Shown: positions 1-64,000, counted from the first letter of the stretch. The stretch: 64,000 bases of DNA from Minisyncoccia bacterium (GCA_049274895.1 JBASTM010000005.1:9636-73635); one strand, 5' to 3'. Notes: generated by a model not told the origin, from the sequence alone. Translations and numbers: made by a program.

Positions 1-855
1 CAGTTGGTGGACGATGGTGTAAATAAGCACCACCCACAGCGCCACCACCGGCGACTTTAAGAGACCAAACAAGACCGCCGGAATGGCCGCTAAAATCGGG
101 CCGAAGATGGGAATAATTTCCATAACAGCAGCCACCACCGCCAAAAGAACCCGATGGTTTATGCCAAAAATAGCCAGGCCAATATAGACCAAAACTCCCA
201 CCACGGCGCTTAAAATAATCTGGGCCTGCAGCCAGCGGCCGAGTTTGTATTGGGCCCGGGCCCATAAACCCAAAACGTAGGCCTGATGTTCTTTGGGCGT
301 AATTGAACGCAAGAAGATGTTGATACCGTGTTCCTGCGCCGAAAGATAAAAAGAGATAACAATCACAAAAACGGCCGAAACCACGCCGCCGAAAATTTTG
401 GTGGTGGCGCCAAAGATGTTGCCCGAAACATGAGCCAGATTATTGCTGACTTCCAATAAATTGTCTTGAACACTATTTAGAAGCTGTTCGTATTGGGGCG
501 CCGTGTCGCGGACGGCTTTGAAAAAACTGTTGACCTTGTCAAAATAGAGCGGCACGGTCAAAGAAAGGTTATCCAGTTCGGCGGCCAGGGGCGAAACTAT
601 AAAATAAAGCACCGTGCCCAAAGCCAGAAAGGCCAAAAAATAAATTAAAAACACGCCCAGCGTCCGGGGCACGCCTTTTTTATTAAGATAATTGACGAGA
701 GGCGTGACGGCGGCCGCGATGATGACCGAAAACAAAAGCACCGCGATGACGTCGCGGATCAGGTACAGCATCGCCGCACCCAAAACAATAGCCAGCGAGC
801 GGAATAAAGTTTCGGTGGTGATGCTGATGTCTAAATGGGATCCGGGAACCTTCAA
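1..855 (-). CDS. AI-2E family (PerM/UPF0118-like) membrane transporter. It is 3-prime truncated by the window edge, with a probable TTG start at 853-855.
   Basis: My own minus-strand translation gives a long hydrophobic multi-TM protein (...ISITTETLFRSLAIVLGAAMLYLIRDV...VISFYLSAQEHGINIFLRSITPKEH...) that resembles AI-2E/PerM permeases. The frame is open to position 1. It is not in the supplied ORF track because it runs off the window. Confidence 0.5.
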   Translation of the reverse strand, partial: MKVPGSHLDISITTETLFRSLAIVLGAAMLYLIRDVIAVLLFSVIIAAAVTPLVNYLNKKGVPRTLGVFLIYFLAFLALGTVLYFIVSPLAAELDNLSLTVPLYFDKVNSFFKAVRDTAPQYEQLLNSVQDNLLEVSNNLAHVSGNIFGATTKIFGGVVSAVFVIVISFYLSAQEHGINIFLRSITPKEHQAYVLGLWARAQYKLGRWLQAQIILSAVVGVLVYIGLAIFGINHRVLLAVVAAVMEIIPIFGPILAAIPAVLFGLLKSPVVALWVVLIYTIVHQL

Positions 856-856
856 A

Positions 857-2128
857 TTAGAATTTTAAGATTTTCTCAAAGCCCTCCTGGTCCTTTAAGG
901 GGCCAATTACGGCTAGGTTGAGATTCTTGTTTTGGAAAATATCTTCGGCGACTTGTTTAACGTCGTCTGTGGTAACTTTGTCCATCATACTGAACTTCTG
1001 TTCCACTGTCAATATATCACGGACCAGCACCTCCTGCAGGCCAAAAAACGAGGCGACTTCGTCGGAAGATTCCAAACTTATCAGCGTGCCGCCTTTTATA
1101 AAATCTTTGGCTTTTTGAAGCTCTTTTTCGGTAACGCCGTCGCGCCGGGCCTTGTTTAATTCTTCCATAATAGCTTCCACGGCCTCATGGATTCTTTTGG
1201 TATCAACACCGGAAGAAACCTCAAAGTAACCGTGATCAGCGGAGAGGGTACTTCCAGCCCTAATGTAATAACCCAAACCCAGTTCGTCGCGGATTCTTAT
1301 AAACAAGCGCGAAGACATTCCCCCGCCCAATATGGTGGCCAGCAACCCCAAAGCCCAGCGCCGCGGGTCAAAAATATCGTAAGCGCGCGCGCCTAAAATC
1401 AAATGGCATTGGTCGGTGTCTTTGTAGGTGACTTTAACTTGCGGACCTGATTGAGATTCTACACAGGCCAAGGGTTTTTCGGTTTGGCCTTCGCGCACGC
1501 CGCCGAAATACTTTTGAACTTTGGCTTTGGCCTCGTCCAAACCGATATGGCCCGCCACCGCCACCGTAACGTTGCCCGACTTATAATGCTTGTCCAGATA
1601 ATCCAAAAAATTTTGGCGAGTAAGCGACCGGATAACCTCCTTGCGGCCGGCGATGTCCCAGCCGGCCGGCTGGTCGCCGTATAACAACTCTTCAAACAAA
1701 TCGCCTATCTTGCGCATGGGCGTATCTTCGTACATATCTATTTCGCCTATAATCACCCCACGTTCTTTTTCTATCTCGGCGGCCGGAATGGTGGAATTAA
1801 GAAAAATATCCGAGACCACGTCAAAAGCCAAATCGGCGTGGCGCGCGTCCACTTTAACCCAGTAGCCCGTCAGTTCCTTGTCGGTAAAAGCGTTGTAGGC
1901 CGCGCCGACGGCATCCAGTTCGTGGGCGATATCCGATTTGCCGGGCCTTTTAGTAGTGCCCTTAAAAAACATATGCTCCAAAAAATGCGAGATGCCGTTG
2001 ATGTCTTTGGTTTCGTATCTGGAGCCGGTGCCCACCAAAACCAGAATGGTCAAAGTCTGGGTGCTGGTCATAGGCACATAGACGGCCCTTAAGCCGTTGG
2101 GCCAGATTTCTTTGGTGAATGTATGCAT
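857..2128 (-). CDS. M16 (pitrilysin/insulinase) family zinc peptidase
   Basis: Inverted zinc-binding motif HFLEHMFFKGT (HxxEH) near the N-terminus, and a length typical of an M16 peptidase. The start is placed at the internal Met (MHTFTKEIWPNG), because the upstream 5-prime extension overlaps a terminator hairpin. Confidence 0.8.
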   Translation of the reverse strand: MHTFTKEIWPNGLRAVYVPMTSTQTLTILVLVGTGSRYETKDINGISHFLEHMFFKGTTKRPGKSDIAHELDAVGAAYNAFTDKELTGYWVKVDARHADLAFDVVSDIFLNSTIPAAEIEKERGVIIGEIDMYEDTPMRKIGDLFEELLYGDQPAGWDIAGRKEVIRSLTRQNFLDYLDKHYKSGNVTVAVAGHIGLDEAKAKVQKYFGGVREGQTEKPLACVESQSGPQVKVTYKDTDQCHLILGARAYDIFDPRRWALGLLATILGGGMSSRLFIRIRDELGLGYYIRAGSTLSADHGYFEVSSGVDTKRIHEAVEAIMEELNKARRDGVTEKELQKAKDFIKGGTLISLESSDEVASFFGLQEVLVRDILTVEQKFSMMDKVTTDDVKQVAEDIFQNKNLNLAVIGPLKDQEGFEKILKF

Positions 2129-2160
2129 AGTTCTAAATATATCATCCAACCTGATTAAAA

Positions 2161-2192
2161 AAGAAGCCCCGACGTTGCGTCGGGGCTTGGAC
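2161..2192 (-). terminator. Rho-independent terminator hairpin (gccccgacg-ttgcg-tcggggc followed by a T-run on the minus strand), downstream of the GC-rich 249-aa gene
   Basis: Perfect 9-bp GC stem followed by ttctttttt when read on the minus strand. Confidence 0.5.
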
Positions 2193-2319
2193 AAGGGTAC
2201 AGGGGAAAAATTACAAGCGTAAGAATTCAGGAAACTACCCGTTCAGGCCTTCGGCTCCCTCGGGACTGAGTCCTTGGGACGAACGTCTGAGCCTCAGTCT
2301 CGAAGAGGTCTGAGACCCT

Positions 2320-3069
2320 TCAGGATCGAACGACCTGACGGGAACGCAGGCCGTCGCTGGCGTCATCGGAGTCGTACCAGAGAACCTTGAGCCTGCCCCC
2401 GTACCAATCGACGCCCGGCACACCGCCATCCCGACTGCGAGAACCCGAACACAGAGTGATATTGTCTACGTCCGGGTGTTTCTTGGTCTCGCTCCAGTAC
2501 ATCAAGCCGTGGAGTTCTCGCTCGGTGAGGGTCTCGGTGGTGAGGCATCTGGTCTTAATGTCGTCGGCCGAGAGGTTTTTGAGTTCCTCGTCGGCTTCCT
2601 GCCTGTCCCTGACCCAGATGGCGTAGGGGCCATCTTTGGGGTTTCTTTCCTCTTTGTCCCAGTCCAGAGCTGTGTCCAGATCATTGTTGTAGCGCCAGCA
2701 GGGGAAGTGCTGGGCGCAGACCTCGTAGACCCGGTTGGGTGTGAGGCCTTGGGCCACAATGATGAGGCGGTCAAAGCCGGGCTGATGTTGAGGGATGGGG
2801 ACTTGGGAAAAGTCCAGCTCCATGCCGAAGAACTGGCGGTAGAAGAGTTGTTGGGGGGTGAGCGTCTCACTAATGTCCATTGCTACCGACGATCTGAATG
2901 GGTTGCGATGTTCTACCACCCTCTTTTGAAGATCGTCCAGCGTCAGACCTTTGCCGGGTTCGCGCAAACCCCGAATCAACTGCTTGTCTATCTCGCCCAT
3001 AATACCGCGGCGCTTTTCCAGCCAGTCCGGCGTCAGATCCGGACCCACGACCGCTCTTTTTTTAGCCAC
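2320..3069 (-). CDS. Hypothetical protein (249 aa) in a GC-rich patch; no recognisable motifs
   Basis: Long ORF whose GC content is clearly above its neighbours. The sequence (PDWLEKRRGIMGEIDKQLIRGL...HFPCWRYNNDLD...) does not match any family I recognise. Confidence 0.4.
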   Translation of the reverse strand: MAKKRAVVGPDLTPDWLEKRRGIMGEIDKQLIRGLREPGKGLTLDDLQKRVVEHRNPFRSSVAMDISETLTPQQLFYRQFFGMELDFSQVPIPQHQPGFDRLIIVAQGLTPNRVYEVCAQHFPCWRYNNDLDTALDWDKEERNPKDGPYAIWVRDRQEADEELKNLSADDIKTRCLTTETLTERELHGLMYWSETKKHPDVDNITLCSGSRSRDGGVPGVDWYGGRLKVLWYDSDDASDGLRSRQVVRS

Positions 3070-3222
3070 GGCCGTATCCTCCTATAAATGGGGTTATAAA
3101 GAACATCCGGCTCTATTTGAGCTTAATATATCACTACCACGCCGCATTAAACAAAGTCAAATCAAATAGCACGAGAATACGATCGTATTCTCGTGCTAAA
3201 TTATTTAATTACCAGTTACTAA

Positions 3223-4515
3223 TTATAAATCTCCTTTGGTTTTCAAAAAAATACCCAACTCTCCCGCCTTTACCCGCTCCTGTTTGGTGGTATCCCTATC
3301 CCTCACCGTAACTGTATCATCTTCCAAAGTTTGATAATCAATCGTAACACAAAAGGGCGTGCCGATTTCGTCTTGCGAATAATAACGCTTGCCCACATTG
3401 CCGCGATCGTCCCAAGCAATAGGAAGAAGTGAGTAGTGAGTAGTGAGTAGCGAATAGACATCGCGGGCTTTGCGCACAAGGTCCGGTTTGTTGGCCGAAA
3501 GCGGAAACACGGCCGCCTTATAAGGCGCGAGGCGCGGCTTAAGTTTAAGCACTGTCCGATTCTTGTCGCTATCGTCGTAGGCGCTCGCCAAAACCGCCAA
3601 GACCGACCTGTCCACCCCCCAGGTGGGCTCTATCACGTGCGGGTAAAACTCCTCCCCGCTGGCAGTATCACGGTAGGGCGGTTCCTTAAAGTGATTTCGC
3701 AAATCAAAATCGGTGCGGTAGGCCAAGCCATAAAGTTCTTTGCGGCCGAAAGGAAAATCAAATTCAAAATCGATGGTGCGTTTGGAATAATGGGCCCGCT
3801 CCGCGGCCGGAACTTCCAGTTCGTGAATATGCCGAAGGTCCAGGCCGATGTCTTCCATCCAACCCAACATTTCCTTCCGCCAATGATCAAAACTGTCCTG
3901 CCAGTCTTCTTTTTTAATAAAATACTCTATCTCCATCTGTTCAAACTCGCGCGTGCGGAATATAAAATTTCCGGGCGTGATTTCATTTCTAAAGGCCTTG
4001 CCGATTTGGGCGATGCCGAAAGGAATCGTTTTACGGGTGGTGTCCAAAACATTCTTAAAATCCACAAACATCGCCTGGGCCGTTTCGGGGCGAAGATAAA
4101 CAGTACTGGCCGAATCCTCCGACGGCCCCAGGAAAGTCTTGAACATCAAATTAAAATCCTTGGCCTCGTTAAAACTTTTTTTGGCTCCGCAGTCGGGACA
4201 ATCGTCTCCGGTCTCGTCAGCCCTGAATCTTTTGTGGCATTTTTTGCATTCCACCAGCGGATCTTTGAACTCTTTAAGATGCCCCGACGCTTCCCACACT
4301 TTCGGATTCATTATTAAAGCCGCATCCAAACCGACCATGTCGTCGCGGCCGTGCACAAACTTGCGCCACCACAATTGCTTGATGTTGTTTTTTAATTCCA
4401 CACCCAAAGGGCCGTAGTCCCAGCTGTTGGCCAAACCGCCGTAAATCTCACTGCCCGGATACACAAACCCGCGGCGTTTGCATAAAGAAACAATTTTTTC
4501 TATGGAATCCGTCAT
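3223..4515 (-). CDS. glyQS: Glycine--tRNA ligase, dimeric class II type
   Basis: N-terminus GFVYPGSEIYGGLANSWDYGPLG and C-terminal GKRYYSQDEIGTPFCVTIDY are characteristic of GlyQS. The gene contains an in-frame heptamer tandem repeat (see findings). Confidence 0.9.
   Translation of the reverse strand: MTDSIEKIVSLCKRRGFVYPGSEIYGGLANSWDYGPLGVELKNNIKQLWWRKFVHGRDDMVGLDAALIMNPKVWEASGHLKEFKDPLVECKKCHKRFRADETGDDCPDCGAKKSFNEAKDFNLMFKTFLGPSEDSASTVYLRPETAQAMFVDFKNVLDTTRKTIPFGIAQIGKAFRNEITPGNFIFRTREFEQMEIEYFIKKEDWQDSFDHWRKEMLGWMEDIGLDLRHIHELEVPAAERAHYSKRTIDFEFDFPFGRKELYGLAYRTDFDLRNHFKEPPYRDTASGEEFYPHVIEPTWGVDRSVLAVLASAYDDSDKNRTVLKLKPRLAPYKAAVFPLSANKPDLVRKARDVYSLLTTHYSLLPIAWDDRGNVGKRYYSQDEIGTPFCVTIDYQTLEDDTVTVRDRDTTKQERVKAGELGIFLKTKGDL
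3429..3449. repeat. Perfect tandem repeat (gtgagta)x3, followed by a degenerate fourth unit, inside glyQS
   Basis: Plus-strand sequence gtgagtagtgagtagtgagtagcgaatag. On the coding strand it encodes LLTTHYSLL. Confidence 0.9.
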
Positions 4516-4528
4516 TGTGTTTGATTGT

Positions 4529-5914
4529 TCATTCTCCGTTTTTAATTTCCAGTGTCAAACTCTGGCCGGCCGAGATTTTGGAAACCGCCAGGCCTTCGGG
4601 TTTGGTGGTGGATTCCAGCGTGGCCGAGAGGGGCAGTTTGGCTTCGCCTGATATGCTTTCTTTAACCCTGACTTTCAGCGTCAGCTCGCCTCTTTCCAAG
4701 GGTTGCAGACCAAAAAACTTGGCGTAGTTGTCTTTGTTCAAAATAAGGGTTCGGGATGTTGGATTTAATCCGGTTGCCGGCTGGACCGAGGCCAGATCAA
4801 AATTGTCGCCGTTAAAGTTAATCTTAAGCGTCAGATTGGCAAGGGGAATATCCAAATTATTCTGCCAGACGAATTTATAGCTTACACTCTCGCCCGGCCG
4901 CGCCGAGGCGAGACCGGCCGGCTCGGTGTTTAGATACAGCGCCAGGGGCGGCATTATTAACTTTATCTCACCGCTGGTTTCCTGGTAGGTTTTCCAATTG
5001 GCGCCTTCCCGGCCTTCCACCAAGGCCCTGAAAATCTTTTTTTCCCCTTCCAAACCGCTGATCACACCCTTAAGCACCAACTCTTTTGACTCTTGGGGCA
5101 AGATTTCTTCCAACTGCCAAACATTGTTAAAATCGGCTAACTTCTCTGATGTCGCCTCGACCCTAAAGCCGGCGGGATACTCCAAACGCACCCTTAAATT
5201 TTGAAAACCGGTTTCGCTTTCGTTTTTTAAGTTAAAAATAATCTCCACCTTTTCGCCCGAAACAGTCTCGGGCGCGGCTGCCACCGTTAGACCGACAGGA
5301 AAAGAAGTTATCTTGGTAACAGCCGTGGCCACCGATTCAAAAACAATGTTGCCCGAAGACGGCTTAAACTTAAACACCGCTTGGGCTTTTCTTTCAAAAT
5401 TCTCGCCGCCGTAAAGCGCGGCCTTAAATTCCCGCTCATAAAGACCGCCCGATTTTAATTCGGGAATAGCGATGGTTTGTTTTAAGATACTGGTTCTAAA
5501 TTGGGCCGACTCGCCCGGAGCTATTTCCGGTTTGGAAAAATCGGGAAACTGGAAAGTGAGCTCGGCGTCTTTTAGCTCGGTTTCATTTTTATTAACAATA
5601 CCCAGCTTCCAAACGGCGGTTTGGCCAGCCGCGATCTCGGACGGGCTCTCCAATTTTATTTCTACTTGATCTTTTCTAAAAGCGTAAAACCCACGAAAAA
5701 AAATATAGACGGCCACCACCGCGGCCAAGAAAAGGAAAATTCCCGCGCCCAAGAATATCTTTTTCCAGATTTCGGGCGAAGGCGGAGTATCGCTCGGGGG
5801 CGGCGGCAAAACTATGGGCGGCTCCGGCGGCACAATTTCCGGTTCAACTTTAGGCAAAACCGGTTTTTGGGGAGTATAGAGTTTCTTTTGGAGTTCTTCT
5901 AGGTTATCGGGCAT
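4529..5914 (-). CDS. Membrane-anchored surface protein with a Pro-rich N-terminus, one TM helix and a repeated beta-rich (CARDB/DUF11-like) extracellular region
   Basis: PPEPPIVLPPPPSDTPPSP followed by a hydrophobic helix (IFLGAGIFLFLAAVVAVYIFF), then long beta-strand-like repeats. Confidence 0.5.
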   Translation of the reverse strand: MPDNLEELQKKLYTPQKPVLPKVEPEIVPPEPPIVLPPPPSDTPPSPEIWKKIFLGAGIFLFLAAVVAVYIFFRGFYAFRKDQVEIKLESPSEIAAGQTAVWKLGIVNKNETELKDAELTFQFPDFSKPEIAPGESAQFRTSILKQTIAIPELKSGGLYEREFKAALYGGENFERKAQAVFKFKPSSGNIVFESVATAVTKITSFPVGLTVAAAPETVSGEKVEIIFNLKNESETGFQNLRVRLEYPAGFRVEATSEKLADFNNVWQLEEILPQESKELVLKGVISGLEGEKKIFRALVEGREGANWKTYQETSGEIKLIMPPLALYLNTEPAGLASARPGESVSYKFVWQNNLDIPLANLTLKINFNGDNFDLASVQPATGLNPTSRTLILNKDNYAKFFGLQPLERGELTLKVRVKESISGEAKLPLSATLESTTKPEGLAVSKISAGQSLTLEIKNGE

Positions 5915-5921
5915 GTTTCTA

Positions 5922-6479
5922 TTATATCAGTTTAGAAATACTTAGCCCAAAATGATGCAGGAACAAAGCCTCGGTCCTTTTTCTAAGATGAGCAGCGTTC
6001 ATTGGCCTAAAATCGGGTGAGCGGGGGTTTAAGCCGTTTAGATCCAAAAGATGATAACACCATTGGTAAACTGATTCTTCCAAATTGGCTGGGGAGGTAT
6101 AGCGGTTGTTCAAAATAGAAAAAAAGTCAAAAGTTTTCTGCCAAACCTTCTCTTCGCCCACACCCGGTTCAAAAATTCTAAAAATAACCTCGGCTGCAAA
6201 ATGGGCCAGTTTAAGGCGAAAGAGGCTGTTTTTAATAACCTTGAAATCATCCTTGATTCTAAAATCGGTGGCGATGGGCAGATATTTGGCCGGCACGTAA
6301 AACAAATCCACCCAATTAAAAACAGCCAGGCCGGCCTTTAGTTTGGCCTCTTGTTTGCGCACGCCTTTGGCCTGCAAGCGCATTAAACCCTGTTCTTTGG
6401 TGTAAAGCGTAAAAACGGCATCGGCCTCGCGCCGCGGAGTTTTCTTTAGTATGATGCCCTCAACGGATTTCATAGCCAA
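5922..6479 (-). CDS. recO: DNA repair protein RecO (short form)
   Basis: N-terminal EGIILKKTPRREADAVFTLYTKEQGLMRLQAKG matches the RecO OB-fold signature; the size is also consistent. Confidence 0.6.
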   Translation of the reverse strand: MAMKSVEGIILKKTPRREADAVFTLYTKEQGLMRLQAKGVRKQEAKLKAGLAVFNWVDLFYVPAKYLPIATDFRIKDDFKVIKNSLFRLKLAHFAAEVIFRIFEPGVGEEKVWQKTFDFFSILNNRYTSPANLEESVYQWCYHLLDLNGLNPRSPDFRPMNAAHLRKRTEALFLHHFGLSISKLI

Positions 6480-6530
6480 GAGTATAACATCCTAAAAACA
6501 GAATACAGAATAGGGAAAAATAAAGGCAAA

Positions 6531-6606
6531 CATCGCTCCGAGTGGCTCATGGAGAAGACAGCGTCTACAATAAAGAGGCCTCCATGTCGTCCACGGAGGA
6601 GCGATG
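6531..6606. repeat. Structured intergenic element, copy 1, with core CTCATGGAGAAGAC and a closing 9-bp stem catcgctcc/ggagcgatg
   Basis: Similar to a second copy at 8639-8720. Confidence 0.6.
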
Positions 6607-6640
6607 CTTGCCGAGGATAAACAAATCTCACTTATAGACA

Positions 6641-8245
6641 ATGCCTAAAAACAAAAAAATTCTATTAGCTATCCTATTTATAGCTGGATTTTTGCGCTTG
6701 GTCGGCCTTGGGTCAAGCGAGCTTTTGTTCGACGAAGCCCTTTATTCTTTCAGATCCATCGGCTGGCTGGATTACCTGGAAAGCGCCGTCCAAACCACGC
6801 CCGTGCAGTGGTTGGCCGATTCCGACTTGCCCGCATGGCAAAAATTATCCTTCCACGACCATCCCCCGCTTTTCTTTTTGATCCAGCGAATGTTTTTTAA
6901 AGTTTTCGGTGATTCATTATTGGCCTCCCGTCTACCCTCCGCGATTTTCGGCATAGCTTTTGTTTACTTGATCTATCTTGTCGCCAAAAAACTGTTCGCA
7001 TCGGCCACGGCCGGGCTTTTCGCCGCGCTGACGGCAACGGTAAGTTTGGCCCACGTTTCGGTTTCGCGACTCGCCATGATGGAATCGGTTTTATTCTTTT
7101 TTATTCTGCTCAATATTTATTATTTCTTAAAACTCCTGGACGATCGCAAACGCTGGCTGATGTTCGGTTTAACGCTGGGCCTCGCTTTTCTAACCAAATA
7201 TATTACCGTATTTCTGATACCAACCTATTTAGTATTCCTGATGGTCCACCGGCGCGACGTCTTAAAAAACTCCAAACTGTATCTGGCCTTGATCGTATCG
7301 GTTCTGATTTTCTCGCCGGTAATAATCTACAACATCTATTCTTATAAAACCTTCGGCCATTTTGACCTGCAATTCGCTTATCTCTTAAACCAAAAAACTC
7401 CTTGGCCCGTGGAGAGTTTCGGCGGCAAAACCCAGGATCCATTTTCCCAGATCGGCGAGAATCTAACCAGTGTGTTTTCCTGGCCGTTCTTGGCGATATC
7501 ATTGGCCGGCCTGGTTTTGACGCTGTGGAGGAAAGAATTAAGAAAACAATTGTCTCTGGTTCTGATTTCTTTTTTATCCATAACCCTGCTTTTAACCCAG
7601 ACCGGCTCGGCCATAAGATTCGTCTCGCTCTACATAATTCCATTCGCTTTTTTGATTGCAACGGCCTTCTTATTTTTCTGGCATAAAAAACCAAGGTTGA
7701 CTGCTGTTGTCTGTGCCGTTTTTATCGCCTACGAATTATTTTTCACGGCGAAAACCATTTTCCTAAACCCGCCCGACTACGGCGTGGCCAAGTTGGATAA
7801 ATATCTTGATTTGGTTTTTATGGGCGGCCGATCCGCAGCCATACCCACACACCCCAACCCGCACCTAGATAGAGTAATACAAAAATACGCCGCCGAAACG
7901 CCAGTCAAACTGACCCAACCGACTGGAATAATATATGACGACGATTTGGCCACCGGCCCGATGCTCTGGCTTTTTAGCCGCCGGCAGTATTATCATGCCA
8001 TACCGATAATGAAATCAAGCCAATTTCAGGAGATGACTGAAAACAAAACCATCGGGCAACTAAAAAACTTTGATCTGTATTTTGTTAAAGCCGAAGCCGC
8101 CTCGCCCTTAAACCCCATCCGCGCCACTGATTACGCCGAACAGGTGGAGAATATGATTAAAGCCAACAACCAAAAACCGGCTGTTGTCATAACCACCCGC
8201 GACGACCAGCTGGCTTTTGAGGTTTATAAATTTTCTCTCGAGTAA
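6641..8245 (+). CDS. GT39/GT83 family (PMT/ArnT-like) membrane glycosyltransferase
   Basis: About 12 predicted TM helices and an N-terminal FLRLVGLG...LFDEALY motif typical of PMT_2-type dolichyl/undecaprenyl-phosphate-dependent glycosyltransferases. Confidence 0.7.
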   Translation: MPKNKKILLAILFIAGFLRLVGLGSSELLFDEALYSFRSIGWLDYLESAVQTTPVQWLADSDLPAWQKLSFHDHPPLFFLIQRMFFKVFGDSLLASRLPSAIFGIAFVYLIYLVAKKLFASATAGLFAALTATVSLAHVSVSRLAMMESVLFFFILLNIYYFLKLLDDRKRWLMFGLTLGLAFLTKYITVFLIPTYLVFLMVHRRDVLKNSKLYLALIVSVLIFSPVIIYNIYSYKTFGHFDLQFAYLLNQKTPWPVESFGGKTQDPFSQIGENLTSVFSWPFLAISLAGLVLTLWRKELRKQLSLVLISFLSITLLLTQTGSAIRFVSLYIIPFAFLIATAFLFFWHKKPRLTAVVCAVFIAYELFFTAKTIFLNPPDYGVAKLDKYLDLVFMGGRSAAIPTHPNPHLDRVIQKYAAETPVKLTQPTGIIYDDDLATGPMLWLFSRRQYYHAIPIMKSSQFQEMTENKTIGQLKNFDLYFVKAEAASPLNPIRATDYAEQVENMIKANNQKPAVVITTRDDQLAFEVYKFSLE

Positions 8246-8248
8246 CTG

Positions 8249-8614
8249 CTATTTTTTCTCCAAATCCAAACAAACCGAGTTGATGCAATAACGCTGGCCG
8301 CCTTTGTCGGCCGGGCCATCGTCAAAAACATGGCCCAAGTGGGCGCCGCATTTTTTGCACACAACTTCGATGCGCACCATGCCTGCGCTGGTGTCTTCCT
8401 TTAGTTCCACATTTTCCAAATTAGCGGGTTCCGAAAAACTGGGCCAGCCGGTGTCGGAATCAAACTTGGCCTCCGAAGAAAACAGTTCGGCCCCGCAGAC
8501 GGCGCATTTATACATACCCTTTTCGTGGCTGTTCACATATTTGCCGCTAAACGGCGCCTCGGTGCCTTTTTGGCGAGCTACTCGGTATAATTCAGGATCC
8601 AGTTTTTTATCCAT
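8249..8614 (-). CDS. msrB: Peptide-methionine (R)-S-oxide reductase MsrB
   Basis: Two CxxC pairs (CAVCGAELF and [16 protein letters not shown]) and the catalytic RYCINS motif. Confidence 0.85.
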
Positions 8615-8638
8615 AGATATAACCCTAATCCATCAAAA

Positions 8639-8720
8639 CATCATTCCGAACTGCCCTCATGGAGAAGACCTTAATGTAGCATTATGATGAGAGGCTCCGT
8701 GACAGGCAGTGAGGGGTGAT
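8639..8720. repeat. Structured intergenic element, copy 2 (catcattccgaactgccctcatggagaagac...)
   Basis: About 28 of 33 nt are identical to copy 1 over the core; it is again bounded by catc...gatg. Confidence 0.6.
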
Positions 8721-8789
8721 GTTTTGACGGAATAAAAACTATTTTAAGTATAAATCAAAAAACTCCGCGGTTCTTTGCATCACTAACGG

Positions 8790-9779
8790 CTAAGCGAAAG
8801 TAAATTCGTGGGGCTCGTCCTGATAAGTATAGTAAGTAACGTCCTTTTTATTTTCCTTGAGTTTGTTTACCAATTTGTCCGACCAGGCCACGGGCACCGA
8901 TTCGTCTTGGTCGCCGTGATGAATTAAAATGGGCGATTGGATTTTATCCAAAAAGTTTATAGCCGAGATATTGTTCCAAAACTCCAAATTGTCCTCGGGC
9001 GAGCCGTAAGTCTCCAATATCTTTTGAGCCAGCTCCGGCCGATGGTCACCCCATTTTTCAAAATTATCCCGCCAGTCAATTGATACCGGCGCCAACAACA
9101 CCACGGCTTTAACCAGATCAGGCCTCGTTACCAAAACATTGAGGCCAACCCCACCGCCCATGGAATGACCCAGCATGCTGATATTGTTTTTATCCAACTG
9201 AATCAAGCCGGAATTTTTGACGGCATAAATAGCATTGATTACATCTTCCAAATAACCCAGCCGGAACTCTAAATCAGCTTGGGAATCCTTACTGGAAAAA
9301 GCATGATTGCGGTAGTCGGAATGCACCACCGCGTAGCCCCGGCGGGCTAAATAATCCTGTTCACGCTTTAAGCCTCGGCCGTTGGTGTAAATAGCGGGGT
9401 CGATATAGCCGTGATTCAAAATCAAAACCGGCCAAGGCCCGGGGCCGTGAGGCAGGTTCATAATACCCGATATGGTTAAGTTGCCGCTTTTATAGGTAAT
9501 AAAATAACGGGTATAAGCTTCGTTTTGAGCGAGTATTTGCCCAAGTTTCAATTCCCGCCCATCGTATTCTTTGGCGGCATAAGCGGGCAGCGAAACCGGA
9601 TGTATTTGCGGCGGAGCCGAAGCGACCGAAGAAACATCGCCCATCACCTTACTGGGCCAGCCCTGGCCCCAAGCCAGCCAAGATAAAACCAGCGCCCCCG
9701 CGAGCGCCGACGATATAATTACATATTTGTATCGCAAAACCATAGCGTTTTCTATAATAACAAACAACACCACAATCAC
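8790..9779 (-). CDS. Alpha/beta-hydrolase (S9/dienelactone-hydrolase-like) with an N-terminal signal/anchor
   Basis: Nucleophile elbow GHSMGG, a downstream Asp and His, and a hydrophobic N-terminal segment. Confidence 0.7.
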   Translation of the reverse strand: MIVVLFVIIENAMVLRYKYVIISSALAGALVLSWLAWGQGWPSKVMGDVSSVASAPPQIHPVSLPAYAAKEYDGRELKLGQILAQNEAYTRYFITYKSGNLTISGIMNLPHGPGPWPVLILNHGYIDPAIYTNGRGLKREQDYLARRGYAVVHSDYRNHAFSSKDSQADLEFRLGYLEDVINAIYAVKNSGLIQLDKNNISMLGHSMGGGVGLNVLVTRPDLVKAVVLLAPVSIDWRDNFEKWGDHRPELAQKILETYGSPEDNLEFWNNISAINFLDKIQSPILIHHGDQDESVPVAWSDKLVNKLKENKKDVTYYTYQDEPHEFTFA

Positions 9780-9834
9780 AACATCCTGACATCCTTAAGA
9801 ATGTTGGTATGTTATTCTGTTCTAGCTCACCTTC

Positions 9835-9878
9835 TTAATCCCCACACCGATTTCGTAGCCGGAATGATTCCAGGTTTT
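9835..9878. repeat. 44-bp direct repeat, copy 1 (ttaatccccacaccgatttcgtagccggaatgattccaggtttt). It duplicates the 3-prime end of ileS and is a putative att site.
   Basis: Identical base for base with 12359-12402. Confidence 0.9.
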
Positions 9879-10287
9879 ATATAGAGAAGGTTATTTTGTC
9901 TCCCTCTCGAAGAAGCTCGTATTCTGTCGGCGGATGGCCGTTGAGCGCCATCGCTAATCTGCCCGGCGGATACCGTTTTTGGATTTCGGGATAAGAAGTA
10001 AAAATACTATGTAAAAGAAAAACAAACGGCGCATTTTCACTCATCATAATTTTAATTTTTGTTTGCCCCGTGATTGCTTCCATAACTGGATCAAATTCAA
10101 TAAACACACTGACTGGTTTTAACATTTCTCTATCCATACACATATAATATAGTCTTTTAAGCATCCGGCAAAACAAAATCCCAACAAATTTGGAGCCTGA
10201 CTGCTTAATTGTGGATAACTTTCGGTTAATTTTCGGCATCATAAATGATAAAATTATATTATCATGCCTACTATAACCCCAAAGCAA
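9877..10287 (-). CDS. Hypothetical small protein (136 aa) in the island
   Basis: ORF in AT-rich DNA. The C-terminal half (...ALNGHPPTEYELLREGDKITFSI) looks loosely like a beta-grasp fold, but this is not diagnostic. Confidence 0.35.
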   Translation of the reverse strand: MLWGYSRHDNIILSFMMPKINRKLSTIKQSGSKFVGILFCRMLKRLYYMCMDREMLKPVSVFIEFDPVMEAITGQTKIKIMMSENAPFVFLLHSIFTSYPEIQKRYPPGRLAMALNGHPPTEYELLREGDKITFSI

Positions 10288-11325
10288 AAACAGGTTCTTG
10301 ATTTTACGTCCGCTTTCATAAAAAATGAGGGCTTTGCTCCTTCAATAAACGAGATAAAAAATAATCTAGGGCTCAAATCCGTTGCCACCATACATCAACA
10401 TCTTCAAGCTCTTGAAAAAAAAGGTTACATAAAAAGAGAAAAAAACCAAAAAAGACACCTGGAAATAGTCGCTGAAATACCGCTGGTTATTAAGCCAGAA
10501 AAAATCGCCGACCAGACTAAAAAATACGACGCCTTACCCTTAAACCAAATAATCTGCGGAGACGCTGTAGAAGAATTAAAAAAAATACCCGATAATTCAA
10601 TAGACTTAGTAGTAACCTCGCCTCCTTACGATGAAATTAGAAAATATAATGGCTTTAGTTTTGATCTACACAAAACAGGAATGGAATTATTTAGAATACT
10701 TAAAAATGGCGGGGTGGCAGCTATGGTTATACAGGATCAAACCAAAAGTTTTGCAAAAACCCTGACATCTTTTAGAACAATCGTAGATTGGGTAGACAAT
10801 ATAGGTTTTCGGCTATTTGAAAACGTAATTTATAGGAAATACGGCACTGAAGGAGCGTGGTGGAAACACAGATTTAGAGTGGACCACGAATATATGCCTA
10901 TTTTTATTAAAGGTGAAAGGCCTCAATATTTTAATAAAGAACCATTAAAAGTGCCGTCAAAACATGGTGGAAAAGTGATGACTGGAAGTGGTAATAGAAG
11001 AACGGATGGTAAGACAACAAAAACCGTCACGAGGATCATAAACCAAATGAAGTGCAGAGGAACTATTTGGGATTACTTAAACGCTGGAGATAAAAACCCA
11101 CTAAAAAGAAAACATCCCGCCGTCTTTCCAGATAAAATACCTTTTGATTTTATCCAATGTTTTTGTCCTCCAAACGGTATTGTTTTAGATCCATTCATCG
11201 GCAGCGGATCAACCTCTGTATCAGCTAAAAAATTAAATAGAAACTTTATAGGAATCGATTTATCAAAAGAATACTGTGATTTAGCTCAAAAAAGGTTGGG
11301 TGAGACGCTTATTACGCTTTTATAG
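10264..11325 (+). CDS. DNA methyltransferase (beta-class N6-adenine/N4-cytosine type, SPPY motif) with an N-terminal LexA-like winged-HTH
   Basis: Motif IV (VVTSPPYD) precedes motif I (LDPFIGSGSTSV), which is the beta-class order. The N-terminus (VATIHQHLQALEKKGYIKRE) looks like a wHTH. Confidence 0.8.
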   Translation: MPTITPKQKQVLDFTSAFIKNEGFAPSINEIKNNLGLKSVATIHQHLQALEKKGYIKREKNQKRHLEIVAEIPLVIKPEKIADQTKKYDALPLNQIICGDAVEELKKIPDNSIDLVVTSPPYDEIRKYNGFSFDLHKTGMELFRILKNGGVAAMVIQDQTKSFAKTLTSFRTIVDWVDNIGFRLFENVIYRKYGTEGAWWKHRFRVDHEYMPIFIKGERPQYFNKEPLKVPSKHGGKVMTGSGNRRTDGKTTKTVTRIINQMKCRGTIWDYLNAGDKNPLKRKHPAVFPDKIPFDFIQCFCPPNGIVLDPFIGSGSTSVSAKKLNRNFIGIDLSKEYCDLAQKRLGETLITLL

Positions 11326-12342
11326 CTAATATAGCTTGTCTGGTTTTTCCAATGTATATTCAATATTTTGACCAGTTGTCATTGCCCAAGTAAGTGGTTT
11401 CTTAGACATTAGTTCCTCAAAGTTTTTATTATTCAAACTGATTCTGCTACCAGCAAAATCGCCCTTAGTAAATTTATACAAAACTAAGTCTGACCAACTC
11501 CATAGATCTTCAATATACTGCCAATCGGTAAGCGTAGATAACAGCTCAATAAATTTTTCCGATCTTTCTTTTGCTTCTGGCTTAATATCATAAAAAGAAC
11601 CACGCTTTATAATATTTGTCGGGTAACCATCCGTTTCTGATATTCTCAATCTGTCCCCTCTTTCACCTGCAACACTGATAATATCTCTTTTTTTGAAAAA
11701 ATCGTCCATTGCTTTCATAAGAGAAAAGACACTATATTTTTCATTTTCAAAAATATACTTAAGTGGACTATTGTTTTCATTAGCCATTAGATAATTTAAC
11801 CAATTCAAAACATTTTCCGGATACTTAAATAAAACGTTGAAGGTTCCATCAGTAAAAAGTAAAGGACATATAGCAGACTCGGGTATTATAATCTTCTTGC
11901 TCGAGCCAACTATACCAATCAATAAATGTATTGTAGCTAAAGGATATTTCAGACGAAACTCTCTATAACCATCATAATTCCTTAAATTATTGGGCTGGAT
12001 ACAGTTTTTATAGTTATCCCAGTTTATCGGTTTCTTATTCTTATTATATTGAACCATGTGATGGCCAACACTTCTTATTTCTTTCCTAAAGACCTCCATA
12101 TCTAAAAACACACAATCACTAGCGGAAACATTCTTTTTTAACAACATCACTTTACCATCGTAAAAACCTTTTATTTTCCATCCTAAAAAATTACTCATAA
12201 ATAACCCACAGAGTAAACCATCACTATCTGGACTCAGAATACAATTATGATCATCCTCAATAATCCAAGGAAAATTTTTTATAATCTCTTTGTAATCAAT
12301 TTGCTCTGATTTATTCTCTAACAACTCCTGTATTTTTGACAT
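11326..12342 (-). CDS. Hypothetical protein (338 aa), convergent with the methyltransferase. It is a candidate restriction endonuclease or defense effector by position only.
   Basis: Large AT-rich ORF with no recognisable motifs; the only evidence is genomic context next to the MTase. Confidence 0.35.
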   Translation of the reverse strand: MSKIQELLENKSEQIDYKEIIKNFPWIIEDDHNCILSPDSDGLLCGLFMSNFLGWKIKGFYDGKVMLLKKNVSASDCVFLDMEVFRKEIRSVGHHMVQYNKNKKPINWDNYKNCIQPNNLRNYDGYREFRLKYPLATIHLLIGIVGSSKKIIIPESAICPLLFTDGTFNVLFKYPENVLNWLNYLMANENNSPLKYIFENEKYSVFSLMKAMDDFFKKRDIISVAGERGDRLRISETDGYPTNIIKRGSFYDIKPEAKERSEKFIELLSTLTDWQYIEDLWSWSDLVLYKFTKGDFAGSRISLNNKNFEELMSKKPLTWAMTTGQNIEYTLEKPDKLY

Positions 12343-12348
12343 ATCGCT

Positions 12349-15300
12349 CTAGACCTTTTTAATCCCCACACCGATTTCGTAGCCGGAATGATTCCAGGTT
12401 TTGTGGACCAGAAAATTGTCGTTCTCGGCAATACCAAAATGGATTTGACTGGAACGGGTTTCGGATTTGATAACCTGCTCCCAACGGGAAAGAAACTCTT
12501 GAAAGTTCTGGTTTTGGCGGATGTCGTAATACAAAATTATTTTATCTTCGGGCGTTAAGCCGGCCTCTTTGCGCATATCGTTGATGTTGCGCGTCAGTTC
12601 GCGCACCAAACCCTCTTCTTTCAGCTCGGCGGTGAGTTCGGTATCCAGAACCACTGTGTCTTTGGCTATTTTGCGGTCGGCCAGAACTTTTTTAACATTC
12701 AATTCCGAAGCCACCAAATACAAAACGTCCCCAATCAAATTGTAATCCGCAGGTGAAAGATATAAGGCGTTTAAGGGCTGGCGGACTCTGATGCCGGTTC
12801 TAGCCCGCTCGGCCAGGCCCAAAGCCACAAGTTCGCGGGCTTTATCCATCACCCGCATTATTTCCGATTTCTTAGCCGACTTTGACGCCTTGGGCCAACT
12901 CTCCAAATGAACAGATTCTAAGTTACAAGTTACAGGTTTTAAGTTCTTGAGATTTTGATAAAGCCATTCGGCCAAAAACGGCGTGAACGGTGAGAGTAAA
13001 ATCGAGACACGTCTTAAAACCTCCGCCAAGGTTCGTTGGGCGGCCAGTTTTTCTCCGTCCATATTTTGTTTTTGAAACTTGCGTCTGGACCTGCGGATAT
13101 ACCAATTGGAAAGTTCATCCACAAATTCCTCAATGTCCCGCGCGGCCGAAGTTACACTGTAAGCATCAAGATGCTTAGCCGCGTCTGATTCCAAATCTGC
13201 CAAGCGCTCCAAAATCCAGCTGTCTAAAATATCCGGCCGGGCGGCCAGCGAGGCCGGAGCGTCGTCATAATAAGTTTCCAAAAAGAGATAGGAGTTAACT
13301 AGAGTATCAACAAAGCGGCGTTTTTTGGTCTCAAGGTCGCGCAGATTAAAAAGTTTGTTGTCGCCGGGCGTGTTTACGGTATAAAAATACCAGCGCATCA
13401 CGTCAAAACCGACTTTCTCGCCTACCAGCCACGGATCCACCATGTTGCCTTTAGATTTAGACATCTTTTCACCCTTATCATCCAGAACATGGTTTAAGCT
13501 GATGACATTCTTAAAAGGCGCGCCTTGGCCCAAGGCGGTAGCTACAGCCACAAGCGTGTAAAACCAGCCGCGGGTTTGATCTATAGCTTCACAAATGTAA
13601 TCCGCCGGGAAAAGATTTTTGGAAGCCCAGGGCATCGCTCCCGAATCAAACCAGACATCTATAAGATCCTTGACGCGCTCCATCCTGGACGAACATTGGG
13701 GACACTTGAGAAAAACAGCATCCACATACGGCCGATGTAGATCAAGATTGCCTTCAGCATCGTAAGGCCAGTTGTTGATTTTGAACTCGGTAAATTCGGC
13801 CGTGTCCAAAACCAGTTTGGATTTTTTCACGGCCGATTGGTAAGCGAGTTCAGTTTCGTCAGAACCGTATATCCCGCCCGAAGTTTGGATCAAAAACAAA
13901 GGGTCCATATGGCTAACCACGATAATTTTTTTACCCGGATGCTTATGGGAAACATCGGCCGTAAAATCACGCACCCTGCGGGCCACGTCCAACCACGACT
14001 CCCCCTGCGGCGGTGAGTGCACAAATCTGTCTTTGAAAGAACTGAAATAGTTACGGTAGGCCTCAACCGCTTGTCCGCTAAACTGACCGGTGTCTATTTC
14101 GCGCAAGCGCGGATCAAAAATTATGTTTTTTGTTTTAAGCTCATCAGCCACAATCTGCGCCGTCTCCCGGGCGCGCAGCAGGTCCGATGAATACACCGCC
14201 GTTGCTTTCTCTTTACCCAGACCCAACTTAATTTTCTTGGCTGCCGCTTCAACCTGCTTGCGGCCGCGCTCGGTCAGCGGATTCAATTTCTGTTCGGGAT
14301 AAGAACTGCAAAAACCTTTAAGATTGGACTCGGCCTCGCCGTGGCGCATTAAAATCAAAGTGGCCGGCGCATCGGTGCGGTTTTTATTCAAATCGTCCAA
14401 CGATCCAGCCACCAACCGGTGATCACATTTCCGGCATTCCCAAACCGGCAAGGGCGTGCCCCAGTAACGCTCGCGGCTGACGGCCCAATCTTTTACCTCG
14501 CGCAGCCACTCACCAAACCGGCCTTCTTTTAAGTGTTCCGGCACCCAATTTATTTTCTGATTATTTTTAATAAGCTCACGCCTTAAAGCCGACATTTTTA
14601 TAAACCAGCTCTCCTTGGCGTAATAAATTAAGGGCGATTGGCAACGCCAACAGAAAGGGTATTCGTGGCTGTAATCGGCTTCGTTAAAAAGCAAATTCTG
14701 TTTTTTTAAGTAAAATAGAATCGCTTTTTCCGTTAGCATGTCTTTCCGGCCCTCGCTGACAACAGGCAAACCGGCCACGATGGGAACTGATTTTATAAAC
14801 ACACCTTCGCGATCCACGGTGTGAAACTTAGGCAAACCGTGCCGCGCACCCAATTCAAAATCATCCGCGCCGTACATTACCGCGGTGTGGACTAGGCCCG
14901 TGCCTTCTTGGGTGCTTACAAAATCGGCGGGATAGACCTTATAAGATTGTGGCGACACCAACTCTTTGATCTTAAAAAGTGGTTCATACGACAACTTAGC
15001 CACTTCACTGGCTTTTAGATCTTTGATAATTTTGTAATCGCGATTGCCAAAAACTTTAGCCGCCAAATCTTTGGCTAAAATATATTTCTCGCCGTCCGAT
15101 TCCACCTCTACATAGTTGATTTTGGAGCCGACGGCCAAAGCCACGTTGCCCGGCAAAGTCCAGGGCGTGGTCGTCCAGGCCAAAAGATAAGTATCGGCTA
15201 AGCCCTTGACTTTGAACTTTACGGTAACTGATTTGTCGGTGACGGTTTCGTAGCCCTGAGCCACTTCGTGGCTGGAAATGGGCGTGCCACAGCGCACGCA

Positions 15301-15828
15301 AAAAGGCACAATTTTGTAATCTTTGACCAAAAGTTTCTTGTCCCAAAATTTTTTAATGATGCTCCAAACGCTTTCAATATACTGCGGTTCGTAGGTGATG
15401 TAGGGGTTTTTGAGATCCAGCCAAAAACCCATCCGGCGCGTCAGTTTTTCCCATTCGTCTTTATACTGCCACACTGATTTCCGGCATGCCTCGTTAAACT
15501 TGGCGATGCCGTATTTTTCTACTTCTTTTTTGTTCTTGAGACCCAACTTTTTCTCCACCTCAATTTCCACCGGCAGGCCGTGGGTATCCCAGCCGGCCCG
15601 GCGCGCCACGTAATACCCCTTCATGGTTTGATAACGGCAGATAATGTCCTTAAAAGCTCGCGCCAAAACATGGTGGATGCCGGGCCGGCCGTTAGCTGTG
15701 GGCGGGCCTTCGTAAAACACAAAAGCATGGCCTTTGGCTGTGGCCGCCAAAGACTTTTCAAAAATATCATTATCCTCCCAAAACTTGAGAGTTTTTTCTT
15801 CTTCTTTGATTAAATCAACCTGGCGCAT
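12349..15828 (-). CDS. ileS: Isoleucine--tRNA ligase with an inserted histidine-phosphatase (PGAM-like) domain
   Basis: HIGH-region PPTANGRPGIHHVLARAFKD, WAVSRERYWGTPLP, and KMSKS (KMSKSKGN). It also carries an internal ~200-aa segment with LILMRHGEAESN...LTERGRKQ...VVSHMDP motifs, which is foreign to IleRS. Confidence 0.9.
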   Translation of the reverse strand: MRQVDLIKEEEKTLKFWEDNDIFEKSLAATAKGHAFVFYEGPPTANGRPGIHHVLARAFKDIICRYQTMKGYYVARRAGWDTHGLPVEIEVEKKLGLKNKKEVEKYGIAKFNEACRKSVWQYKDEWEKLTRRMGFWLDLKNPYITYEPQYIESVWSIIKKFWDKKLLVKDYKIVPFCVRCGTPISSHEVAQGYETVTDKSVTVKFKVKGLADTYLLAWTTTPWTLPGNVALAVGSKINYVEVESDGEKYILAKDLAAKVFGNRDYKIIKDLKASEVAKLSYEPLFKIKELVSPQSYKVYPADFVSTQEGTGLVHTAVMYGADDFELGARHGLPKFHTVDREGVFIKSVPIVAGLPVVSEGRKDMLTEKAILFYLKKQNLLFNEADYSHEYPFCWRCQSPLIYYAKESWFIKMSALRRELIKNNQKINWVPEHLKEGRFGEWLREVKDWAVSRERYWGTPLPVWECRKCDHRLVAGSLDDLNKNRTDAPATLILMRHGEAESNLKGFCSSYPEQKLNPLTERGRKQVEAAAKKIKLGLGKEKATAVYSSDLLRARETAQIVADELKTKNIIFDPRLREIDTGQFSGQAVEAYRNYFSSFKDRFVHSPPQGESWLDVARRVRDFTADVSHKHPGKKIIVVSHMDPLFLIQTSGGIYGSDETELAYQSAVKKSKLVLDTAEFTEFKINNWPYDAEGNLDLHRPYVDAVFLKCPQCSSRMERVKDLIDVWFDSGAMPWASKNLFPADYICEAIDQTRGWFYTLVAVATALGQGAPFKNVISLNHVLDDKGEKMSKSKGNMVDPWLVGEKVGFDVMRWYFYTVNTPGDNKLFNLRDLETKKRRFVDTLVNSYLFLETYYDDAPASLAARPDILDSWILERLADLESDAAKHLDAYSVTSAARDIEEFVDELSNWYIRRSRRKFQKQNMDGEKLAAQRTLAEVLRRVSILLSPFTPFLAEWLYQNLKNLKPVTCNLESVHLESWPKASKSAKKSEIMRVMDKARELVALGLAERARTGIRVRQPLNALYLSPADYNLIGDVLYLVASELNVKKVLADRKIAKDTVVLDTELTAELKEEGLVRELTRNINDMRKEAGLTPEDKIILYYDIRQNQNFQEFLSRWEQVIKSETRSSQIHFGIAENDNFLVHKTWNHSGYEIGVGIKKV
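12359..12402. repeat. 44-bp direct repeat, copy 2, lying inside the 3-prime end of ileS
   Basis: Identical to 9835-9878. On the minus strand it encodes ...KTWNHSGYEIGVGIK of IleRS. Confidence 0.9.
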
Positions 15829-16105
15829 GAGATAAGCTTAGCCAAACCGTGCTTATAAATCAACCAAAAACCATTTAATATATTTTTATGTTTCCACGAC
15901 CTTATTAAGAGAGGTCGGTTGCTCCACATCAACAAAATCATGTAACTACTAAGCGGTTACAATGCGGTCAATAATCCACTTTTTAATATCGTCTAAAACA
16001 ATACCTCTATCCGATCGCCTGTGGTATCAAAAAGCGCCACCGCTAAACGGTGGCACATATTTTTCATCAACTCTAAATCTAAATAGTTAAACTTCATAAT
16101 ACAAA

Positions 16106-16327
16106 CTATGTCCGGTCGTATTCAGCCAGTTTCTCAAAAACTTCCTTATACTCTTTTACAGCCCGTTTAGTACCTTCTTCAACTTTCATTTTCAGCTCCT
16201 CTCTTGAATCAGAAACCTGTTCCTTTACTGTCTTTTCATCAGTTTCTTTGCCGTTAATTTTTAGCAATTTCTTGATAAATTTAGTCATATTTTGATTATA
16301 GCACTTAAGACACTGGTATTCTAACAA
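16106..16327 (-). CDS. Hypothetical small charged protein
   Basis: ORF only; it is followed on the minus strand by the hairpin gccaccg...cggtggc plus a T-run. Confidence 0.3.
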   Translation of the reverse strand: MLEYQCLKCYNQNMTKFIKKLLKINGKETDEKTVKEQVSDSREELKMKVEEGTKRAVKEYKEVFEKLAEYDRT

Positions 16328-16509
16328 ACAAACATACTAACCTTATTCCAGTTCTAAATCAAAACCCCGCTTGCCGAAGGCGGGGGTTCTCAATAATTTT
16401 AGTGATTATCTTTCCTATATTCCTTGGGAAATCTCCAAATTAGCAAATCGCTTTCGTTGTTTAATAAACAAAAAGTGCCCTTTGCCCACAGCCGTGATAA
16501 ACTTACAAT

Positions 16510-16953
16510 ATGGAAGCTAAAATCAACAAAAAGGCGTTTTTTAATTATGAAATCCTGGAGAAGTTCGAGGCCGGTTTAGTGCTGCTTGGTTCGGAGGTTA
16601 AATCCATAAAAAACAGCCATTACAGTTTGCAGGGCGCTTACGTGACCCTCCAAAACGAAGAGGCCTGGCTGGTGCGCGCCACCATCGCCCCCTACCAACC
16701 CAAAAATATGAATACGGCTTATAACCCCGAACGGCCGAGAAAGCTGTTGTTAAATAAAAAGGAACTTAAATACCTCCAAGGCAAAACCAAAGAACGGGGG
16801 TTGACTATTGTGCCGTTAAAAGTCTATAATAAGCACGGTCAAATAAAATTGGAAATCGGTTTGGCCAAAGGCAAAACCAAGTCAGATAAACGGGAAGTTC
16901 TTAAAAAACGCATTGCCGATCGAGAGATCCAAAGAGAAATAAGAAATAAATAG
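16510..16953 (+). CDS. smpB: SsrA-binding protein SmpB
   Basis: N-terminal NKKAFFNYEILEKFEAGLVLLGSEVKSIK and a basic C-terminal tail typical of SmpB. Confidence 0.9.
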   Translation: MEAKINKKAFFNYEILEKFEAGLVLLGSEVKSIKNSHYSLQGAYVTLQNEEAWLVRATIAPYQPKNMNTAYNPERPRKLLLNKKELKYLQGKTKERGLTIVPLKVYNKHGQIKLEIGLAKGKTKSDKREVLKKRIADREIQREIRNK

Positions 16954-17039
16954 TTTACTATATGGGCGTAAGCCCAGTAGTGAACTTTTGACCTTGAACT
17001 TTTCTTCGGCTGGGCCGAAGTTTCAAAAGTTCTACTACT

Positions 17040-17397
17040 GGGGATGTAACGGCTTCGTCAAGAAGCGTATTGCTTTGGATTCGAGGTTGAGGTTGACCAC
17101 AAACTCATAAAACTGGTCGAAAACAATAAGTGCAAACTTATTTAACGCTAAACCAGCGTTTGCTGTAGCTTAAAAACTTCAGCCATCGTTCCGTCCCCGC
17201 CCGAAGGGATGGAAACGGTGCCAACTTTTCGGGCCGCTCTTTCAAACCAGGCGGGTTTGGAAGCTAAGACAATCGCCGAAAGTTCAACTTTTTTGGCCGT
17301 CCTTTAAGGGTTGGACTTAAAACAAGGGCGGTTAGACTTCGTAAAAATCCTGGCAAGAAACTTTTTGCACGCGGGTTCAACTCCCGCCATCTCCACC
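17040..17397 (+). ncRNA. ssrA: tmRNA (ssrA), with predicted tag peptide ANLFNAKPAFAVA
   Basis: The 5-prime end GGGGATG...GGATTCGAGG and the 3-prime tRNA-like end GCGGGTTCAACTCCCGCCATCTCCACC are complementary across an acceptor stem. There is an internal frame gca aac tta ttt aac gct aaa cca gcg ttt gct gta gct taa. The gene sits immediately downstream of smpB. Confidence 0.8.
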
Positions 17398-17496
17398 CCG
17401 TAAAGCAAAATATGCAGCATATTTTGCCACGGGGTAGGCACGTGATAAAATTTGAAAAATTTTTCAAATTTTATTTTACGTGCCACCTCGTAAAAC

Positions 17497-17766
17497 ATGC
17501 AATACGTATACATCCTGCATAGTCTTAAAGATATGGGACTGTATATAGGATACACTACTGACCTAAGAAAACGTTATCAACTTCACCAAGATGGCAAAGT
17601 GTTATCAACAAAACATCGACTGCCTGTAAAACTTATTTACTACGAATCTTACCTAAACAGAATTGATGCCAAAAAACGAGAAATATTTTTGAAGTCGGGA
17701 TCAGGGCATAGGTTTATCAAAAAGCAGTTATCAAATTATCTCAGAAATAATCCCCTTGCGCGTTAA
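17497..17766 (+). CDS. GIY-YIG nuclease domain protein (small, YhbQ/UPF0213-like)
   Basis: VYILHS...GLYIGYTTDLRKRYQLHQ is the GIY-YIG signature. Confidence 0.7.
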   Translation: MQYVYILHSLKDMGLYIGYTTDLRKRYQLHQDGKVLSTKHRLPVKLIYYESYLNRIDAKKREIFLKSGSGHRFIKKQLSNYLRNNPLAR

Positions 17767-18247
17767 TAGAGAAATTCGGGCCGAAAAATTAGTGGTCATA
17801 GATGAAACCGGCAAATCGCTGGGAGTTTTGAGCCGGGACGAGGCTTTCAAAACCGCCCAGGACAAGGGGCTGGACTTGCTGGAGGTTAACCCCAACGCCA
17901 ACCCGCCGGTTGCTAAAATCCTGGATTATGGTAAATTTGAATACCGTCAACGCAAAGCCGAGCGGAAGTTCAAATCCACCCAAAAAAGACAGGAATTAAA
18001 AATCGTCCGCATCGGGCTTAAAACCTCGGCCCACGATACCGAAGTGAAGGCGGGCCAGGCCGACAAGTTCTTGCAAAAAGGGCATAAGGTTAAACTGGAA
18101 ATATTTTTGCGGGGCCGGGAAAAAGCCCATCGGGATCTGGCTAAAACCAGATTGGTGGAATTTAAGAAACTGATAAAAGAAGAACACAAAGCCGACGGCA
18201 ACGCCCTAAGCACGCCTTCGGGCTGGTCGGTAACAATATCCAAATGA
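17756..18247 (+). CDS. infC: Translation initiation factor IF-3 (TTG start)
   Basis: EIRAEKLVVIDETGKSLGVLSRDEAFKTAQDKGLDLLEV and the C-terminal domain are conserved. It begins the operon with rpmI and rplT. Confidence 0.9.
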   Translation: MRVNREIRAEKLVVIDETGKSLGVLSRDEAFKTAQDKGLDLLEVNPNANPPVAKILDYGKFEYRQRKAERKFKSTQKRQELKIVRIGLKTSAHDTEVKAGQADKFLQKGHKVKLEIFLRGREKAHRDLAKTRLVEFKKLIKEEHKADGNALSTPSGWSVTISK

Positions 18248-18438
18248 GTTCAAAAACCAACAAGTCAATGGCTAAAAGATTCCGCGTCACCAAACGCGGA
18301 AAAGTTTTGCATAAGCCGCCGCATCAAAATCATTTTAGAGCCAAAAAAGCGCGACACATAATCCGGTCGTCCCGCAAAACCAACCAGATGGCCAAGCCGG
18401 ATATTAAAAACATTCTGGAAAAAATGCCGTTCGCGTAA
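18244..18438 (+). CDS. rpmI: 50S ribosomal protein L35
   Basis: MAKRFRVTKRGKVLHKPPH... is very basic, and the gene lies in the infC-rpmI-rplT order. Confidence 0.9.
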   Translation: MSSKTNKSMAKRFRVTKRGKVLHKPPHQNHFRAKKARHIIRSSRKTNQMAKPDIKNILEKMPFA

Positions 18439-18528
18439 TGTAGTTATGAATATGTTCCTACTTCGCTCCTCCGGAGCTTCGCAGGACACATATTTGTAAC
18501 TAAATTTAAGAATTAAATTTAGACAAAT

Positions 18529-18885
18529 ATGGCAAGAGTCAAACGGGGCACTATCGCCCACAAAAGAAGGAAAAATCTGCTCAAGTACGCCAAGGGTTTT
18601 AAGTGGTCCAGAAACACCCATTACCGCGCCGCCAAAGAAGCCCTGCTGCACGCCTGGAGCAAATCTTACTACGACCGCAAAAAGAAAAAGGGTGAGTTTA
18701 GAACCTTGTGGCAGATAAAAATCGGCGCGGCCAGCCGCCTCAACGGTTTGTCTTACGGCCGATTCATCAACGGCTTAAAGAAGGCCAATATAGAGCTGGA
18801 TAGAAAAATCTTGTCTGACTTGGCCGAAAACAACCCCGAAGTTTTTTCCAAAATCGTGGAAAAGGCGAAGATCAGCACCCAATAG
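18529..18885 (+). CDS. rplT: 50S ribosomal protein L20
   Basis: MARVKRGTIAHKRRKNLLKYAKGF... is the classic L20 N-terminus. Confidence 0.9.
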   Translation: MARVKRGTIAHKRRKNLLKYAKGFKWSRNTHYRAAKEALLHAWSKSYYDRKKKKGEFRTLWQIKIGAASRLNGLSYGRFINGLKKANIELDRKILSDLAENNPEVFSKIVEKAKISTQ

Positions 18886-18898
18886 GCGTTGATCGGAG

Positions 18899-18927
18899 TC
18901 CCGCACCGAAATTTTTTTGGTGCGGGA
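18899..18927. terminator. Bidirectional terminator hairpin (tcccgcacc...ggtgcggga with a T/A run) between rplT and ogt
   Basis: 9-bp inverted repeat flanking a T7 run. Confidence 0.5.
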
Positions 18928-19215
18928 TTAAATAATAGATTGCTTAGAAACTTTATTTTTCAGTACCAAAACTCCTTCAGCCCGAAGGAGTTTTGTTTTT
19001 TTGGCGGCCCCGTCGCGGTTGTAGCCGCCCAAAGTGCCGTCTGACCTAACCACGCGATGGCAAGGGATTTTCGGGTCAAAATTACGGGCGAGCGCGTTGG
19101 CCACGCCGCGACTAGCCCGGGGTGAACCGATAGCAACGGCAATTGATTTATATGTGGCCACTTTGCCTTTAGGGATTTTTTGGGTAGTTTTGTAAACCTT
19201 ATCCTTAAAAATCAT
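18928..19215 (-). CDS. ogt: Methylated-DNA--protein-cysteine methyltransferase (MGMT/Ogt C-terminal domain)
   Basis: Active-site IPCHRVVRSDGTLGGY motif. Confidence 0.75.
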   Translation of the reverse strand: MIFKDKVYKTTQKIPKGKVATYKSIAVAIGSPRASRGVANALARNFDPKIPCHRVVRSDGTLGGYNRDGAAKKTKLLRAEGVLVLKNKVSKQSII

Positions 19216-20936
19216 TTTAGAAATCCTAACATTTTTTCTAACGGCCAGGCGTTTATAATGTCTGATTTCTCACACCAGCCGCGGCGAGCTTGGGCGATGC
19301 CGAGCTCCAGATATTTATAATGCTCGGTGGAATGAGCGTCGGAATCTATGGCTAGTTTTACGCCTGCTCCCACCGCTTTTCTAACATATTCGTCTTTCAA
19401 ATCCAGCCGGTCGGCAAAAGCGTCTATTTCCAAAACCGTGCCGGTGCGCTGGGCGGTTTTTATAATTTCATCTATATCCACCTCAAAAGCCGGGCGTTTG
19501 TTGATGATGCGGCCGGTGGGATGGAATAAAATATCCACGTTGGGATTTTCCATAGCGGTTACGATCCTTTTGGTTTGATCGGTCCGCGGCAAATTAAACA
19601 GCGAGTGCACTGCCGCGCCCACCACGTCCAGTTTAGCTAACACATCGTCGCGGATATCCAACGAGCCGTCTTTTAAGATGTTAACTTCTGCCCCCTTGAG
19701 GATCCTAAATTTTGATATTTGAGATTTGATTTTTGAATTTATTTTATCTATCTCCGCCATTTGACGCAGCAGTTTTTTCTCATCCGCGCCGCCGGTCATA
19801 GCCAGCGACCGGGTATGGTCAGTGATGCAAATATATTCCAAACCCATCCGCCGGGCGGCTTCGGCCATTTCTTCTATGGAGTTTTCGCCGTCGGTCCAGT
19901 CGGTCTGTATTTGGAGATCACCTTTAAGATCACTGTAGTCAACTAGTTTGGGTAAACGATGTTCTTGAGCCGCCCCTATCTCGCCGCTCGCCGTGCGGAG
20001 TTCCGGCGGAATAAAATCCAAACCCAGTTTTTTATAAATCTCCTCTTCGGTGGCGCCAGCAACGATTTTATCGCCTTTGTATAATCCGTACTCGTTCAAT
20101 TTATAGCCGTGCCTGATGGCGATTTTACGCAACTCCACATTGTGATTTTTATCTCCAGTAAAATACTGCACCGCCGCGCCAAAACTTTCCGGCGCTACCA
20201 CTCTTAAATCAATCTCCAAACCGTTGGCCAGCTTGACCACACTTTTGGTTCGTCCTTGGGCCACTATCCGACCCACCTCGGGCAGACTCACAAAAACGTC
20301 CATTACCGCTTCGGGCTTTTGGGAAGTGATTAAAATATCAACATCGCCCACGGTTTCCTGCATTCGCCGCACCGAACCGCAGGCCACCACCTTTTGGGTA
20401 TGGGGATTTTTATCCAAACGCCCCACGATGGCGCGAACCTCCGGCAAAATATAGCCCAGCACATACCGGCCGGAGTGTTTTTTAACAAATTCCAAACCCT
20501 TTAGAATTTTCTCTTCCGATTTCTGGCCGAACCCTTCCAGATTTCTAATCTTCCCCGCCTTGGCCGCTTTCTCTAGCTGGACCAACGTCCTAATTCCTAA
20601 TTCCTGGTATAGCTTATAGACCCCTTTGGGACCAATGCCCTCCACTTTGGTCAGCCCTTCAATATCCACCGGAATTTTCTTTTTTAAGTCTTGATATTCT
20701 TTAATGCGGCGGTTTTTGATATATTCTTCTATCATTGCGGCCATGCTTTTGCCCACACCTGGCACTTCCTCCAGCGCTTTGGTGCCGCCTGTTTTATATA
20801 TTTTTTCCAAATCCTGGGTGAGATCAGAAATAGCCGCGGCCGCGCGTAGAAAAGCGCGCGGCTTAAAAGCCACGCCCTGCATTTCCAGCATCACCGCTAT
20901 TTCGCCAAAAATCTTGGAGATTTCCTGGTTGATCAC
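19212..20936 (-). CDS. polX: Family X DNA polymerase with a C-terminal PHP (phosphoesterase) domain
   Basis: N-terminal pol-beta-like HhH region, GSVRR...DVDIL nucleotidyltransferase motif, and a C-terminal PHP domain (ITDHT..., HSTE). Confidence 0.85.
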   Translation of the reverse strand: MINQEISKIFGEIAVMLEMQGVAFKPRAFLRAAAAISDLTQDLEKIYKTGGTKALEEVPGVGKSMAAMIEEYIKNRRIKEYQDLKKKIPVDIEGLTKVEGIGPKGVYKLYQELGIRTLVQLEKAAKAGKIRNLEGFGQKSEEKILKGLEFVKKHSGRYVLGYILPEVRAIVGRLDKNPHTQKVVACGSVRRMQETVGDVDILITSQKPEAVMDVFVSLPEVGRIVAQGRTKSVVKLANGLEIDLRVVAPESFGAAVQYFTGDKNHNVELRKIAIRHGYKLNEYGLYKGDKIVAGATEEEIYKKLGLDFIPPELRTASGEIGAAQEHRLPKLVDYSDLKGDLQIQTDWTDGENSIEEMAEAARRMGLEYICITDHTRSLAMTGGADEKKLLRQMAEIDKINSKIKSQISKFRILKGAEVNILKDGSLDIRDDVLAKLDVVGAAVHSLFNLPRTDQTKRIVTAMENPNVDILFHPTGRIINKRPAFEVDIDEIIKTAQRTGTVLEIDAFADRLDLKDEYVRKAVGAGVKLAIDSDAHSTEHYKYLELGIAQARRGWCEKSDIINAWPLEKMLGFLK

Positions 20937-21075
20937 TGTCTATATGTTAGCAAGTTACGGATAAAATAAAACCCCGCTCCGACTTCACTAAGTCGCGGGC
21001 GGGGATAAAACCCAACACTTGGTGTGTTGGGTAATTGCGGAAGGACTATCCTTTCGGAGATCTTATTTACCGTTA

Positions 21076-21606
21076 TCAATGATGGATAGCGTACTGGATA
21101 ATTCTGCGCCAGAACGGTGGCGGGCGCACGACCTTGGCGGGATCGGGGTCGCCTGGAAGAAGTATTTCGTGATCGCCACCATCATGCGGCATAGTACGAA
21201 CAATCCCCCAACCCAAGTCATCACCGAGCAGTTCCTGCCAGTCATTTCTGTCAGTAGCTGCTCCTCTTTTTGAGAGGAACTTGCGGTGGTTTCTTCTACG
21301 AGGAGTAGTGTGGCCATCCACTAAAACTAAACCCAACAAACTGCTTTCAACTTGCGAGCGTAACCGACCCGAATCCGTGGCAACGCGTAAACGGCGATAG
21401 CGTCGGCCCAGTTTTTCAATGTCGCCGGCGAAACGGCGGGCTGTTTTTTGAACAATCCCGAAAAGTTCGCCGTCCAAGTCTTCCTGACTTTTTCTTCTAA
21501 CCCTTACCCCTTTCATTCTCAACCTCCTTTTTATCCCGCATCTTTTGTTTACAAAAGGCGCGGGATTTGATTTGAAAGAACACGGCCGTACCCTACCATC
21601 GCCCAC
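21076..21606 (-). CDS. Putative DUF559/Vsr-like endonuclease-domain protein in a GC-rich patch; the start is uncertain
   Basis: Arg-rich N-terminus and LVLVDGHTT...DRNDWQELLGDDLGWGIVRT resemble the DUF559 pattern (ELDG.QH...D..RD..L...G..VLRF). The GC content is much higher than the neighbours. Confidence 0.3.
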   Translation of the reverse strand: MGDGRVRPCSFKSNPAPFVNKRCGIKRRLRMKGVRVRRKSQEDLDGELFGIVQKTARRFAGDIEKLGRRYRRLRVATDSGRLRSQVESSLLGLVLVDGHTTPRRRNHRKFLSKRGAATDRNDWQELLGDDLGWGIVRTMPHDGGDHEILLPGDPDPAKVVRPPPFWRRIIQYAIHH

Positions 21607-21620
21607 TATAACCTATTTTG

Positions 21621-22286
21621 TTATTTAAGCCAATACTTGTTGTTTCTCCGGCGATCGGGCAGAATTCTATCTTCCCGAACATGGCGGGGCGCCAAATGCT
21701 TTATCAAACCTAAAAGCAGTAATGAAGAAAAAACTGAAACAGCACTCGCGGCCATAAATAAAACCGTAAAACCGAACCGGTCGGCAATGTAACCGCCCAA
21801 GGCGGTCGCGGTGGCGGCGGCCAAGCCCACCGAGAAAACGCTGTCCAAACTCCACTCAAAACTTATGCGCCATTTGTCCACGTGCCGCGTGAATATGGAA
21901 TACCAGGCCGGCACCGCCCAAGCCATAATGAAACCGTAAAAACCTTGGATGATATAAAGATGCGCGGGTTTGGTGGCAAAAATATAGGCGAGAGGCACCA
22001 GGCCGCTCAAAAAATAACCCAAAAACAAAGCCCAGAAATCATCCCGCTCGCCGTCGGTTTTATCCAAAAAACGGGCGATGGGCAGCTGAAAAATAGATTT
22101 GACTATCCAATATATGGAAGCGGCAAAGCCGGCCACTTTGGCCGAGCCGTCTGCTATCTGGCTGGTCAGAAAAATGGCAAAGACCGGCCCAAATGAAGCG
22201 AAAGCCGAATTGTAAAAAAAATCGGCGACGACGATAACCTTAACAATGCGATTGATCCCCTTGAACATATGGATATAGTATAGCAA
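21621..22286 (-). CDS. Polytopic membrane protein (half-size MFS-like, ~6 TM)
   Basis: Hydropathy pattern only. Confidence 0.45.
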   Translation of the reverse strand: MLYYIHMFKGINRIVKVIVVADFFYNSAFASFGPVFAIFLTSQIADGSAKVAGFAASIYWIVKSIFQLPIARFLDKTDGERDDFWALFLGYFLSGLVPLAYIFATKPAHLYIIQGFYGFIMAWAVPAWYSIFTRHVDKWRISFEWSLDSVFSVGLAAATATALGGYIADRFGFTVLFMAASAVSVFSSLLLLGLIKHLAPRHVREDRILPDRRRNNKYWLK

Positions 22287-22340
22287 AATCCCGCACCTTT
22301 TACTCGTAAAAAGCGCGGGATTAGTTATCCTGTTATTTAA

Positions 22341-23633
22341 CTATTCAGTCACCGGTAACCTCGGCACTGTCGGCAAACCGAAACCGGTGGCCGTATCATC
22401 GCCCAAAGCCCAAATATCCCGAGCGCGCTCGCCTACCAAAACCCTAGTGCTGGTAGCCGCGCCATTCCAAAGCTTGGCCGCCAAACCCGAAACATGGGGC
22501 GCGGCCATAGATGTGCCGGAAAGATACCGGTAAGAACCGTCCAGCCAAGTTGATTCCACATTGACACCCGGCGCGCCCAACTCAACCTCGCGATTTTCTA
22601 TAATATAATCACCGTCGTTAACGCCCCGGCTGGACCAATCCGGAACCAATTCGCCCTCGGTGATGGCGCTCACCGCCACGACATTAACGTAAGCCGCCGG
22701 CCAATCAATACTGCCTTTTTCCGGGCCGTCGTTGCCGCTGGAGGCCACCACTAAAACATTTTTAGCCCAAGCCTCGTCCACCGCCTCACGTAAAAGAAAA
22801 TTCTCCGCATTGCCGCCCAAACTCAAAGAAGCTATCTGGGCTCCATTTTGGACCGCATAGCTTAAAGCCGAAGCCACATCATCGGCCCAGCAAGTGCCGT
22901 CGTTGCGGCAGACTTTATAGATTAAAAGATTAGCTTCACTAGCCACGCCCCAAATACCCTTGCCGTCCCCACCGCCATCGGCGGCGATAGTGCCGGCCAC
23001 ATGGGTGCCATGCCCGTGTTTATCTTCGCAAGCCGAACGAGGCACCGGCCCCCGCGTAAAATCTTTACAGTCCTTAACCCGTTCCACCAAATCCGGATGT
23101 TTGATATTGGCTCCGGTATCTAAAACAGCCACTCCAACATTCTTGCCGCCCGAGGTTGATTTTATAATTTCACTGGCGTAGATTCTTTTTACGCCCCAAG
23201 GCACGGCATCACGCGGCCAGAACGTTCTAGTTTTTATTTTGGCAGCATCCTTAAGAACTTCTTCCTGTAAAACATTAACCGCCTCCGTGATCACGCTGGC
23301 CGCCGGATCGGTGGAGTTTGATTCCGATATGGTGATGGGGCTCACTTTATAGAGCGGCACCGGCGTCACTTCCGCCTTAAAAATCTTCTCCAGCGTCCAG
23401 ACTTCGCCTGTGGTCAGATCGGCCGTAAATCCCTTTTCAAATTCGTGTTGCACACCAAACAAAGATTTGACGATATAGCTCTTGGAGGCAATAAAATAAC
23501 GGCCTCCCTCGCCGCCGCCTTTAGCGGCCGTGGCGGATTGACTTAAGGATAGGAAAACGACCAAAACAGCCGCCAAAACAACAAAAAACCTGAATTGTGG
23601 TTTTTTACGCATCAAAAATAGATTGTACGTCAA
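22341..23633 (-). CDS. Secreted subtilisin-like serine protease (peptidase S8)
   Basis: Signal peptide and the catalytic triad motifs DTG, HGTHVAGTIAA and GTSMAAPHVSG. Confidence 0.85.
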   Translation of the reverse strand: MTYNLFLMRKKPQFRFFVVLAAVLVVFLSLSQSATAAKGGGEGGRYFIASKSYIVKSLFGVQHEFEKGFTADLTTGEVWTLEKIFKAEVTPVPLYKVSPITISESNSTDPAASVITEAVNVLQEEVLKDAAKIKTRTFWPRDAVPWGVKRIYASEIIKSTSGGKNVGVAVLDTGANIKHPDLVERVKDCKDFTRGPVPRSACEDKHGHGTHVAGTIAADGGGDGKGIWGVASEANLLIYKVCRNDGTCWADDVASALSYAVQNGAQIASLSLGGNAENFLLREAVDEAWAKNVLVVASSGNDGPEKGSIDWPAAYVNVVAVSAITEGELVPDWSSRGVNDGDYIIENREVELGAPGVNVESTWLDGSYRYLSGTSMAAPHVSGLAAKLWNGAATSTRVLVGERARDIWALGDDTATGFGLPTVPRLPVTE

Positions 23634-23674
23634 TTATACTCCCTCAAACAGCCCCAAGTCAAGCTAGGGAGTAG

Positions 23675-24721
23675 TTGTGGATAATGGGGTTTTGGATTGA
23701 CTTGGTTGGAGAGACTATGCTTGACTATCAAAATCAACAGTTCCTTAACATAAGGAGATCAGCAAGCATGGATAGACATATATCGTACGCCAGGGTTGGA
23801 TTTTTGGCGGAAGAATTACAAATTAGATCAGGTTTAAGAGTGCTGCGGACGGCCAGGGGCAACGACCCGGGCAATAAGGGATTCTGGGAAGAAATAGCCG
23901 ATCCGTCGGGCAGAATTCTCCGGCTGCGCCGAGTCTCAAAATCCAATGATCCGGCTACCACAGAAATCTTCAATCTCTTGTGCAGGACTTTTTCTGAAGA
24001 CGAGGCCGATACTCTCGAAACCATACAAAGTGACGTCACGGATCCGGATGTAGCCTTCTTCGTAATTCAAGAGAAAAACAACCCCAGAGTTCTGGCGCTG
24101 ATCAATGTCTATGTTCTGCCTGTCGGACCATCAGGCCTGCAGCTGTTTATTGGCTATGTGGTTACGGACGATACCGAAAGGGACAAGAGCCTAGCCTCCC
24201 GGCTGTACCGGGCGGCCTGTCTCTTTTTTATGCGCCGATCAGAGATAAAGGCGCGAGAGGCCTACGGCATTGTGGGAGAGATGGTTGAGACAGTGGAAGA
24301 GTTTTTCCTTAAGGTCGGCGGCTGCCGAAGACTGTATGTAGAAACCCCGGAAAGAATTTTGGAGATCCCCTACATTCAGCCGCCGCTGGATTTTGACAAA
24401 AGAACCGGCCGTCCCCTTAAAAATCCGGTTCCGGAACATTTGATGCTACGTCTGGTAGACTACGGCGATGAGCTTTCAGTAGAAGATGTATTGAAAATAG
24501 TCTGGAGCATTTACGAAAGTTACTTCTTTGAGGAAGACGACTTTGAAAGCGAAAAGGCCTATCACAGGCATTGCGCAGTAATGTCCGAGCTATTTGAAAA
24601 TCTAAAGAGGTCTCTACCTGATCCATCAAGCCGGGTGTTTATGATGAATCACGTCATACGGCAAGGTCTGGCCAGAGATCTGAAAAATGCCGGCCGAAAG
24701 CTGGTGGAAGTTACAACGTAG
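23675..24721 (+). CDS. Hypothetical protein (348 aa), possibly a GNAT-like fold
   Basis: ORF with mildly elevated GC and no strong motif. Confidence 0.35.
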   Translation: MWIMGFWIDLVGETMLDYQNQQFLNIRRSASMDRHISYARVGFLAEELQIRSGLRVLRTARGNDPGNKGFWEEIADPSGRILRLRRVSKSNDPATTEIFNLLCRTFSEDEADTLETIQSDVTDPDVAFFVIQEKNNPRVLALINVYVLPVGPSGLQLFIGYVVTDDTERDKSLASRLYRAACLFFMRRSEIKAREAYGIVGEMVETVEEFFLKVGGCRRLYVETPERILEIPYIQPPLDFDKRTGRPLKNPVPEHLMLRLVDYGDELSVEDVLKIVWSIYESYFFEEDDFESEKAYHRHCAVMSELFENLKRSLPDPSSRVFMMNHVIRQGLARDLKNAGRKLVEVTT

Positions 24722-24755
24722 GCAGTCACCGTCCCGACCAAAAGTCGGGACTTTT

Positions 24756-25388
24756 TTAAAACAAGCTTTCTTGAAGATCCCTAACCTCGTCCTGGCCGGC
24801 GATTGCGGGCTGGACTTGCGGTTGCGATTTTGATTCCTCAACTTTAACCAAAATCGCCGGAAGTTTTTTGAAACTGGCCGTAAGCGCTTCCAAATTTCCA
24901 GTTGACCTTAAAGCCGCGGCCGGGTGGAACAAAGGCATGATGAAAAATTGATGGAGTTTGAATACTTTGCCTTGATCACGGCTGATTTTGGCCGCGGGCA
25001 GAAAATAGTTCATGGAAAAACGCCCCAGCGTGGCGATAACTTTGGGATTAATTATTTCTATTTGGCGGGCCAGGTACGGCCTATAAGCTTCAATCTCCTC
25101 CGGTAAAGGATCGCGATTTTCGGGCGGCCGCCTTTTGACGATATTGGTAATATAAACCTGATCTCTCTGCCAACCGATATCGGTTATCAGTTTGGTTAAA
25201 AGCTGACCCGAACGGCCGACAAAAGGACGCTTCTGCTGGTCCTCGTGAAAACCCGGCGCCTCGCCGATAAACATAACTTGGCAATCAATATCGCCTTCGC
25301 CGAAAACCAAATTGGCCCCGCGCAAAGGCAAAGATTCATCTCGGAGCATTTCTGCTTCAAGTTTTTTTAGTTGACCTGATTTATCCAT
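24756..25388 (-). CDS. Uracil-DNA glycosylase, family 4
   Basis: GEAPG motif (MFIGEAPGFHEDQQKRPFVGRSGQLL) and the Fe-S cysteine context. Confidence 0.85.
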   Translation of the reverse strand: MDKSGQLKKLEAEMLRDESLPLRGANLVFGEGDIDCQVMFIGEAPGFHEDQQKRPFVGRSGQLLTKLITDIGWQRDQVYITNIVKRRPPENRDPLPEEIEAYRPYLARQIEIINPKVIATLGRFSMNYFLPAAKISRDQGKVFKLHQFFIMPLFHPAAALRSTGNLEALTASFKKLPAILVKVEESKSQPQVQPAIAGQDEVRDLQESLF

Positions 25389-25389
25389 A

Positions 25390-26520
25390 CTAATATAAAA
25401 AACTATAGATTATTCCCACCCCAAACACTAGCGCCAAAAGAACCATAAGACCAGTGTTGAGTTTAAGCTGATATTCGGGGTTTCTGGTACCTTTTTTTCT
25501 AGATCGGCGCCAAATCCAAAGTAGCAATAAACCCTCCAAGCCGCCCAAAACCGCGCCGGTAAAGGAAAGTATGCTTATAAAATTTTTGTAGCCGTAAAAA
25601 AATAAGGCCACCGGCACCCCGGCCGTCAAAACCCGGCTTAATAGTTTGGACAGGCCAAAATCCAAGCGAAAAGAATTTTGGATGTTAAGCCCGATGGTAA
25701 AAAAAGAAGTTATCACCGCCAAAAAACCCATCAATGCCCCAAACTTAACCCCAGTTGGGCCCAAAATCGTAACTAAACCATTTAAGGCCTCGGGCGAGGT
25801 GTTTTGTCCGCTTAAACTCAAAACGGCCGTAATAAAAAGAGCGTAAACCAAAACTGGCACCAGTGTACCTGTGATTATAACCGTTTTCAAAACGCCGCCG
25901 CGCCCGCCGGTAAAAAAATTTCTAATTTCGGGTATGGCCGAACCGCCGGCCAAAGCAAATAAAATAACTCCATAAGGCAGAAAGAAATTTCCGGCTGGGT
26001 TAAAAAAAGAAAAAGATTCGGTTTGGGTGAATTCAAAGGCATAGCCAGCCAAACCCAAAATCAAAACTATCAAAACCGCGGCCATTGCAAATTCCAATTC
26101 TCCGGTAAGCTTTAAACCCCTAAACACCACTCCGAAGCCAAATAGAGCTACCAGCAAAGACCCTAGAGTGGGAGAAATATCCCAAACTCCGCTTAAAATC
26201 AAACTTAAGAATTCTCCGCCAATTATAAGATAAGCTAAAAGAGCTAAGTACAATGTTACAAAAAATATAACCGAGGCAGCCAGCTTACCTGTTCTACCCA
26301 GATAGACTTCGGCGTAACCCACCAGACGATGCTTGGCTTGGGTGCGTAACACAATCTCGCCATAAATAAGGTGCATCAACGTCACCACCGCGCCTAACAC
26401 TAAAAGATAAACTAAAGTGAGGCCCCAGCCGGCCTGCGCGGCGGCGTAGGGCAAACCGAACATACCCACGCCAATGATGGTGCCGATAAGAGTGGACACG
26501 GCTAAGATAAAATTTTTCAT
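25390..26520 (-). CDS. Amino-acid permease-like transporter (~11 TM)
   Basis: Hydropathy and general similarity to aromatic/amino-acid transporter families. Confidence 0.5.
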   Translation of the reverse strand: MKNFILAVSTLIGTIIGVGMFGLPYAAAQAGWGLTLVYLLVLGAVVTLMHLIYGEIVLRTQAKHRLVGYAEVYLGRTGKLAASVIFFVTLYLALLAYLIIGGEFLSLILSGVWDISPTLGSLLVALFGFGVVFRGLKLTGELEFAMAAVLIVLILGLAGYAFEFTQTESFSFFNPAGNFFLPYGVILFALAGGSAIPEIRNFFTGGRGGVLKTVIITGTLVPVLVYALFITAVLSLSGQNTSPEALNGLVTILGPTGVKFGALMGFLAVITSFFTIGLNIQNSFRLDFGLSKLLSRVLTAGVPVALFFYGYKNFISILSFTGAVLGGLEGLLLLWIWRRSRKKGTRNPEYQLKLNTGLMVLLALVFGVGIIYSFLY

Positions 26521-26537
26521 TCTGTTAATTGGAGAAG

Positions 26538-26673
26538 CGACCGAATAGTTTGAGCGCGGTTCTGCGAACGAGCGGGCATGGTTCCCCAGACGTTGCGTCT
26601 GGGGAGAGCGAGTGAGCAGTACCAGTGAGCGAGCTCGCTGGGTGAGCGAACGGTAGCGAAAACTATTCGGCGC
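26538..26673. other. Structured intergenic element with an 11-bp terminal inverted repeat (ccgaatagttt/aaactattcgg), an internal perfect hairpin tccccagacg-ttgcg-tctgggga, and degenerate gtgagcga repeats
   Basis: Read directly from the sequence; candidate small RNA or MITE-like element. Confidence 0.4.
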
Positions 26674-26728
26674 GTAGCCATCGCCATACTGAAAATTATT
26701 GCATAGCGAGGGAACATAGCTATCTGAC

Positions 26729-26944
26729 CTAAATCAACCCCGCCGGGGCGAATTTTTTGGCCAGCCAAAAAGCTATCACGCCCCACACCACAGCCACGGG
26801 CAAAATTATCCGGCCGTATTTCCTAAGATTGGGTTCAGTCAGATACAAAGAACCGATAACCAAACCCGAAAATATAGGATTCAAAAAAGCGACGATCAAC
26901 CCCACCCAAAGCCACTTTTTACTGAATATTGGTTTTTGGTCCAT
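26729..26944 (-). CDS. Small two-TM membrane protein
   Basis: ORF with two clear hydrophobic helices. Confidence 0.4.
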   Translation of the reverse strand: MDQKPIFSKKWLWVGLIVAFLNPIFSGLVIGSLYLTEPNLRKYGRIILPVAVVWGVIAFWLAKKFAPAGLI

Positions 26945-26956
26945 AAATTTATGGTA

Positions 26957-28318
26957 CTACAATTCTACTACCTGCTCCACTTGGGGCACTTCCGTTTCCA
27001 CGCCTAAATCGCTTTTGATCTTGCCGGCCAGCACCGAGGCCGGGCCGGCTTCGCCCTGGACCACAAAAACTTTTTTAACGCCTTTGATATGCTCCACCCA
27101 ATTTAACAAACCGGCTTGGTCGGCGTGGGCCGAATAGCCGCCGATGGCTTTTATCTGGGCCCGAACCTGAATCATCTCACCGAACATTTTTATTTCCTGC
27201 GCCCCATCCCAAAGCCGCCGGCCCAAAGTATTTTGGGTTTGATAACCTATTATCAAAAGCGTAGATTTGGGATCAGGCAAGTATCTTCGTTCGTGGTGTA
27301 AAATCCGCCCGCCTTCCGACATACCCGAGCCGGCGATCACCACCTTGGGCGGCGGTACAGTGTTGATGGCTTTGGAAGATTCGGTGGTTAAAGAAAATTC
27401 CAAACCCGGGAAATTAAAAAGATCGTCGCCCGATTTGATAAGATAAACCGCTTCTTTGTTAAAATAATCGGAATATTTTTGATACACCGCCGTGGCTTTG
27501 ATGGCCAAAGGGCTGTCTATAAACACCGGGATTTTGGGGATGCGGCCCGACTCGGCCAAACTGTTTAATTCAAAAAGAAGTTCTTGGGTGCGCTCCAAAG
27601 CAAAGGCCGGAATCATTAAAGTGCCGCCGTTCCTGATGACGTTCTCTACGATGTTTAGCAGTTTCTCTTTACGTTTGGATTTGTCCTCGTGCAATCTGTC
27701 GCCGTAAGCCGATTCCATCAAAACGTAATCAGCCGAGCTTAAGTATTCCGCGGGCTTAAGCAGCGGCGTGGGCGGATTGCCCAAATCGCCCGAGAAAACA
27801 ATTTTAACCTGTCTGCTGCCCTCGGAAAGAAAAACCTCAATAATGGAGGAGCCCAAAATATGGCCGGCGTCGTTAAATCGGACTTTGATGCTGGAATTGA
27901 TTTCTACATCCTGATGATAGGCTCGACCGTGAGTCAGGCGCCAGCAATTAATCAGATCCTCTTCGCTAAAAAGCGGCTGTTCTTTGAACTTTTCGGCTTC
28001 TTCTTTTAATAAATGCAGACTATCGTCCAAACTTAGGCGGGCCAGATCCAAAGTGGGATGCGTGGCAAAAATACGGCCGCGAAAACCATCGCGATAAAGC
28101 TTGGGGATGCGTCCGATATGATCCAAATGGGCATGGGTTATCAAAACCGCGCTGATTTCTTTGGGATTATACAAAAAGGGCTGGTAGTTTTCTTTTTCCG
28201 CCAATCGGCCGCCCTGCTTAAGGCCGCAATCCACCAAAATTTTAGTATCGGCGCATTCTATAAGATAGTTGGCGCCGGTAACCGAACCGCCCACCCCGCC
28301 GTAAAAATAAAGCTTCAT
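26957..28318 (-). CDS. MBL-fold beta-CASP family ribonuclease (RNase J/CPSF-like)
   Basis: HAHLDHIG motif (HxHxDH), followed by beta-CASP and C-terminal RNA-specificity regions. The start is placed at the internal Met (MKLYFYGGVGGS) to avoid overlap with rnhB. Confidence 0.75.
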   Translation of the reverse strand: MKLYFYGGVGGSVTGANYLIECADTKILVDCGLKQGGRLAEKENYQPFLYNPKEISAVLITHAHLDHIGRIPKLYRDGFRGRIFATHPTLDLARLSLDDSLHLLKEEAEKFKEQPLFSEEDLINCWRLTHGRAYHQDVEINSSIKVRFNDAGHILGSSIIEVFLSEGSRQVKIVFSGDLGNPPTPLLKPAEYLSSADYVLMESAYGDRLHEDKSKRKEKLLNIVENVIRNGGTLMIPAFALERTQELLFELNSLAESGRIPKIPVFIDSPLAIKATAVYQKYSDYFNKEAVYLIKSGDDLFNFPGLEFSLTTESSKAINTVPPPKVVIAGSGMSEGGRILHHERRYLPDPKSTLLIIGYQTQNTLGRRLWDGAQEIKMFGEMIQVRAQIKAIGGYSAHADQAGLLNWVEHIKGVKKVFVVQGEAGPASVLAGKIKSDLGVETEVPQVEQVVEL

Positions 28319-28344
28319 AATAAGACTATAAAAAGATGGATATA

Positions 28345-28965
28345 TTACATTCTTTCCAATGTGGACCATTTTTTCCTCACTATATCCGGCCACCCGCCGC
28401 GCGACTTTTTCCAATCCGCCAGCCACTGGATCGTTTTGGGATCGCTGGGGTAGCCCGAGCCGAAGTCGCCGTATTTCTTTTTTAGAATCTTAACATACTT
28501 TTCGCGTTCGGTTTTGGCCAAAATGGAGGCGGCCGCCACCAGCACGTTATGGCTATCCATTTTATTGGCGCCGATTAACTTTGGTTGACTAACGCAGAGC
28601 GACGCGATTGAACCGCAATAATTTTTTATGCCCCGGCCGCTGGCCGGAACATCTATGTAAACCCGACACGGCGAAAATTTATTTATCAACTGGGCCGAAA
28701 ACTTAACTTCCAAATCGTTTATAGAAAATCTATCAATAAGCGAAGGACCGATCTTCGCTATTTTGTAATCCTGGGCTATTTTTTTTATTTCTTTGGCCAA
28801 TTCGTCCCGTTTTTTGGAAAGCAATAACTTAGAATCGTTAACCCCTAAATCGTTTAACCGATCCACCAAGTGATCTTCTTCGGGTATTAAAAAACCCGCC
28901 AAAAAAAGCGGGCCGATCACACAACCCCGCCCGGCTTCGTCTATGCCTAAAACTAAATCAGACAT
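28345..28965 (-). CDS. rnhB: Ribonuclease HII
   Basis: LVLGIDEAGRGCVIGPL is the N-terminal catalytic motif; the start is at the internal Met (MSDLVLGIDEAGRG). Confidence 0.85.
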   Translation of the reverse strand: MSDLVLGIDEAGRGCVIGPLFLAGFLIPEEDHLVDRLNDLGVNDSKLLLSKKRDELAKEIKKIAQDYKIAKIGPSLIDRFSINDLEVKFSAQLINKFSPCRVYIDVPASGRGIKNYCGSIASLCVSQPKLIGANKMDSHNVLVAAASILAKTEREKYVKILKKKYGDFGSGYPSDPKTIQWLADWKKSRGGWPDIVRKKWSTLERM

Positions 28966-29081
28966 AGTTAAATTATATCGCAGTCGCCAAAAATCCGCGC
29001 GTTTAGGCGCGGATGATATGATCAGGGCCGGGACGTTTTCGTCCCGGCCCGTAGTGTGGCTGCGATGGCGCAACCCCGGCG

Positions 29082-29315
29082 CTACCGCCAGTGCGGTGGA
29101 CTGTCCAGAACTGGGTGCGGGATCAAGCCGGCCCTCCGCAAGGCGTAGTCCGCCTCGCGATCGGTGGCGGTGCGGAGGGCGCAGTCGGAGAACAGATGCC
29201 GCATGTCTCCGTCGCCTGACTTCACGACCTCGCTCACGAGGACGCCGATCTGGGTGGTGCCCGCCATGCTTTCCATACGTTCCCCTTCCGTATGGTGAAG
29301 GAAATCCCTTTCCAA
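29082..29315 (-). CDS. Hypothetical 77-aa protein in a very GC-rich ~350-bp patch next to tRNA-Arg
   Basis: ORF in a compositionally foreign segment, followed on the minus strand by two GC hairpins (29024-29050 and 28990-29012, the second with a T-run). Confidence 0.3.
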   Translation of the reverse strand: MERDFLHHTEGERMESMAGTTQIGVLVSEVVKSGDGDMRHLFSDCALRTATDREADYALRRAGLIPHPVLDSPPHWR

Positions 29316-29542
29316 ATTGTTAGGAGCATCCGGCTCCTAAAAGAACATTATTACAATTTATTACAATCTTCCCCCTTTTCTGAACCTACCAGATACTTTT
29401 CTAGTGATAAGTTCGGAAAAAGAGAGTAATTACTCCTAAAAAGCCGATTCTTACTGTATATTCTAATTATACTCCCATTTTATACGTTTGTCAATAGCCA
29501 GGCCTAAAATCACCAAAAAACGGCCTTTTAGGCCGATTTATG

Positions 29543-29616
29543 TGTCTCCGGCGCGACTCGAACGCGCAACCTTCAGCTTCGGAGGCTGACGCTCTATCCA
29601 GTTGAGCTACGAAGAC
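29543..29616 (-). tRNA. tRNA-Arg (anticodon CCG)
   Basis: The reverse complement GTCTTCGTAGCTCAACTGGATAGAGCGTCAGCCTCCGAAGCTGAAGGTTGCGCGTTCGAGTCGCGCCGGAGACA folds as a cloverleaf with a 7-bp acceptor stem, a TTCGAGT T-loop and a CTCCGAA anticodon loop. Confidence 0.85.
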
Positions 29617-30117
29617 TTAGGTGTGACGATCAGCGACCACAAACGCGCCGAAAGAGAGCGGTTTGGTTTTAACCTCATAGCCGTTGCCGCGGACCATACC
29701 CACCACCTCTTTGATCATTTCCCGGCTGGCGCCGTTTTCGCCCACATCCACGTGGATTTCAAAATTAAAGTTTTTCAGGCGTTCTTCATTTTTTAAAACG
29801 TCAAACAACCGCTGGTAAAAAACTTCGGCCACGCTTAATGATTTTAAGGTTTCGGTGTAAATACGCTCGCGCAAACTTTTGAAATTGGCGTGCTGTTCTC
29901 GGCTCCAAAAATAACGCCCGCCGGCGCCCACCCGCCGCACCACCAAAGCGGTAATAAAATCGGTGCGGTCCAAATATATCTGCGAATCCGTGCCCACGAT
30001 TACCTGATAATCATGCTTCTCGCTTGCGTGCATATAACCGCAAATATCAGCCACAATGTCGGGCAAAGCCATAGCGCCTTTGGACGGGCTGAAAAATTTT
30101 TTCTCAACAATGGTCAT
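29617..30117 (-). CDS. Hypothetical protein (166 aa), possibly RNase H-like DUF458/YkuK-type
   Basis: Weak resemblance only. Confidence 0.35.
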   Translation of the reverse strand: MTIVEKKFFSPSKGAMALPDIVADICGYMHASEKHDYQVIVGTDSQIYLDRTDFITALVVRRVGAGGRYFWSREQHANFKSLRERIYTETLKSLSVAEVFYQRLFDVLKNEERLKNFNFEIHVDVGENGASREMIKEVVGMVRGNGYEVKTKPLSFGAFVVADRHT

Positions 30118-30163
30118 TAGTTATCGCTAATATAGCGAATCAGCGCCAATATAGCAAATTATA

Positions 30164-30261
30164 GAAAGACACCGTTTTGAGCGACTTCGGGGAGGTTTAG
30201 TTAATTAAGATAGGGTGGGGCGAAGAGCTCCTCCCTGCAGGAGCGAAAAATGGTGTCTTTC
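30164..30261. other. ~100-nt structured element closed by a 10-bp inverted repeat gaaagacacc/ggtgtctttc, with internal hairpins
   Basis: Read directly from the sequence; intergenic. Confidence 0.4.
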
Positions 30262-30266
30262 TAAAA

Positions 30267-31094
30267 CTAAAACAGACTAGGTCTTTGCGGTGCTGAAGAC
30301 AGCGCTTTGGCATCTAAAATCCTAAACATCTTAAAATATCTTTTGTCGCGTCGGCTATGGCAGAAGGCCTCTATGGTATCGCCCTGAATGGAATAAATTT
30401 CTATGTTCCTTTTTTTGCGGGCTGCTTCGCCGTCTTCGGCTTTCATAGACACGTAGTCTATCTCCACCATCTGTTTGTTTTTAAAAGCTTGAGACAAAAT
30501 GGAACGGATGTCTTTTTTGTCTGTCTCGGTGCTCCAGGAGGCCGGGATGGTTTTTAGGCCGTCGGTGCGCGATTCAAACATCACCGCGCCGTGGTTAAGC
30601 CCATATTCGTAAAGATCGCGGGTTAATTTTACGTCTTGCAAACAATACTCTTGGAGCTTCTCTAGCTGGCCCGATCTAAACCAGGTGATGGCTTCCAAGC
30701 CATGCGAAGATTTTTGCTCGCCCAAAGTGCTTTTAGCCAGCGCGTCCAAGCCCGGTCTAAAACCCAAAACCACCTCCAATTTTTCCATCAAATCCAAAGC
30801 GGGCGCGTCGGCTAAAACCAAATTCTTAAAATACGGCTGCAGCACCGGGTAATCAAAATGCTTGGTGTTAAAGCCGATAATCAAACTGGCCTTGGCCATA
30901 ACTTTTTCCAGTTCGGGGAGTTGGGCTTCGGTATAGGCCTTAAGACTGTTATCGGCATAATTAAAAACGCCGGCCACCGAAACACCGAGCAGATGCACGT
31001 TGCGATAGCCGCCCACCTCGGCAAATTCTTTTTGAGTTTCTATATCAAAGACAATTCTGTTATCACTGGCCATAGATAGCAAAAATAGTAGCAT
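30267..31094 (-). CDS. DEDD-family (DnaQ-like) 3-prime-5-prime exonuclease with a C-terminal extension
   Basis: Exo I motif VFDIETQ, with later Exo II/III-like acidic and His-containing motifs. Confidence 0.6.
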   Translation of the reverse strand: MLLFLLSMASDNRIVFDIETQKEFAEVGGYRNVHLLGVSVAGVFNYADNSLKAYTEAQLPELEKVMAKASLIIGFNTKHFDYPVLQPYFKNLVLADAPALDLMEKLEVVLGFRPGLDALAKSTLGEQKSSHGLEAITWFRSGQLEKLQEYCLQDVKLTRDLYEYGLNHGAVMFESRTDGLKTIPASWSTETDKKDIRSILSQAFKNKQMVEIDYVSMKAEDGEAARKKRNIEIYSIQGDTIEAFCHSRRDKRYFKMFRILDAKALSSAPQRPSLF

Positions 31095-31131
31095 CTAAAA
31101 AATGCTTACTCAAGTGAGGAAAAATTAACGG

Positions 31132-31689
31132 CTAATCTCTAGTGGCTATCTTTTTGTATCCCAGCCAAATCAAGCCGGCGAGTGCCAAACCCAGGATAAT
31201 AAAGCGCAGATAATCGTTCATGTCCGACCAGTAGCGAACGGTACCGATAATAAGCGAGAGCAACCCGCCGCCCAAAAAGCCGTTAGCCACCGGCGCGGCG
31301 TTGATAACCAAAAAGCCGAGTCCGAGCGAAATAAGGCCCAGCACCACGAGGATTACAAAGACATTGCGGTTATAAACATCGCGGACCGATTCGTAAGCGT
31401 CGCGGCATTCGGCCGTGGCATCGCACCAGCCCTTTTGACCGGCCGCGGGTTCCACCGGAACCGGACGGGGCTCGCTGGGATGGTACTTAACTTCCCCGGT
31501 GCCTTCAAACCACCGGCCGCCCACGGCTTCGCACTCCGATTTGTCGGCGTATAATTTTTGGGTGAGTTCCACCGGGCAAAACTTTTCGTAATCGGGCGAA
31601 TCGTAAAACGTAAACACGCCGTAGTTAAAAAACAAATTCAACACTACCACTATCGCCAGCGCCAAAATTATTTCTTTTATTCGGGACAT
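31132..31689 (-). CDS. Membrane protein with an extracytoplasmic Cys-containing domain
   Basis: N-terminal TM helix and two C-terminal TM helices, with cysteines in the central region. Confidence 0.4.
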   Translation of the reverse strand: MSRIKEIILALAIVVVLNLFFNYGVFTFYDSPDYEKFCPVELTQKLYADKSECEAVGGRWFEGTGEVKYHPSEPRPVPVEPAAGQKGWCDATAECRDAYESVRDVYNRNVFVILVVLGLISLGLGFLVINAAPVANGFLGGGLLSLIIGTVRYWSDMNDYLRFIILGLALAGLIWLGYKKIATRD

Positions 31690-31728
31690 GTTTTTTATTT
31701 ACCAGAAAGAGTCGGCCAACGGGACATT

Positions 31729-31977
31729 TTATAAAGTTATCGTATGCAAACTTAACTCTTTAGGATTATATGATTTCAATACATCCAAGTTCTCTTTTTC
31801 TCTGGTTACCAAACCAATGACCTCACGAATATTTTTCAAGGCCTCATCCAATGTTTCACCTTGGCTATAACATCCCTCAAAAAGTGGACACTCTACCACA
31901 TAAAAACCATCCTCATCTTTTTCGATAAAAAGAGGGAGGGTCACGTTTTTCTTGGTTTTGATATTTATATCATTCAT
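31729..31977 (-). CDS. HicB-like (UPF0150) antitoxin-fold protein, orphan
   Basis: FIEKDEDGFYVVECPLFEGCYSQGETLDEALKNIREVI is the canonical HicB_like/UPF0150 core. Confidence 0.65.
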   Translation of the reverse strand: MNDINIKTKKNVTLPLFIEKDEDGFYVVECPLFEGCYSQGETLDEALKNIREVIGLVTREKENLDVLKSYNPKELSLHTITL

Positions 31978-32001
31978 CGCCTTTATACTATCTTATCTGG
32001 G

Positions 32002-33306
32002 TTATTTTGACAATCTTTGCAACTCCTCCAAAACCACAGCTTTTTCGTCCCAGTCCATGGCGCCGAATTTTGTCATCATGGTTTTTTCGGCGCCTTTGCC
32101 GGTTATTAAAACAACATCACCGGGTTTAGCCGATTGTAAAGCTTCGCGAATGGCCAAGCGCCGGTCCATGATTTTTTTATAACTTTTATTTTTAATACCC
32201 CGGGCCACTTCGGCAATTATTTTTTCCGGATCTTCGGCGTAAGGATCTTCGTCGGTCAGAATAATTTCATCGCAAAACTCTTCGGCGATAGCGCCCATTT
32301 TTGGTCTTTTCCATTGGTCGCGGCCGCCGCCGGCCGCGCCCAAAACACCAATCAAACGCGATCCCAGCCCAACCCAAAAGGACCTGGCCGCCCGATAAAC
32401 GCTTTCCAAAGCGTCGGGCGTGTGGGCGTAATCAATGCAGACCAAAAACGGCTGCTCTTGTAAAACTTCCAGCCGGCCGGGCGCGCCCTTAAAATCGGCT
32501 ATAGATTTTTTGATGTATTGATGCGGAATCTCAAAAGCCCGCGCCAAAGCAATGGCGGCCAAAACGTTGTATAAATTAAAATCACCCAACATGGGGCTAG
32601 TATATTTTTCTCCCTCCAAAGTAAAATCAACCCCGCCAGGCGAAAATTTTATATCCTCCGGAATAAAATGTTTTTTAACCCCAACCCGACTGTTTTCTTT
32701 TAAGAGGCCGTAGCCGACTTTTTCGTCGGCGTAAAAACCGACGTAATAATGAGCCGAGGCATCATCTAAATTGATTACGCTTATTTTTTTTATCTTATCT
32801 TTTTTGGTTTTCAGTTTGGCAAAAAGTTCCCCTTTGGCCCTCCGGTATTTCTCAAACGAGCCGTGGCTTTCGATGTGCTCCGGCCGGACGTTGGTTAAAA
32901 CCGCGGCATCAAAATTTATAAAAGCCGCCCGATTTTGTGTTAAGCCCTCCGAGGTCACCTCCAAAATAGCGTATTGGCAGCCGGCCCGGGCCGAGGCGCG
33001 CAAAAAATCTTGCAAGGCCAACCGGCCGGGCATGGTCATTTTTAGTTTATTTACTTCTTCTTTGTCTTTGATGCGGAACCTGATGGACGAAGTGGAGGCC
33101 ACGTTCAAGCCGAACTCGCTGAAAATATCGTGGGCGAGTTGAATCACGGTGGACTTGCCGTTGGTGCCGGTAACGCCAATAACCACCAGATCACGCGAAG
33201 GAAATCTGTTTTTCACCGCTCCCGCCAAGGCCATTAACCAATGGAACGAATTCCAAACCGCCGCCGGGATCAGTTTTTTTGTTATGTTTTTTACAACCGC
33301 AATCAT
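32002..33306 (-). CDS. Mur ligase family protein (MurE/MurF-like; lacks the usual N-terminal domain)
   Basis: P-loop VIGVTGTNGKST and the Mur ligase middle and C-terminal domain pattern. Confidence 0.7.
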   Translation of the reverse strand: MIAVVKNITKKLIPAAVWNSFHWLMALAGAVKNRFPSRDLVVIGVTGTNGKSTVIQLAHDIFSEFGLNVASTSSIRFRIKDKEEVNKLKMTMPGRLALQDFLRASARAGCQYAILEVTSEGLTQNRAAFINFDAAVLTNVRPEHIESHGSFEKYRRAKGELFAKLKTKKDKIKKISVINLDDASAHYYVGFYADEKVGYGLLKENSRVGVKKHFIPEDIKFSPGGVDFTLEGEKYTSPMLGDFNLYNVLAAIALARAFEIPHQYIKKSIADFKGAPGRLEVLQEQPFLVCIDYAHTPDALESVYRAARSFWVGLGSRLIGVLGAAGGGRDQWKRPKMGAIAEEFCDEIILTDEDPYAEDPEKIIAEVARGIKNKSYKKIMDRRLAIREALQSAKPGDVVLITGKGAEKTMMTKFGAMDWDEKAVVLEELQRLSK

Positions 33307-33887
33307 TTTGCTAATACTTTTAAGGCCTCGGCTATCCGGCCCGATACGCCTTTTATGCCCACCGGGATCTTTTTAACGGCCTCGCGGGCCTGATAAGCCG
33401 AATAGCCCAAACTTTGCAAGGCCTCCAAAATATCGACGTCCTCGGAAACGGTCTCTGAAACCGCCTGGGTGGCCGCTGTGACCAAAGCCAGCGCTTTGGT
33501 TTTAAGGTCAATGATTATTTTCTGCGCCGTTCTTTGACCCACGCCCGAGACCCTCCTTAACACACTCTCCTCGCCGCGGGTGATGGCCGCCACCAGCATT
33601 TCAAAAGGCACTTCGTCCACCAAAGTCAAAGCGCTTTTAGGGCCTACTCCGGAAACTGTGATCAGCATTTCAAAAAGCTCCAGCTCGTCCGGCCTTAAAA
33701 AACCGTATAATTCCTGAATGTCTTCGCGGATGTGAGGATAGGTAAAAACTTTGACTGTATCTGTATTTTCTTGTAATTTGTTAAGGGTGCTGTTCGCCAT
33801 AAAAATACGGTAACCCAAAGAACCGCATTTTAAGATACAGCGCCGATCGTATTTTTTAATCAATTCCCCTTCAAGATAGCCAATCAT
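33303..33887 (-). CDS. ruvA: Holliday junction DNA helicase RuvA
   Basis: MIGYLEGELIKK N-terminus and the HhH domain. Confidence 0.85.
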   Translation of the reverse strand: MIGYLEGELIKKYDRRCILKCGSLGYRIFMANSTLNKLQENTDTVKVFTYPHIREDIQELYGFLRPDELELFEMLITVSGVGPKSALTLVDEVPFEMLVAAITRGEESVLRRVSGVGQRTAQKIIIDLKTKALALVTAATQAVSETVSEDVDILEALQSLGYSAYQAREAVKKIPVGIKGVSGRIAEALKVLAK

Positions 33888-33910
33888 GTTAAAAATATCA
33901 TAGCGTAAAT

Positions 33911-35845
33911 ATGCCCCGATTCAAACTTGTCTCCAAATTCCGCGCGACCGGCGATCAGCCCCAGGCCATCCAAAAACTGACTGACGGGATTTTTTCGGGC
34001 GCCCAACATCAAACTCTTTTAGGCGTGACCGGATCGGGAAAAACTTTCACCTTGGCGAACGTGATCGCAAATGTCCAAAAACCGACCTTGGTGATCTCGC
34101 ACAACAAAACCCTGGCCTGGCAGTTGTATCAGGAATTCAAAGATTTTTTCCCCGAAAACGAGGTGCACTACTTTGTTTCCTACTACGACTACTATCAACC
34201 CGAGGCCTATATTCCCCAAACCGATACTTACATAGAAAAAGACGCCAAAATAAACGAAACGATTGATAAATTGCGCCACGCCGCCACCCAAGCGGTTTTA
34301 ACGCGGCCGGATACGATTATAGTTTCTTCGGTTTCGTGCATTTATAACATCGGCGATCCTAATGAGTATCAAAGAATTGCTATTGATTTGACGGTAGATT
34401 CAACCCTGACGCGACGGGATTTGATGAAACGGCTGACACTGATGCAATTTTCCCGAAACGAATACTCGCCGCTGGCCGGAACATTTCGTCTTAAAGGCGA
34501 AACCGTGGAAATAAATTTGCCCACCGGCGAAGAAGTTATTCGTATAACTTTTTCGGGCTCAATCATAGAAAAAATATGGAGTTCCAAAAACGGTCTAACC
34601 AATTCTCTGACTTTGTTTCCGGCCAAGCACTTTGTGGCCGAAGCAACCAAGTTAAAAATCGCTCTCGCCAATATTGAAGCCGAACTGGCCGAGGAATTGA
34701 GAAAATTAAAAAAAGAAAATAAAATTCTGGAGGCCGCCCGCTTGGAACAGCGCACCCACCATGACTTGGAAATGCTGGCCGAGGCCGGTTACTGTTCGGG
34801 CATAGAAAACTATTCCCGCCATCTTTCGTTTAGAAAGCCCGGCTCATCGCCTTTTTCTTTGATTGATTTCTTTGAGCAATCCCCCCACGGCCAAGATTTC
34901 TTGACGCTGGTGGATGAATCGCATATGACCATCCCCCAAATCCGGGGTATGTATAACGGCGACCGCGCCCGCAAACAAACCCTGGTGGAACACGGTTTTC
35001 GCCTGCCCTCATGTTTGGACAACCGGCCGCTTATGTTTAAGGAATGGGAAGAAAAAATCGGCCAGGCGATTTTTTCTTCGGCCACGCCCAATCAATACGA
35101 ACTGGAAAAATCGCGCCACCAATATAAAGTTCATTTAGCCGAACAGTTGATACGCCCCACGCATATTTTGGACCCTCAAGTGGAAGTCCGCCCCACCCAA
35201 AATCAAATATCCGACGCCCTCAAAGAGATAAGCGACCGCGTCAAACATGGCCAACGGACCTTAATAACCGTAATAACCAAACGCTTGGCCGAAGATCTGG
35301 CGGAACATTTGGCCCAGGCCGGAATAAAAGCGGCTTACCTGCACTCCGAGATAAAAACCTTAAACCGGCCCGAGATTCTAAACGATTTAAGAAGCGGTAA
35401 AATTGACGCACTGGTGGGCGTTAATCTGCTTAGAGAGGGTTTGGATTTGCCCGAAGTTTCTTTGATTTTGATATTTGACGCCGACAAAGAGGGTTTTTTA
35501 AGAAATGAAACCACTATGATCCAGACCATCGGCCGGGCCGCCCGCAATGTGGACGGCTTGGTGATTATGTATGCCGATAAAATGACGGGCTCAATGGCAT
35601 CGGCTATAAGAGAAACCGACCGCCGGCGGAATTACCAAGCCGAGTTTAACGCCAAAAACAAACTCAAACCCGCCACCATAATCAAGGAAGTCAAAGTTAA
35701 AGCAGTGGTGCCCGAACCCGAAAAAATCTGGCTTAAAACCAAAACTAAGCGCGAACTGGAGCGCGAACTTAAAACCGCCATCGGCGATTGGGACTTTGAG
35801 AAAGCGATATTATTGAGGGATTATTTGAAAACCTTGCCAAGATAG
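33911..35845 (+). CDS. uvrB: Excinuclease ABC subunit B
   Basis: GDQPQAI, Walker A GVTGSGKT, a helicase motif and the C-terminal UVR domain. Confidence 0.9.
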   Translation: MPRFKLVSKFRATGDQPQAIQKLTDGIFSGAQHQTLLGVTGSGKTFTLANVIANVQKPTLVISHNKTLAWQLYQEFKDFFPENEVHYFVSYYDYYQPEAYIPQTDTYIEKDAKINETIDKLRHAATQAVLTRPDTIIVSSVSCIYNIGDPNEYQRIAIDLTVDSTLTRRDLMKRLTLMQFSRNEYSPLAGTFRLKGETVEINLPTGEEVIRITFSGSIIEKIWSSKNGLTNSLTLFPAKHFVAEATKLKIALANIEAELAEELRKLKKENKILEAARLEQRTHHDLEMLAEAGYCSGIENYSRHLSFRKPGSSPFSLIDFFEQSPHGQDFLTLVDESHMTIPQIRGMYNGDRARKQTLVEHGFRLPSCLDNRPLMFKEWEEKIGQAIFSSATPNQYELEKSRHQYKVHLAEQLIRPTHILDPQVEVRPTQNQISDALKEISDRVKHGQRTLITVITKRLAEDLAEHLAQAGIKAAYLHSEIKTLNRPEILNDLRSGKIDALVGVNLLREGLDLPEVSLILIFDADKEGFLRNETTMIQTIGRAARNVDGLVIMYADKMTGSMASAIRETDRRRNYQAEFNAKNKLKPATIIKEVKVKAVVPEPEKIWLKTKTKRELERELKTAIGDWDFEKAILLRDYLKTLPR

Positions 35846-35876
35846 GCCGGTTTTGTTAGAGTGACAACCTAAACAT

Positions 35877-36140
35877 ATGCCTATCAAACATTCAGCCAAA
35901 AAAGCGTTAAGACAAGCCCAAAAAAGAACTCTCGCCAATCAGGCCGCCAAAGCCAATGTCAAAAATTTGGAGAAAAAACTGGTCAAGGCCATAATGGCTA
36001 AGGACACAACTGGCCTAAAATCCAACGCGTCCAGTTTGGTTCAAGCTTGGGATAAAGCCGTTAAAAACAACGTTATTCCCAAAAACTCCGCCGCCCGAAA
36101 AAAATCACGCCTTCAGAAAATTATAAACAAAATCCTCTAG
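35877..36140 (+). CDS. rpsT: 30S ribosomal protein S20
   Basis: MPIKHSAKKALRQAQKRTLAN... is the S20 N-terminus. Confidence 0.85.
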   Translation: MPIKHSAKKALRQAQKRTLANQAAKANVKNLEKKLVKAIMAKDTTGLKSNASSLVQAWDKAVKNNVIPKNSAARKKSRLQKIINKIL

Positions 36141-37109
36141 GGCTTCGCGGCCGTCGCGCTCGCCTGTTTTTACGGCCAAATCAATTTCGGCCAGATTGTG
36201 GTAGATGTTTTTTAATTCCGACAGTGAAAAGTTTCTTAAAGCCGCCAAAGATTTCTTGGCCACCCAAGGGTTAAGACCCAATTTTTTAGCTGCCTCTTCA
36301 GCCGAAGCAAACTTGCCTGCCCCGAGCGCGGTCGCGGGGCCTCCGGCCAGCTTGATAAGAATCCTAAATTGCCAAACTACGGCTCCCAACACCGAGACGG
36401 GATCCTCGTTTTTGGTCCATTGATCTTCTAAACTTTTAAGCGCTGCGGCCGCATTTTTAACCGCCAAGGCGTCCGTAACCTTAAAATTGCTGGAAATAAT
36501 ATCAAAAGTAACCAAATGGTCTATGTCTGATCTCGCGATAACACCCCGACCATATCGAGCCAGTTTGGCAATTTCGTTCCAAACCCTGTGAGTATCGCAA
36601 CCGAGGCCGTCTATCAAATAAGCCAAATCGCCGCGCGTTATTTTTATATTTTCCCCGGCCGCCTTTTTAAGACACCAGTCTATCAACTTGGGCTTGTCAT
36701 AATTTCTAAACTCCTCAACCTTGCCTTTGGTGTTAAAAAACTCTAAACGTTTTTTAAGAGTCCCGCGAAGTCCCACCGACGGCGTGGACGAAGTGGGAGC
36801 GACCGTAAAATCGTAAGCGACTAAAATAACGTCTTCCGATTTTTCCAAACCGCCAATGCTATTCAAGATTTTATTGGTTTCTTCCCATTGAGGTTCCGAA
36901 ACGGATAAAACCCCCCTTAAAAAAATAAGTTTTTTTTCGCTGAACATAGATTGGCTTTCCAATGCCGGTTTCAAATCGTCGCAATTTTCTTCCAAATCAA
37001 ACTTAAAAAAATTAAGGCCGCTCTTGAACTTGTTGCGGTAGGCCTCTTTGGCCTTGGCCAGCTTTTCCTGAATCAAAAACGAATTTTCACCCCAATATAA
37101 ATAGATCAT
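36105..37109 (-). CDS. holA: DNA polymerase III delta subunit
   Basis: MIYLYWGENSFLIQEKL... N-terminus and the length. Confidence 0.7.
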   Translation of the reverse strand: MIYLYWGENSFLIQEKLAKAKEAYRNKFKSGLNFFKFDLEENCDDLKPALESQSMFSEKKLIFLRGVLSVSEPQWEETNKILNSIGGLEKSEDVILVAYDFTVAPTSSTPSVGLRGTLKKRLEFFNTKGKVEEFRNYDKPKLIDWCLKKAAGENIKITRGDLAYLIDGLGCDTHRVWNEIAKLARYGRGVIARSDIDHLVTFDIISSNFKVTDALAVKNAAAALKSLEDQWTKNEDPVSVLGAVVWQFRILIKLAGGPATALGAGKFASAEEAAKKLGLNPWVAKKSLAALRNFSLSELKNIYHNLAEIDLAVKTGERDGREALEDFVYNFLKA

Positions 37110-37118
37110 ATTTAGCGT

Positions 37119-37946
37119 TTAGTATAGCACTTGGCAGCGGTGGCAAAAATGCGCCGTCCGCGAGCCGATTCTAACGGTTCTTACCTCGCCACTACAAACA
37201 CACCTCTCTCCTTTTCTGGCATAAACCAACCGCCGGGCAAAATAACCCCCTTTTTTACCGGCGAGGTCGCGGTAATCGCGGCGGGTAGTACCTCTCAATT
37301 TTAACGATTTTTTGAGCACCCCGACCAATTTGTTAAAAAGGAGTTTGAGTTTTTGGGGCGGTATTTTTTCCGTTCGGCTTAAGGGATGGATTTTGGCTAA
37401 ATACAGGGCTTCGTCGGAATAGATATTGCCCACACCGGCCAAAAATTCCTGATTCATTAAGGCAGATTTGATCCGGCCGCGCCTGGCACTAATTCGAGTT
37501 AAAAATTCTTTGACTGTGGTCTTCAATGGGTCGGGACCTAATTTTTTAATCTCCGGCCGAGCCATCACTTCTTCGCTCGGGCCAGCAATTACGCGGCCGA
37601 ATTTTCTAACGTCGGAAAAATATAACTTGGCTTTTTTATTTCCTTTTTTTAAGTCAAAAATCAAATGAATATAACCGAGGTTGGCTGGCGGGTCAAGTAA
37701 AAAGTGGCCCGTCATTTTAAGATGCGCCGCAAGAACATAACCGCCGGAAAGATTGAAAATTATATTCTTGCCTCGGCGTTCAATACTGATTATCCTGCGC
37801 CCGGCCATAGCGCGTTTGACCTTGTCCAACCCCCCGCTCGCGGCAAGATACTTCGGCCAATCGCTCCAAACGCCTATAATTACCCAACCGATCAGGCGGT
37901 GTTTGAGATCGTTAGCGATGGTTTCAACTTCGGGCAGTTCAGGCAT
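37119..37946 (-). CDS. mutM: Formamidopyrimidine-DNA glycosylase
   Basis: MPELPEVE N-terminus (catalytic Pro2/Glu3), H2TH, and a C-terminal zinc finger CxxC...CHRCQ. Confidence 0.85.
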   Translation of the reverse strand: MPELPEVETIANDLKHRLIGWVIIGVWSDWPKYLAASGGLDKVKRAMAGRRIISIERRGKNIIFNLSGGYVLAAHLKMTGHFLLDPPANLGYIHLIFDLKKGNKKAKLYFSDVRKFGRVIAGPSEEVMARPEIKKLGPDPLKTTVKEFLTRISARRGRIKSALMNQEFLAGVGNIYSDEALYLAKIHPLSRTEKIPPQKLKLLFNKLVGVLKKSLKLRGTTRRDYRDLAGKKGGYFARRLVYARKGERCVCSGEVRTVRIGSRTAHFCHRCQVLY

Positions 37947-37984
37947 GCCAATTTTATTTACGAATGAAATGAGTAATTACTAAA

Positions 37985-38053
37985 ATTGAGCACCCAGCAC
38001 CTTTTAGATGTATAAATAATCTTTACCTTCAAAAGGTGCTGGGTAAGGTTTGG
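37985..38053. repeat. Palindromic intergenic element, copy A (attgagca-CCCAGCACCTTTT-25 nt loop-AAAAGGTGCTGGG-taaggttt), upstream of fpg
   Basis: 13-bp perfect inverted repeat with conserved flanks; the loop is inverted relative to copy B. Confidence 0.8.
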
Positions 38054-38065
38054 CAACCAATCGCG

Positions 38066-40282
38066 CTACGCGCTCTTGGGCCAAGCCCTTAAATCTCCCC
38101 AATTCGGCCCAATTTCAACTTCCGCCACTATCGGTACGGCCAGTTGAACCACGTTTTCCATAATCTCTTTAATAATCGGCGCGTATTTTTTAACGGCATC
38201 AGATTCAACCTCAAAAACCAGCTCGTCGTGCACCTGGAGAATCATTTTAATATCCTTTTTGGAGCCGATCTTTTTATCCAGTTCCACCATAGCCGCTTTA
38301 ACGATGTCGCCGGTGGCCGTGCCTTGAATGGGCATATTCACAGCCTCGCGTTCGGCCGCGGCCCTGAAACCGGGGTTGGGCGAATTCAAATCAACATAGC
38401 GTTTGCGGCCCCACAACGTTTCCACGTAACCCTGAGCTCGGGCTTTGTTTTTTATGTCTTTGATAAACTTGGCGAGACCAGAAAAATCGGTTTCGTACTC
38501 GCGGATAAACTCCTGGGCCTCGCTTAAACTTAATCCGGAAGATTGGGCGAACGCCCGCGCGCCCATGCCGTATAAAACGCCGAAGTTCAAAGTTTTGGCT
38601 TCGCGGCGCATTTCTTTGGTCACTTTATCGGCCGCGACGTTAAAAATTTCGGCGGCGGTGCGGGTATGGATATCTTCGCCCTTTTTGAACGTCTCAATCA
38701 TTTTTTCGTCGCCCGACAAGGCCGCGGCCACTCTAAGTTCAATCTGGGAATAATCAGCCGTCAGTATCAGCCAGCCCTCGGGCGCCGTAAAAGCCCGCCT
38801 GATGGCCAAACCGTATTCGCCTTTGGTGGGAATGTTTTGTAAGTTGGGGTTTTCCGAAGCCAAGCGCCCCGTCACCGCGCCCAGCTGTTTGAAAGTGGTG
38901 TGCAAGCGGCCGTCTTTAAGATTGACCAGCCGGGGCAGGGCCTCCACGTAAGTGGACTGGAGCTTGGACAGTTCCCGCCAGCGCAGCAATAAGGTAAAAA
39001 TCGGGTGCGTATCTTTTAATTTTTCCAACTCCTCGGCGCCCGTGGCATAGGCGCCGGTTTTGGTTTTTTTGATTCTGGGGCCGCCCAGGTTAAGTTTTTC
39101 AAAAATAATCCGGCCCAGTTCCTGAGTGGAGTTTAAGTTGAAATCCTCACCTGCGATCCGAGTCACCTCTTTTTTAATTTGGGAGAGCTCATCGGCTATC
39201 TTTCGACTTAAATTTTTCAATATCTTAACGTCCAGTAAAATCCCAGCACGCTCCATCTGGCGCAAAACCGGCCGGACATCTTTTTCCAGTTTATAAATTT
39301 TTTCCGAAAAAATGCCTCTTTTGTAATACTCCTCGAGTTCGTCTCCAATAAGTTGCGCCTGCTCCGGAGCCGCGTTCGACATAGTGCCACCCTGATTTTT
39401 AAGATCATTCAGGCGGCTGACTAAACTCCTGAATCCAAATCTAAAAAACAGCTTTTTAATTTCTTCGTCATTGCCCAAATCAAAACTCGCCTCTGTGATA
39501 TCAAAATCAACCGGCACATCTCTTTTAATAATCGCCAATTTCTTGCTTAAAAAGGCCTGATCTTTGTTAGCCGATATTTTTTCAAACAGCTTTGAGCTTT
39601 TAGCTTTTAGCCGGGATAAATTCTCATACAGATTTTCCAAACTGCCGTACTCTTTCAAAAGGATAATGGCCGTTTTTTCGCCCACACCCGGCACGCCGGG
39701 AATGTTGTCGGAAGGATCGCCTTTCAAACCCTTAAAATCGGCCATCTGCTTGGGGCCCAGGCCCTCAAATCTTTCTCGAACGGCCGCTTGGTCGTAGATT
39801 ACCGTATCGCTCACGCCTTTTTTTAGGGTATAGACTTTGACATTGTCGTCGTCTATCAACTGCAAACTGTCCAGATCGCCGGTAACGATAATTTTCTCCA
39901 AATCTTTCCGGCTTTTTAATTTTTCCACCACCGTGCCGATAATGTCATCGGCTTCGTAGCCCTGATGCTCCAAGACCGGAATGTTAAAAGCGGTCACCAA
40001 TTCTCTGACCAGAGGAAACTGATTTATCAGAGCATCATCGGTGACCGGCCGCTGGGCTTTGTAATCGCCAAACTCCTTATGCCTAAAAGTCGGCCCGGCC
40101 ATGTCAAAAGCGGCCACGATATATTCCGGCTTTAATTCTTTTATAACCCTCATAAGAACGCTGGCAAAACCGTAAACCGCCTGCACGGCTTGCCCGTCGG
40201 GCGCAGTCAAAACCGGCAGGGCGTGGTAAGCGCGGTGGATTAAAGCGTGAGAATCAATTATTACAATTTTTTCTTTTTTCAT
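38066..40282 (-). CDS. polA: DNA polymerase I (5-prime-3-prime exonuclease plus polymerase domains; no obvious proofreading domain)
   Basis: 5-prime nuclease N-terminus and Pol A motifs (RRAAKTLNFGVLYG; HDELVFE). Confidence 0.9.
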   Translation of the reverse strand: MKKEKIVIIDSHALIHRAYHALPVLTAPDGQAVQAVYGFASVLMRVIKELKPEYIVAAFDMAGPTFRHKEFGDYKAQRPVTDDALINQFPLVRELVTAFNIPVLEHQGYEADDIIGTVVEKLKSRKDLEKIIVTGDLDSLQLIDDDNVKVYTLKKGVSDTVIYDQAAVRERFEGLGPKQMADFKGLKGDPSDNIPGVPGVGEKTAIILLKEYGSLENLYENLSRLKAKSSKLFEKISANKDQAFLSKKLAIIKRDVPVDFDITEASFDLGNDEEIKKLFFRFGFRSLVSRLNDLKNQGGTMSNAAPEQAQLIGDELEEYYKRGIFSEKIYKLEKDVRPVLRQMERAGILLDVKILKNLSRKIADELSQIKKEVTRIAGEDFNLNSTQELGRIIFEKLNLGGPRIKKTKTGAYATGAEELEKLKDTHPIFTLLLRWRELSKLQSTYVEALPRLVNLKDGRLHTTFKQLGAVTGRLASENPNLQNIPTKGEYGLAIRRAFTAPEGWLILTADYSQIELRVAAALSGDEKMIETFKKGEDIHTRTAAEIFNVAADKVTKEMRREAKTLNFGVLYGMGARAFAQSSGLSLSEAQEFIREYETDFSGLAKFIKDIKNKARAQGYVETLWGRKRYVDLNSPNPGFRAAAEREAVNMPIQGTATGDIVKAAMVELDKKIGSKKDIKMILQVHDELVFEVESDAVKKYAPIIKEIMENVVQLAVPIVAEVEIGPNWGDLRAWPKSA

Positions 40283-40704
40283 TTAATGAGGACTTTTCTT
40301 TCTTTAGGCCCGACGGTTTCAAAATATACTTTAACGGTATGCTTGGGTAAATACTTCTCAATCTTTTCTGGCCACTCCACGACTACGATATTTTCCTTGT
40401 CTTTCAAAATATCCCGAAGGCCCAGACCCAGTAATTCCTCAGCTGATTTTAATCGGTAAGCATCAATATGTGTCAGGAAACTATACCCAAGCCAGGCTTG
40501 GGCAGGGAGAACATAAATTTTTATAATGACAAACGTCGGGCTTAAAACTTTTTCTTTAACGCCGAGCGCGCGAGCCAGAAACTGAACCAGAGTGGTTTTG
40601 CCCGCGCCTAAGTCGCCATAAAGGGCTATTACTGAAGGGGCGGTCTTCAGTAATTTTTTAGCTAATTTTTTGGTATCTTCTAGATTTTTCAGCGTCAGTT
40701 CCAT
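40279..40704 (-). CDS. tsaE: tRNA threonylcarbamoyladenosine biosynthesis protein TsaE
   Basis: LYGDLGAGKTTLVQ Walker A and the small size. Confidence 0.8.
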   Translation of the reverse strand: MELTLKNLEDTKKLAKKLLKTAPSVIALYGDLGAGKTTLVQFLARALGVKEKVLSPTFVIIKIYVLPAQAWLGYSFLTHIDAYRLKSAEELLGLGLRDILKDKENIVVVEWPEKIEKYLPKHTVKVYFETVGPKERKVLIK

Positions 40705-40782
40705 TGGTTTTTATAGTAACAGGCCAAAATGAATTAAAAAAGGAGCGCCCGTTTGGACGCTCCGTTCCCAGAATCTGACCCG

Positions 40783-41415
40783 CTACGGACGAGACAGACG
40801 ATGCAGGCCGCGGTGGATCAGCATATTGATGTCGATGGTGACGTTCCAGGTGTTGGATCCGTAATACCGCTGATCCATGTCCGGCAAATAGACCACGTCA
40901 TTGACCACCTCCGTGGCCATACGCCCGCCGTTAGGACCGAGCCAGTCGTAGTGGTCGTAGCGCTCGCCCATCGGCCGGTCGCTGACGCGGTCGTGGAACA
41001 CTTGTGGAGCGCCCACCATACTGCCGATCATATCCTTGGACACGACCAGCAGGGTGTAGGACTGACCCGGATGGAAACCGCCTATCAGCTTTTCACCGTA
41101 GATAGGGGTTGAACCGCGATCGGCCGGGCCGACGTCAAACCGGCTGATATGCCCTACGGCTAGCGCCGGCAGACCGTCGGCGCCAAAAACGATCAACTGG
41201 TTTTGCGAATAGTAGCCGTCAAAAACCAGAATCTCGCGCCAGACCTCGGACCTGTTTACGAACAGCACGTTGCCGGCCCGGATCCTTTCCAGCTGATTGT
41301 CTTTGACCGGCCGAATCTGGCTGGCGGAATCCGCCACCGGCAGGTTGACGGCGTAGTAACTGCAGCCGCCCAAAAAAATTGCGATGGCGGCAATAACACT
41401 GTTAAAGAGCTGCAT
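40783..41415 (-). CDS. Hypothetical lipoprotein in a GC-rich patch
   Basis: Signal peptide with lipobox FLGGC and markedly higher GC than the neighbours. Confidence 0.45.
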   Translation of the reverse strand: MQLFNSVIAAIAIFLGGCSYYAVNLPVADSASQIRPVKDNQLERIRAGNVLFVNRSEVWREILVFDGYYSQNQLIVFGADGLPALAVGHISRFDVGPADRGSTPIYGEKLIGGFHPGQSYTLLVVSKDMIGSMVGAPQVFHDRVSDRPMGERYDHYDWLGPNGGRMATEVVNDVVYLPDMDQRYYGSNTWNVTIDINMLIHRGLHRLSRP

Positions 41416-41543
41416 TTCGGCCTCCTTTATGGTGAGTTTACCGAACCATTGATGAAGGATTATCCGTAATTACCCTGTAATATAATGATAGCAAATAAAA
41501 ACATCTTTGTCAAGTAGGCCCTTGATTTGATAAAATAACTACT

Positions 41544-43205
41544 ATGGACAATGTTCAACAGCAGCGTGAAGAAAAATTAAGCGACATCCACCATACCGAA
41601 GAAGAAAAAGCTACTGAACGAAAGGCGCAGCAGCTGGGATTTAACTACATCAACCTGGCCGCTGTGCCGGTGGAGCGCGACAGCTTGCATTTTATTACTC
41701 AAAAAGACGTTGAACGAACTCAAACAATCGTCCTCCAAAAAAAAGGCGAAACCCTAAAAATCGGTTCGGTGGATCCGGCCAACCAGGAAACTAAGCAAAT
41801 TTTGGAACAGCTTGAGTCGCAGGGTTTTAAGACCGAAATTTTTATGATCTCTCGGCTATCGCTTAAAAAAGCCCTGGGAGAATTTAAGTTTCTGCCGTCC
41901 CAAACCAAAGGCGGACTGACCTCGGGCGAAGTTTCGCTTGGCGATATTGAAACTTTCAAAAAGGAACTCGGCACTTTCGCCTCGCTTAAAGAAAAATTAA
42001 ATAAAATAGATCAAAGCGACATCGGTTTGCTTTTGGAGATATTTTTGGGCGGAGCGTTAAATTTGGAAGCATCCGATATCCACATTGAACCCTCAAAAGA
42101 CAACGTTCCGATCCGCTTCCGTTTAGACGGGGTCCTACAATCGGCTGGAACCGTTTCCCCGGCTATTTATCAATCCCTGCTTTCGCGGATAAAACTTCTT
42201 TCCGGATTGCAGATAAATATACAGAACATTCCTCAAGACGGCCGGTTTACGATAAAAGAAAAGGGTGAAATGGGAGAAAAGGGAGAAATGGAGATAGAAG
42301 TTAGAACATCGGTTCTGCCCGGCGCCTGGGGCGAATACATAGTTTTGAGGATTCTTAACCCCAACGCGATCCGCCTGGAAATTAAAGATTTGGGGATTAG
42401 AGATTATTTATGGCAGAGTTTGGAAAAAGAATTAAAAAAAACCAACGGCATCATTCTGGTAACCGGCCCCACGGGTTCCGGTAAAACCACCACACTCTAC
42501 GCTTTTCTTAAACACCTAAACAAGCCCGGGGTAAAGATAGTCACGCTGGAAGACCCCATAGAATACCATCTGGAAGGCATCAACCAATCGCAGATAGAAC
42601 CGGAGCATGGCTACACCTTCGCGGCCGGCCTGCGGTCGGTTTTAAGACAGGACCCCAACATTATTCTGGTGGGCGAAATCAGAGATGAAGAAACTGCCGA
42701 CGTGGCTTTGCACGCCGCGCTGACCGGGCATTTGGTTTTTTCCACCCTGCACACCAACGACGCCGTCGGCGCCATACCCAGATTTTTGGATCTAAACGCC
42801 AAACCGCAGATTCTGGCTTCGGCCTTGAACGCGGCCGTGGGCCAAAGATTGGTCAGAAAATTGTGCCCGAGCTGCAAAAAAGAAATCTCTTTGGATATAG
42901 AAAAAATAAAAAACGCGCTGGCCAGCGTGGCTGGTTTTGACTGGCCGAAAGAAATTAAAACCTATCAAGCCGCGGGTTGCGAAAAGTGCGGCGGCAGTGG
43001 CTACAAAGGCCGGGTGGGTATCTATGAGGTTTTGTTGGTGGATGAAAATATGGAAAAACTGGTGGGCGCTAACCCCAGCAATCAGGATATTTTAACCCAA
43101 GCCCGAAAAAGTGGTTTTGTAACTATGTACCAAGACGGCTTAATGAGAGTGTTAAGCGGTGAAACAACTCTGGAAGAAGTGGAGAGAGTTACAACCCAAA
43201 ATTAA
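41544..43205 (+). CDS. Type II secretion/type IV pilus assembly ATPase (GspE/PilB family)
   Basis: Walker A VTGPTGSGKTTT, Asp and His boxes, and a tetracysteine CPSC...CEKC motif. Confidence 0.85.
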   Translation: MDNVQQQREEKLSDIHHTEEEKATERKAQQLGFNYINLAAVPVERDSLHFITQKDVERTQTIVLQKKGETLKIGSVDPANQETKQILEQLESQGFKTEIFMISRLSLKKALGEFKFLPSQTKGGLTSGEVSLGDIETFKKELGTFASLKEKLNKIDQSDIGLLLEIFLGGALNLEASDIHIEPSKDNVPIRFRLDGVLQSAGTVSPAIYQSLLSRIKLLSGLQINIQNIPQDGRFTIKEKGEMGEKGEMEIEVRTSVLPGAWGEYIVLRILNPNAIRLEIKDLGIRDYLWQSLEKELKKTNGIILVTGPTGSGKTTTLYAFLKHLNKPGVKIVTLEDPIEYHLEGINQSQIEPEHGYTFAAGLRSVLRQDPNIILVGEIRDEETADVALHAALTGHLVFSTLHTNDAVGAIPRFLDLNAKPQILASALNAAVGQRLVRKLCPSCKKEISLDIEKIKNALASVAGFDWPKEIKTYQAAGCEKCGGSGYKGRVGIYEVLLVDENMEKLVGANPSNQDILTQARKSGFVTMYQDGLMRVLSGETTLEEVERVTTQN

Positions 43206-43610
43206 AAGCGACACTAATTACGAATGACACACGAATTTACCAATAAAATCTTTAATTCGCGTCATTCGAGCGTATTCGCATATTGGTGTCGCGTTTAGTC
43301 AAAGAAGTCTGCAGGCAAACCCCTCACCCTAAATAGGGTTCGGGGTAACCCCCGAATCTTGGGAAACACAGGGAGAAAATCCTGCTGAGGAGAGATTCAG
43401 CCCCACCAAGGTGAAGCCAGACCATCCTAAACTAAACAAGATTTCCTTTGCCTACAGGCCTCCTTGACCAAAGTTATTATTCTCATTTTAATTCTTAAAT
43501 CTTATTATGTCAAGGGATACTTATAGATATGTGGATATACTGTGGAAATCAGTAAAAAACCCAGGTTTTTATACGTTTTAAGTATATAAGTGTTGTGATA
43601 ACCTTTTAAG

Positions 43611-44618
43611 ATGCTAACCACTCCCAAAACCCAAGCCGAGGATCAAAATTTGGACCAGACCCTGCGCCCGACCGCGCTCGCCGAATACATCGGCCAAAAC
43701 CAAATCAAAGAAAACTTGGGCATATTTTTGGCGGCCGCCAAAAAACGGGGTGAAGTCCTGGAGCATATTTTGCTTTACGGTCCGGCCGGTTTGGGTAAAA
43801 CCACGCTGGCCCACATCATTGCCCGCGAGCTTGGGAAAAACATAAAAGCGACCTCGGGGCCGGCTATAGAAAAATCAGGCGACCTGGGCGCCATACTTAC
43901 CAACCTGAAAGAAGGCGACGTCTTATTTATAGACGAAATCCATCGCTTAAACAAAGTGGTGGAAGAAATGCTTTATCCGGCCATGGAGGATTTTATTTTT
44001 GACATCGTCATCGGCAAGGGCCCTTCGGCTAAGACCATCCAGTTAAAACTGCCGCACTTCACTTTAATAGGCGCCACCACCAGCATCGGCAATTTAACAT
44101 CGGCTTTTAGAAGCCGGTTTGGAGCCACCTATAAACTGGAGTTTTACGAAAACTCCGACATAGAAAAAATACTGCGGCGATCGGCCGGAATCCTGAAGGT
44201 TGAAACCGAAGAGTCCGGCGTCAATCTTATCGCCTCCCGAAGCCGCCAGACGCCGCGAGTGGCTAATAGATTATTAAAAAGGGTGCGCGACTACACCCAG
44301 GTGAAAGCCGACGGCGTTATCACCAAAACCATCGCTGAAAAGGCCTTGGCCGCTTTGACCGTGGATCAATTGGGTCTGGAAAACGTGGACCGGAAGATAC
44401 TGGAAACGATCATAAAAAAATTCAATGGCGGGCCGGTGGGCTTGCAAGCCCTGGCCGCTTCCAGCGGTGAAGAGGAAAATACCATTCTGGAGGTCTACGA
44501 ACCCTATCTGTTGCAGCTCGGCTTCATCAACCGCACCCCGCGGGGCCGCGAAGTTACCTTATCGGCTTACGGCCACCTGGGTCTTAAACCGCCGCCGCAA
44601 ACTAAAAATCTTATATAA
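43611..44618 (+). CDS. ruvB: Holliday junction branch migration ATPase RuvB
   Basis: [14 protein letters not shown] and the RuvB-specific C-terminal wHTH. Confidence 0.9.
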
Positions 44619-44649
44619 AAAAGGCCGGACCTGTTTAGGTCTGGCCTTT
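44618..44649. terminator. Bidirectional terminator hairpin (aaaggccggacc...ggtctggccttt) between ruvB and the large surface protein gene
   Basis: 11 of 12 bp inverted repeat with A/T runs on both sides. Confidence 0.5.
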
Positions 44650-44667
44650 CACAAAGAACTGCTTACT

Positions 44668-47415
44668 CTACTCTCCTTCCGACCTTCCGAAAAGATCGGC
44701 GAAGATGAAGAAGTCGTCGTTATCGACCCGGCTATCCCCATTGAGATCGAAAACTCTGATCTCGGCCGGAGATAAAGACGGATCGCCGAATTTATCAGCG
44801 AACAAGAAAAAGTCCTGAAAATCAAGCGCGCCGTTATTGTCAAAATCAGCCAGTTCCGCCGAAGCCACGAACAGTTTGGCTTCGCCGATCAGGCCTATCA
44901 CATGAGGCCTGGCTCCAGCGTTGTGGAAGAAATACAACCGTCCTGCCTTTTCTCCCACTACCTGCGGAGTAAAACTAACGGTCACGGTATCGGCGAGCCC
45001 CGGCGCCAAAGTGGTGGAATCGGTATTCACCCAGAAACTACCACTGACATCAACCAGGAACCAGTTTCCTTCCAAAACAGCGTTGCCGAGGTTCCGGATC
45101 GGGATTCCGACATAACTCGTATCACGACCAACAAAGATACTGCCGAGATCAACCTGCGTTGCGGAAATATCCAACCGCGGACCGGACACGACCGTGTCCG
45201 TTGAGTCCTGCGTGGCTTGGGATCTTGCCTCTCCGGTGAGAATCACGTTCCTTGTTTCACCGCCGTAACTAATGATCAACCGACCGCTCTTTACTCCCGC
45301 CGACTGAGGAGCAAACCTGACGACGATAGTTCGGTCCTCCGAACCCGGAGAGATACTGAACGAATCCGCCGAAGTCACACTAAACGAATTATCTCCGTCC
45401 AGCGTAATTCGGCCGTTCAATTGGGCCGTACCCGTGTTGAATACCCGGAAACTGGAAATGATCCCACCCCCAACGTCTATAGCGCCAAACTGGAGTGAAT
45501 CAGAATCCACCCTCAAAATCGGCGCCAAAGGTTGAGGCACCAAAACAGTAACGAAGAATCGGAAAGGTTGGGCATCACCGCCGCCGGGTCCGAATACAGT
45601 CAGTATGGGGCGATAAACCCCCGGCTGGCTGTAGGTGTAAGTCAGCGTATCGCCATTGGCATGCCTGATGATGCTAACCTGTCGGCCGGCCTCGTCGCGA
45701 TCTCCAGGCTTCCAATCCCAATAGGTCGCGAAACCGCCGGAATTGGTATTGGAGAAACGAACCGTGAGCGGAGCCGGACCTTCTTGCTTATCTACCGAGA
45801 TATCCACTCTCGGGGTGGCAAAGAAAACCGGTGTTGTCCCGGATAGCGGAATGGAAAGCGCCGGGTTGGCCGTGTTATTGGCCAACACCAGCACCGCGCT
45901 CTTGGGGCCCACCGAAGCCGGCGTGAAGGTAACATTGATGAACCGGCTTTGGCCCGGATCCACCGAGAGGTTGGTTCGAGACAAAGAAAAATGCGAAGGG
46001 TCTTCACCGCCCAAAGCGATACCGTAAACCACTAAAGGCGCGCTACCGGGATTGGAAACAGTCAGATCCACCGTTCGGGACGAACCGACCCCGACCGTAT
46101 CAAAAACGACGGAGTTGGGTGTGATGGCAATCGCCGCGCCGGAAGTTCCCGGCAAGAAAGGAGTGGCCAGGCCCGTCAGCGGCACCGTTGAGATTCCGCC
46201 GGGCGCGTTGTGCGAGATATTGACGACCGCCGATTTGGCGCCCGCCGTGACCGGTAGGAAAGACACTACCACTATTCTTCTCCCGCCGGCCTCAATGATC
46301 GCGGAGTTCATACTGACCAGAAATTCCGCGGCATTGGCACCGCCCACGCTTATGTTGCTGATGTTAAGCGTGAGGGTGCTGTCGTTGCGGATCTCAAACG
46401 TTTTGTAAGCACCCGGACCGCCCACCGCAAGACTATCCATAGCCAGCGACGCGGGCAAAAGCGTGATACCCGGTACTGCAGGTGAAGGCGTTGGAGGAGG
46501 TGGTGTCGAACCGCCCGAACCACCGCCGGAGGCGACGCCATTGCCGGACACCGCCACCACCGTGGGGCTGTTGACCCCGTTATGCGTAATGGTGACGTTG
46601 CCGGAAGCGGCGCCGACCGCAGTCGGTACAAAACTGACCGTGACCGACGTGCTGTCGCCAACGTTCACGTTGACGCTCGGCGGAATGGCCGGTGCCAGTG
46701 TGAAAATACTGTTGTTGGACGAAACCGCCGTGACAGCCAGCGCCGCCGTGCCGGTGTTCCTGACGCGGAACTGCTGTTGGGCTGTCGCGCCGACGTTCAC
46801 GTCTCCGAAGTTGATGGTAGCGCTCGGCGACACCGCCGCCTGGCCCAGAGGAACAAGCGACCCGAAAACAGAAATGATGGGACTGTTCTGTAGATTAGAA
46901 CTGTCCCAACTCTTACCCGTTTTTAGATACATATAGCCGCCGGAGGTCACGATGCCGTAATTTGACCCGCTGGTGCCTCTGACCGCTTTGAAGAAATTTC
47001 TGGCGTCGGAAGCGCCGGAACGGGTATACACGACCGCGATGGAACCCAAGGGTACCACGAACGTCGGAAACGTCAGTTCGTGGCGCGAGCCCGAAGCGCT
47101 GATGGCCGATCCCGCGACCGAACCGCTGGCCAGCAAAGTTCCGTCGGGCGAACCCTGCCTTACTTCTATGACAGCGTTATCCGACGGACTACCGACTTTC
47201 GTCAGCTGCACCGCCACCCTGTTGATGGGGGCCGGTTCCGAGAACTGAAGCGGCATAGCCACTTTCCAGTTGTTGGAACTGTCGGCGATGCCGAAATTGA
47301 CGAAAGCGCCGCCGTCGTTAGAAACTCCGCCCAGATCCACCACTGTCTGGGCCGGCAAGTTTGCCGCCCAGACCAGCATGAGAACGGCCAAAAATCGGCC
47401 GAAAGCACGGTTCAT
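44668..47415 (-). CDS. Large secreted surface protein: signal peptide, multiple ASH/choice-of-anchor-D Ig-like repeats, and a C-terminal dockerin-like tandem Ca-binding motif. It is GC-rich.
   Basis: Repeated FG.V.VG...F.V.NTG.A.L motifs. The C-terminal DFDNNGALDFQDF...DLNGDSRVDNDDF looks like a dockerin type I duplicated segment. GC is well above the window average. Confidence 0.65.
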   Translation of the reverse strand: MNRAFGRFLAVLMLVWAANLPAQTVVDLGGVSNDGGAFVNFGIADSSNNWKVAMPLQFSEPAPINRVAVQLTKVGSPSDNAVIEVRQGSPDGTLLASGSVAGSAISASGSRHELTFPTFVVPLGSIAVVYTRSGASDARNFFKAVRGTSGSNYGIVTSGGYMYLKTGKSWDSSNLQNSPIISVFGSLVPLGQAAVSPSATINFGDVNVGATAQQQFRVRNTGTAALAVTAVSSNNSIFTLAPAIPPSVNVNVGDSTSVTVSFVPTAVGAASGNVTITHNGVNSPTVVAVSGNGVASGGGSGGSTPPPPTPSPAVPGITLLPASLAMDSLAVGGPGAYKTFEIRNDSTLTLNISNISVGGANAAEFLVSMNSAIIEAGGRRIVVVSFLPVTAGAKSAVVNISHNAPGGISTVPLTGLATPFLPGTSGAAIAITPNSVVFDTVGVGSSRTVDLTVSNPGSAPLVVYGIALGGEDPSHFSLSRTNLSVDPGQSRFINVTFTPASVGPKSAVLVLANNTANPALSIPLSGTTPVFFATPRVDISVDKQEGPAPLTVRFSNTNSGGFATYWDWKPGDRDEAGRQVSIIRHANGDTLTYTYSQPGVYRPILTVFGPGGGDAQPFRFFVTVLVPQPLAPILRVDSDSLQFGAIDVGGGIISSFRVFNTGTAQLNGRITLDGDNSFSVTSADSFSISPGSEDRTIVVRFAPQSAGVKSGRLIISYGGETRNVILTGEARSQATQDSTDTVVSGPRLDISATQVDLGSIFVGRDTSYVGIPIRNLGNAVLEGNWFLVDVSGSFWVNTDSTTLAPGLADTVTVSFTPQVVGEKAGRLYFFHNAGARPHVIGLIGEAKLFVASAELADFDNNGALDFQDFFLFADKFGDPSLSPAEIRVFDLNGDSRVDNDDFFIFADLFGRSEGE

Positions 47416-47594
47416 AGCGAACCTCCTTTAGAAGGGTTTGAGTCGTTCGACTCAGAGAGTCTCAGACTCGATGAGAGCCGTTTTTGACACTTTTTTAACT
47501 AATTGACAAGGAACTACTTTCCAAAAGCTACCATTATATAAAGAACTTGTAAAGATCTGTAGAAAAACCTCGGAAAGTAGTTTTAAGGCATATT

Positions 47595-49769
47595 TTAAGG
47601 GAGAGATTTTAGGGGTGTAGCCGGAGTAGAAGTTGCCACACTGGCTACCGGTCCAAACCAGGCCCGCACCGCCGATTCCCAGTTGTTAAACATCGGGTCG
47701 GCGTAGGGATTTGAGGGCGCAGGACCAGTGGGATCGTTGCGGTTAATATAATAGAGCGTGGAATGGATCTCGCCATTGATAATATGTTGGCCGTTTAGAA
47801 TCGGTTTAGCAACTTCTTTTATTTGCGGCGGCGTAAAACTTTCCGGAGCCAAATTTAATTTTTCAAAGGCCTGGCTCATAAAGTCGCGCCAGATGGGGGC
47901 GGCCACGTAAACACCCGGCTCCTGTTTGATGGGCGTGTTGTCGTTATTGCCCACCCACACGCCCGCCACCAGCGAGGGCGTGTAGCCCAGCGTCCAGCCG
48001 TCTCTAAACTCGTTGGTGGTGCCGGTTTTAGCCGCCACCGGCCGGTCTTGAAAAAAGAGCGGGCTTCTGGCGCCGAAAATTGGAATGCGGGCATTATTAT
48101 CGGAAAGAATGTTGGTCACCAAGCGAGCAATTTCTGAATCTAGGACTTGAGCCGGCTCGTCTTTAAACTCTTCCAAAATCTCGCCTTTGCTGTTTTCTAT
48201 TCTTAAAATTGGTGAGGGTGCGTGGCGCACCCCCTCGGTGGCCAAAACGCCAAAAGCCGAGGCCAGCTCCAAAAGCTTAACCTCGCCGCCGCCCAAGACC
48301 AGCGACAAACCGAAACGGGATCTATCCTTTAGAGTGGTAATACCCATATCCTCGGCGGTATTGATGGAATCTTCCACACCAGCCAGGTACAACATCTGAA
48401 CCGCCGGGACGTTGAGCGAATTAGCTAAAGCCGAGCGGGCGGTCACCGGACCTCTAAACTTAAAATCAAAATTGCGGGGCGAATAGCACTTTACATCGGG
48501 TGATTGCGGTTGGCCTAAGGCATTACAGCCGGTGTCAAACTGGGTGGGGATGTCAAAGACAACTGTTTTATCGGTGTAGCCTTTTTTGAAAGCGGTAGCG
48601 TAAACGAAAGGCTTAAAAGCCGAACCGGGCTGGCGCAAACTGGTAACCACATTAACATTGCCGTCAAATTGGCAGTTCACACCCGGATTGCAACCCGCGG
48701 GCAGAGGATCCTTAAAATAATCGCGCGAACCCACCATAGCCAGCACCTGGCCTGTTTTGGGGTCCAAAGACACCAAGGCGGCGTTATTGGCCCCCACTCT
48801 CTCGTTGCGCTCGGCGCCGGCGGCCACGGTTGATTCAGCGATGTTTTGAAGATCCCAGTCCAAAGTGGTAATAACTTTCAAACCAGCTTTAGCCACATAC
48901 TCTTCTCCATATCTTTCTTCCACTAAGTTTCTGACATAAAAAACAAAATGGGGCGCTTGGATGCCGGATCTTATCTTGGAAAAATTCAAAGTTTGTCTTT
49001 GGGCTTTTTGGACTTCGCTTATAGAAATATAATCAAGTTCGGCCAGCCGGTTTAAGATATTGCGTTGTCTGGTGATAAGCTCATTTTTATGTTCGCCATA
49101 AGGTGAATAGTAACTGGTGGCTTTGGGCAAGCTGGCCAACAAAGCCGCCTCGGCCAAAGTGAGATCAACCGCCTTTTTAGAGAAAAAAGTCTGGGCGGCC
49201 GCCTCAATGCCGTAAGCGTTGGAGCCGTAAGGAATCTGGTTTAAGTAAAAATTCAAAATCTCATCTTTGGAATACCGCCGTTCCAATTCCAAAGCCAAAA
49301 TGGCCTCTTTTATTTTTCTGGTCCAAGTGCGCTCGTCGGATAAAATCGACTTTTTTACAAACTGCTGGGTGATGGTGGAACCGCCCTGCAAAGAATCGGA
49401 GGTGAGGTTAGATAAAAATGCTCTCGCGATCGCCTTAAAATCAAGGCCGCGGTGTTGGTAAAAATCCTTGTCCTCGGCCACGATGGTGGCGTCTTTAACC
49501 ACTTGAGGAATTTCGTTAAAAGGTATGACAGTGCGGCGCTCTTCGCCGTGAATATCATACAGGATGATTTTACCGGTGCGGTCGTAAATTTTAGTGGACT
49601 CGGTAACGGTGCGGTCTTCCAAATTGGAGGGATTAGGCAGGTCCCTCGCAAAAAACACAAAAACAACCAAGAGGCCCAAAGCCAGGGCTGAACCTCCCAC
49701 CAGCACCAACGCCAAAATTATTTGAATCAGTTTAAGCGGCAGACGCCGGCTGCGGTAACGGTGTGGCAT
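47595..49769 (-). CDS. Class A penicillin-binding protein (bifunctional glycosyltransferase/transpeptidase, PBP1A-like)
   Basis: GT51 motifs (EDKDFYQHRGLD, RGGSTITQQ) and transpeptidase SxxK (SAFKPF), SxN and KTG motifs. Confidence 0.85.
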   Translation of the reverse strand: MPHRYRSRRLPLKLIQIILALVLVGGSALALGLLVVFVFFARDLPNPSNLEDRTVTESTKIYDRTGKIILYDIHGEERRTVIPFNEIPQVVKDATIVAEDKDFYQHRGLDFKAIARAFLSNLTSDSLQGGSTITQQFVKKSILSDERTWTRKIKEAILALELERRYSKDEILNFYLNQIPYGSNAYGIEAAAQTFFSKKAVDLTLAEAALLASLPKATSYYSPYGEHKNELITRQRNILNRLAELDYISISEVQKAQRQTLNFSKIRSGIQAPHFVFYVRNLVEERYGEEYVAKAGLKVITTLDWDLQNIAESTVAAGAERNERVGANNAALVSLDPKTGQVLAMVGSRDYFKDPLPAGCNPGVNCQFDGNVNVVTSLRQPGSAFKPFVYATAFKKGYTDKTVVFDIPTQFDTGCNALGQPQSPDVKCYSPRNFDFKFRGPVTARSALANSLNVPAVQMLYLAGVEDSINTAEDMGITTLKDRSRFGLSLVLGGGEVKLLELASAFGVLATEGVRHAPSPILRIENSKGEILEEFKDEPAQVLDSEIARLVTNILSDNNARIPIFGARSPLFFQDRPVAAKTGTTNEFRDGWTLGYTPSLVAGVWVGNNDNTPIKQEPGVYVAAPIWRDFMSQAFEKLNLAPESFTPPQIKEVAKPILNGQHIINGEIHSTLYYINRNDPTGPAPSNPYADPMFNNWESAVRAWFGPVASVATSTPATPLKSLP

Positions 49770-49800
49770 TATCGTTCCTTTTATTATATATTAATGACTA

Positions 49801-51012
49801 ATGTCTAAGATAGCTACCTCTCAAGAAAAAATAAACGATTTTCTGGAACGGGGCGTTGCAGAAATCATCACTCGCGAGAGTGTAGCTAAAAAACTCTCCG
49901 AAGGGAAGGTGTTAAGAATCAAGCATGGTGTGGACCCCTCGGGCACCCAACTCCACCTGGGCCACGCCGCCGTCTACCTTAAAATGCGGGACCTGCAGGA
50001 GTTGGGCCATAAAATAGTCTTTTTAATAGGCGGCTTTACCGGCCGCTTCGGCGACCCCACCCAAAAACTAGAGGCCCGAACCTTAAAATCAAAGCAAGAA
50101 ACCGAATCAGCCGCCCAGGATTACCTAAAACAATTGGACCGGATACTGGATGTAAAGGAATTGGAGTTAAGAACCAACAGTGAATGGTTTGATAAGATGA
50201 ATGCCGAGGATTTGCTGCGGCTAATGTCCCATTTCACCGCCGATCAGGTTTTGGAGCGCGATATGTTCCGGGAAAGGAAAAACAAAAGCGAACCGATCCA
50301 GCTCCACGAACTGGTTTACCCGGTCTTGCAAGGTTACGACTCGGTAATGTTAAAAAGCGATTTAACTGTAATCGGCAACGACCAGGTTTTTAACGAAAGC
50401 TTCGGCCGGGATCTCCAACGCAAGAATAATCAACCGCCGCAGGACATTGTGGCCATAAAACTTTTGGTGGGTTTGGACGGTAAACAGAAAATGTCCAAAA
50501 GCTTGGGTAATTACATCGCGCTAGACGATTCCGCCGAGGATAAGTTCGGCAAGATAATGTCTTTGCCGGATAGTTTGATTGTTGATTATTTTACATTACT
50601 AACCCGCCGGCCAATGGCGGAAATAAAAGAGATGGCGGCGGCGCTAGCGGCTAACTCGGTAAATCCACGCGATTTTAAGATAAGGTTGGGCAAAGACATA
50701 GTTTCTTTTTTTCATTCGGCTAATGAGGCCAGCGCGGCCGCGGCCGATTTTGAAAAAACATTTTCCCAAAAAGGCACGCCGGAAAATATAGCCGAACAAC
50801 AAATCAAAAAGGGTGAGTATACCTGGCTGGAGTTGGTAGCCGCCTCTGGGTTGGTAGCTTCCAAAACCGAAGCCCGGCGCTTAATTGAAGACGGCGCCGT
50901 GGACGCCGATGGCCAGACGCTTGATTCCCCCCGCCAGAAAATCAATCTAATAGCTCCAATAATATTAAAAGTGGGCAAGCACAGATTTAAGCGAATAACG
51001 CCAGAAGATTAA
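49801..51012 (+). CDS. tyrS: Tyrosine--tRNA ligase (with C-terminal S4 domain)
   Basis: HIGH region GTQLHLGHA and KMSKS, plus a C-terminal S4-like domain. Confidence 0.8.
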   Translation: MSKIATSQEKINDFLERGVAEIITRESVAKKLSEGKVLRIKHGVDPSGTQLHLGHAAVYLKMRDLQELGHKIVFLIGGFTGRFGDPTQKLEARTLKSKQETESAAQDYLKQLDRILDVKELELRTNSEWFDKMNAEDLLRLMSHFTADQVLERDMFRERKNKSEPIQLHELVYPVLQGYDSVMLKSDLTVIGNDQVFNESFGRDLQRKNNQPPQDIVAIKLLVGLDGKQKMSKSLGNYIALDDSAEDKFGKIMSLPDSLIVDYFTLLTRRPMAEIKEMAAALAANSVNPRDFKIRLGKDIVSFFHSANEASAAAADFEKTFSQKGTPENIAEQQIKKGEYTWLELVAASGLVASKTEARRLIEDGAVDADGQTLDSPRQKINLIAPIILKVGKHRFKRITPED

Positions 51013-51021
51013 CCCACACCC

Positions 51022-51057
51022 AAAACTCCCCCCAAGGGTTACCCTGGGGGGAGTTTT
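51022..51057. terminator. Perfect 17-bp hairpin (aaaactccccccaagggt...accctggggggagtttt); a bidirectional terminator
   Basis: Perfect inverted repeat with A4/T4 ends between convergent genes. Confidence 0.6.
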
Positions 51058-51063
51058 GAATTT

Positions 51064-51225
51064 CTACTCCAGTTCTTCCTCATCCTCGTCTGCTTCATCC
51101 AAACCCAACTCCTCTTCATCCTCATCGTCTGTTTCCTCCTTTTCTTCTTTATCTAAATCATCCGGGACAACACTATCATCATCCGCCGACAAATAATCGT
51201 CATTGTGAGTTTTAGCTTTTCTCAT
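51064..51225 (-). CDS. Small highly acidic protein (53 aa; MRKAKTHNDDYLSADDDSVVPDDLDKEEKEETDDEDEEELGLDEADEDEEELE)
   Basis: An ORF below the ORF-track size cutoff, which I translated myself. It is preceded by a copy of the palindromic intergenic element. Confidence 0.3.
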   Translation of the reverse strand: MRKAKTHNDDYLSADDDSVVPDDLDKEEKEETDDEDEEELGLDEADEDEEELE

Positions 51226-51237
51226 GTTTTATTTATC

Positions 51238-51285
51238 CAACATCTTTTTAGTGTAAAGATATTTATACTTTGAAAAGGTGCTGGA
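51238..51285. repeat. Palindromic intergenic element, copy C (degenerate left arm; the loop has the same orientation as copy B)
   Basis: ...gtaaagatatttatactttgAAAAGGTGCTGGA... Confidence 0.6.
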
Positions 51286-51369
51286 TTTAGTTTATACCAG
51301 AATACACAAGAGCCCCAAACCCGGTCAAGGGGGGTTATCCCCATAACCTAATTTAATGAGAGAAAAATA

Positions 51370-52887
51370 TTATTGTTGGCGGTTTAAGGATTCAAAAGCG
51401 TCATCCGAGGCCTCAAATGTGGACCTTAAGTGGACTCTACCGCTCAACGCGTCCAATATAGATTCAGCAACTTCTCCGGGGCTCATATTACTTCTTATGC
51501 TAACTTTTATCTTCTCCGCCGGCGCCGAATTATTTATAGTATCTGCAATCTCATTAATCATACCCATACTCTCATTTATATTATTTATCACCTCCTGCCG
51601 AAATGCGCCGAAGTTGGGCTTGCTGCCGTATTTATTCTCCCAACTTCCAAACTGGGTTTCCATAACTTGAACTGTTTTTAGAGTATGATCCACATACTTC
51701 TCTATCCCGGCTCTTTCGCTTTCGGAATACTGGCCGCCAAACTCCAAATTAACTACCGTGGGGATCTCAACACCTAAGCTGGACGGGGAACGTTCAACCC
51801 CAGCATCCGGGGCCATTTTTGTTTCGGGTGAACTGCCACTTTGTCCAGCTGGTCTTTGTTCTGGAACGTTAGAACCGATACCGGTTTCACTTGATCCAGC
51901 TTCGGCGGGCACAGTTTTGACACTGCCTAAAACGTGTTCATATAAACCTTCCAAGGTTCTAATTTCTCCATCGTAACGGCCGAAATTTTTAGTCTGAACA
52001 AACTCGGTGGCTGAAAGCAGGTTACCAAGAATATCCTCCAGCTGACCCGGAGCACTTTCCCTGGTTTGATGTATGGCCCTTAAAGCGGCTTCCTTAAAAA
52101 CCACTCTTTCCCGGGCTGAAACACCTTCCATACCCTCAACCACACCCACCGCTTTATCCAAAATAGATTTCTCTAATTCTTCCAAACCCTGCTGTTGTTC
52201 GTATTGTCCCACCACCCTGTCGCCCCATCTGGCTACCTCCTGGACACGAATACTCTCACTACTCTCATGTTGAAAATTTATTTGTTCAAACTCTTTTTGC
52301 ACATCCCAAATATCGTCTACCTGAATAGCATAATCGGCCGGGGTACCGCCTTTTTCATTGTATGTTTGACGTAAACCGTAAGCCAACCCCACAGCTTGTT
52401 TTTGGCTATCGGTTAAATTATCCAAAGAAATCCTCTCACCGTTCTCCATTTGAGGTAGAGCGGCCACCATAATATCCTTAAGCTCGGCGTCGTGATTTTC
52501 ACCTTCAGCCGCCCCCGCCTGGTCGGGGCTGCCTAGTTCGGCCGCGGCGGCACCCATCAACATATAGGTGCCATACCATAAAGCTTTTCTGCCATCTATG
52601 TTTTGCCACTGGATTTTTTCTTTTAACCCGCTGCCGAGTTCACCCAACAGCCCGGCTTGGGTTTTGATGGCTTCGGCCACTTCGGTCACGGCCTTATCAC
52701 CAAAAATTTTAGCGCCCCACTCGCGCAGCAAACCGCGATCCTGTTCCGGAACTTGTCCAATAACAGTCTCGGGTGTTTCTGGTTTGACCCCCGCAAGCTC
52801 CGGATTATTTTCCGGCGCCTTCCAGTCGGCGTACTGCTCTTGGGGTGAAGATTCTCTTTTGGACATATTTTTTAATGAGTAAACCAA
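51370..52887 (-). CDS. Hypothetical acidic soluble protein (505 aa)
   Basis: ORF only; no TM segments or motifs recognised. Confidence 0.4.
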   Translation of the reverse strand: MVYSLKNMSKRESSPQEQYADWKAPENNPELAGVKPETPETVIGQVPEQDRGLLREWGAKIFGDKAVTEVAEAIKTQAGLLGELGSGLKEKIQWQNIDGRKALWYGTYMLMGAAAAELGSPDQAGAAEGENHDAELKDIMVAALPQMENGERISLDNLTDSQKQAVGLAYGLRQTYNEKGGTPADYAIQVDDIWDVQKEFEQINFQHESSESIRVQEVARWGDRVVGQYEQQQGLEELEKSILDKAVGVVEGMEGVSARERVVFKEAALRAIHQTRESAPGQLEDILGNLLSATEFVQTKNFGRYDGEIRTLEGLYEHVLGSVKTVPAEAGSSETGIGSNVPEQRPAGQSGSSPETKMAPDAGVERSPSSLGVEIPTVVNLEFGGQYSESERAGIEKYVDHTLKTVQVMETQFGSWENKYGSKPNFGAFRQEVINNINESMGMINEIADTINNSAPAEKIKVSIRSNMSPGEVAESILDALSGRVHLRSTFEASDDAFESLNRQQ

Positions 52888-52958
52888 TAATACCTATATA
52901 ATATCAAACAATATAAAAAAATACACCCCGCGACCTTCTTGGGTCGCGGGGGTTTTGT

Positions 52959-53840
52959 TCATCTCTCCGCTTTCTTCGGCAGTAACACCGTGGGCACCGC
53001 CATCAAACAAAGGACGGTGCCGTGTTTGTACTCGTAGTAGCCGACCGGCGTCGTGCCGACCAGTTCGGCCACCACCACACGGTCCGACTCGCGGCCTATC
53101 CGTGCCAGCATGTTTCTGGCATCCAGTCTGGCATCCAGTTTGGCGATTGCCTCGCCCATTGGGCCAGCGCCCAGGCCGACAGTGAAGGTAACCTTGCCGT
53201 CGGCGGAGGTCCAGACCTGTCGCTCGCGCTCGCGCCAGACGGGATATGATTCCCGCCAGAAGAAAAGTCTTTCTAGACCTCTTTTGTTGGCAGGAACCGT
53301 CGCCTGCTGGATGTTTTCTGTCCAGTTAGCTTCGTCCCTTGCCCGGAAAATCTGATCAAGGGTGAAGTGAGTGGCTTGAACCGATGTACGACCCTGCTCC
53401 TCCCCGGCCTCTGGCTCCGAAGGAGAAACTCCGTCTGGAGGAGGAGCTTCGTACGGCTCCTCGGACTGGGTTTCAACCATCATGCCTAAGTCAGCCGCTA
53501 CTCTGACTCGGGTAATGAAGTCGGCGAACTGCAACTCCTTGACTTGCGGACTAGCGGTGTCATCCGCCAACAACTCGTCGGTGTAACCACCAACGAGACC
53601 CATGGTCCTCTCTGCAAGAGAATCGCCATAGGCCAGCCGTAGCTCCAGATCCAGTGCTGCTAGTTCCTTGAGAACCAGCAACCGAAACTCCACTTGACGC
53701 TGGGTTTCCAGCTCGACTACATCGGAATCCAACTTTGCGAAAGCCGCCTGGGCTTCCCGGCGGACATCATCAAACTTGTCCGCGTAGACGGGGCCGAACA
53801 GGCCAATGGCCAAAATGGCCGCGAGCGTCGCGCGTAGCAT
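52959..53840 (-). CDS. Hypothetical secreted protein (signal peptide), GC-rich
   Basis: N-terminal MLRATLAAILAIGLFGPVYA and elevated GC. Confidence 0.4.
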   Translation of the reverse strand: MLRATLAAILAIGLFGPVYADKFDDVRREAQAAFAKLDSDVVELETQRQVEFRLLVLKELAALDLELRLAYGDSLAERTMGLVGGYTDELLADDTASPQVKELQFADFITRVRVAADLGMMVETQSEEPYEAPPPDGVSPSEPEAGEEQGRTSVQATHFTLDQIFRARDEANWTENIQQATVPANKRGLERLFFWRESYPVWRERERQVWTSADGKVTFTVGLGAGPMGEAIAKLDARLDARNMLARIGRESDRVVVAELVGTTPVGYYEYKHGTVLCLMAVPTVLLPKKAER

Positions 53841-53983
53841 GGGAAAATCCTCCTGAAAGGGTTAAGGAACTGACCTTGACCCAGCTTAGCTGGGTTGACT
53901 GTATGTTTTAATTATACTCCTATCACTATAAAAAGTCAATACCACACTCAACGGGGTCAATAACAACTAGAAAACACTAGTTT

Positions 53984-54472
53984 TTAAGCCATTAAATCAG
54001 CTATACGGCTGGAGTTAGCACAGCAAATCGCCGCCGCCAGGGCGTCGGCGGCGTCATCAGGTTGAGGGTCTTTATCCAAAGAAAGTATCAATCTGACCAT
54101 CTTTTGGACGGCCTGTTTGTTGGCCCGGCCGTAAGCCGAAACCGCCTGCTTGATTTGGAGGGGTGTAAATTCGCGTATCTCCAGACCCGACTTTAATCCG
54201 GCCAAAATTATCACGCCCCTGGCCTCGCTGACTTGAGTAATGGTTTTGGCGTTTTTGAAGAAAAACAATTTTTCTATAACCAAAACTTTCGGCTTATATT
54301 TTTTAATGATTTTTATAAAAGAGTCGTGCAAAATAACAAGCCCTTTATTGTGATCGCTTTTAACTTCAACCTCCACGCAACCGTAACCTAACAAAGAAAG
54401 TTTATCTTCATCTTTTTTAATCAAACCATAGCCGGCCCGATTGGTGCCGGGGTCAACACCTAAAATAATCAT
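53984..54472 (-). CDS. ruvC: Crossover junction endodeoxyribonuclease RuvC
   Basis: IILGVDPGTNRAGYGLI N-terminus and catalytic acidic residues. Confidence 0.85.
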   Translation of the reverse strand: MIILGVDPGTNRAGYGLIKKDEDKLSLLGYGCVEVEVKSDHNKGLVILHDSFIKIIKKYKPKVLVIEKLFFFKNAKTITQVSEARGVIILAGLKSGLEIREFTPLQIKQAVSAYGRANKQAVQKMVRLILSLDKDPQPDDAADALAAAICCANSSRIADLMA

Positions 54473-54486
54473 AAGTCCTATTGGTC

Positions 54487-55032
54487 CTATTCTGTATTGG
54501 TATACACCTCCATCACATCTTCTTGATCATCTAAATCTGAAAGTAGGGCGGAGAGTTTGGATTCAGCTTCATCATTTAATTTTATGGTTTGCTTAGGCAA
54601 CCACTTTATTTCCCCATTTTCGTATTTATGTTCAAAAAGCCATTTGACGCTGCCAGAACCCGACAAACTAGCCCCATTCATGGCTAAAACATGTTTTAAC
54701 TCGGCCACAGTTCTGTTTTTATTGGCGGTGACAACAGTTATTAAGAGTGCCGCCCCGCCGGGCCCATAGGCCTCATAGACTACTTCTTCTATAGTCTCAC
54801 CCGCCAACTGACCACTGCCTTTCTTGATGGCCCGCTCTATGTTTTCCGAGGGCATATTCTCGGCCTTGGCCTGATCCACTGCCGCCTTAAGCGAGAGATT
54901 GGTTTTGGTATCGGACCCCTTCTTGGCCGCGAGCTCAATAATTTTAGACAACTTAGAAAACAACTGACCTTTTTTAGCATCGGTTAGGCCTTTTTTTCTT
55001 TTAATTTTAGCCCACTTGCTGTGACCGGACAT
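54487..55032 (-). CDS. YebC/PmpR family probable transcriptional regulator
   Basis: MSGHSKWAKIKRKKG is the invariant N-terminus. The track ORF has a spurious 22-aa extension. Confidence 0.85.
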   Translation of the reverse strand: MSGHSKWAKIKRKKGLTDAKKGQLFSKLSKIIELAAKKGSDTKTNLSLKAAVDQAKAENMPSENIERAIKKGSGQLAGETIEEVVYEAYGPGGAALLITVVTANKNRTVAELKHVLAMNGASLSGSGSVKWLFEHKYENGEIKWLPKQTIKLNDEAESKLSALLSDLDDQEDVMEVYTNTE

Positions 55033-55072
55033 GCCAATTATGTTGAAATTTATAAGCGTAGTGAAATAAATT

Positions 55073-55140
55073 TCACTACAGAATTGAGCATCCAGCACCT
55101 TTTCAAGGTAAAGATTATTTATACATCTAAAAGGTGCTGG
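55073..55140. repeat. Palindromic intergenic element, copy B, upstream of the yebC-like gene
   Basis: attgagcaTCCAGCACCTTTT-caaggtaaagattatttatacatct-AAAAGGTGCTGGAtaaggtttt. Confidence 0.8.
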
Positions 55141-55182
55141 ATAAGGTTTTGTTGCCGCTCGCTCCGCTCGCGGACAAAGCCC

Positions 55183-56298
55183 TTAAGCCCTTATCGGCAT
55201 CACCAAATACAAAAAATCTTTATCTTCCGGAGATTTAATTAAGCAGGGTTTGGTCTCGTCAATAAAGTTAAAAACCACCGTGCGGCCCAAAAGACCGGCC
55301 ACACCATCCACCAAATACCTCCAATTAAATTTAACTTCCAAATCCTCTCCGGAAACATCAGCCGGAAGTTCAGCGTCATTTTCACCCAAATCGCTGTCGG
55401 CCGCATACATTGTCAACTTAGATTCTTTGCCTTTTCTAAAAGATAATTTTATGTCGCTGACCCTACTGGAAAGCAAACTAACCAGCTTTACGGTTCTCAC
55501 AAAATCTTCCCTCACCAAACTGGCCGTCAAATTAAACTCTTGGGGTATCAACTTTCTATAATCAGGATACTGGCCCTCTATCAACCTGGAAACAACTTCC
55601 ACTTTGCCCAACTCAAAGCCAATTTGATTTTTTTCCACCACAATCAAAAGATCTCCTGCCATATTGGAAAATATCCTAATCACTTCGGCACAGGTCCGGG
55701 CCGGAATGATTATAGAAAATTTGGCCTCTAAATAGCGGTTGTCAAGTAAAATAATTTTTTCTCCCAATCTAAAGCTGTCGGTGGCCGCCAGCCGTAAAAA
55801 GTTCTCGCCCTGCTCTTTAGAAATAAACACACCGGTTATTTCCGGCCGGGTTTCGGAATTAGAGACAAATCCGGCGATTTGATTCAAAGATTTAGTGAAT
55901 AGTTTGGTTGGTACGCCAAAACCATTTTCCTTTTTTAGAGAAGGTATGATGGGAAAATCATCGGCACTCTCGCCTTTAAGTGAAGCTCGGTAATTACCCG
56001 AGGTAATGCTTAGTGTTTTATCCTTCTTGAGTTCCAAAATAACTTTATCGCTCACCAGAGAAGAAACTATACCACTGAAAATTCTGGCCGGCACAGTGAT
56101 CTCGCCGCTTTTTTCCACTTTGCAAGGCAACCAAGAGGTGATGCCTATTTCCAAATTAGTGGAGGATATTTTTAATCCATTCCTTTCCGTTTTTATTAAA
56201 AAATTATTGAGTATAGGCAAAGTCAGGTGTCTGGTGACAATTTTATCGGCGTAGTCCAAAAACTCCTTTAGTTTTTCCGTATTACATAATACTTCCAT
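55183..56298 (-). CDS. dnaN: DNA polymerase III beta subunit (sliding clamp)
   Basis: Three-domain clamp architecture, the N-terminus, and a position adjacent to dnaA. Confidence 0.85.
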   Translation of the reverse strand: MEVLCNTEKLKEFLDYADKIVTRHLTLPILNNFLIKTERNGLKISSTNLEIGITSWLPCKVEKSGEITVPARIFSGIVSSLVSDKVILELKKDKTLSITSGNYRASLKGESADDFPIIPSLKKENGFGVPTKLFTKSLNQIAGFVSNSETRPEITGVFISKEQGENFLRLAATDSFRLGEKIILLDNRYLEAKFSIIIPARTCAEVIRIFSNMAGDLLIVVEKNQIGFELGKVEVVSRLIEGQYPDYRKLIPQEFNLTASLVREDFVRTVKLVSLLSSRVSDIKLSFRKGKESKLTMYAADSDLGENDAELPADVSGEDLEVKFNWRYLVDGVAGLLGRTVVFNFIDETKPCLIKSPEDKDFLYLVMPIRA

Positions 56299-56525
56299 TT
56301 TTATTTATTTAAATTTTATTAAGATTACTAAGCGACTTTATTATGTTGATAACTGGTTTTAGACCTGTGTTTTATTCAATTATTTTTTTAAATTTTTGTG
56401 GAAAACAGTCGGGATAACGCTTTGAGTTTATGGTGGCAGTTTTACAATAAAATTATTTAATGGAATATATTTTTTAATTGCCAACACTTAATCAACATAG
56501 CTATCAACAACTTATCCATTATATA
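56299..56525. promoter_or_regulatory. AT-rich dnaA-dnaN intergenic region with several DnaA-box-like 9-mers (tgttgataa, tgtggaaaa, gggataac, ttatccatt); a candidate oriC component
   Basis: Near-consensus TTATCCACA/TGTGGATAA matches and a very low GC content. Confidence 0.5.
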
Positions 56526-57908
56526 TTAAGCTTCGTATATTCTATTTCTTATAATATTTAACTCCTCTATTAAATTTTCATTGTTTTGAACTTCCTTGCC
56601 TATTTTTTCGCAAGCGTGCATCACGGTGGTGTGGTCCCGGCCGCCAAATTTATCTCCAATAAAAGGATAGGAGTTTTTTAATTCCTCGCGCATCAAATAC
56701 ATGCAGATTTGGCGAGGCAGCACGATTTCTCTTTTTCTAGACTGGTTTATTAAATCTTCTTCTTTAATATCGTAAAATTCGGATACCACTTTAATTATAA
56801 TCTTGGGCGTTGTTTTGGAATTGTTGGTTTGGTGGGTGGTGGCCAGTATTGCTTTCACCCGCTCTAGGGTGGTGGGTGTGTTGGCCACCCGGCAAGACAT
56901 AACCACCCGGTTTAAAGCCCCTTCTAACTCGCGAATGTTTTTGGTTATATTGTTGGCAATGAAACTAAGAATATCGTCGCTTAATTCGCCTAGGTTTTTT
57001 TCTATCAACTTGGCTTTAAGTATAGCCACCCGGGTTTCGTAATCCGGCGGAGTGATGTCGGCAATCATACCCCCTTCAAACCGGCTGCGCAGCCGTTCTT
57101 CCAAAGTGGTGATGGCTTTGGGCGGGCGGTCTGAAGACAAGACAATTTGGTTGTTGTTAGCGTAAAGCTCATTAAAAATATGGAAAAACTCTTCCTGTGT
57201 TTTTTCCTTGCCGGCTATAAACTGGATATCATCCACTATTAACAGGTTGAATTTTTTATACTCCTCCTTGAATTTATCTATAGTTTTGTTGCGTATGGAG
57301 TTTATTAGGTCTCCCAAAAACTTTTCCGAAGGCACATACCTCACTTTGTTTTTAGGATTATTTTTTATAATCTCATTACCTATGGCCTGCAAAAGGTGTG
57401 TTTTACCCAAACCCACCCCGCCGTAAATAAACAAAGGGTTGTAGGTGGAGCCGGTGTTTTTAGCCACAGCTACGGCGGCGGCATGAGCCAGTTGGTTGCC
57501 AGAACCGATAATAAAAGAGTCAAAGGTGTATCTGGAATTGAGGTTGGTTTCCCTATCCGGCATTACTGTTTCGGTCAGATTAAGTTGGTGATCGGCCAAA
57601 ATCGGAACCATAACCTCTCTCTTTTTTTGGCTGGGGTGTATTTTCCTGTCCTCACTAACTAGTTGAGTTTTTATAGTGAAACGTATCTCCTTAACATCAT
57701 TGGAAAGTTTCCTTAAAGTCTTTAGGATGATCAGGTTATATTTGTCTTCCAACCAGCCCTTTATAAACAAGCTGGGTGTAGAAACCAAAACCATGCCGTC
57801 TTTTTTGGAGACGATGGCAGTATTGCTGAACCAAGTGATAAAATTGGGCTTGGAAATGGATAGCTCAATTTCCGCCAGAGCGGTTTGCCAAAGCTCGTCT
57901 TTGTCCAT
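56526..57908 (-). CDS. dnaA: Chromosomal replication initiator protein DnaA
   Basis: Walker A GGVGLGKTHLL, a AAA+ sensor region and the C-terminal DNA-binding domain; the start is at the internal Met (MDKDELWQ). Confidence 0.9.
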   Translation of the reverse strand: MDKDELWQTALAEIELSISKPNFITWFSNTAIVSKKDGMVLVSTPSLFIKGWLEDKYNLIILKTLRKLSNDVKEIRFTIKTQLVSEDRKIHPSQKKREVMVPILADHQLNLTETVMPDRETNLNSRYTFDSFIIGSGNQLAHAAAVAVAKNTGSTYNPLFIYGGVGLGKTHLLQAIGNEIIKNNPKNKVRYVPSEKFLGDLINSIRNKTIDKFKEEYKKFNLLIVDDIQFIAGKEKTQEEFFHIFNELYANNNQIVLSSDRPPKAITTLEERLRSRFEGGMIADITPPDYETRVAILKAKLIEKNLGELSDDILSFIANNITKNIRELEGALNRVVMSCRVANTPTTLERVKAILATTHQTNNSKTTPKIIIKVVSEFYDIKEEDLINQSRKREIVLPRQICMYLMREELKNSYPFIGDKFGGRDHTTVMHACEKIGKEVQNNENLIEELNIIRNRIYEA

Positions 57909-58193
57909 TTTTTGTTTTTCTTGGTATATGTTAACTTTTGGGCCCGAGAGGAAGTGAAAGCAAACCAAAACATTGGCGGCGGCGGTGAGAAGAACTTTCA
58001 ATTCGCTGCCAATTATATCACAGTGGTACCAATAGCAAATTTAACCAAAATTATATCAAAAGTGGATAACCTGTTGAAGAGGTGTGTAATACAATTTGCT
58101 TTATCTTTCAAATCATTACCTGTAAGCATACTTCTCTTCTAAATTGTCTAATTTTTAATTAAATAATAAATGTGATAATATAGTCCGAACATT
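57909..58193. promoter_or_regulatory. AT-rich region between divergent dnaA and rpmH, with a DnaA box (agtggataa) and promoters; a candidate oriC/incC part
   Basis: One near-consensus box and an AT-rich unwinding-like stretch. Confidence 0.4.
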
Positions 58194-58337
58194 ATGAAAA
58201 TAACCAAATATCGCCCCAAAAACAAAAAAAGAGCCAGAACTCACGGCTTCCTTAATAGGATGTCGGACGCCGCCGGCAGGAATACCCTAAAAAGAAGAAG
58301 ATTAAAAGGCAGGTATAGCTTATCCGTTTCCGTTTAA
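58194..58337 (+). CDS. rpmH: 50S ribosomal protein L34
   Basis: My own translation gives [47 protein letters not shown], a classic L34. It is immediately upstream of rnpA. Confidence 0.8.
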
Positions 58338-58340
58338 GTT

Positions 58341-58625
58341 GTGTTGGGTATGAAATTCACCAGCGAGCTGTTTGATGTATATATTTCTCCGGCCAGGACC
58401 CCAACCGATCGTCGGGTTGACGTGGTGGTTGGCGTTAGGGTGTCAAAAAAGGCAGTCGTCCGGAATCGTTTAAGAAGACAGTTAAAGGAAATTTTAAGAT
58501 TATACCTCCAGACTGGTAATTCCTCCGGGTATTATTTGAGGGTGGCCGCCAAACCACCTTTAATCAATCAGAAATTCAGTCAGATTAAAAAGCAAATTGA
58601 GGCTGTCTTGGATAAAATCAAATGA
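58341..58625 (+). CDS. rnpA: Ribonuclease P protein component
   Basis: Basic RNR motif region (VRNRLRRQLKE) and its position after rpmH. Confidence 0.8.
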   Translation: MLGMKFTSELFDVYISPARTPTDRRVDVVVGVRVSKKAVVRNRLRRQLKEILRLYLQTGNSSGYYLRVAAKPPLINQKFSQIKKQIEAVLDKIK

Positions 58626-58852
58626 GGCGCCTACTCATCATTTTCGTAAAAAGCTATCAAAAATTATTGTCGCCGCAGACCGGTGTTTTTAGGTTTATCT
58701 ATCTCTGGCCGGTATTGTCGCTTAATCCCACCGTCTGGGCCGGTTGCCGCCATTATCCATCCTGCTCGCAGTATTGCATCCAAGCCATTTCCAAACATGG
58801 AGTCTGGCAAGGTCTTGTGCTGACAGTTAAAAGAGTAATTGGTTGTAGATAA
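58622..58852 (+). CDS. yidD: Membrane protein insertion efficiency factor YidD
   Basis: CRHYPSCSQYCIQAISKHG motif. Confidence 0.8.
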   Translation: MRRLLIIFVKSYQKLLSPQTGVFRFIYLWPVLSLNPTVWAGCRHYPSCSQYCIQAISKHGVWQGLVLTVKRVIGCR

Positions 58853-58854
58853 AA

Positions 58855-59574
58855 ATGCTTGCCTTGTTTCACGAATTACTGTATCGCCCCCTATTTAATC
58901 TTTTGGTGGCTTTTTACAATTTTATTCCCGGCTCCGATGTGGGCCTGGCTATTATAGCCACGACTTTGATCATCAAACTAATTTTTTGGCCGATGACCCA
59001 AAAAGCCATAAAATCGCAAAAAGCCCTGCAGGATCTCCAACCTAAAATAAAAGAGCTTCAGGAAAAATATAAAACCAATAAAGAAGAACAAGCCAAACAA
59101 CTGATGCTTTTTTATAAAGAAAATAAAATAAATCCTCTCTCTGGTTGCCTGCCTCTTTTGGTGCAATTGCCCATTTTAATAGCTTTGTATCAGGTTTTTT
59201 TGAAGGGTTTTGATCCGGCCAACCTTTCGGTTTTGTATAATTTTGTAAGCAATCCCGGAGTTATTGATCCTGATTTTTTGGGTTTAATGGATTTATCCCA
59301 TTCCAATAAAGCCCTCGCGGTTTTGGCCGGAGCCACCCAATTTTGGCAGGCCAAAATGATTTCTCCCAAAAAGAAATTGCCCGGAGCGCCCAAAACCTCC
59401 GACGAGTTTATGGCCCAGGCCATGTCTAAGCAGATGCTCTATTTTTTGCCTGTACTGACGGTGGTAATTTCCTGGACTTTGCCGGCCGGCTTGGCTCTTT
59501 ATTGGGTGGTAACCACTCTGTTTACCATAGTCCAGCAGTATGTTATTATGCGTTCCGCACCAACTACCGAATAA
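58855..59574 (+). CDS. yidC: Membrane protein insertase YidC (short Gram-positive-type)
   Basis: Five TM helices with conserved PLLVQLPILIALY and the C-terminal region. Confidence 0.85.
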   Translation: MLALFHELLYRPLFNLLVAFYNFIPGSDVGLAIIATTLIIKLIFWPMTQKAIKSQKALQDLQPKIKELQEKYKTNKEEQAKQLMLFYKENKINPLSGCLPLLVQLPILIALYQVFLKGFDPANLSVLYNFVSNPGVIDPDFLGLMDLSHSNKALAVLAGATQFWQAKMISPKKKLPGAPKTSDEFMAQAMSKQMLYFLPVLTVVISWTLPAGLALYWVVTTLFTIVQQYVIMRSAPTTE

Positions 59575-59589
59575 ACTCGGTGCGGAATT

Positions 59590-60048
59590 ATGGATAAAGG
59601 AGAAATTGCCAAAGAGTTTGCTTCTAAAATGTTCGGTTTGATCGGGGTTGAAGCCGAATTGGGCATGGAAACCTCCGATGGCCGGACCAGAGTGAACGCT
59701 TCTGTGGATGAAGCGGGTTTTTTAATTGGTCGAGACGGCGAGAATCTTAAGGCCTTTCAGCATATTCTGGCCTTGATGGTTTCTAAAAAGATGAACGAAC
59801 TGCTGACGCCGGCCAGTTTTGTTTTTGACATCAATAATTATCAAAAAGAAAGAGAAGATTATCTTATGGCTCTAGCTAAAAACGCGGCCTACCAAGTTTT
59901 AGAAAACAAAAAACCGGCTGAACTGGAGCCGATGTCGGCCGCCGACCGCCGGATTATTCATTTAACCGTGGAGAAAATCGGAGGCGTTAAAAGCGAAAGC
60001 GCGGGCGAAAGAGAAAATAGAAGGGTGATAATAAGTCCGGAAAGTTAG
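59590..60048 (+). CDS. Jag/KhpB-like RNA-binding protein (KH/R3H)
   Basis: The gene follows yidC and carries a C-terminal R3H-like ADRRIIHLTV motif. Confidence 0.7.
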   Translation: MDKGEIAKEFASKMFGLIGVEAELGMETSDGRTRVNASVDEAGFLIGRDGENLKAFQHILALMVSKKMNELLTPASFVFDINNYQKEREDYLMALAKNAAYQVLENKKPAELEPMSAADRRIIHLTVEKIGGVKSESAGERENRRVIISPES

Positions 60049-61169
60049 AGTGTTAAACGGTACAGTCGGCCGTCTATTTTATTTATAAAAAACAGGTAAG
60101 ATTCATCGGGCGCCAAGAACATATTGGCGGCATCAAAAACACCCTCTATCATTTTTTGTTTTTGACCTGTGTCTAAATTGATTCTGATGATTTCCTCGCC
60201 GTCAGATTTAATTTTTCTTTTATAGTAATCATCGGGCATAATATAATCGTTGGAAGTTTTGATGATACTGCAAAGCAAAGTCCGGTCATCTTGCGACCAA
60301 ACGCATTTCTCCGGCAGGGCGAATTCGTTAATAGCGCTTTGGGTGTTTTTTTCCAGATTGATTGACCGCAATTTCAAATCAAAACCATCCTCTTCGGTTT
60401 CCGAAATTAAAACTTTTTTACCCGAAGGCGAAAAGAGCGAAGTCAGGCCGTAAACATTGCCCGCTATTCGGCTTATTTTTTTAGTTTTTAAGTCTAAATT
60501 ATACAACAACCCCCAGGCCAGGCCCGAGGGCTTGGTTTTTAAGGCCACCGAGTTTTCGCTATACCAATCTAAAACCAGATCGGGTATTTTAGTCGCGGTT
60601 ATGTTTTTGGCCCCGGAAAGGTCGCTTTTGGCTGTGGTTATTTTGAATGTGTTGCCTTCTGGAGATAAAATAGCCAACTCATCGCCGAGCGGACTTAACG
60701 ACAATCCGATTGTATTGGTGGGCAGGGCTTTAAGCGATTTATTTTGGGTGTCATAAACCAGATAGCGGTTTTGGCCCGAAGTGAGGGCATATTTCACGGC
60801 TATCAGACGGCCATTGGGGGAAACCGCGGCCGCTCCGATCCGTTCCACGGCAACGAGTCCGATCTTGTTTTTATTCCCACCGTTAAAATCTATTTGGTTG
60901 ATAACCCCATCCCAAGCCACATAGGTTATTTTTTGTTCCGTTGACTCCGCGTCACTGACCACAGCCGCGCCCAGCACCGTTTCTTGAGTGATGGCCACCA
61001 ACCGCTCTTTCTCGGCGGGCGCTACCACTTCGCCTCCCAAAAGATCCTCGGGCGGGGCGGCGGGCGGCAGTGCTATTTTTTTGAAAAAGAAATAGTAAAC
61101 CAAAAGGCCTATAAACACAATGCTTAAGATGGCGGCCAAAACGATTAGAATTTTTTTGGATTTGGACAT
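60045..61169 (-). CDS. Membrane-anchored beta-propeller (TolB/PD40-like) protein
   Basis: N-terminal TM helix followed by repeated beta-strand blades. Confidence 0.45.
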   Translation of the reverse strand: MSKSKKILIVLAAILSIVFIGLLVYYFFFKKIALPPAAPPEDLLGGEVVAPAEKERLVAITQETVLGAAVVSDAESTEQKITYVAWDGVINQIDFNGGNKNKIGLVAVERIGAAAVSPNGRLIAVKYALTSGQNRYLVYDTQNKSLKALPTNTIGLSLSPLGDELAILSPEGNTFKITTAKSDLSGAKNITATKIPDLVLDWYSENSVALKTKPSGLAWGLLYNLDLKTKKISRIAGNVYGLTSLFSPSGKKVLISETEEDGFDLKLRSINLEKNTQSAINEFALPEKCVWSQDDRTLLCSIIKTSNDYIMPDDYYKRKIKSDGEEIIRINLDTGQKQKMIEGVFDAANMFLAPDESYLFFINKIDGRLYRLTL

Positions 61170-61171
61170 TT

Positions 61172-61927
61172 TTATTCAGTTGACGGTGTCAAGACGCATG
61201 TATTGTTTTGGCACGTACCCACAAAACATCCGGTATCACTGGCTCCAGTAGGAGCGCAAGCCCCTCCTGTCGGCCGTCTGAGTGTACAAACACCTTGCTG
61301 TCCGGGAACACCTGGGGTTAGATATTCTCCAGTCGTTGGATTTAGACAACGTTCCTCGTCTCCGGCACAAGGATTATCTGTAGTGCAAGCCGATTTTTCC
61401 GTGTCTGCTACAGCTACACAGGCTCTGTTTTGGCATTTCAGTCCTGCTTTGCAGTCATAATTACCGCTACATTGGTTACCGATGTTGCCATCGCCATGTC
61501 CTATTTGTCCAAAAAGTTTTCTATAAAAATCATAATCACTCGTTACGGGAAAATTCACGCTCGGATTTCTGATTTGGACCAATTGGGGGTTGATAGTGTA
61601 GAGAAAAATATAAGAGCCAAGAAGGATTATCAGGCCTAAAACCGCGCCCGTGATGCGTTCTTTGGCGACCTTGACCTGACCTTCGTTGCCCCGCGCCGTC
61701 ATCCATTCCACACCGCTCCGCACCAGAGCGTAAATTATAGCCAGGCCCACCAAGGCCTGGCTCATTAAAAATATATATCTTATCCATTGCGCCGGACCCA
61801 TAGAGTCGGTTACTTTCACTCCCTGAACCGAGGGGAAATCAACTTCCAAAGCTAAAACCGCGGTCGGTAAAGTTAGTAACAGAATGGTTGCAGTTATTAT
61901 ATAAGACTTATAGGACAAATAGGACAT
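61172..61927 (-). CDS. VirB2/TrbC-like pilin-topology protein with a long Cys-rich C-terminal extension
   Basis: Signal sequence, then two hydrophobic helices separated by a short loop, then 14 Cys in the last 90 aa. Confidence 0.35.
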   Translation of the reverse strand: MSYLSYKSYIITATILLLTLPTAVLALEVDFPSVQGVKVTDSMGPAQWIRYIFLMSQALVGLAIIYALVRSGVEWMTARGNEGQVKVAKERITGAVLGLIILLGSYIFLYTINPQLVQIRNPSVNFPVTSDYDFYRKLFGQIGHGDGNIGNQCSGNYDCKAGLKCQNRACVAVADTEKSACTTDNPCAGDEERCLNPTTGEYLTPGVPGQQGVCTLRRPTGGACAPTGASDTGCFVGTCQNNTCVLTPSTE

Positions 61928-61935
61928 ATTAAAAA

Positions 61936-62775
61936 TTATTTAATTATCTTTATCTCCGCCGTGCGCTCGGCCCGGTCGTAAATATTCTGTCCGGCTTTTT
62001 TGTTTTTTAACTCTAAGCGCAAATTGGCGGAGGTGCCCGGGATCAGTTTAGGATTTATGGTTAAAGGCAAAATCTCCGGCCGAGGATTGGAATTTTCTTC
62101 TTTCTGGCCGTCAAAGCGCCAGTTGTATTCCAGATTGGCTAGATTTTGAGTATTAAAGTAAAACGGCCGCACCATCAAACTGCTTTCCCGCCCCGGGGTA
62201 AACTTTAGAGTGTCGGGCGCCAGATTGTTATAGTTGTCGTTGTGGCCGATGTAAAAATAGGTTTCGGGTGAAACCGTTCTTATGTTTAAGGCGGCGCTAC
62301 CTTTGCGGCCCTGATCGTCTTGGGCAAAAACTCTGATTTCATGCGTAAATTGCGGCGTTTGGAAAGCGGTAATGGTAAAGGTGTTTTTACCCCGGCCTTG
62401 CAGTTCCGGCCCGTCTTTATTGGAGGAAATATCGTCTACCAGCCAAGTGTAAATCAATTTTTCCGGATTAGGCGCGTTGGCCGCGGCATGCAGGGTTATA
62501 AACGACAATGGCGAGGGCAGGGCTTTGCCGGGGTAGTCGTAGGGTAAAAGGGTGTTGGCTTTCCAGATTATATCCAAATTAAAATCATTGCCGGCTTCAA
62601 CCGCGCTTTGCTTAAAAGCCGTTTCGGCGATGGTGTTGATGGCGCTTTCTATTTGATCCAAATCCGCTTCGCTGGCCTGTTCCAAGTATTCCTGGGCCGA
62701 AGAAAAACCAGCCAGTCCCGCCGCCAGAATCATCGCGGCTGACACTATAAAAATTTTTATTATATTTAATTTCAT
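61936..62775 (-). CDS. Hypothetical secreted protein
   Basis: Signal peptide only. Confidence 0.4.
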   Translation of the reverse strand: MKLNIIKIFIVSAAMILAAGLAGFSSAQEYLEQASEADLDQIESAINTIAETAFKQSAVEAGNDFNLDIIWKANTLLPYDYPGKALPSPLSFITLHAAANAPNPEKLIYTWLVDDISSNKDGPELQGRGKNTFTITAFQTPQFTHEIRVFAQDDQGRKGSAALNIRTVSPETYFYIGHNDNYNNLAPDTLKFTPGRESSLMVRPFYFNTQNLANLEYNWRFDGQKEENSNPRPEILPLTINPKLIPGTSANLRLELKNKKAGQNIYDRAERTAEIKIIK

Positions 62776-63167
62776 TTAGCGAAAGATTCTATAAAGTTTA
62801 ACACCCTGCCGATTCTCGTATTTTCTTTTTGGTGAGCTCGCCAAACAAATATGCTCCAAAAAGAAACGGCCGACCATACCGGTATAAATTCCCCCACTCC
62901 TTTTCTAATAAGCCGCTTATATAATCGTCTTTTGCCAAAGTTCATATTTTTGCGAACATATAAATATATAATTGGTAACGTCAAAAGGTTTGTTACTAGG
63001 CCGGTCGTACCCAAAGTGACAATATCGACAATATCTTTAGTTAAAGCGGCGGTAAAGACCATATATGGAAAATTATGTTCTTTAACCTGGCCGTTTTTTG
63101 CGGTATCTATCTCCTCTTGGCTTATTCCATCAGCTTCCAACATGGCCAGTTCTGTTTCTTGATCCAT
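62772..63167 (-). CDS. Small membrane protein (VirB3-like, by position)
   Basis: Two TM helices, immediately downstream of the VirB4-like ATPase. Confidence 0.35.
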   Translation of the reverse strand: MDQETELAMLEADGISQEEIDTAKNGQVKEHNFPYMVFTAALTKDIVDIVTLGTTGLVTNLLTLPIIYLYVRKNMNFGKRRLYKRLIRKGVGEFIPVWSAVSFWSIFVWRAHQKENTRIGRVLNFIESFAK

Positions 63168-63171
63168 AGTT

Positions 63172-64000
63172 TTATTGACTTTGTTCTGCCAGTTCCCGTT
63201 TGGCCGCTTCTATTTCCAATAACTGCGCGGGATCGGAAGTGATGACCTGATCTTCGGTGTAGGAAGCCACCACTTTTATGGCCGCCCGTTTCAGACCCGC
63301 CAGAAAAATACCCTCGCCCACGTTGGATTCCAACAGCAAAAATTTTTCCTCGTCGGTCAAATTAAAAGTCTGGGCCACCATGTCTATGGCCGCCGGCGAC
63401 TGTTTTAACAATATCTGTATGGACGAGTTGGTCACGATGGGCTTGCCGAAGGGCGATTTCATAAAATCTTCCACGTCTTGGGTGATGGTGGTCAGGCCCA
63501 AAAAATATTTGCGGCATCTTTTAGCGATGCTAAAAAGAAAGGCCGCGGCCTCGGCGTGCTGAAGCATCCACCAGGCCTCGTCCACCACCATTATCCTTTT
63601 TTTCTTTTGGTAGCGTATCAGGTTCCAGACAAAGTGGAGCAAAATATACATGGCGATGGGGCGCAGTTCCGGTTCCAGATCGCGTATGGAGAAAACCACC
63701 AGACTATTGTTGAGCGTAACGTTGGTGGGTTGATTCAAGAAACCCGAGAAAGTGCCCTTAACATATTTTTCCAAACGCACCGCCAGATTCTGGGCGCCCT
63801 GCATATTTTGTAAAACCGTATAAAGATCGCCCATCAACGGGGCCGTTTTGCCTTTCCAGTCGGAATTGATGCTGATGTCGCGGGAGGCATAAGTTTCGGT
63901 CAGCGCCCGATCTAAAATAGCGTCTTCTTCCGGAGTTAAAGCCCCCAGCATCACTTTTAACAGGCCGGTTAGTTGAATAATGTTAGCTTTTAAGATTTCG
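63172..64000 (-). CDS. VirB4/TrbE-like T4SS ATPase C-terminal part; the gene continues beyond the window
   Basis: Walker B MVVDEAW, followed by ...RKYFLGLTTITQ... (the conserved VirB4 C-terminal motifs). The frame is open through position 64000. Confidence 0.65.
   Translation of the reverse strand, partial: EILKANIIQLTGLLKVMLGALTPEEDAILDRALTETYASRDISINSDWKGKTAPLMGDLYTVLQNMQGAQNLAVRLEKYVKGTFSGFLNQPTNVTLNNSLVVFSIRDLEPELRPIAMYILLHFVWNLIRYQKKKRIMVVDEAWWMLQHAEAAAFLFSIAKRCRKYFLGLTTITQDVEDFMKSPFGKPIVTNSSIQILLKQSPAAIDMVAQTFNLTDEEKFLLLESNVGEGIFLAGLKRAAIKVVASYTEDQVITSDPAQLLEIEAAKRELAEQSQ

Follow-up and report, generated by a model that had tools for sequence, protein, structure and literature searches.

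An origin-proximal type IV secretion cluster in a Minisyncoccia bacterium, probably serving episymbiosis rather than conjugation

Introduction

Patescibacteria (CPR) carry a type IV secretion system (T4SS) that descends from monoderm MPF-FATA conjugation machinery and is encoded within a few kb of dnaA and the replication origin (Quinonero-Coronel et al. 2025, PMC12102498). The repertoire of this clade comprises TrsD, PrgI, VirB6 and VirB2-like proteins without a relaxase, and in Paceibacteria the genes lie near dnaA, dnaN, rnpA, rpmH and ksgA (PMC12102498). Most genomes also have VirD4 homologues, as a rule encoded a long way from virB4 (PMC12102498). In Southlakia epibionticum, a Saccharimonadia model, epibiotic growth requires the T4SS genes (SEML1_0004-0019) and the pilin genes (Wang et al. 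2023, PMC10633639). The patescibacterial T4SS was described between 2023 and 2025, and the locus analysed here is a further example of this known machine.

Results

Organization of the locus

The window is the whole 64,000-nucleotide stretch of DNA that was analysed (source contig of 82.8 kb, NCBI locus tags WAP55_008xx). Five minus-strand genes run from 60045 to beyond 64000, namely the end of virB4, p131, p279, p251 and p374 (the last four named for their lengths in aa), with −4 to +8 nt between successive genes. All five ORFs described in an earlier note on this DNA are present on that strand, the last (63172 onward) still open at the window edge, as had been reported. The features are as follows.

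63172–64000, minus strand: VirB4-family T4SS ATPase, C-terminal 275 codons (HMM matches, motifs)
63571–63588, minus strand: Walker B motif (VVDEAW) of VirB4 (motif in translation)
63478–63513, minus strand: RKYFLGLTTITQ motif of VirB4 (motif in translation)
62772–63167, minus strand: p131, small membrane protein (hydropathy, family alignment, position after virB4)
61936–62775, minus strand: p279, exported or membrane-anchored protein (N-terminal hydrophobic helix, AF2 model)
62272–62592, minus strand: p279 Ig-like beta-sandwich 1, about aa 62-168 (AF2 model)
61939–62268, minus strand: p279 Ig-like beta-sandwich 2, aa 170-279 (AF2 model)
61586–61927, minus strand: p251 core, VirB2-like pilin module (Pfam T4SS_pilin, topology)
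61172–61585, minus strand: p251 tail, 137-aa C-terminal extension (Cys count, orthologue comparison)
61196–61471, minus strand: Cys-bearing stretch of the p251 tail, 12 Cys, aa 153-244 (sequence)
60045–61169, minus strand: p374, membrane-anchored beta-propeller (AF2 model, Foldseek, profile)
61083–61163, minus strand: p374 TM helix, aa 3-29 (topology)
60048–61001, minus strand: p374 propeller domain, aa 57-374 (AF2 model)

The window holds the last third of virB4 and four downstream genes, and no gene upstream of virB4. Comparison of gene order with relatives shows these five genes to be the 3' end of a conserved cluster of about 11 genes. The relatives' arrangement is ksgA ... a putative VirB6-like protein, PrgI, TrsD-like, VirB4, p131, p279, pilin and propeller, followed by jag-yidC-rnpA-rpmH-dnaA. 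The order virB4-p131-p279-pilin-p374 is kept in most of 80 related genomes (synteny in about 60) and holds across lineages with proteins just 20-35% identical, with several loci lacking p131 or p279. Upstream genes were counted over the 49 relatives with enough upstream sequence. In all 49, virB4 is preceded by PrgI/VirB3 (PrgI Pfam E=9e-13) and by a TrsD-like N-domain protein with a gene of its own, the candidate VirB6-like protein (640-760 aa, 7-8 TM helices) is encoded upstream in 46, and further conserved upstream genes occur in 39-43. The 7-8 TM protein gave a weak TrbL_3 match in one relative (L003) and no Pfam or NCBIfam match for the orthologue in another (L008). The genome of the window probably carries the same upstream part, judging from relatives with VirB4 86-91% identical.

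The VirB4 ATPase

Only the C-terminal 275 codons of VirB4 are present because the gene runs off the window. This fragment matched Pfam P-loop_TraG at 69.4 bits (cut-off 25.8; E=2.9e-19) and NCBIfam conju_CD1110, the CD1110-type VirB4 model, at E=1.8e-47, and it has 2758 database homologues at E≤1e-10. Both C-terminal VirB4/TrbE motifs named in the earlier note were located, and Pfam together with NCBIfam supports the identity that it had read from them. The Walker A motif falls past the edge in the window gene and was seen (AKSGSGKS) in a full-length orthologue (L008:9053-10828), 88% identical to the window VirB4, which scored 373 bits against a cut-off of 325 with the NCBIfam CD1110 model. 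VirB4 is about 600 aa long in relatives. By sequence similarity, an identity as VirB4 far above chance is confirmed, and the Walker B and C-terminal motifs and the HMM scores point to the ATPase that a VirB4-dependent T4SS requires.

CD1110 (MPF-FATA) was the best HMM. The nearest plasmid VirB4s, mostly on plasmids predicted to be conjugative, come from monoderms (Actinobacteria, Firmicutes) and are at most 37% identical, and identity to Paceibacteria chromosomal orthologues is 61-91% (80 Patescibacteria genomes). An FtsK/HerA-type ATPase was rejected on the CD1110 match and the plasmid homologues, which mark the protein as a VirB4 of the monoderm CD1110/MPF-FATA kind.

The VirB2-like pilin and its tail

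The core of p251 consists of a signal peptide (probable cleavage VLA / LEVDFP) followed by two TM helices, in which G72 and G98 are invariant, and by a TINP motif. The window copy matched Pfam T4SS_pilin at E=2e-4 and 21.7 bits, under the cut-off of 26.6. T4SS_pilin was matched by 28 of 30 aligned family sequences (the window copy and 29 orthologues; best E=3.5e-11), including above the cut-off by the L008 orthologue (33.6 bits), and the TrbC/VirB2 Pfam family by 4 of the 30. The sole PDB match of the family profile, marginal at E=0.95, was to the VirB2 T-pilus of Agrobacterium (8cue). By family and topology, a VirB2-like pilin (PF18895/PF04956) therefore lies near virB4, although the window copy itself scores below the cut-off. 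The HMM searches that the earlier note had proposed matched VirB4 and T4SS_pilin in the window, and VirD4 was absent from its 20 larger ORFs.

The 137-aa tail carries 12 Cys; the pilin-like two-helix topology of the earlier description stands, while its count of 14 Cys does not. Tail length ranges from 1 to 432 aa across 65 orthologues. At least 4 Cys are present in 44 of these tails, and their number is even in 43 of the 44. The p251 tail is only 16-35% identical to those of its closest relatives, whose VirB4 is 86-90% identical, and by such alignments the tail is hypervariable among orthologues. It had no match in the PDB and is predicted to be extracellular. MdbA-like oxidoreductase and VKOR are enriched in CPR (bioRxiv 335083), which makes extracellular disulfides plausible.

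Compared with Gram-negative VirB2/TrbC/TraA pilins, p251 shares the signal peptide, the two-helix hairpin and weak TrbC Pfam matches, and differs in its Cys-rich C-terminal extension and in the marginal level of similarity. We know of no VirB2-type pilin with such an extension.

Three conserved envelope proteins

Directly 3' of virB4 in 53 loci, p131 is a conserved operon member by sequence comparison, with D45 invariant and P96 nearly so in the family alignment. It has an acidic cytoplasmic N-terminus and hydrophobic segments compatible with 2 TM helices, consistent with its earlier description as a two-TM protein, though a crude hydropathy scan counted just one TM helix in the window protein and between 1 and 3 in its orthologues. 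No convincing match was found in Pfam or the PDB, and none to Pfam PrgI, TcpE or VirB3. The label "VirB3-like" that it had been given has to be withdrawn, since relatives have their true VirB3/PrgI gene on the upstream side of virB4. When the p131 and PrgI families of the same loci were compared by hhalign, the probability was 0.2%.

The second protein, p279, is kept at the same position in 67 loci. It had been called secreted, in agreement with the N-terminal hydrophobic signal or anchor found here. Its AF2 model has a pLDDT of 75 overall and about 85-90 across both Ig-like domains. Foldseek returned only generic Ig/FN3/cadherin-type matches, and Pfam and NCBIfam returned none.

The third, p374, is the last operon gene in 62 loci. 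Its N-terminal TM helix is joined by a Pro/Ala-rich linker to the propeller domain, modelled with high confidence (AF2 pLDDT 90.7), and the 28 strands of the model suggest about 7 blades. Foldseek matched tricorn, oligogalacturonate lyase, TolB and WD40 propellers at E of about 1e-12 to 1e-10, the best TM-scores (0.54-0.59) being to oligogalacturonate lyase and tricorn propellers. The family profile matched TolB at E~3e-12, PD40 repeats were found in 16 of 57 orthologues, C289/C300 form an invariant Cys pair in the family, and some orthologues carry a fused PG_binding_1 domain. The anchor helix, the model and the TolB profile match bear out the membrane-anchored beta-propeller of the earlier note. 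With TolB and PD40 propellers p374 shares the propeller fold, PD40-type repeats and Foldseek matches of E~1e-11. It lacks, however, the N-terminal alpha/beta domain of TolB, having a TM helix and linker instead, and its model has about 7 blades whereas TolB is six-bladed. Tol-Pal and an outer membrane are not expected here, as the organisms are thought to be monoderm (PMC12102498). For these reasons TolB orthology was rejected and the likeness is taken to be at the level of fold.

The extracellular character of the proteins downstream of virB4 is indicated by their signal or anchor helices, the p374 Cys pair, the even Cys counts of the tails, the PG_binding_1 fusions and the conservation gradient. 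In the closest relatives VirB4 is 86-90% identical and the envelope proteins are 16-61% identical.

Chromosomal setting

The cluster immediately adjoins jag, yidC, yidD, rnpA, rpmH, dnaA and dnaN, and the cumulative GC skew has its minimum at about 54-56 kb. The same flanking genes (ksgA ... jag-yidC-rnpA-rpmH-dnaA) occur in dozens of species. Of the 20 larger window ORFs that were scanned, most are housekeeping genes and three could not be assigned; none encodes a relaxase, a VirD4/TcpA coupling protein or an integrase. Nor did any turn up among the genes called in the relatives' 10-kb flanks. The GC of the cluster (0.458) is that of its surroundings (0.469 for the whole window), and the only tRNA in the window is 30 kb distant. 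Within the window, then, the cluster is chromosomal and origin-proximal with no adjacent relaxase or T4CP; relaxase and coupling protein (window ORFs and related loci) and mobile-element boundaries, expected of a conjugative element, were not found. A relaxase or coupling protein could lie elsewhere in the genome. The earlier note had suggested looking for a nearby relaxase to separate a conjugative element from a chromosomal system, and the outcome favours the latter.

Comparison with known systems

With the T4SS of the Patescibacteria clade, the locus shares the monoderm-type VirB4, the PF18895 VirB2-like pilin, the lack of a nearby relaxase or T4CP and the origin-proximal chromosomal slot, and through its relatives PrgI/VirB3, the separate TrsD-like N-domain protein and a polytopic candidate for VirB6. 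The locus differs from Southlakia in several parts. Southlakia has an array of 6 short pilins, whereas here there is one pilin gene with a long, probably disulfide-rich tail, and virB4 is not followed by a lysozyme or peptidase (VirB1-like) gene. The Southlakia T4SS annotation lists no beta-propeller, so the propeller is not universal in the patescibacterial system. Next to its virB4 genes Southlakia also encodes an exported Ig/E-set protein, which is essential. That p131, the tandem-Ig p279 and the propeller are conserved in the Paceibacteria operon is modestly new; the text of PMC12102498 and PMC10633639 does not treat these proteins as components.

The MPF-FATA T4SSs (CTn2 CD1110, pCF10 Prg, pGO1 Trs) have in common with this system the CD1110 HMM as best match, a PrgI-type VirB3 and a TrsD-like protein (both seen in relatives) and, as expected of a monoderm envelope, no outer-membrane core. 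Their plasmid VirB4s do not exceed the 37% identity given above. A VirB2-like pilin is present here and absent from Gram-positive MPF-FATA systems, and the cluster is fixed in the chromosome whereas those systems reside on mobile elements. Unlike in them, no relaxase, T4CP, PrgB-type adhesin or VirB1 hydrolase was detected with the cluster.

Discussion

Our analysis indicates, with a probability of about 0.82, that the cluster is a chromosomal, origin-proximal patescibacterial T4SS for episymbiosis and not for conjugation. The earlier note had offered a type IV secretion, conjugation-like or CPR-type host-interaction apparatus, partly captured in the window; the kind of VirB4, the pilin, the upstream genes of relatives and the dnaA context support this and single out the CPR-type chromosomal branch. 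VirB4 at the cytoplasmic membrane would form the translocon together with the polytopic candidate VirB6-like protein, and the translocon would pull the VirB2-like pilin from the membrane into a pilus or conduit. The tandem-Ig p279, p131 and the TM-anchored p374 would be extracellular or envelope parts of the machine, whose filament would bear the variable disulfide-rich pilin tail on its exterior, and tail and envelope proteins together may contact the host cell. The machine would then serve the episymbiotic lifestyle through exchange of macromolecules with the host. Pilus assembly, surface display of the tail, the substrate and the physical membership of p131, p279 and p374 are parts that we infer, the last from conserved adjacency.

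That the genes instead belong to an ICE or integrated plasmid, as the module by which such a conjugative element moves DNA between cells, is very improbable. The homology of its VirB4 to conjugative VirB4/TraC/CD1110 ATPases and the predicted conjugative plasmids that carry most of the nearest plasmid homologues would fit such a module, as would the relaxases of a few Patescibacteria (PMC12102498). However, the identical chromosomal slot in dozens of species, the unremarkable GC and the low identity to even the best plasmid VirB4 argue against it, and given the lack of a relaxase or coupling protein in the scanned ORFs the cluster is not a conjugative element. Somewhat less improbable, but still doubtful, is that T4SS membership is confined to virB4 and the pilin, and that p131, p279 and p374 share the operon as envelope proteins (adhesins, cell-wall proteins) unrelated to the system. 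The three resemble no known T4SS subunit, Ig-like and propeller folds are generic surface modules, p131 or p279 is missing from several loci, and Southlakia does without the propeller. Yet the order is fixed, with overlapping or nearly abutting genes, and survives in the lineages of low protein identity. The pilin gene lies between p279 and p374, so that the three are embedded in the T4SS operon, and the essential Ig/E-set protein of Southlakia also weighs against this separation.

The direction of transport bears on a different alternative, namely that the same apparatus works as a Ced/ComB-like importer drawing DNA, RNA or nucleotides from the host. We regard this as unlikely, though less so than the two readings above. 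Nucleotide synthesis is missing in Patescibacteria, and import was proposed by the authors of PMC12102498. A 2026 preprint describes a cultured Minisyncoccota parasite that feeds on host RNA, and at the interface it reports tubular structures that may be T4SS pili. VirB4 also gave weak matches to the archaeal DNA importers CedB (5.4e-9) and CedD. These scores are, however, far under that of conjugative VirB4 (35 versus 373 bits), the sequence carries no sign of direction or substrate, and Wang et al. preferred to think of protein export or of some other role (PMC10633639).

Within the preferred reading of a chromosomal T4SS for episymbiosis, we tentatively propose that the Paceibacteria machine has an extracellular module of its own, so far unrecognised as belonging to a T4SS, made of p131, p279, the p374 propeller of about 7 blades (in some orthologues fused to a peptidoglycan-binding domain) and a pilin with a hypervariable disulfide-bonded tail on each subunit. 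This is possible rather than probable. If true, the result would be a conjugative-type pilus that is "decorated", with host specificity set by a surface that evolves fast. VirB4 diverges several times more slowly than the envelope parts, as would fit an arms race with hosts.

The locus gives no new principle. No T4SS before the patescibacterial one had been shown to be essential for its own bearer to grow (in Saccharimonadia), and this system is a leading candidate for how ultrasmall episymbionts extract what they need from their hosts. For Paceibacteria, the most species-rich class, the comparison yields a parts list, in which three conserved uncharacterised envelope proteins and the variable pilin tail are targets for cryo-ET, interaction mapping and host-range work.

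An operon at the window edge

Five minus-strand open reading frames, all in the same direction, occupy 60045–64000 in an ORF scan of the window; the downstream proteins are named here by their length.

[quoted passage not shown]
63172–64000, minus strand: virB4, 3′ part, open through the window edge, 275 codons
62772–63167, minus strand: p131, 131 aa
61936–62775, minus strand: p279, 279 aa
61172–61927, minus strand: p251, VirB2-like pilin, 251 aa
60045–61169, minus strand: p374, propeller protein, 374 aa

From virB4 through p131, p279 and the pilin to p374, the intergenic spacing is +4, −4, +8 and +2 nt in order, and the p374 gene overlaps the convergent jag/KhpB gene (59590–60048, plus strand) by 4 nt. 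The five tightly spaced genes look like one translationally packed operon. Promoter and terminator scans inside it gave nothing interpretable, and Rfam and tRNA scans found no RNA elements in the T4SS region.

The ATPase is VirB4

The motifs quoted in the earlier note for a VirB4-like ATPase are present, VVDEAW at 63571–63588 and RKYFLGLTTITQ at 63478–63513. Pfam P-loop_TraG matches the window fragment with 69.4 bits against a cut-off of 25.8, and the top NCBIfam model is the CD1110-type VirB4 (E = 1.8e-47), followed by F-type TraC, mycoplasma ICE VirB4 and VirB4/CagE; the archaeal importers CedB and CedD gave weak NCBIfam matches. The P-loop_TraG and CD1110-type matches identify the ATPase as VirB4, not as an FtsK/HerA-type protein. 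Its 88%-identical full-length orthologue in the related locus L008 clears the curated CD1110 cut-off (373 versus 325 bits) and carries a Walker A motif (AKSGSGKS). At E ≤ 1e-10, 2758 database proteins match the fragment, those with names mostly from Patescibacteria, Parcubacteria or Paceibacterota, and on plasmids the closest VirB4s come from monoderms (Embleya, Streptomyces, Bacillus and others), with 30–37% identity at most. One 67%-identical VirB4 (P0009) is deposited as 'Promethearchaeota archaeon', probably through bin contamination.

In the relatives VirB4 is split, its N-terminal domain being a separate ORF of ~222 aa and the ATPase ORF ~600 aa (8382–9050 and 9053–10828 in L008; 49 of 49 loci with upstream DNA). 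The 222-aa L008 product aligns to the first ~120–240 positions of VirB4 HMMs, with a weak match to TrsD, and the split N-terminal domain fits what Quinonero-Coronel et al. 2025 (PMC12102498) call 'TrsD'. A gap of ~300–560 bp before the called virB4 start in loci L002 and L003 is a start-codon artefact; the ATPase ORF is unbroken in L002 and close relatives (~545–600 aa) and follows a genuinely separate TrsD-like ORF.

The cluster is conserved and chromosomal

Gene order upstream of the window edge was read from relatives, comprising 80 related genome loci with VirB4 identities of 61–91% and two metagenome loci. The order below is that of L006, L008, L010 and L011, the closest relatives whose flanks are long.

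Gene order in the closest relatives
1: ksgA
2: ~260-aa protein, one TM segment
3: exported protein, 880–1100 aa
4: 640–760-aa protein with 7–8 TM segments, VirB6-like candidate
5: ~230-aa protein
6: PrgI/VirB3 (Pfam, E = 9e-13)
7: TrsD-like protein, 222–235 aa
8: VirB4, ~595 aa
9–12: p131, p279, pilin and p374, in order
13: jag, yidC, yidD, rnpA and rpmH, on the strand opposite to the T4SS genes
14: dnaA and dnaN

Jackhmmer searches of all loci found the downstream families kept in order after virB4, p131 in 53 loci, p279 in 67, the pilin in 68 and p374 in 62; several loci missing downstream families are contigs that end early. Upstream sequence exceeds 7.5 kb in 49 loci; jackhmmer recovered the TrsD-like gene and PrgI in all of these, the polytopic protein in 46 of them and the remaining upstream genes in 39–43.

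Small additional genes, absent from the part in the window, sit between T4SS genes in relatives: a PD-(D/E)XK (PDDEXK_3) gene at 7702–8088 of L008, a '23S rRNA intervening-sequence protein' gene at 14568–14936 of L002, and unannotated ORFs, from the ORF list only, at 883–1254 and 7411–7797 of L011. Many TPA MAGs bearing the Parcubacteria-type cluster have the title 'uncultured Candidatus Saccharibacteria', apparently a default label.

The earlier note had left a conjugation-like apparatus among its readings. The T4SS cluster belongs to the chromosome and sits near the origin; it is not a mobile element. Its neighbours are ruvC, yebC, dnaN, dnaA, rpmH, rnpA, yidD, yidC and jag, the cumulative GC skew is lowest at ~54–56 kb, and the GC content of the cluster is 0.458 versus 0.469 for the window. 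No relaxase, VirD4/TcpA or integrase was found among the 20 larger window ORFs scanned; 17 of these received a family, mostly housekeeping (IleRS, PolA, PBP1, UvrB, PolX, PilB, an RNase J-like protein, tRNA synthetases, a Mur ligase and others), and three had no assignment. Near-consensus DnaA boxes are enriched over the whole window, and just three fall in the intergenic regions on either side of dnaA, so gene order and GC skew are the main basis for placing oriC. The T4SS operon reads towards dnaA/oriC and converges on jag (58001–64000 in the window; also L006, L008, L010 and L011). If the origin adjoins dnaA, the operon meets the replication fork head-on and rpmH-rnpA-yidD-yidC-jag is co-directional with it, an orientation kept in the same four relatives.

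Other features of the window
10264–11325, plus strand: N6/N4 DNA methyltransferase fused with a LexA-type DNA-binding domain, where the window is richest in AT (GC 0.34 at 10–12 kb)
12349–15828, minus strand: 1159-aa class I tRNA synthetase, IleRS-like (tRNA-synt_1, Anticodon_1), with a complete His_Phos_1 histidine-phosphatase domain inside it (residues 491–644), an unusual fusion or insertion
17040–17398, plus strand: tmRNA (tag peptide ANLFNAKPAFAVA)
29542–29616, minus strand: tRNA-Arg(CCG), with the tmRNA the only RNA genes detected across 64 kb
41544–43205, plus strand: PilB-type T2SSE ATPase, close to the following gene and pointing to a type IV pilus locus
44668–47415, minus strand: 915-aa protein of repeated ASH/HYDIN/DUF1573 Ig-like domains, whose gene lies within the GC-richest patch of the window (0.54–0.57 versus an average of ~0.47)

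The pilin and its cysteine-rich tail

The pilin p251 has a signal peptide (VLA/LEVDFP) and two TM helices, and its TINP motif is conserved. Pfam T4SS_pilin matches p251 itself below cut-off, its L008 orthologue above cut-off and 28 of 30 aligned family members, and TrbC/VirB2 matches four of the 30; in the PDB the family profile finds Agrobacterium VirB2 only, with a marginal E of 0.95. The Cys-rich domain contains 12 cysteines, at residues 153–244, rather than the 14 counted previously. Across 65 orthologues the tail after the second pilin helix ranges from 1 to 432 aa. At least four cysteines are present in 44 tails, and the number is even in 43 of these, a sequence pattern of the kind that disulfide-bonded extracellular domains show. 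MdbA-like oxidoreductase and VKOR are enriched in CPR genomes (bioRxiv 335083). The tail found no match in the PDB and sub-threshold matches only in Pfam (DUF7107, E = 0.06; an EB module in one orthologue), and literature searches found no Cys-rich T4SS pilin in Parcubacteria.

The accessory proteins

The small protein p131 has an acidic N-terminus and hydrophobic segments that fit two TM helices; one Asp is invariant and one Pro nearly so. Its former label, 'VirB3-like', is unsupported, as hhalign against the PrgI family of the same loci gave a probability of 0.2%. Pfam and PDB searches found no convincing match (DUF4112 weakly matches 9 of 37 members and is not convincing), and assignment to any known family was rejected. 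The model of p279 (pLDDT 75 overall) is an N-terminal helix followed by two Ig-like sandwiches. Its Foldseek neighbours are generic Ig/FN3 adhesion-type domains only, and a VirB9- or VirB8-like identity was dismissed, as none of the 50 best matches listed is a T4SS component. The AF2 model of p374 is confident (pLDDT 90.7) and places a disordered Pro/Ala linker between a TM helix and a β-propeller of 28 strands. Foldseek returned tricorn, oligogalacturonate lyase, TolB and WD40 propellers, and the family profile matches TolB (E ~ 3e-12). Of 57 orthologues, 16 have detectable PD40 repeats; C289 and C300 are invariant in the family, and some orthologues have a PG_binding_1 domain.

Conservation falls steeply along the operon. 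Between the window and its seven closest relatives (among L004–L013), the VirB4 C-terminus is 86–90% identical, versus 33–48% for p131, 33–58% for p279, 44–61% for the pilin core and 47–60% for p374; the pilin tail is only 16–35% identical. This gradient is as expected if the downstream proteins are surface-exposed and evolve under host pressure. It supports, without proving, the view that these proteins form the extracellular working end of the machine.

A probable Patescibacteria-type secretion system

Patescibacterial VirB4s form a monophyletic clade nested in MPF-FATA, near genes for TrsD, PrgI/VirB3, VirB6 and a VirB2-like protein (PF18895); relaxases are almost absent, and in Paceibacteria the T4SS lies close to dnaA, dnaN, rnpA, rpmH and ksgA (PMC12102498). 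This published system matches our locus, which is therefore a further example of it. The VirB4 match, the T4SS_pilin family and the synteny bear out the earlier T4SS reading and place it in the Patescibacteria-type chromosomal branch. We consider it likely (about 0.8) that the window edge holds the end of such an operon. A 2025 review describes patescibacterial systems as the only T4SS of Gram-positive type to have VirB2-like pilins (PMC12857230).

The main text of PMC12102498 mentions no propeller, TolB or PD40, no immunoglobulin-like protein, and no cysteine in connection with the pilin. In Southlakia epibionticum, Tn-seq found the T4SS and its pilin array essential for epibiotic growth, and neither a relaxase nor a coupling protein could be recognised (Wang et al. 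2023, PMC10633639). Its T4SS cluster differs from ours in that the annotation table contains no propeller; an essential exported Ig/E-set protein, SEML1_0005, adjoins the virB4-side genes. A tentative proposal, which we rate as less likely than not, is that the decorated pilin and the accessory proteins constitute a genuine T4SS module specific to the lineage. We infer from adjacency only that p131, p279 and p374 belong to the machine.

As established T4SS biology suggests, pilin extraction and assembly would be energised by membrane-located VirB4 together with PrgI and the VirB6-like protein. The pilin tail would lie on the filament surface, because both pilin termini would face outward, as in F and T pili. 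A 2026 preprint describes tubular, possibly T4SS, structures at a Minisyncoccota–host interface, together with host-RNA feeding. For the system described here, the candidate substrates and directions are protein export or import of host nucleic acids.
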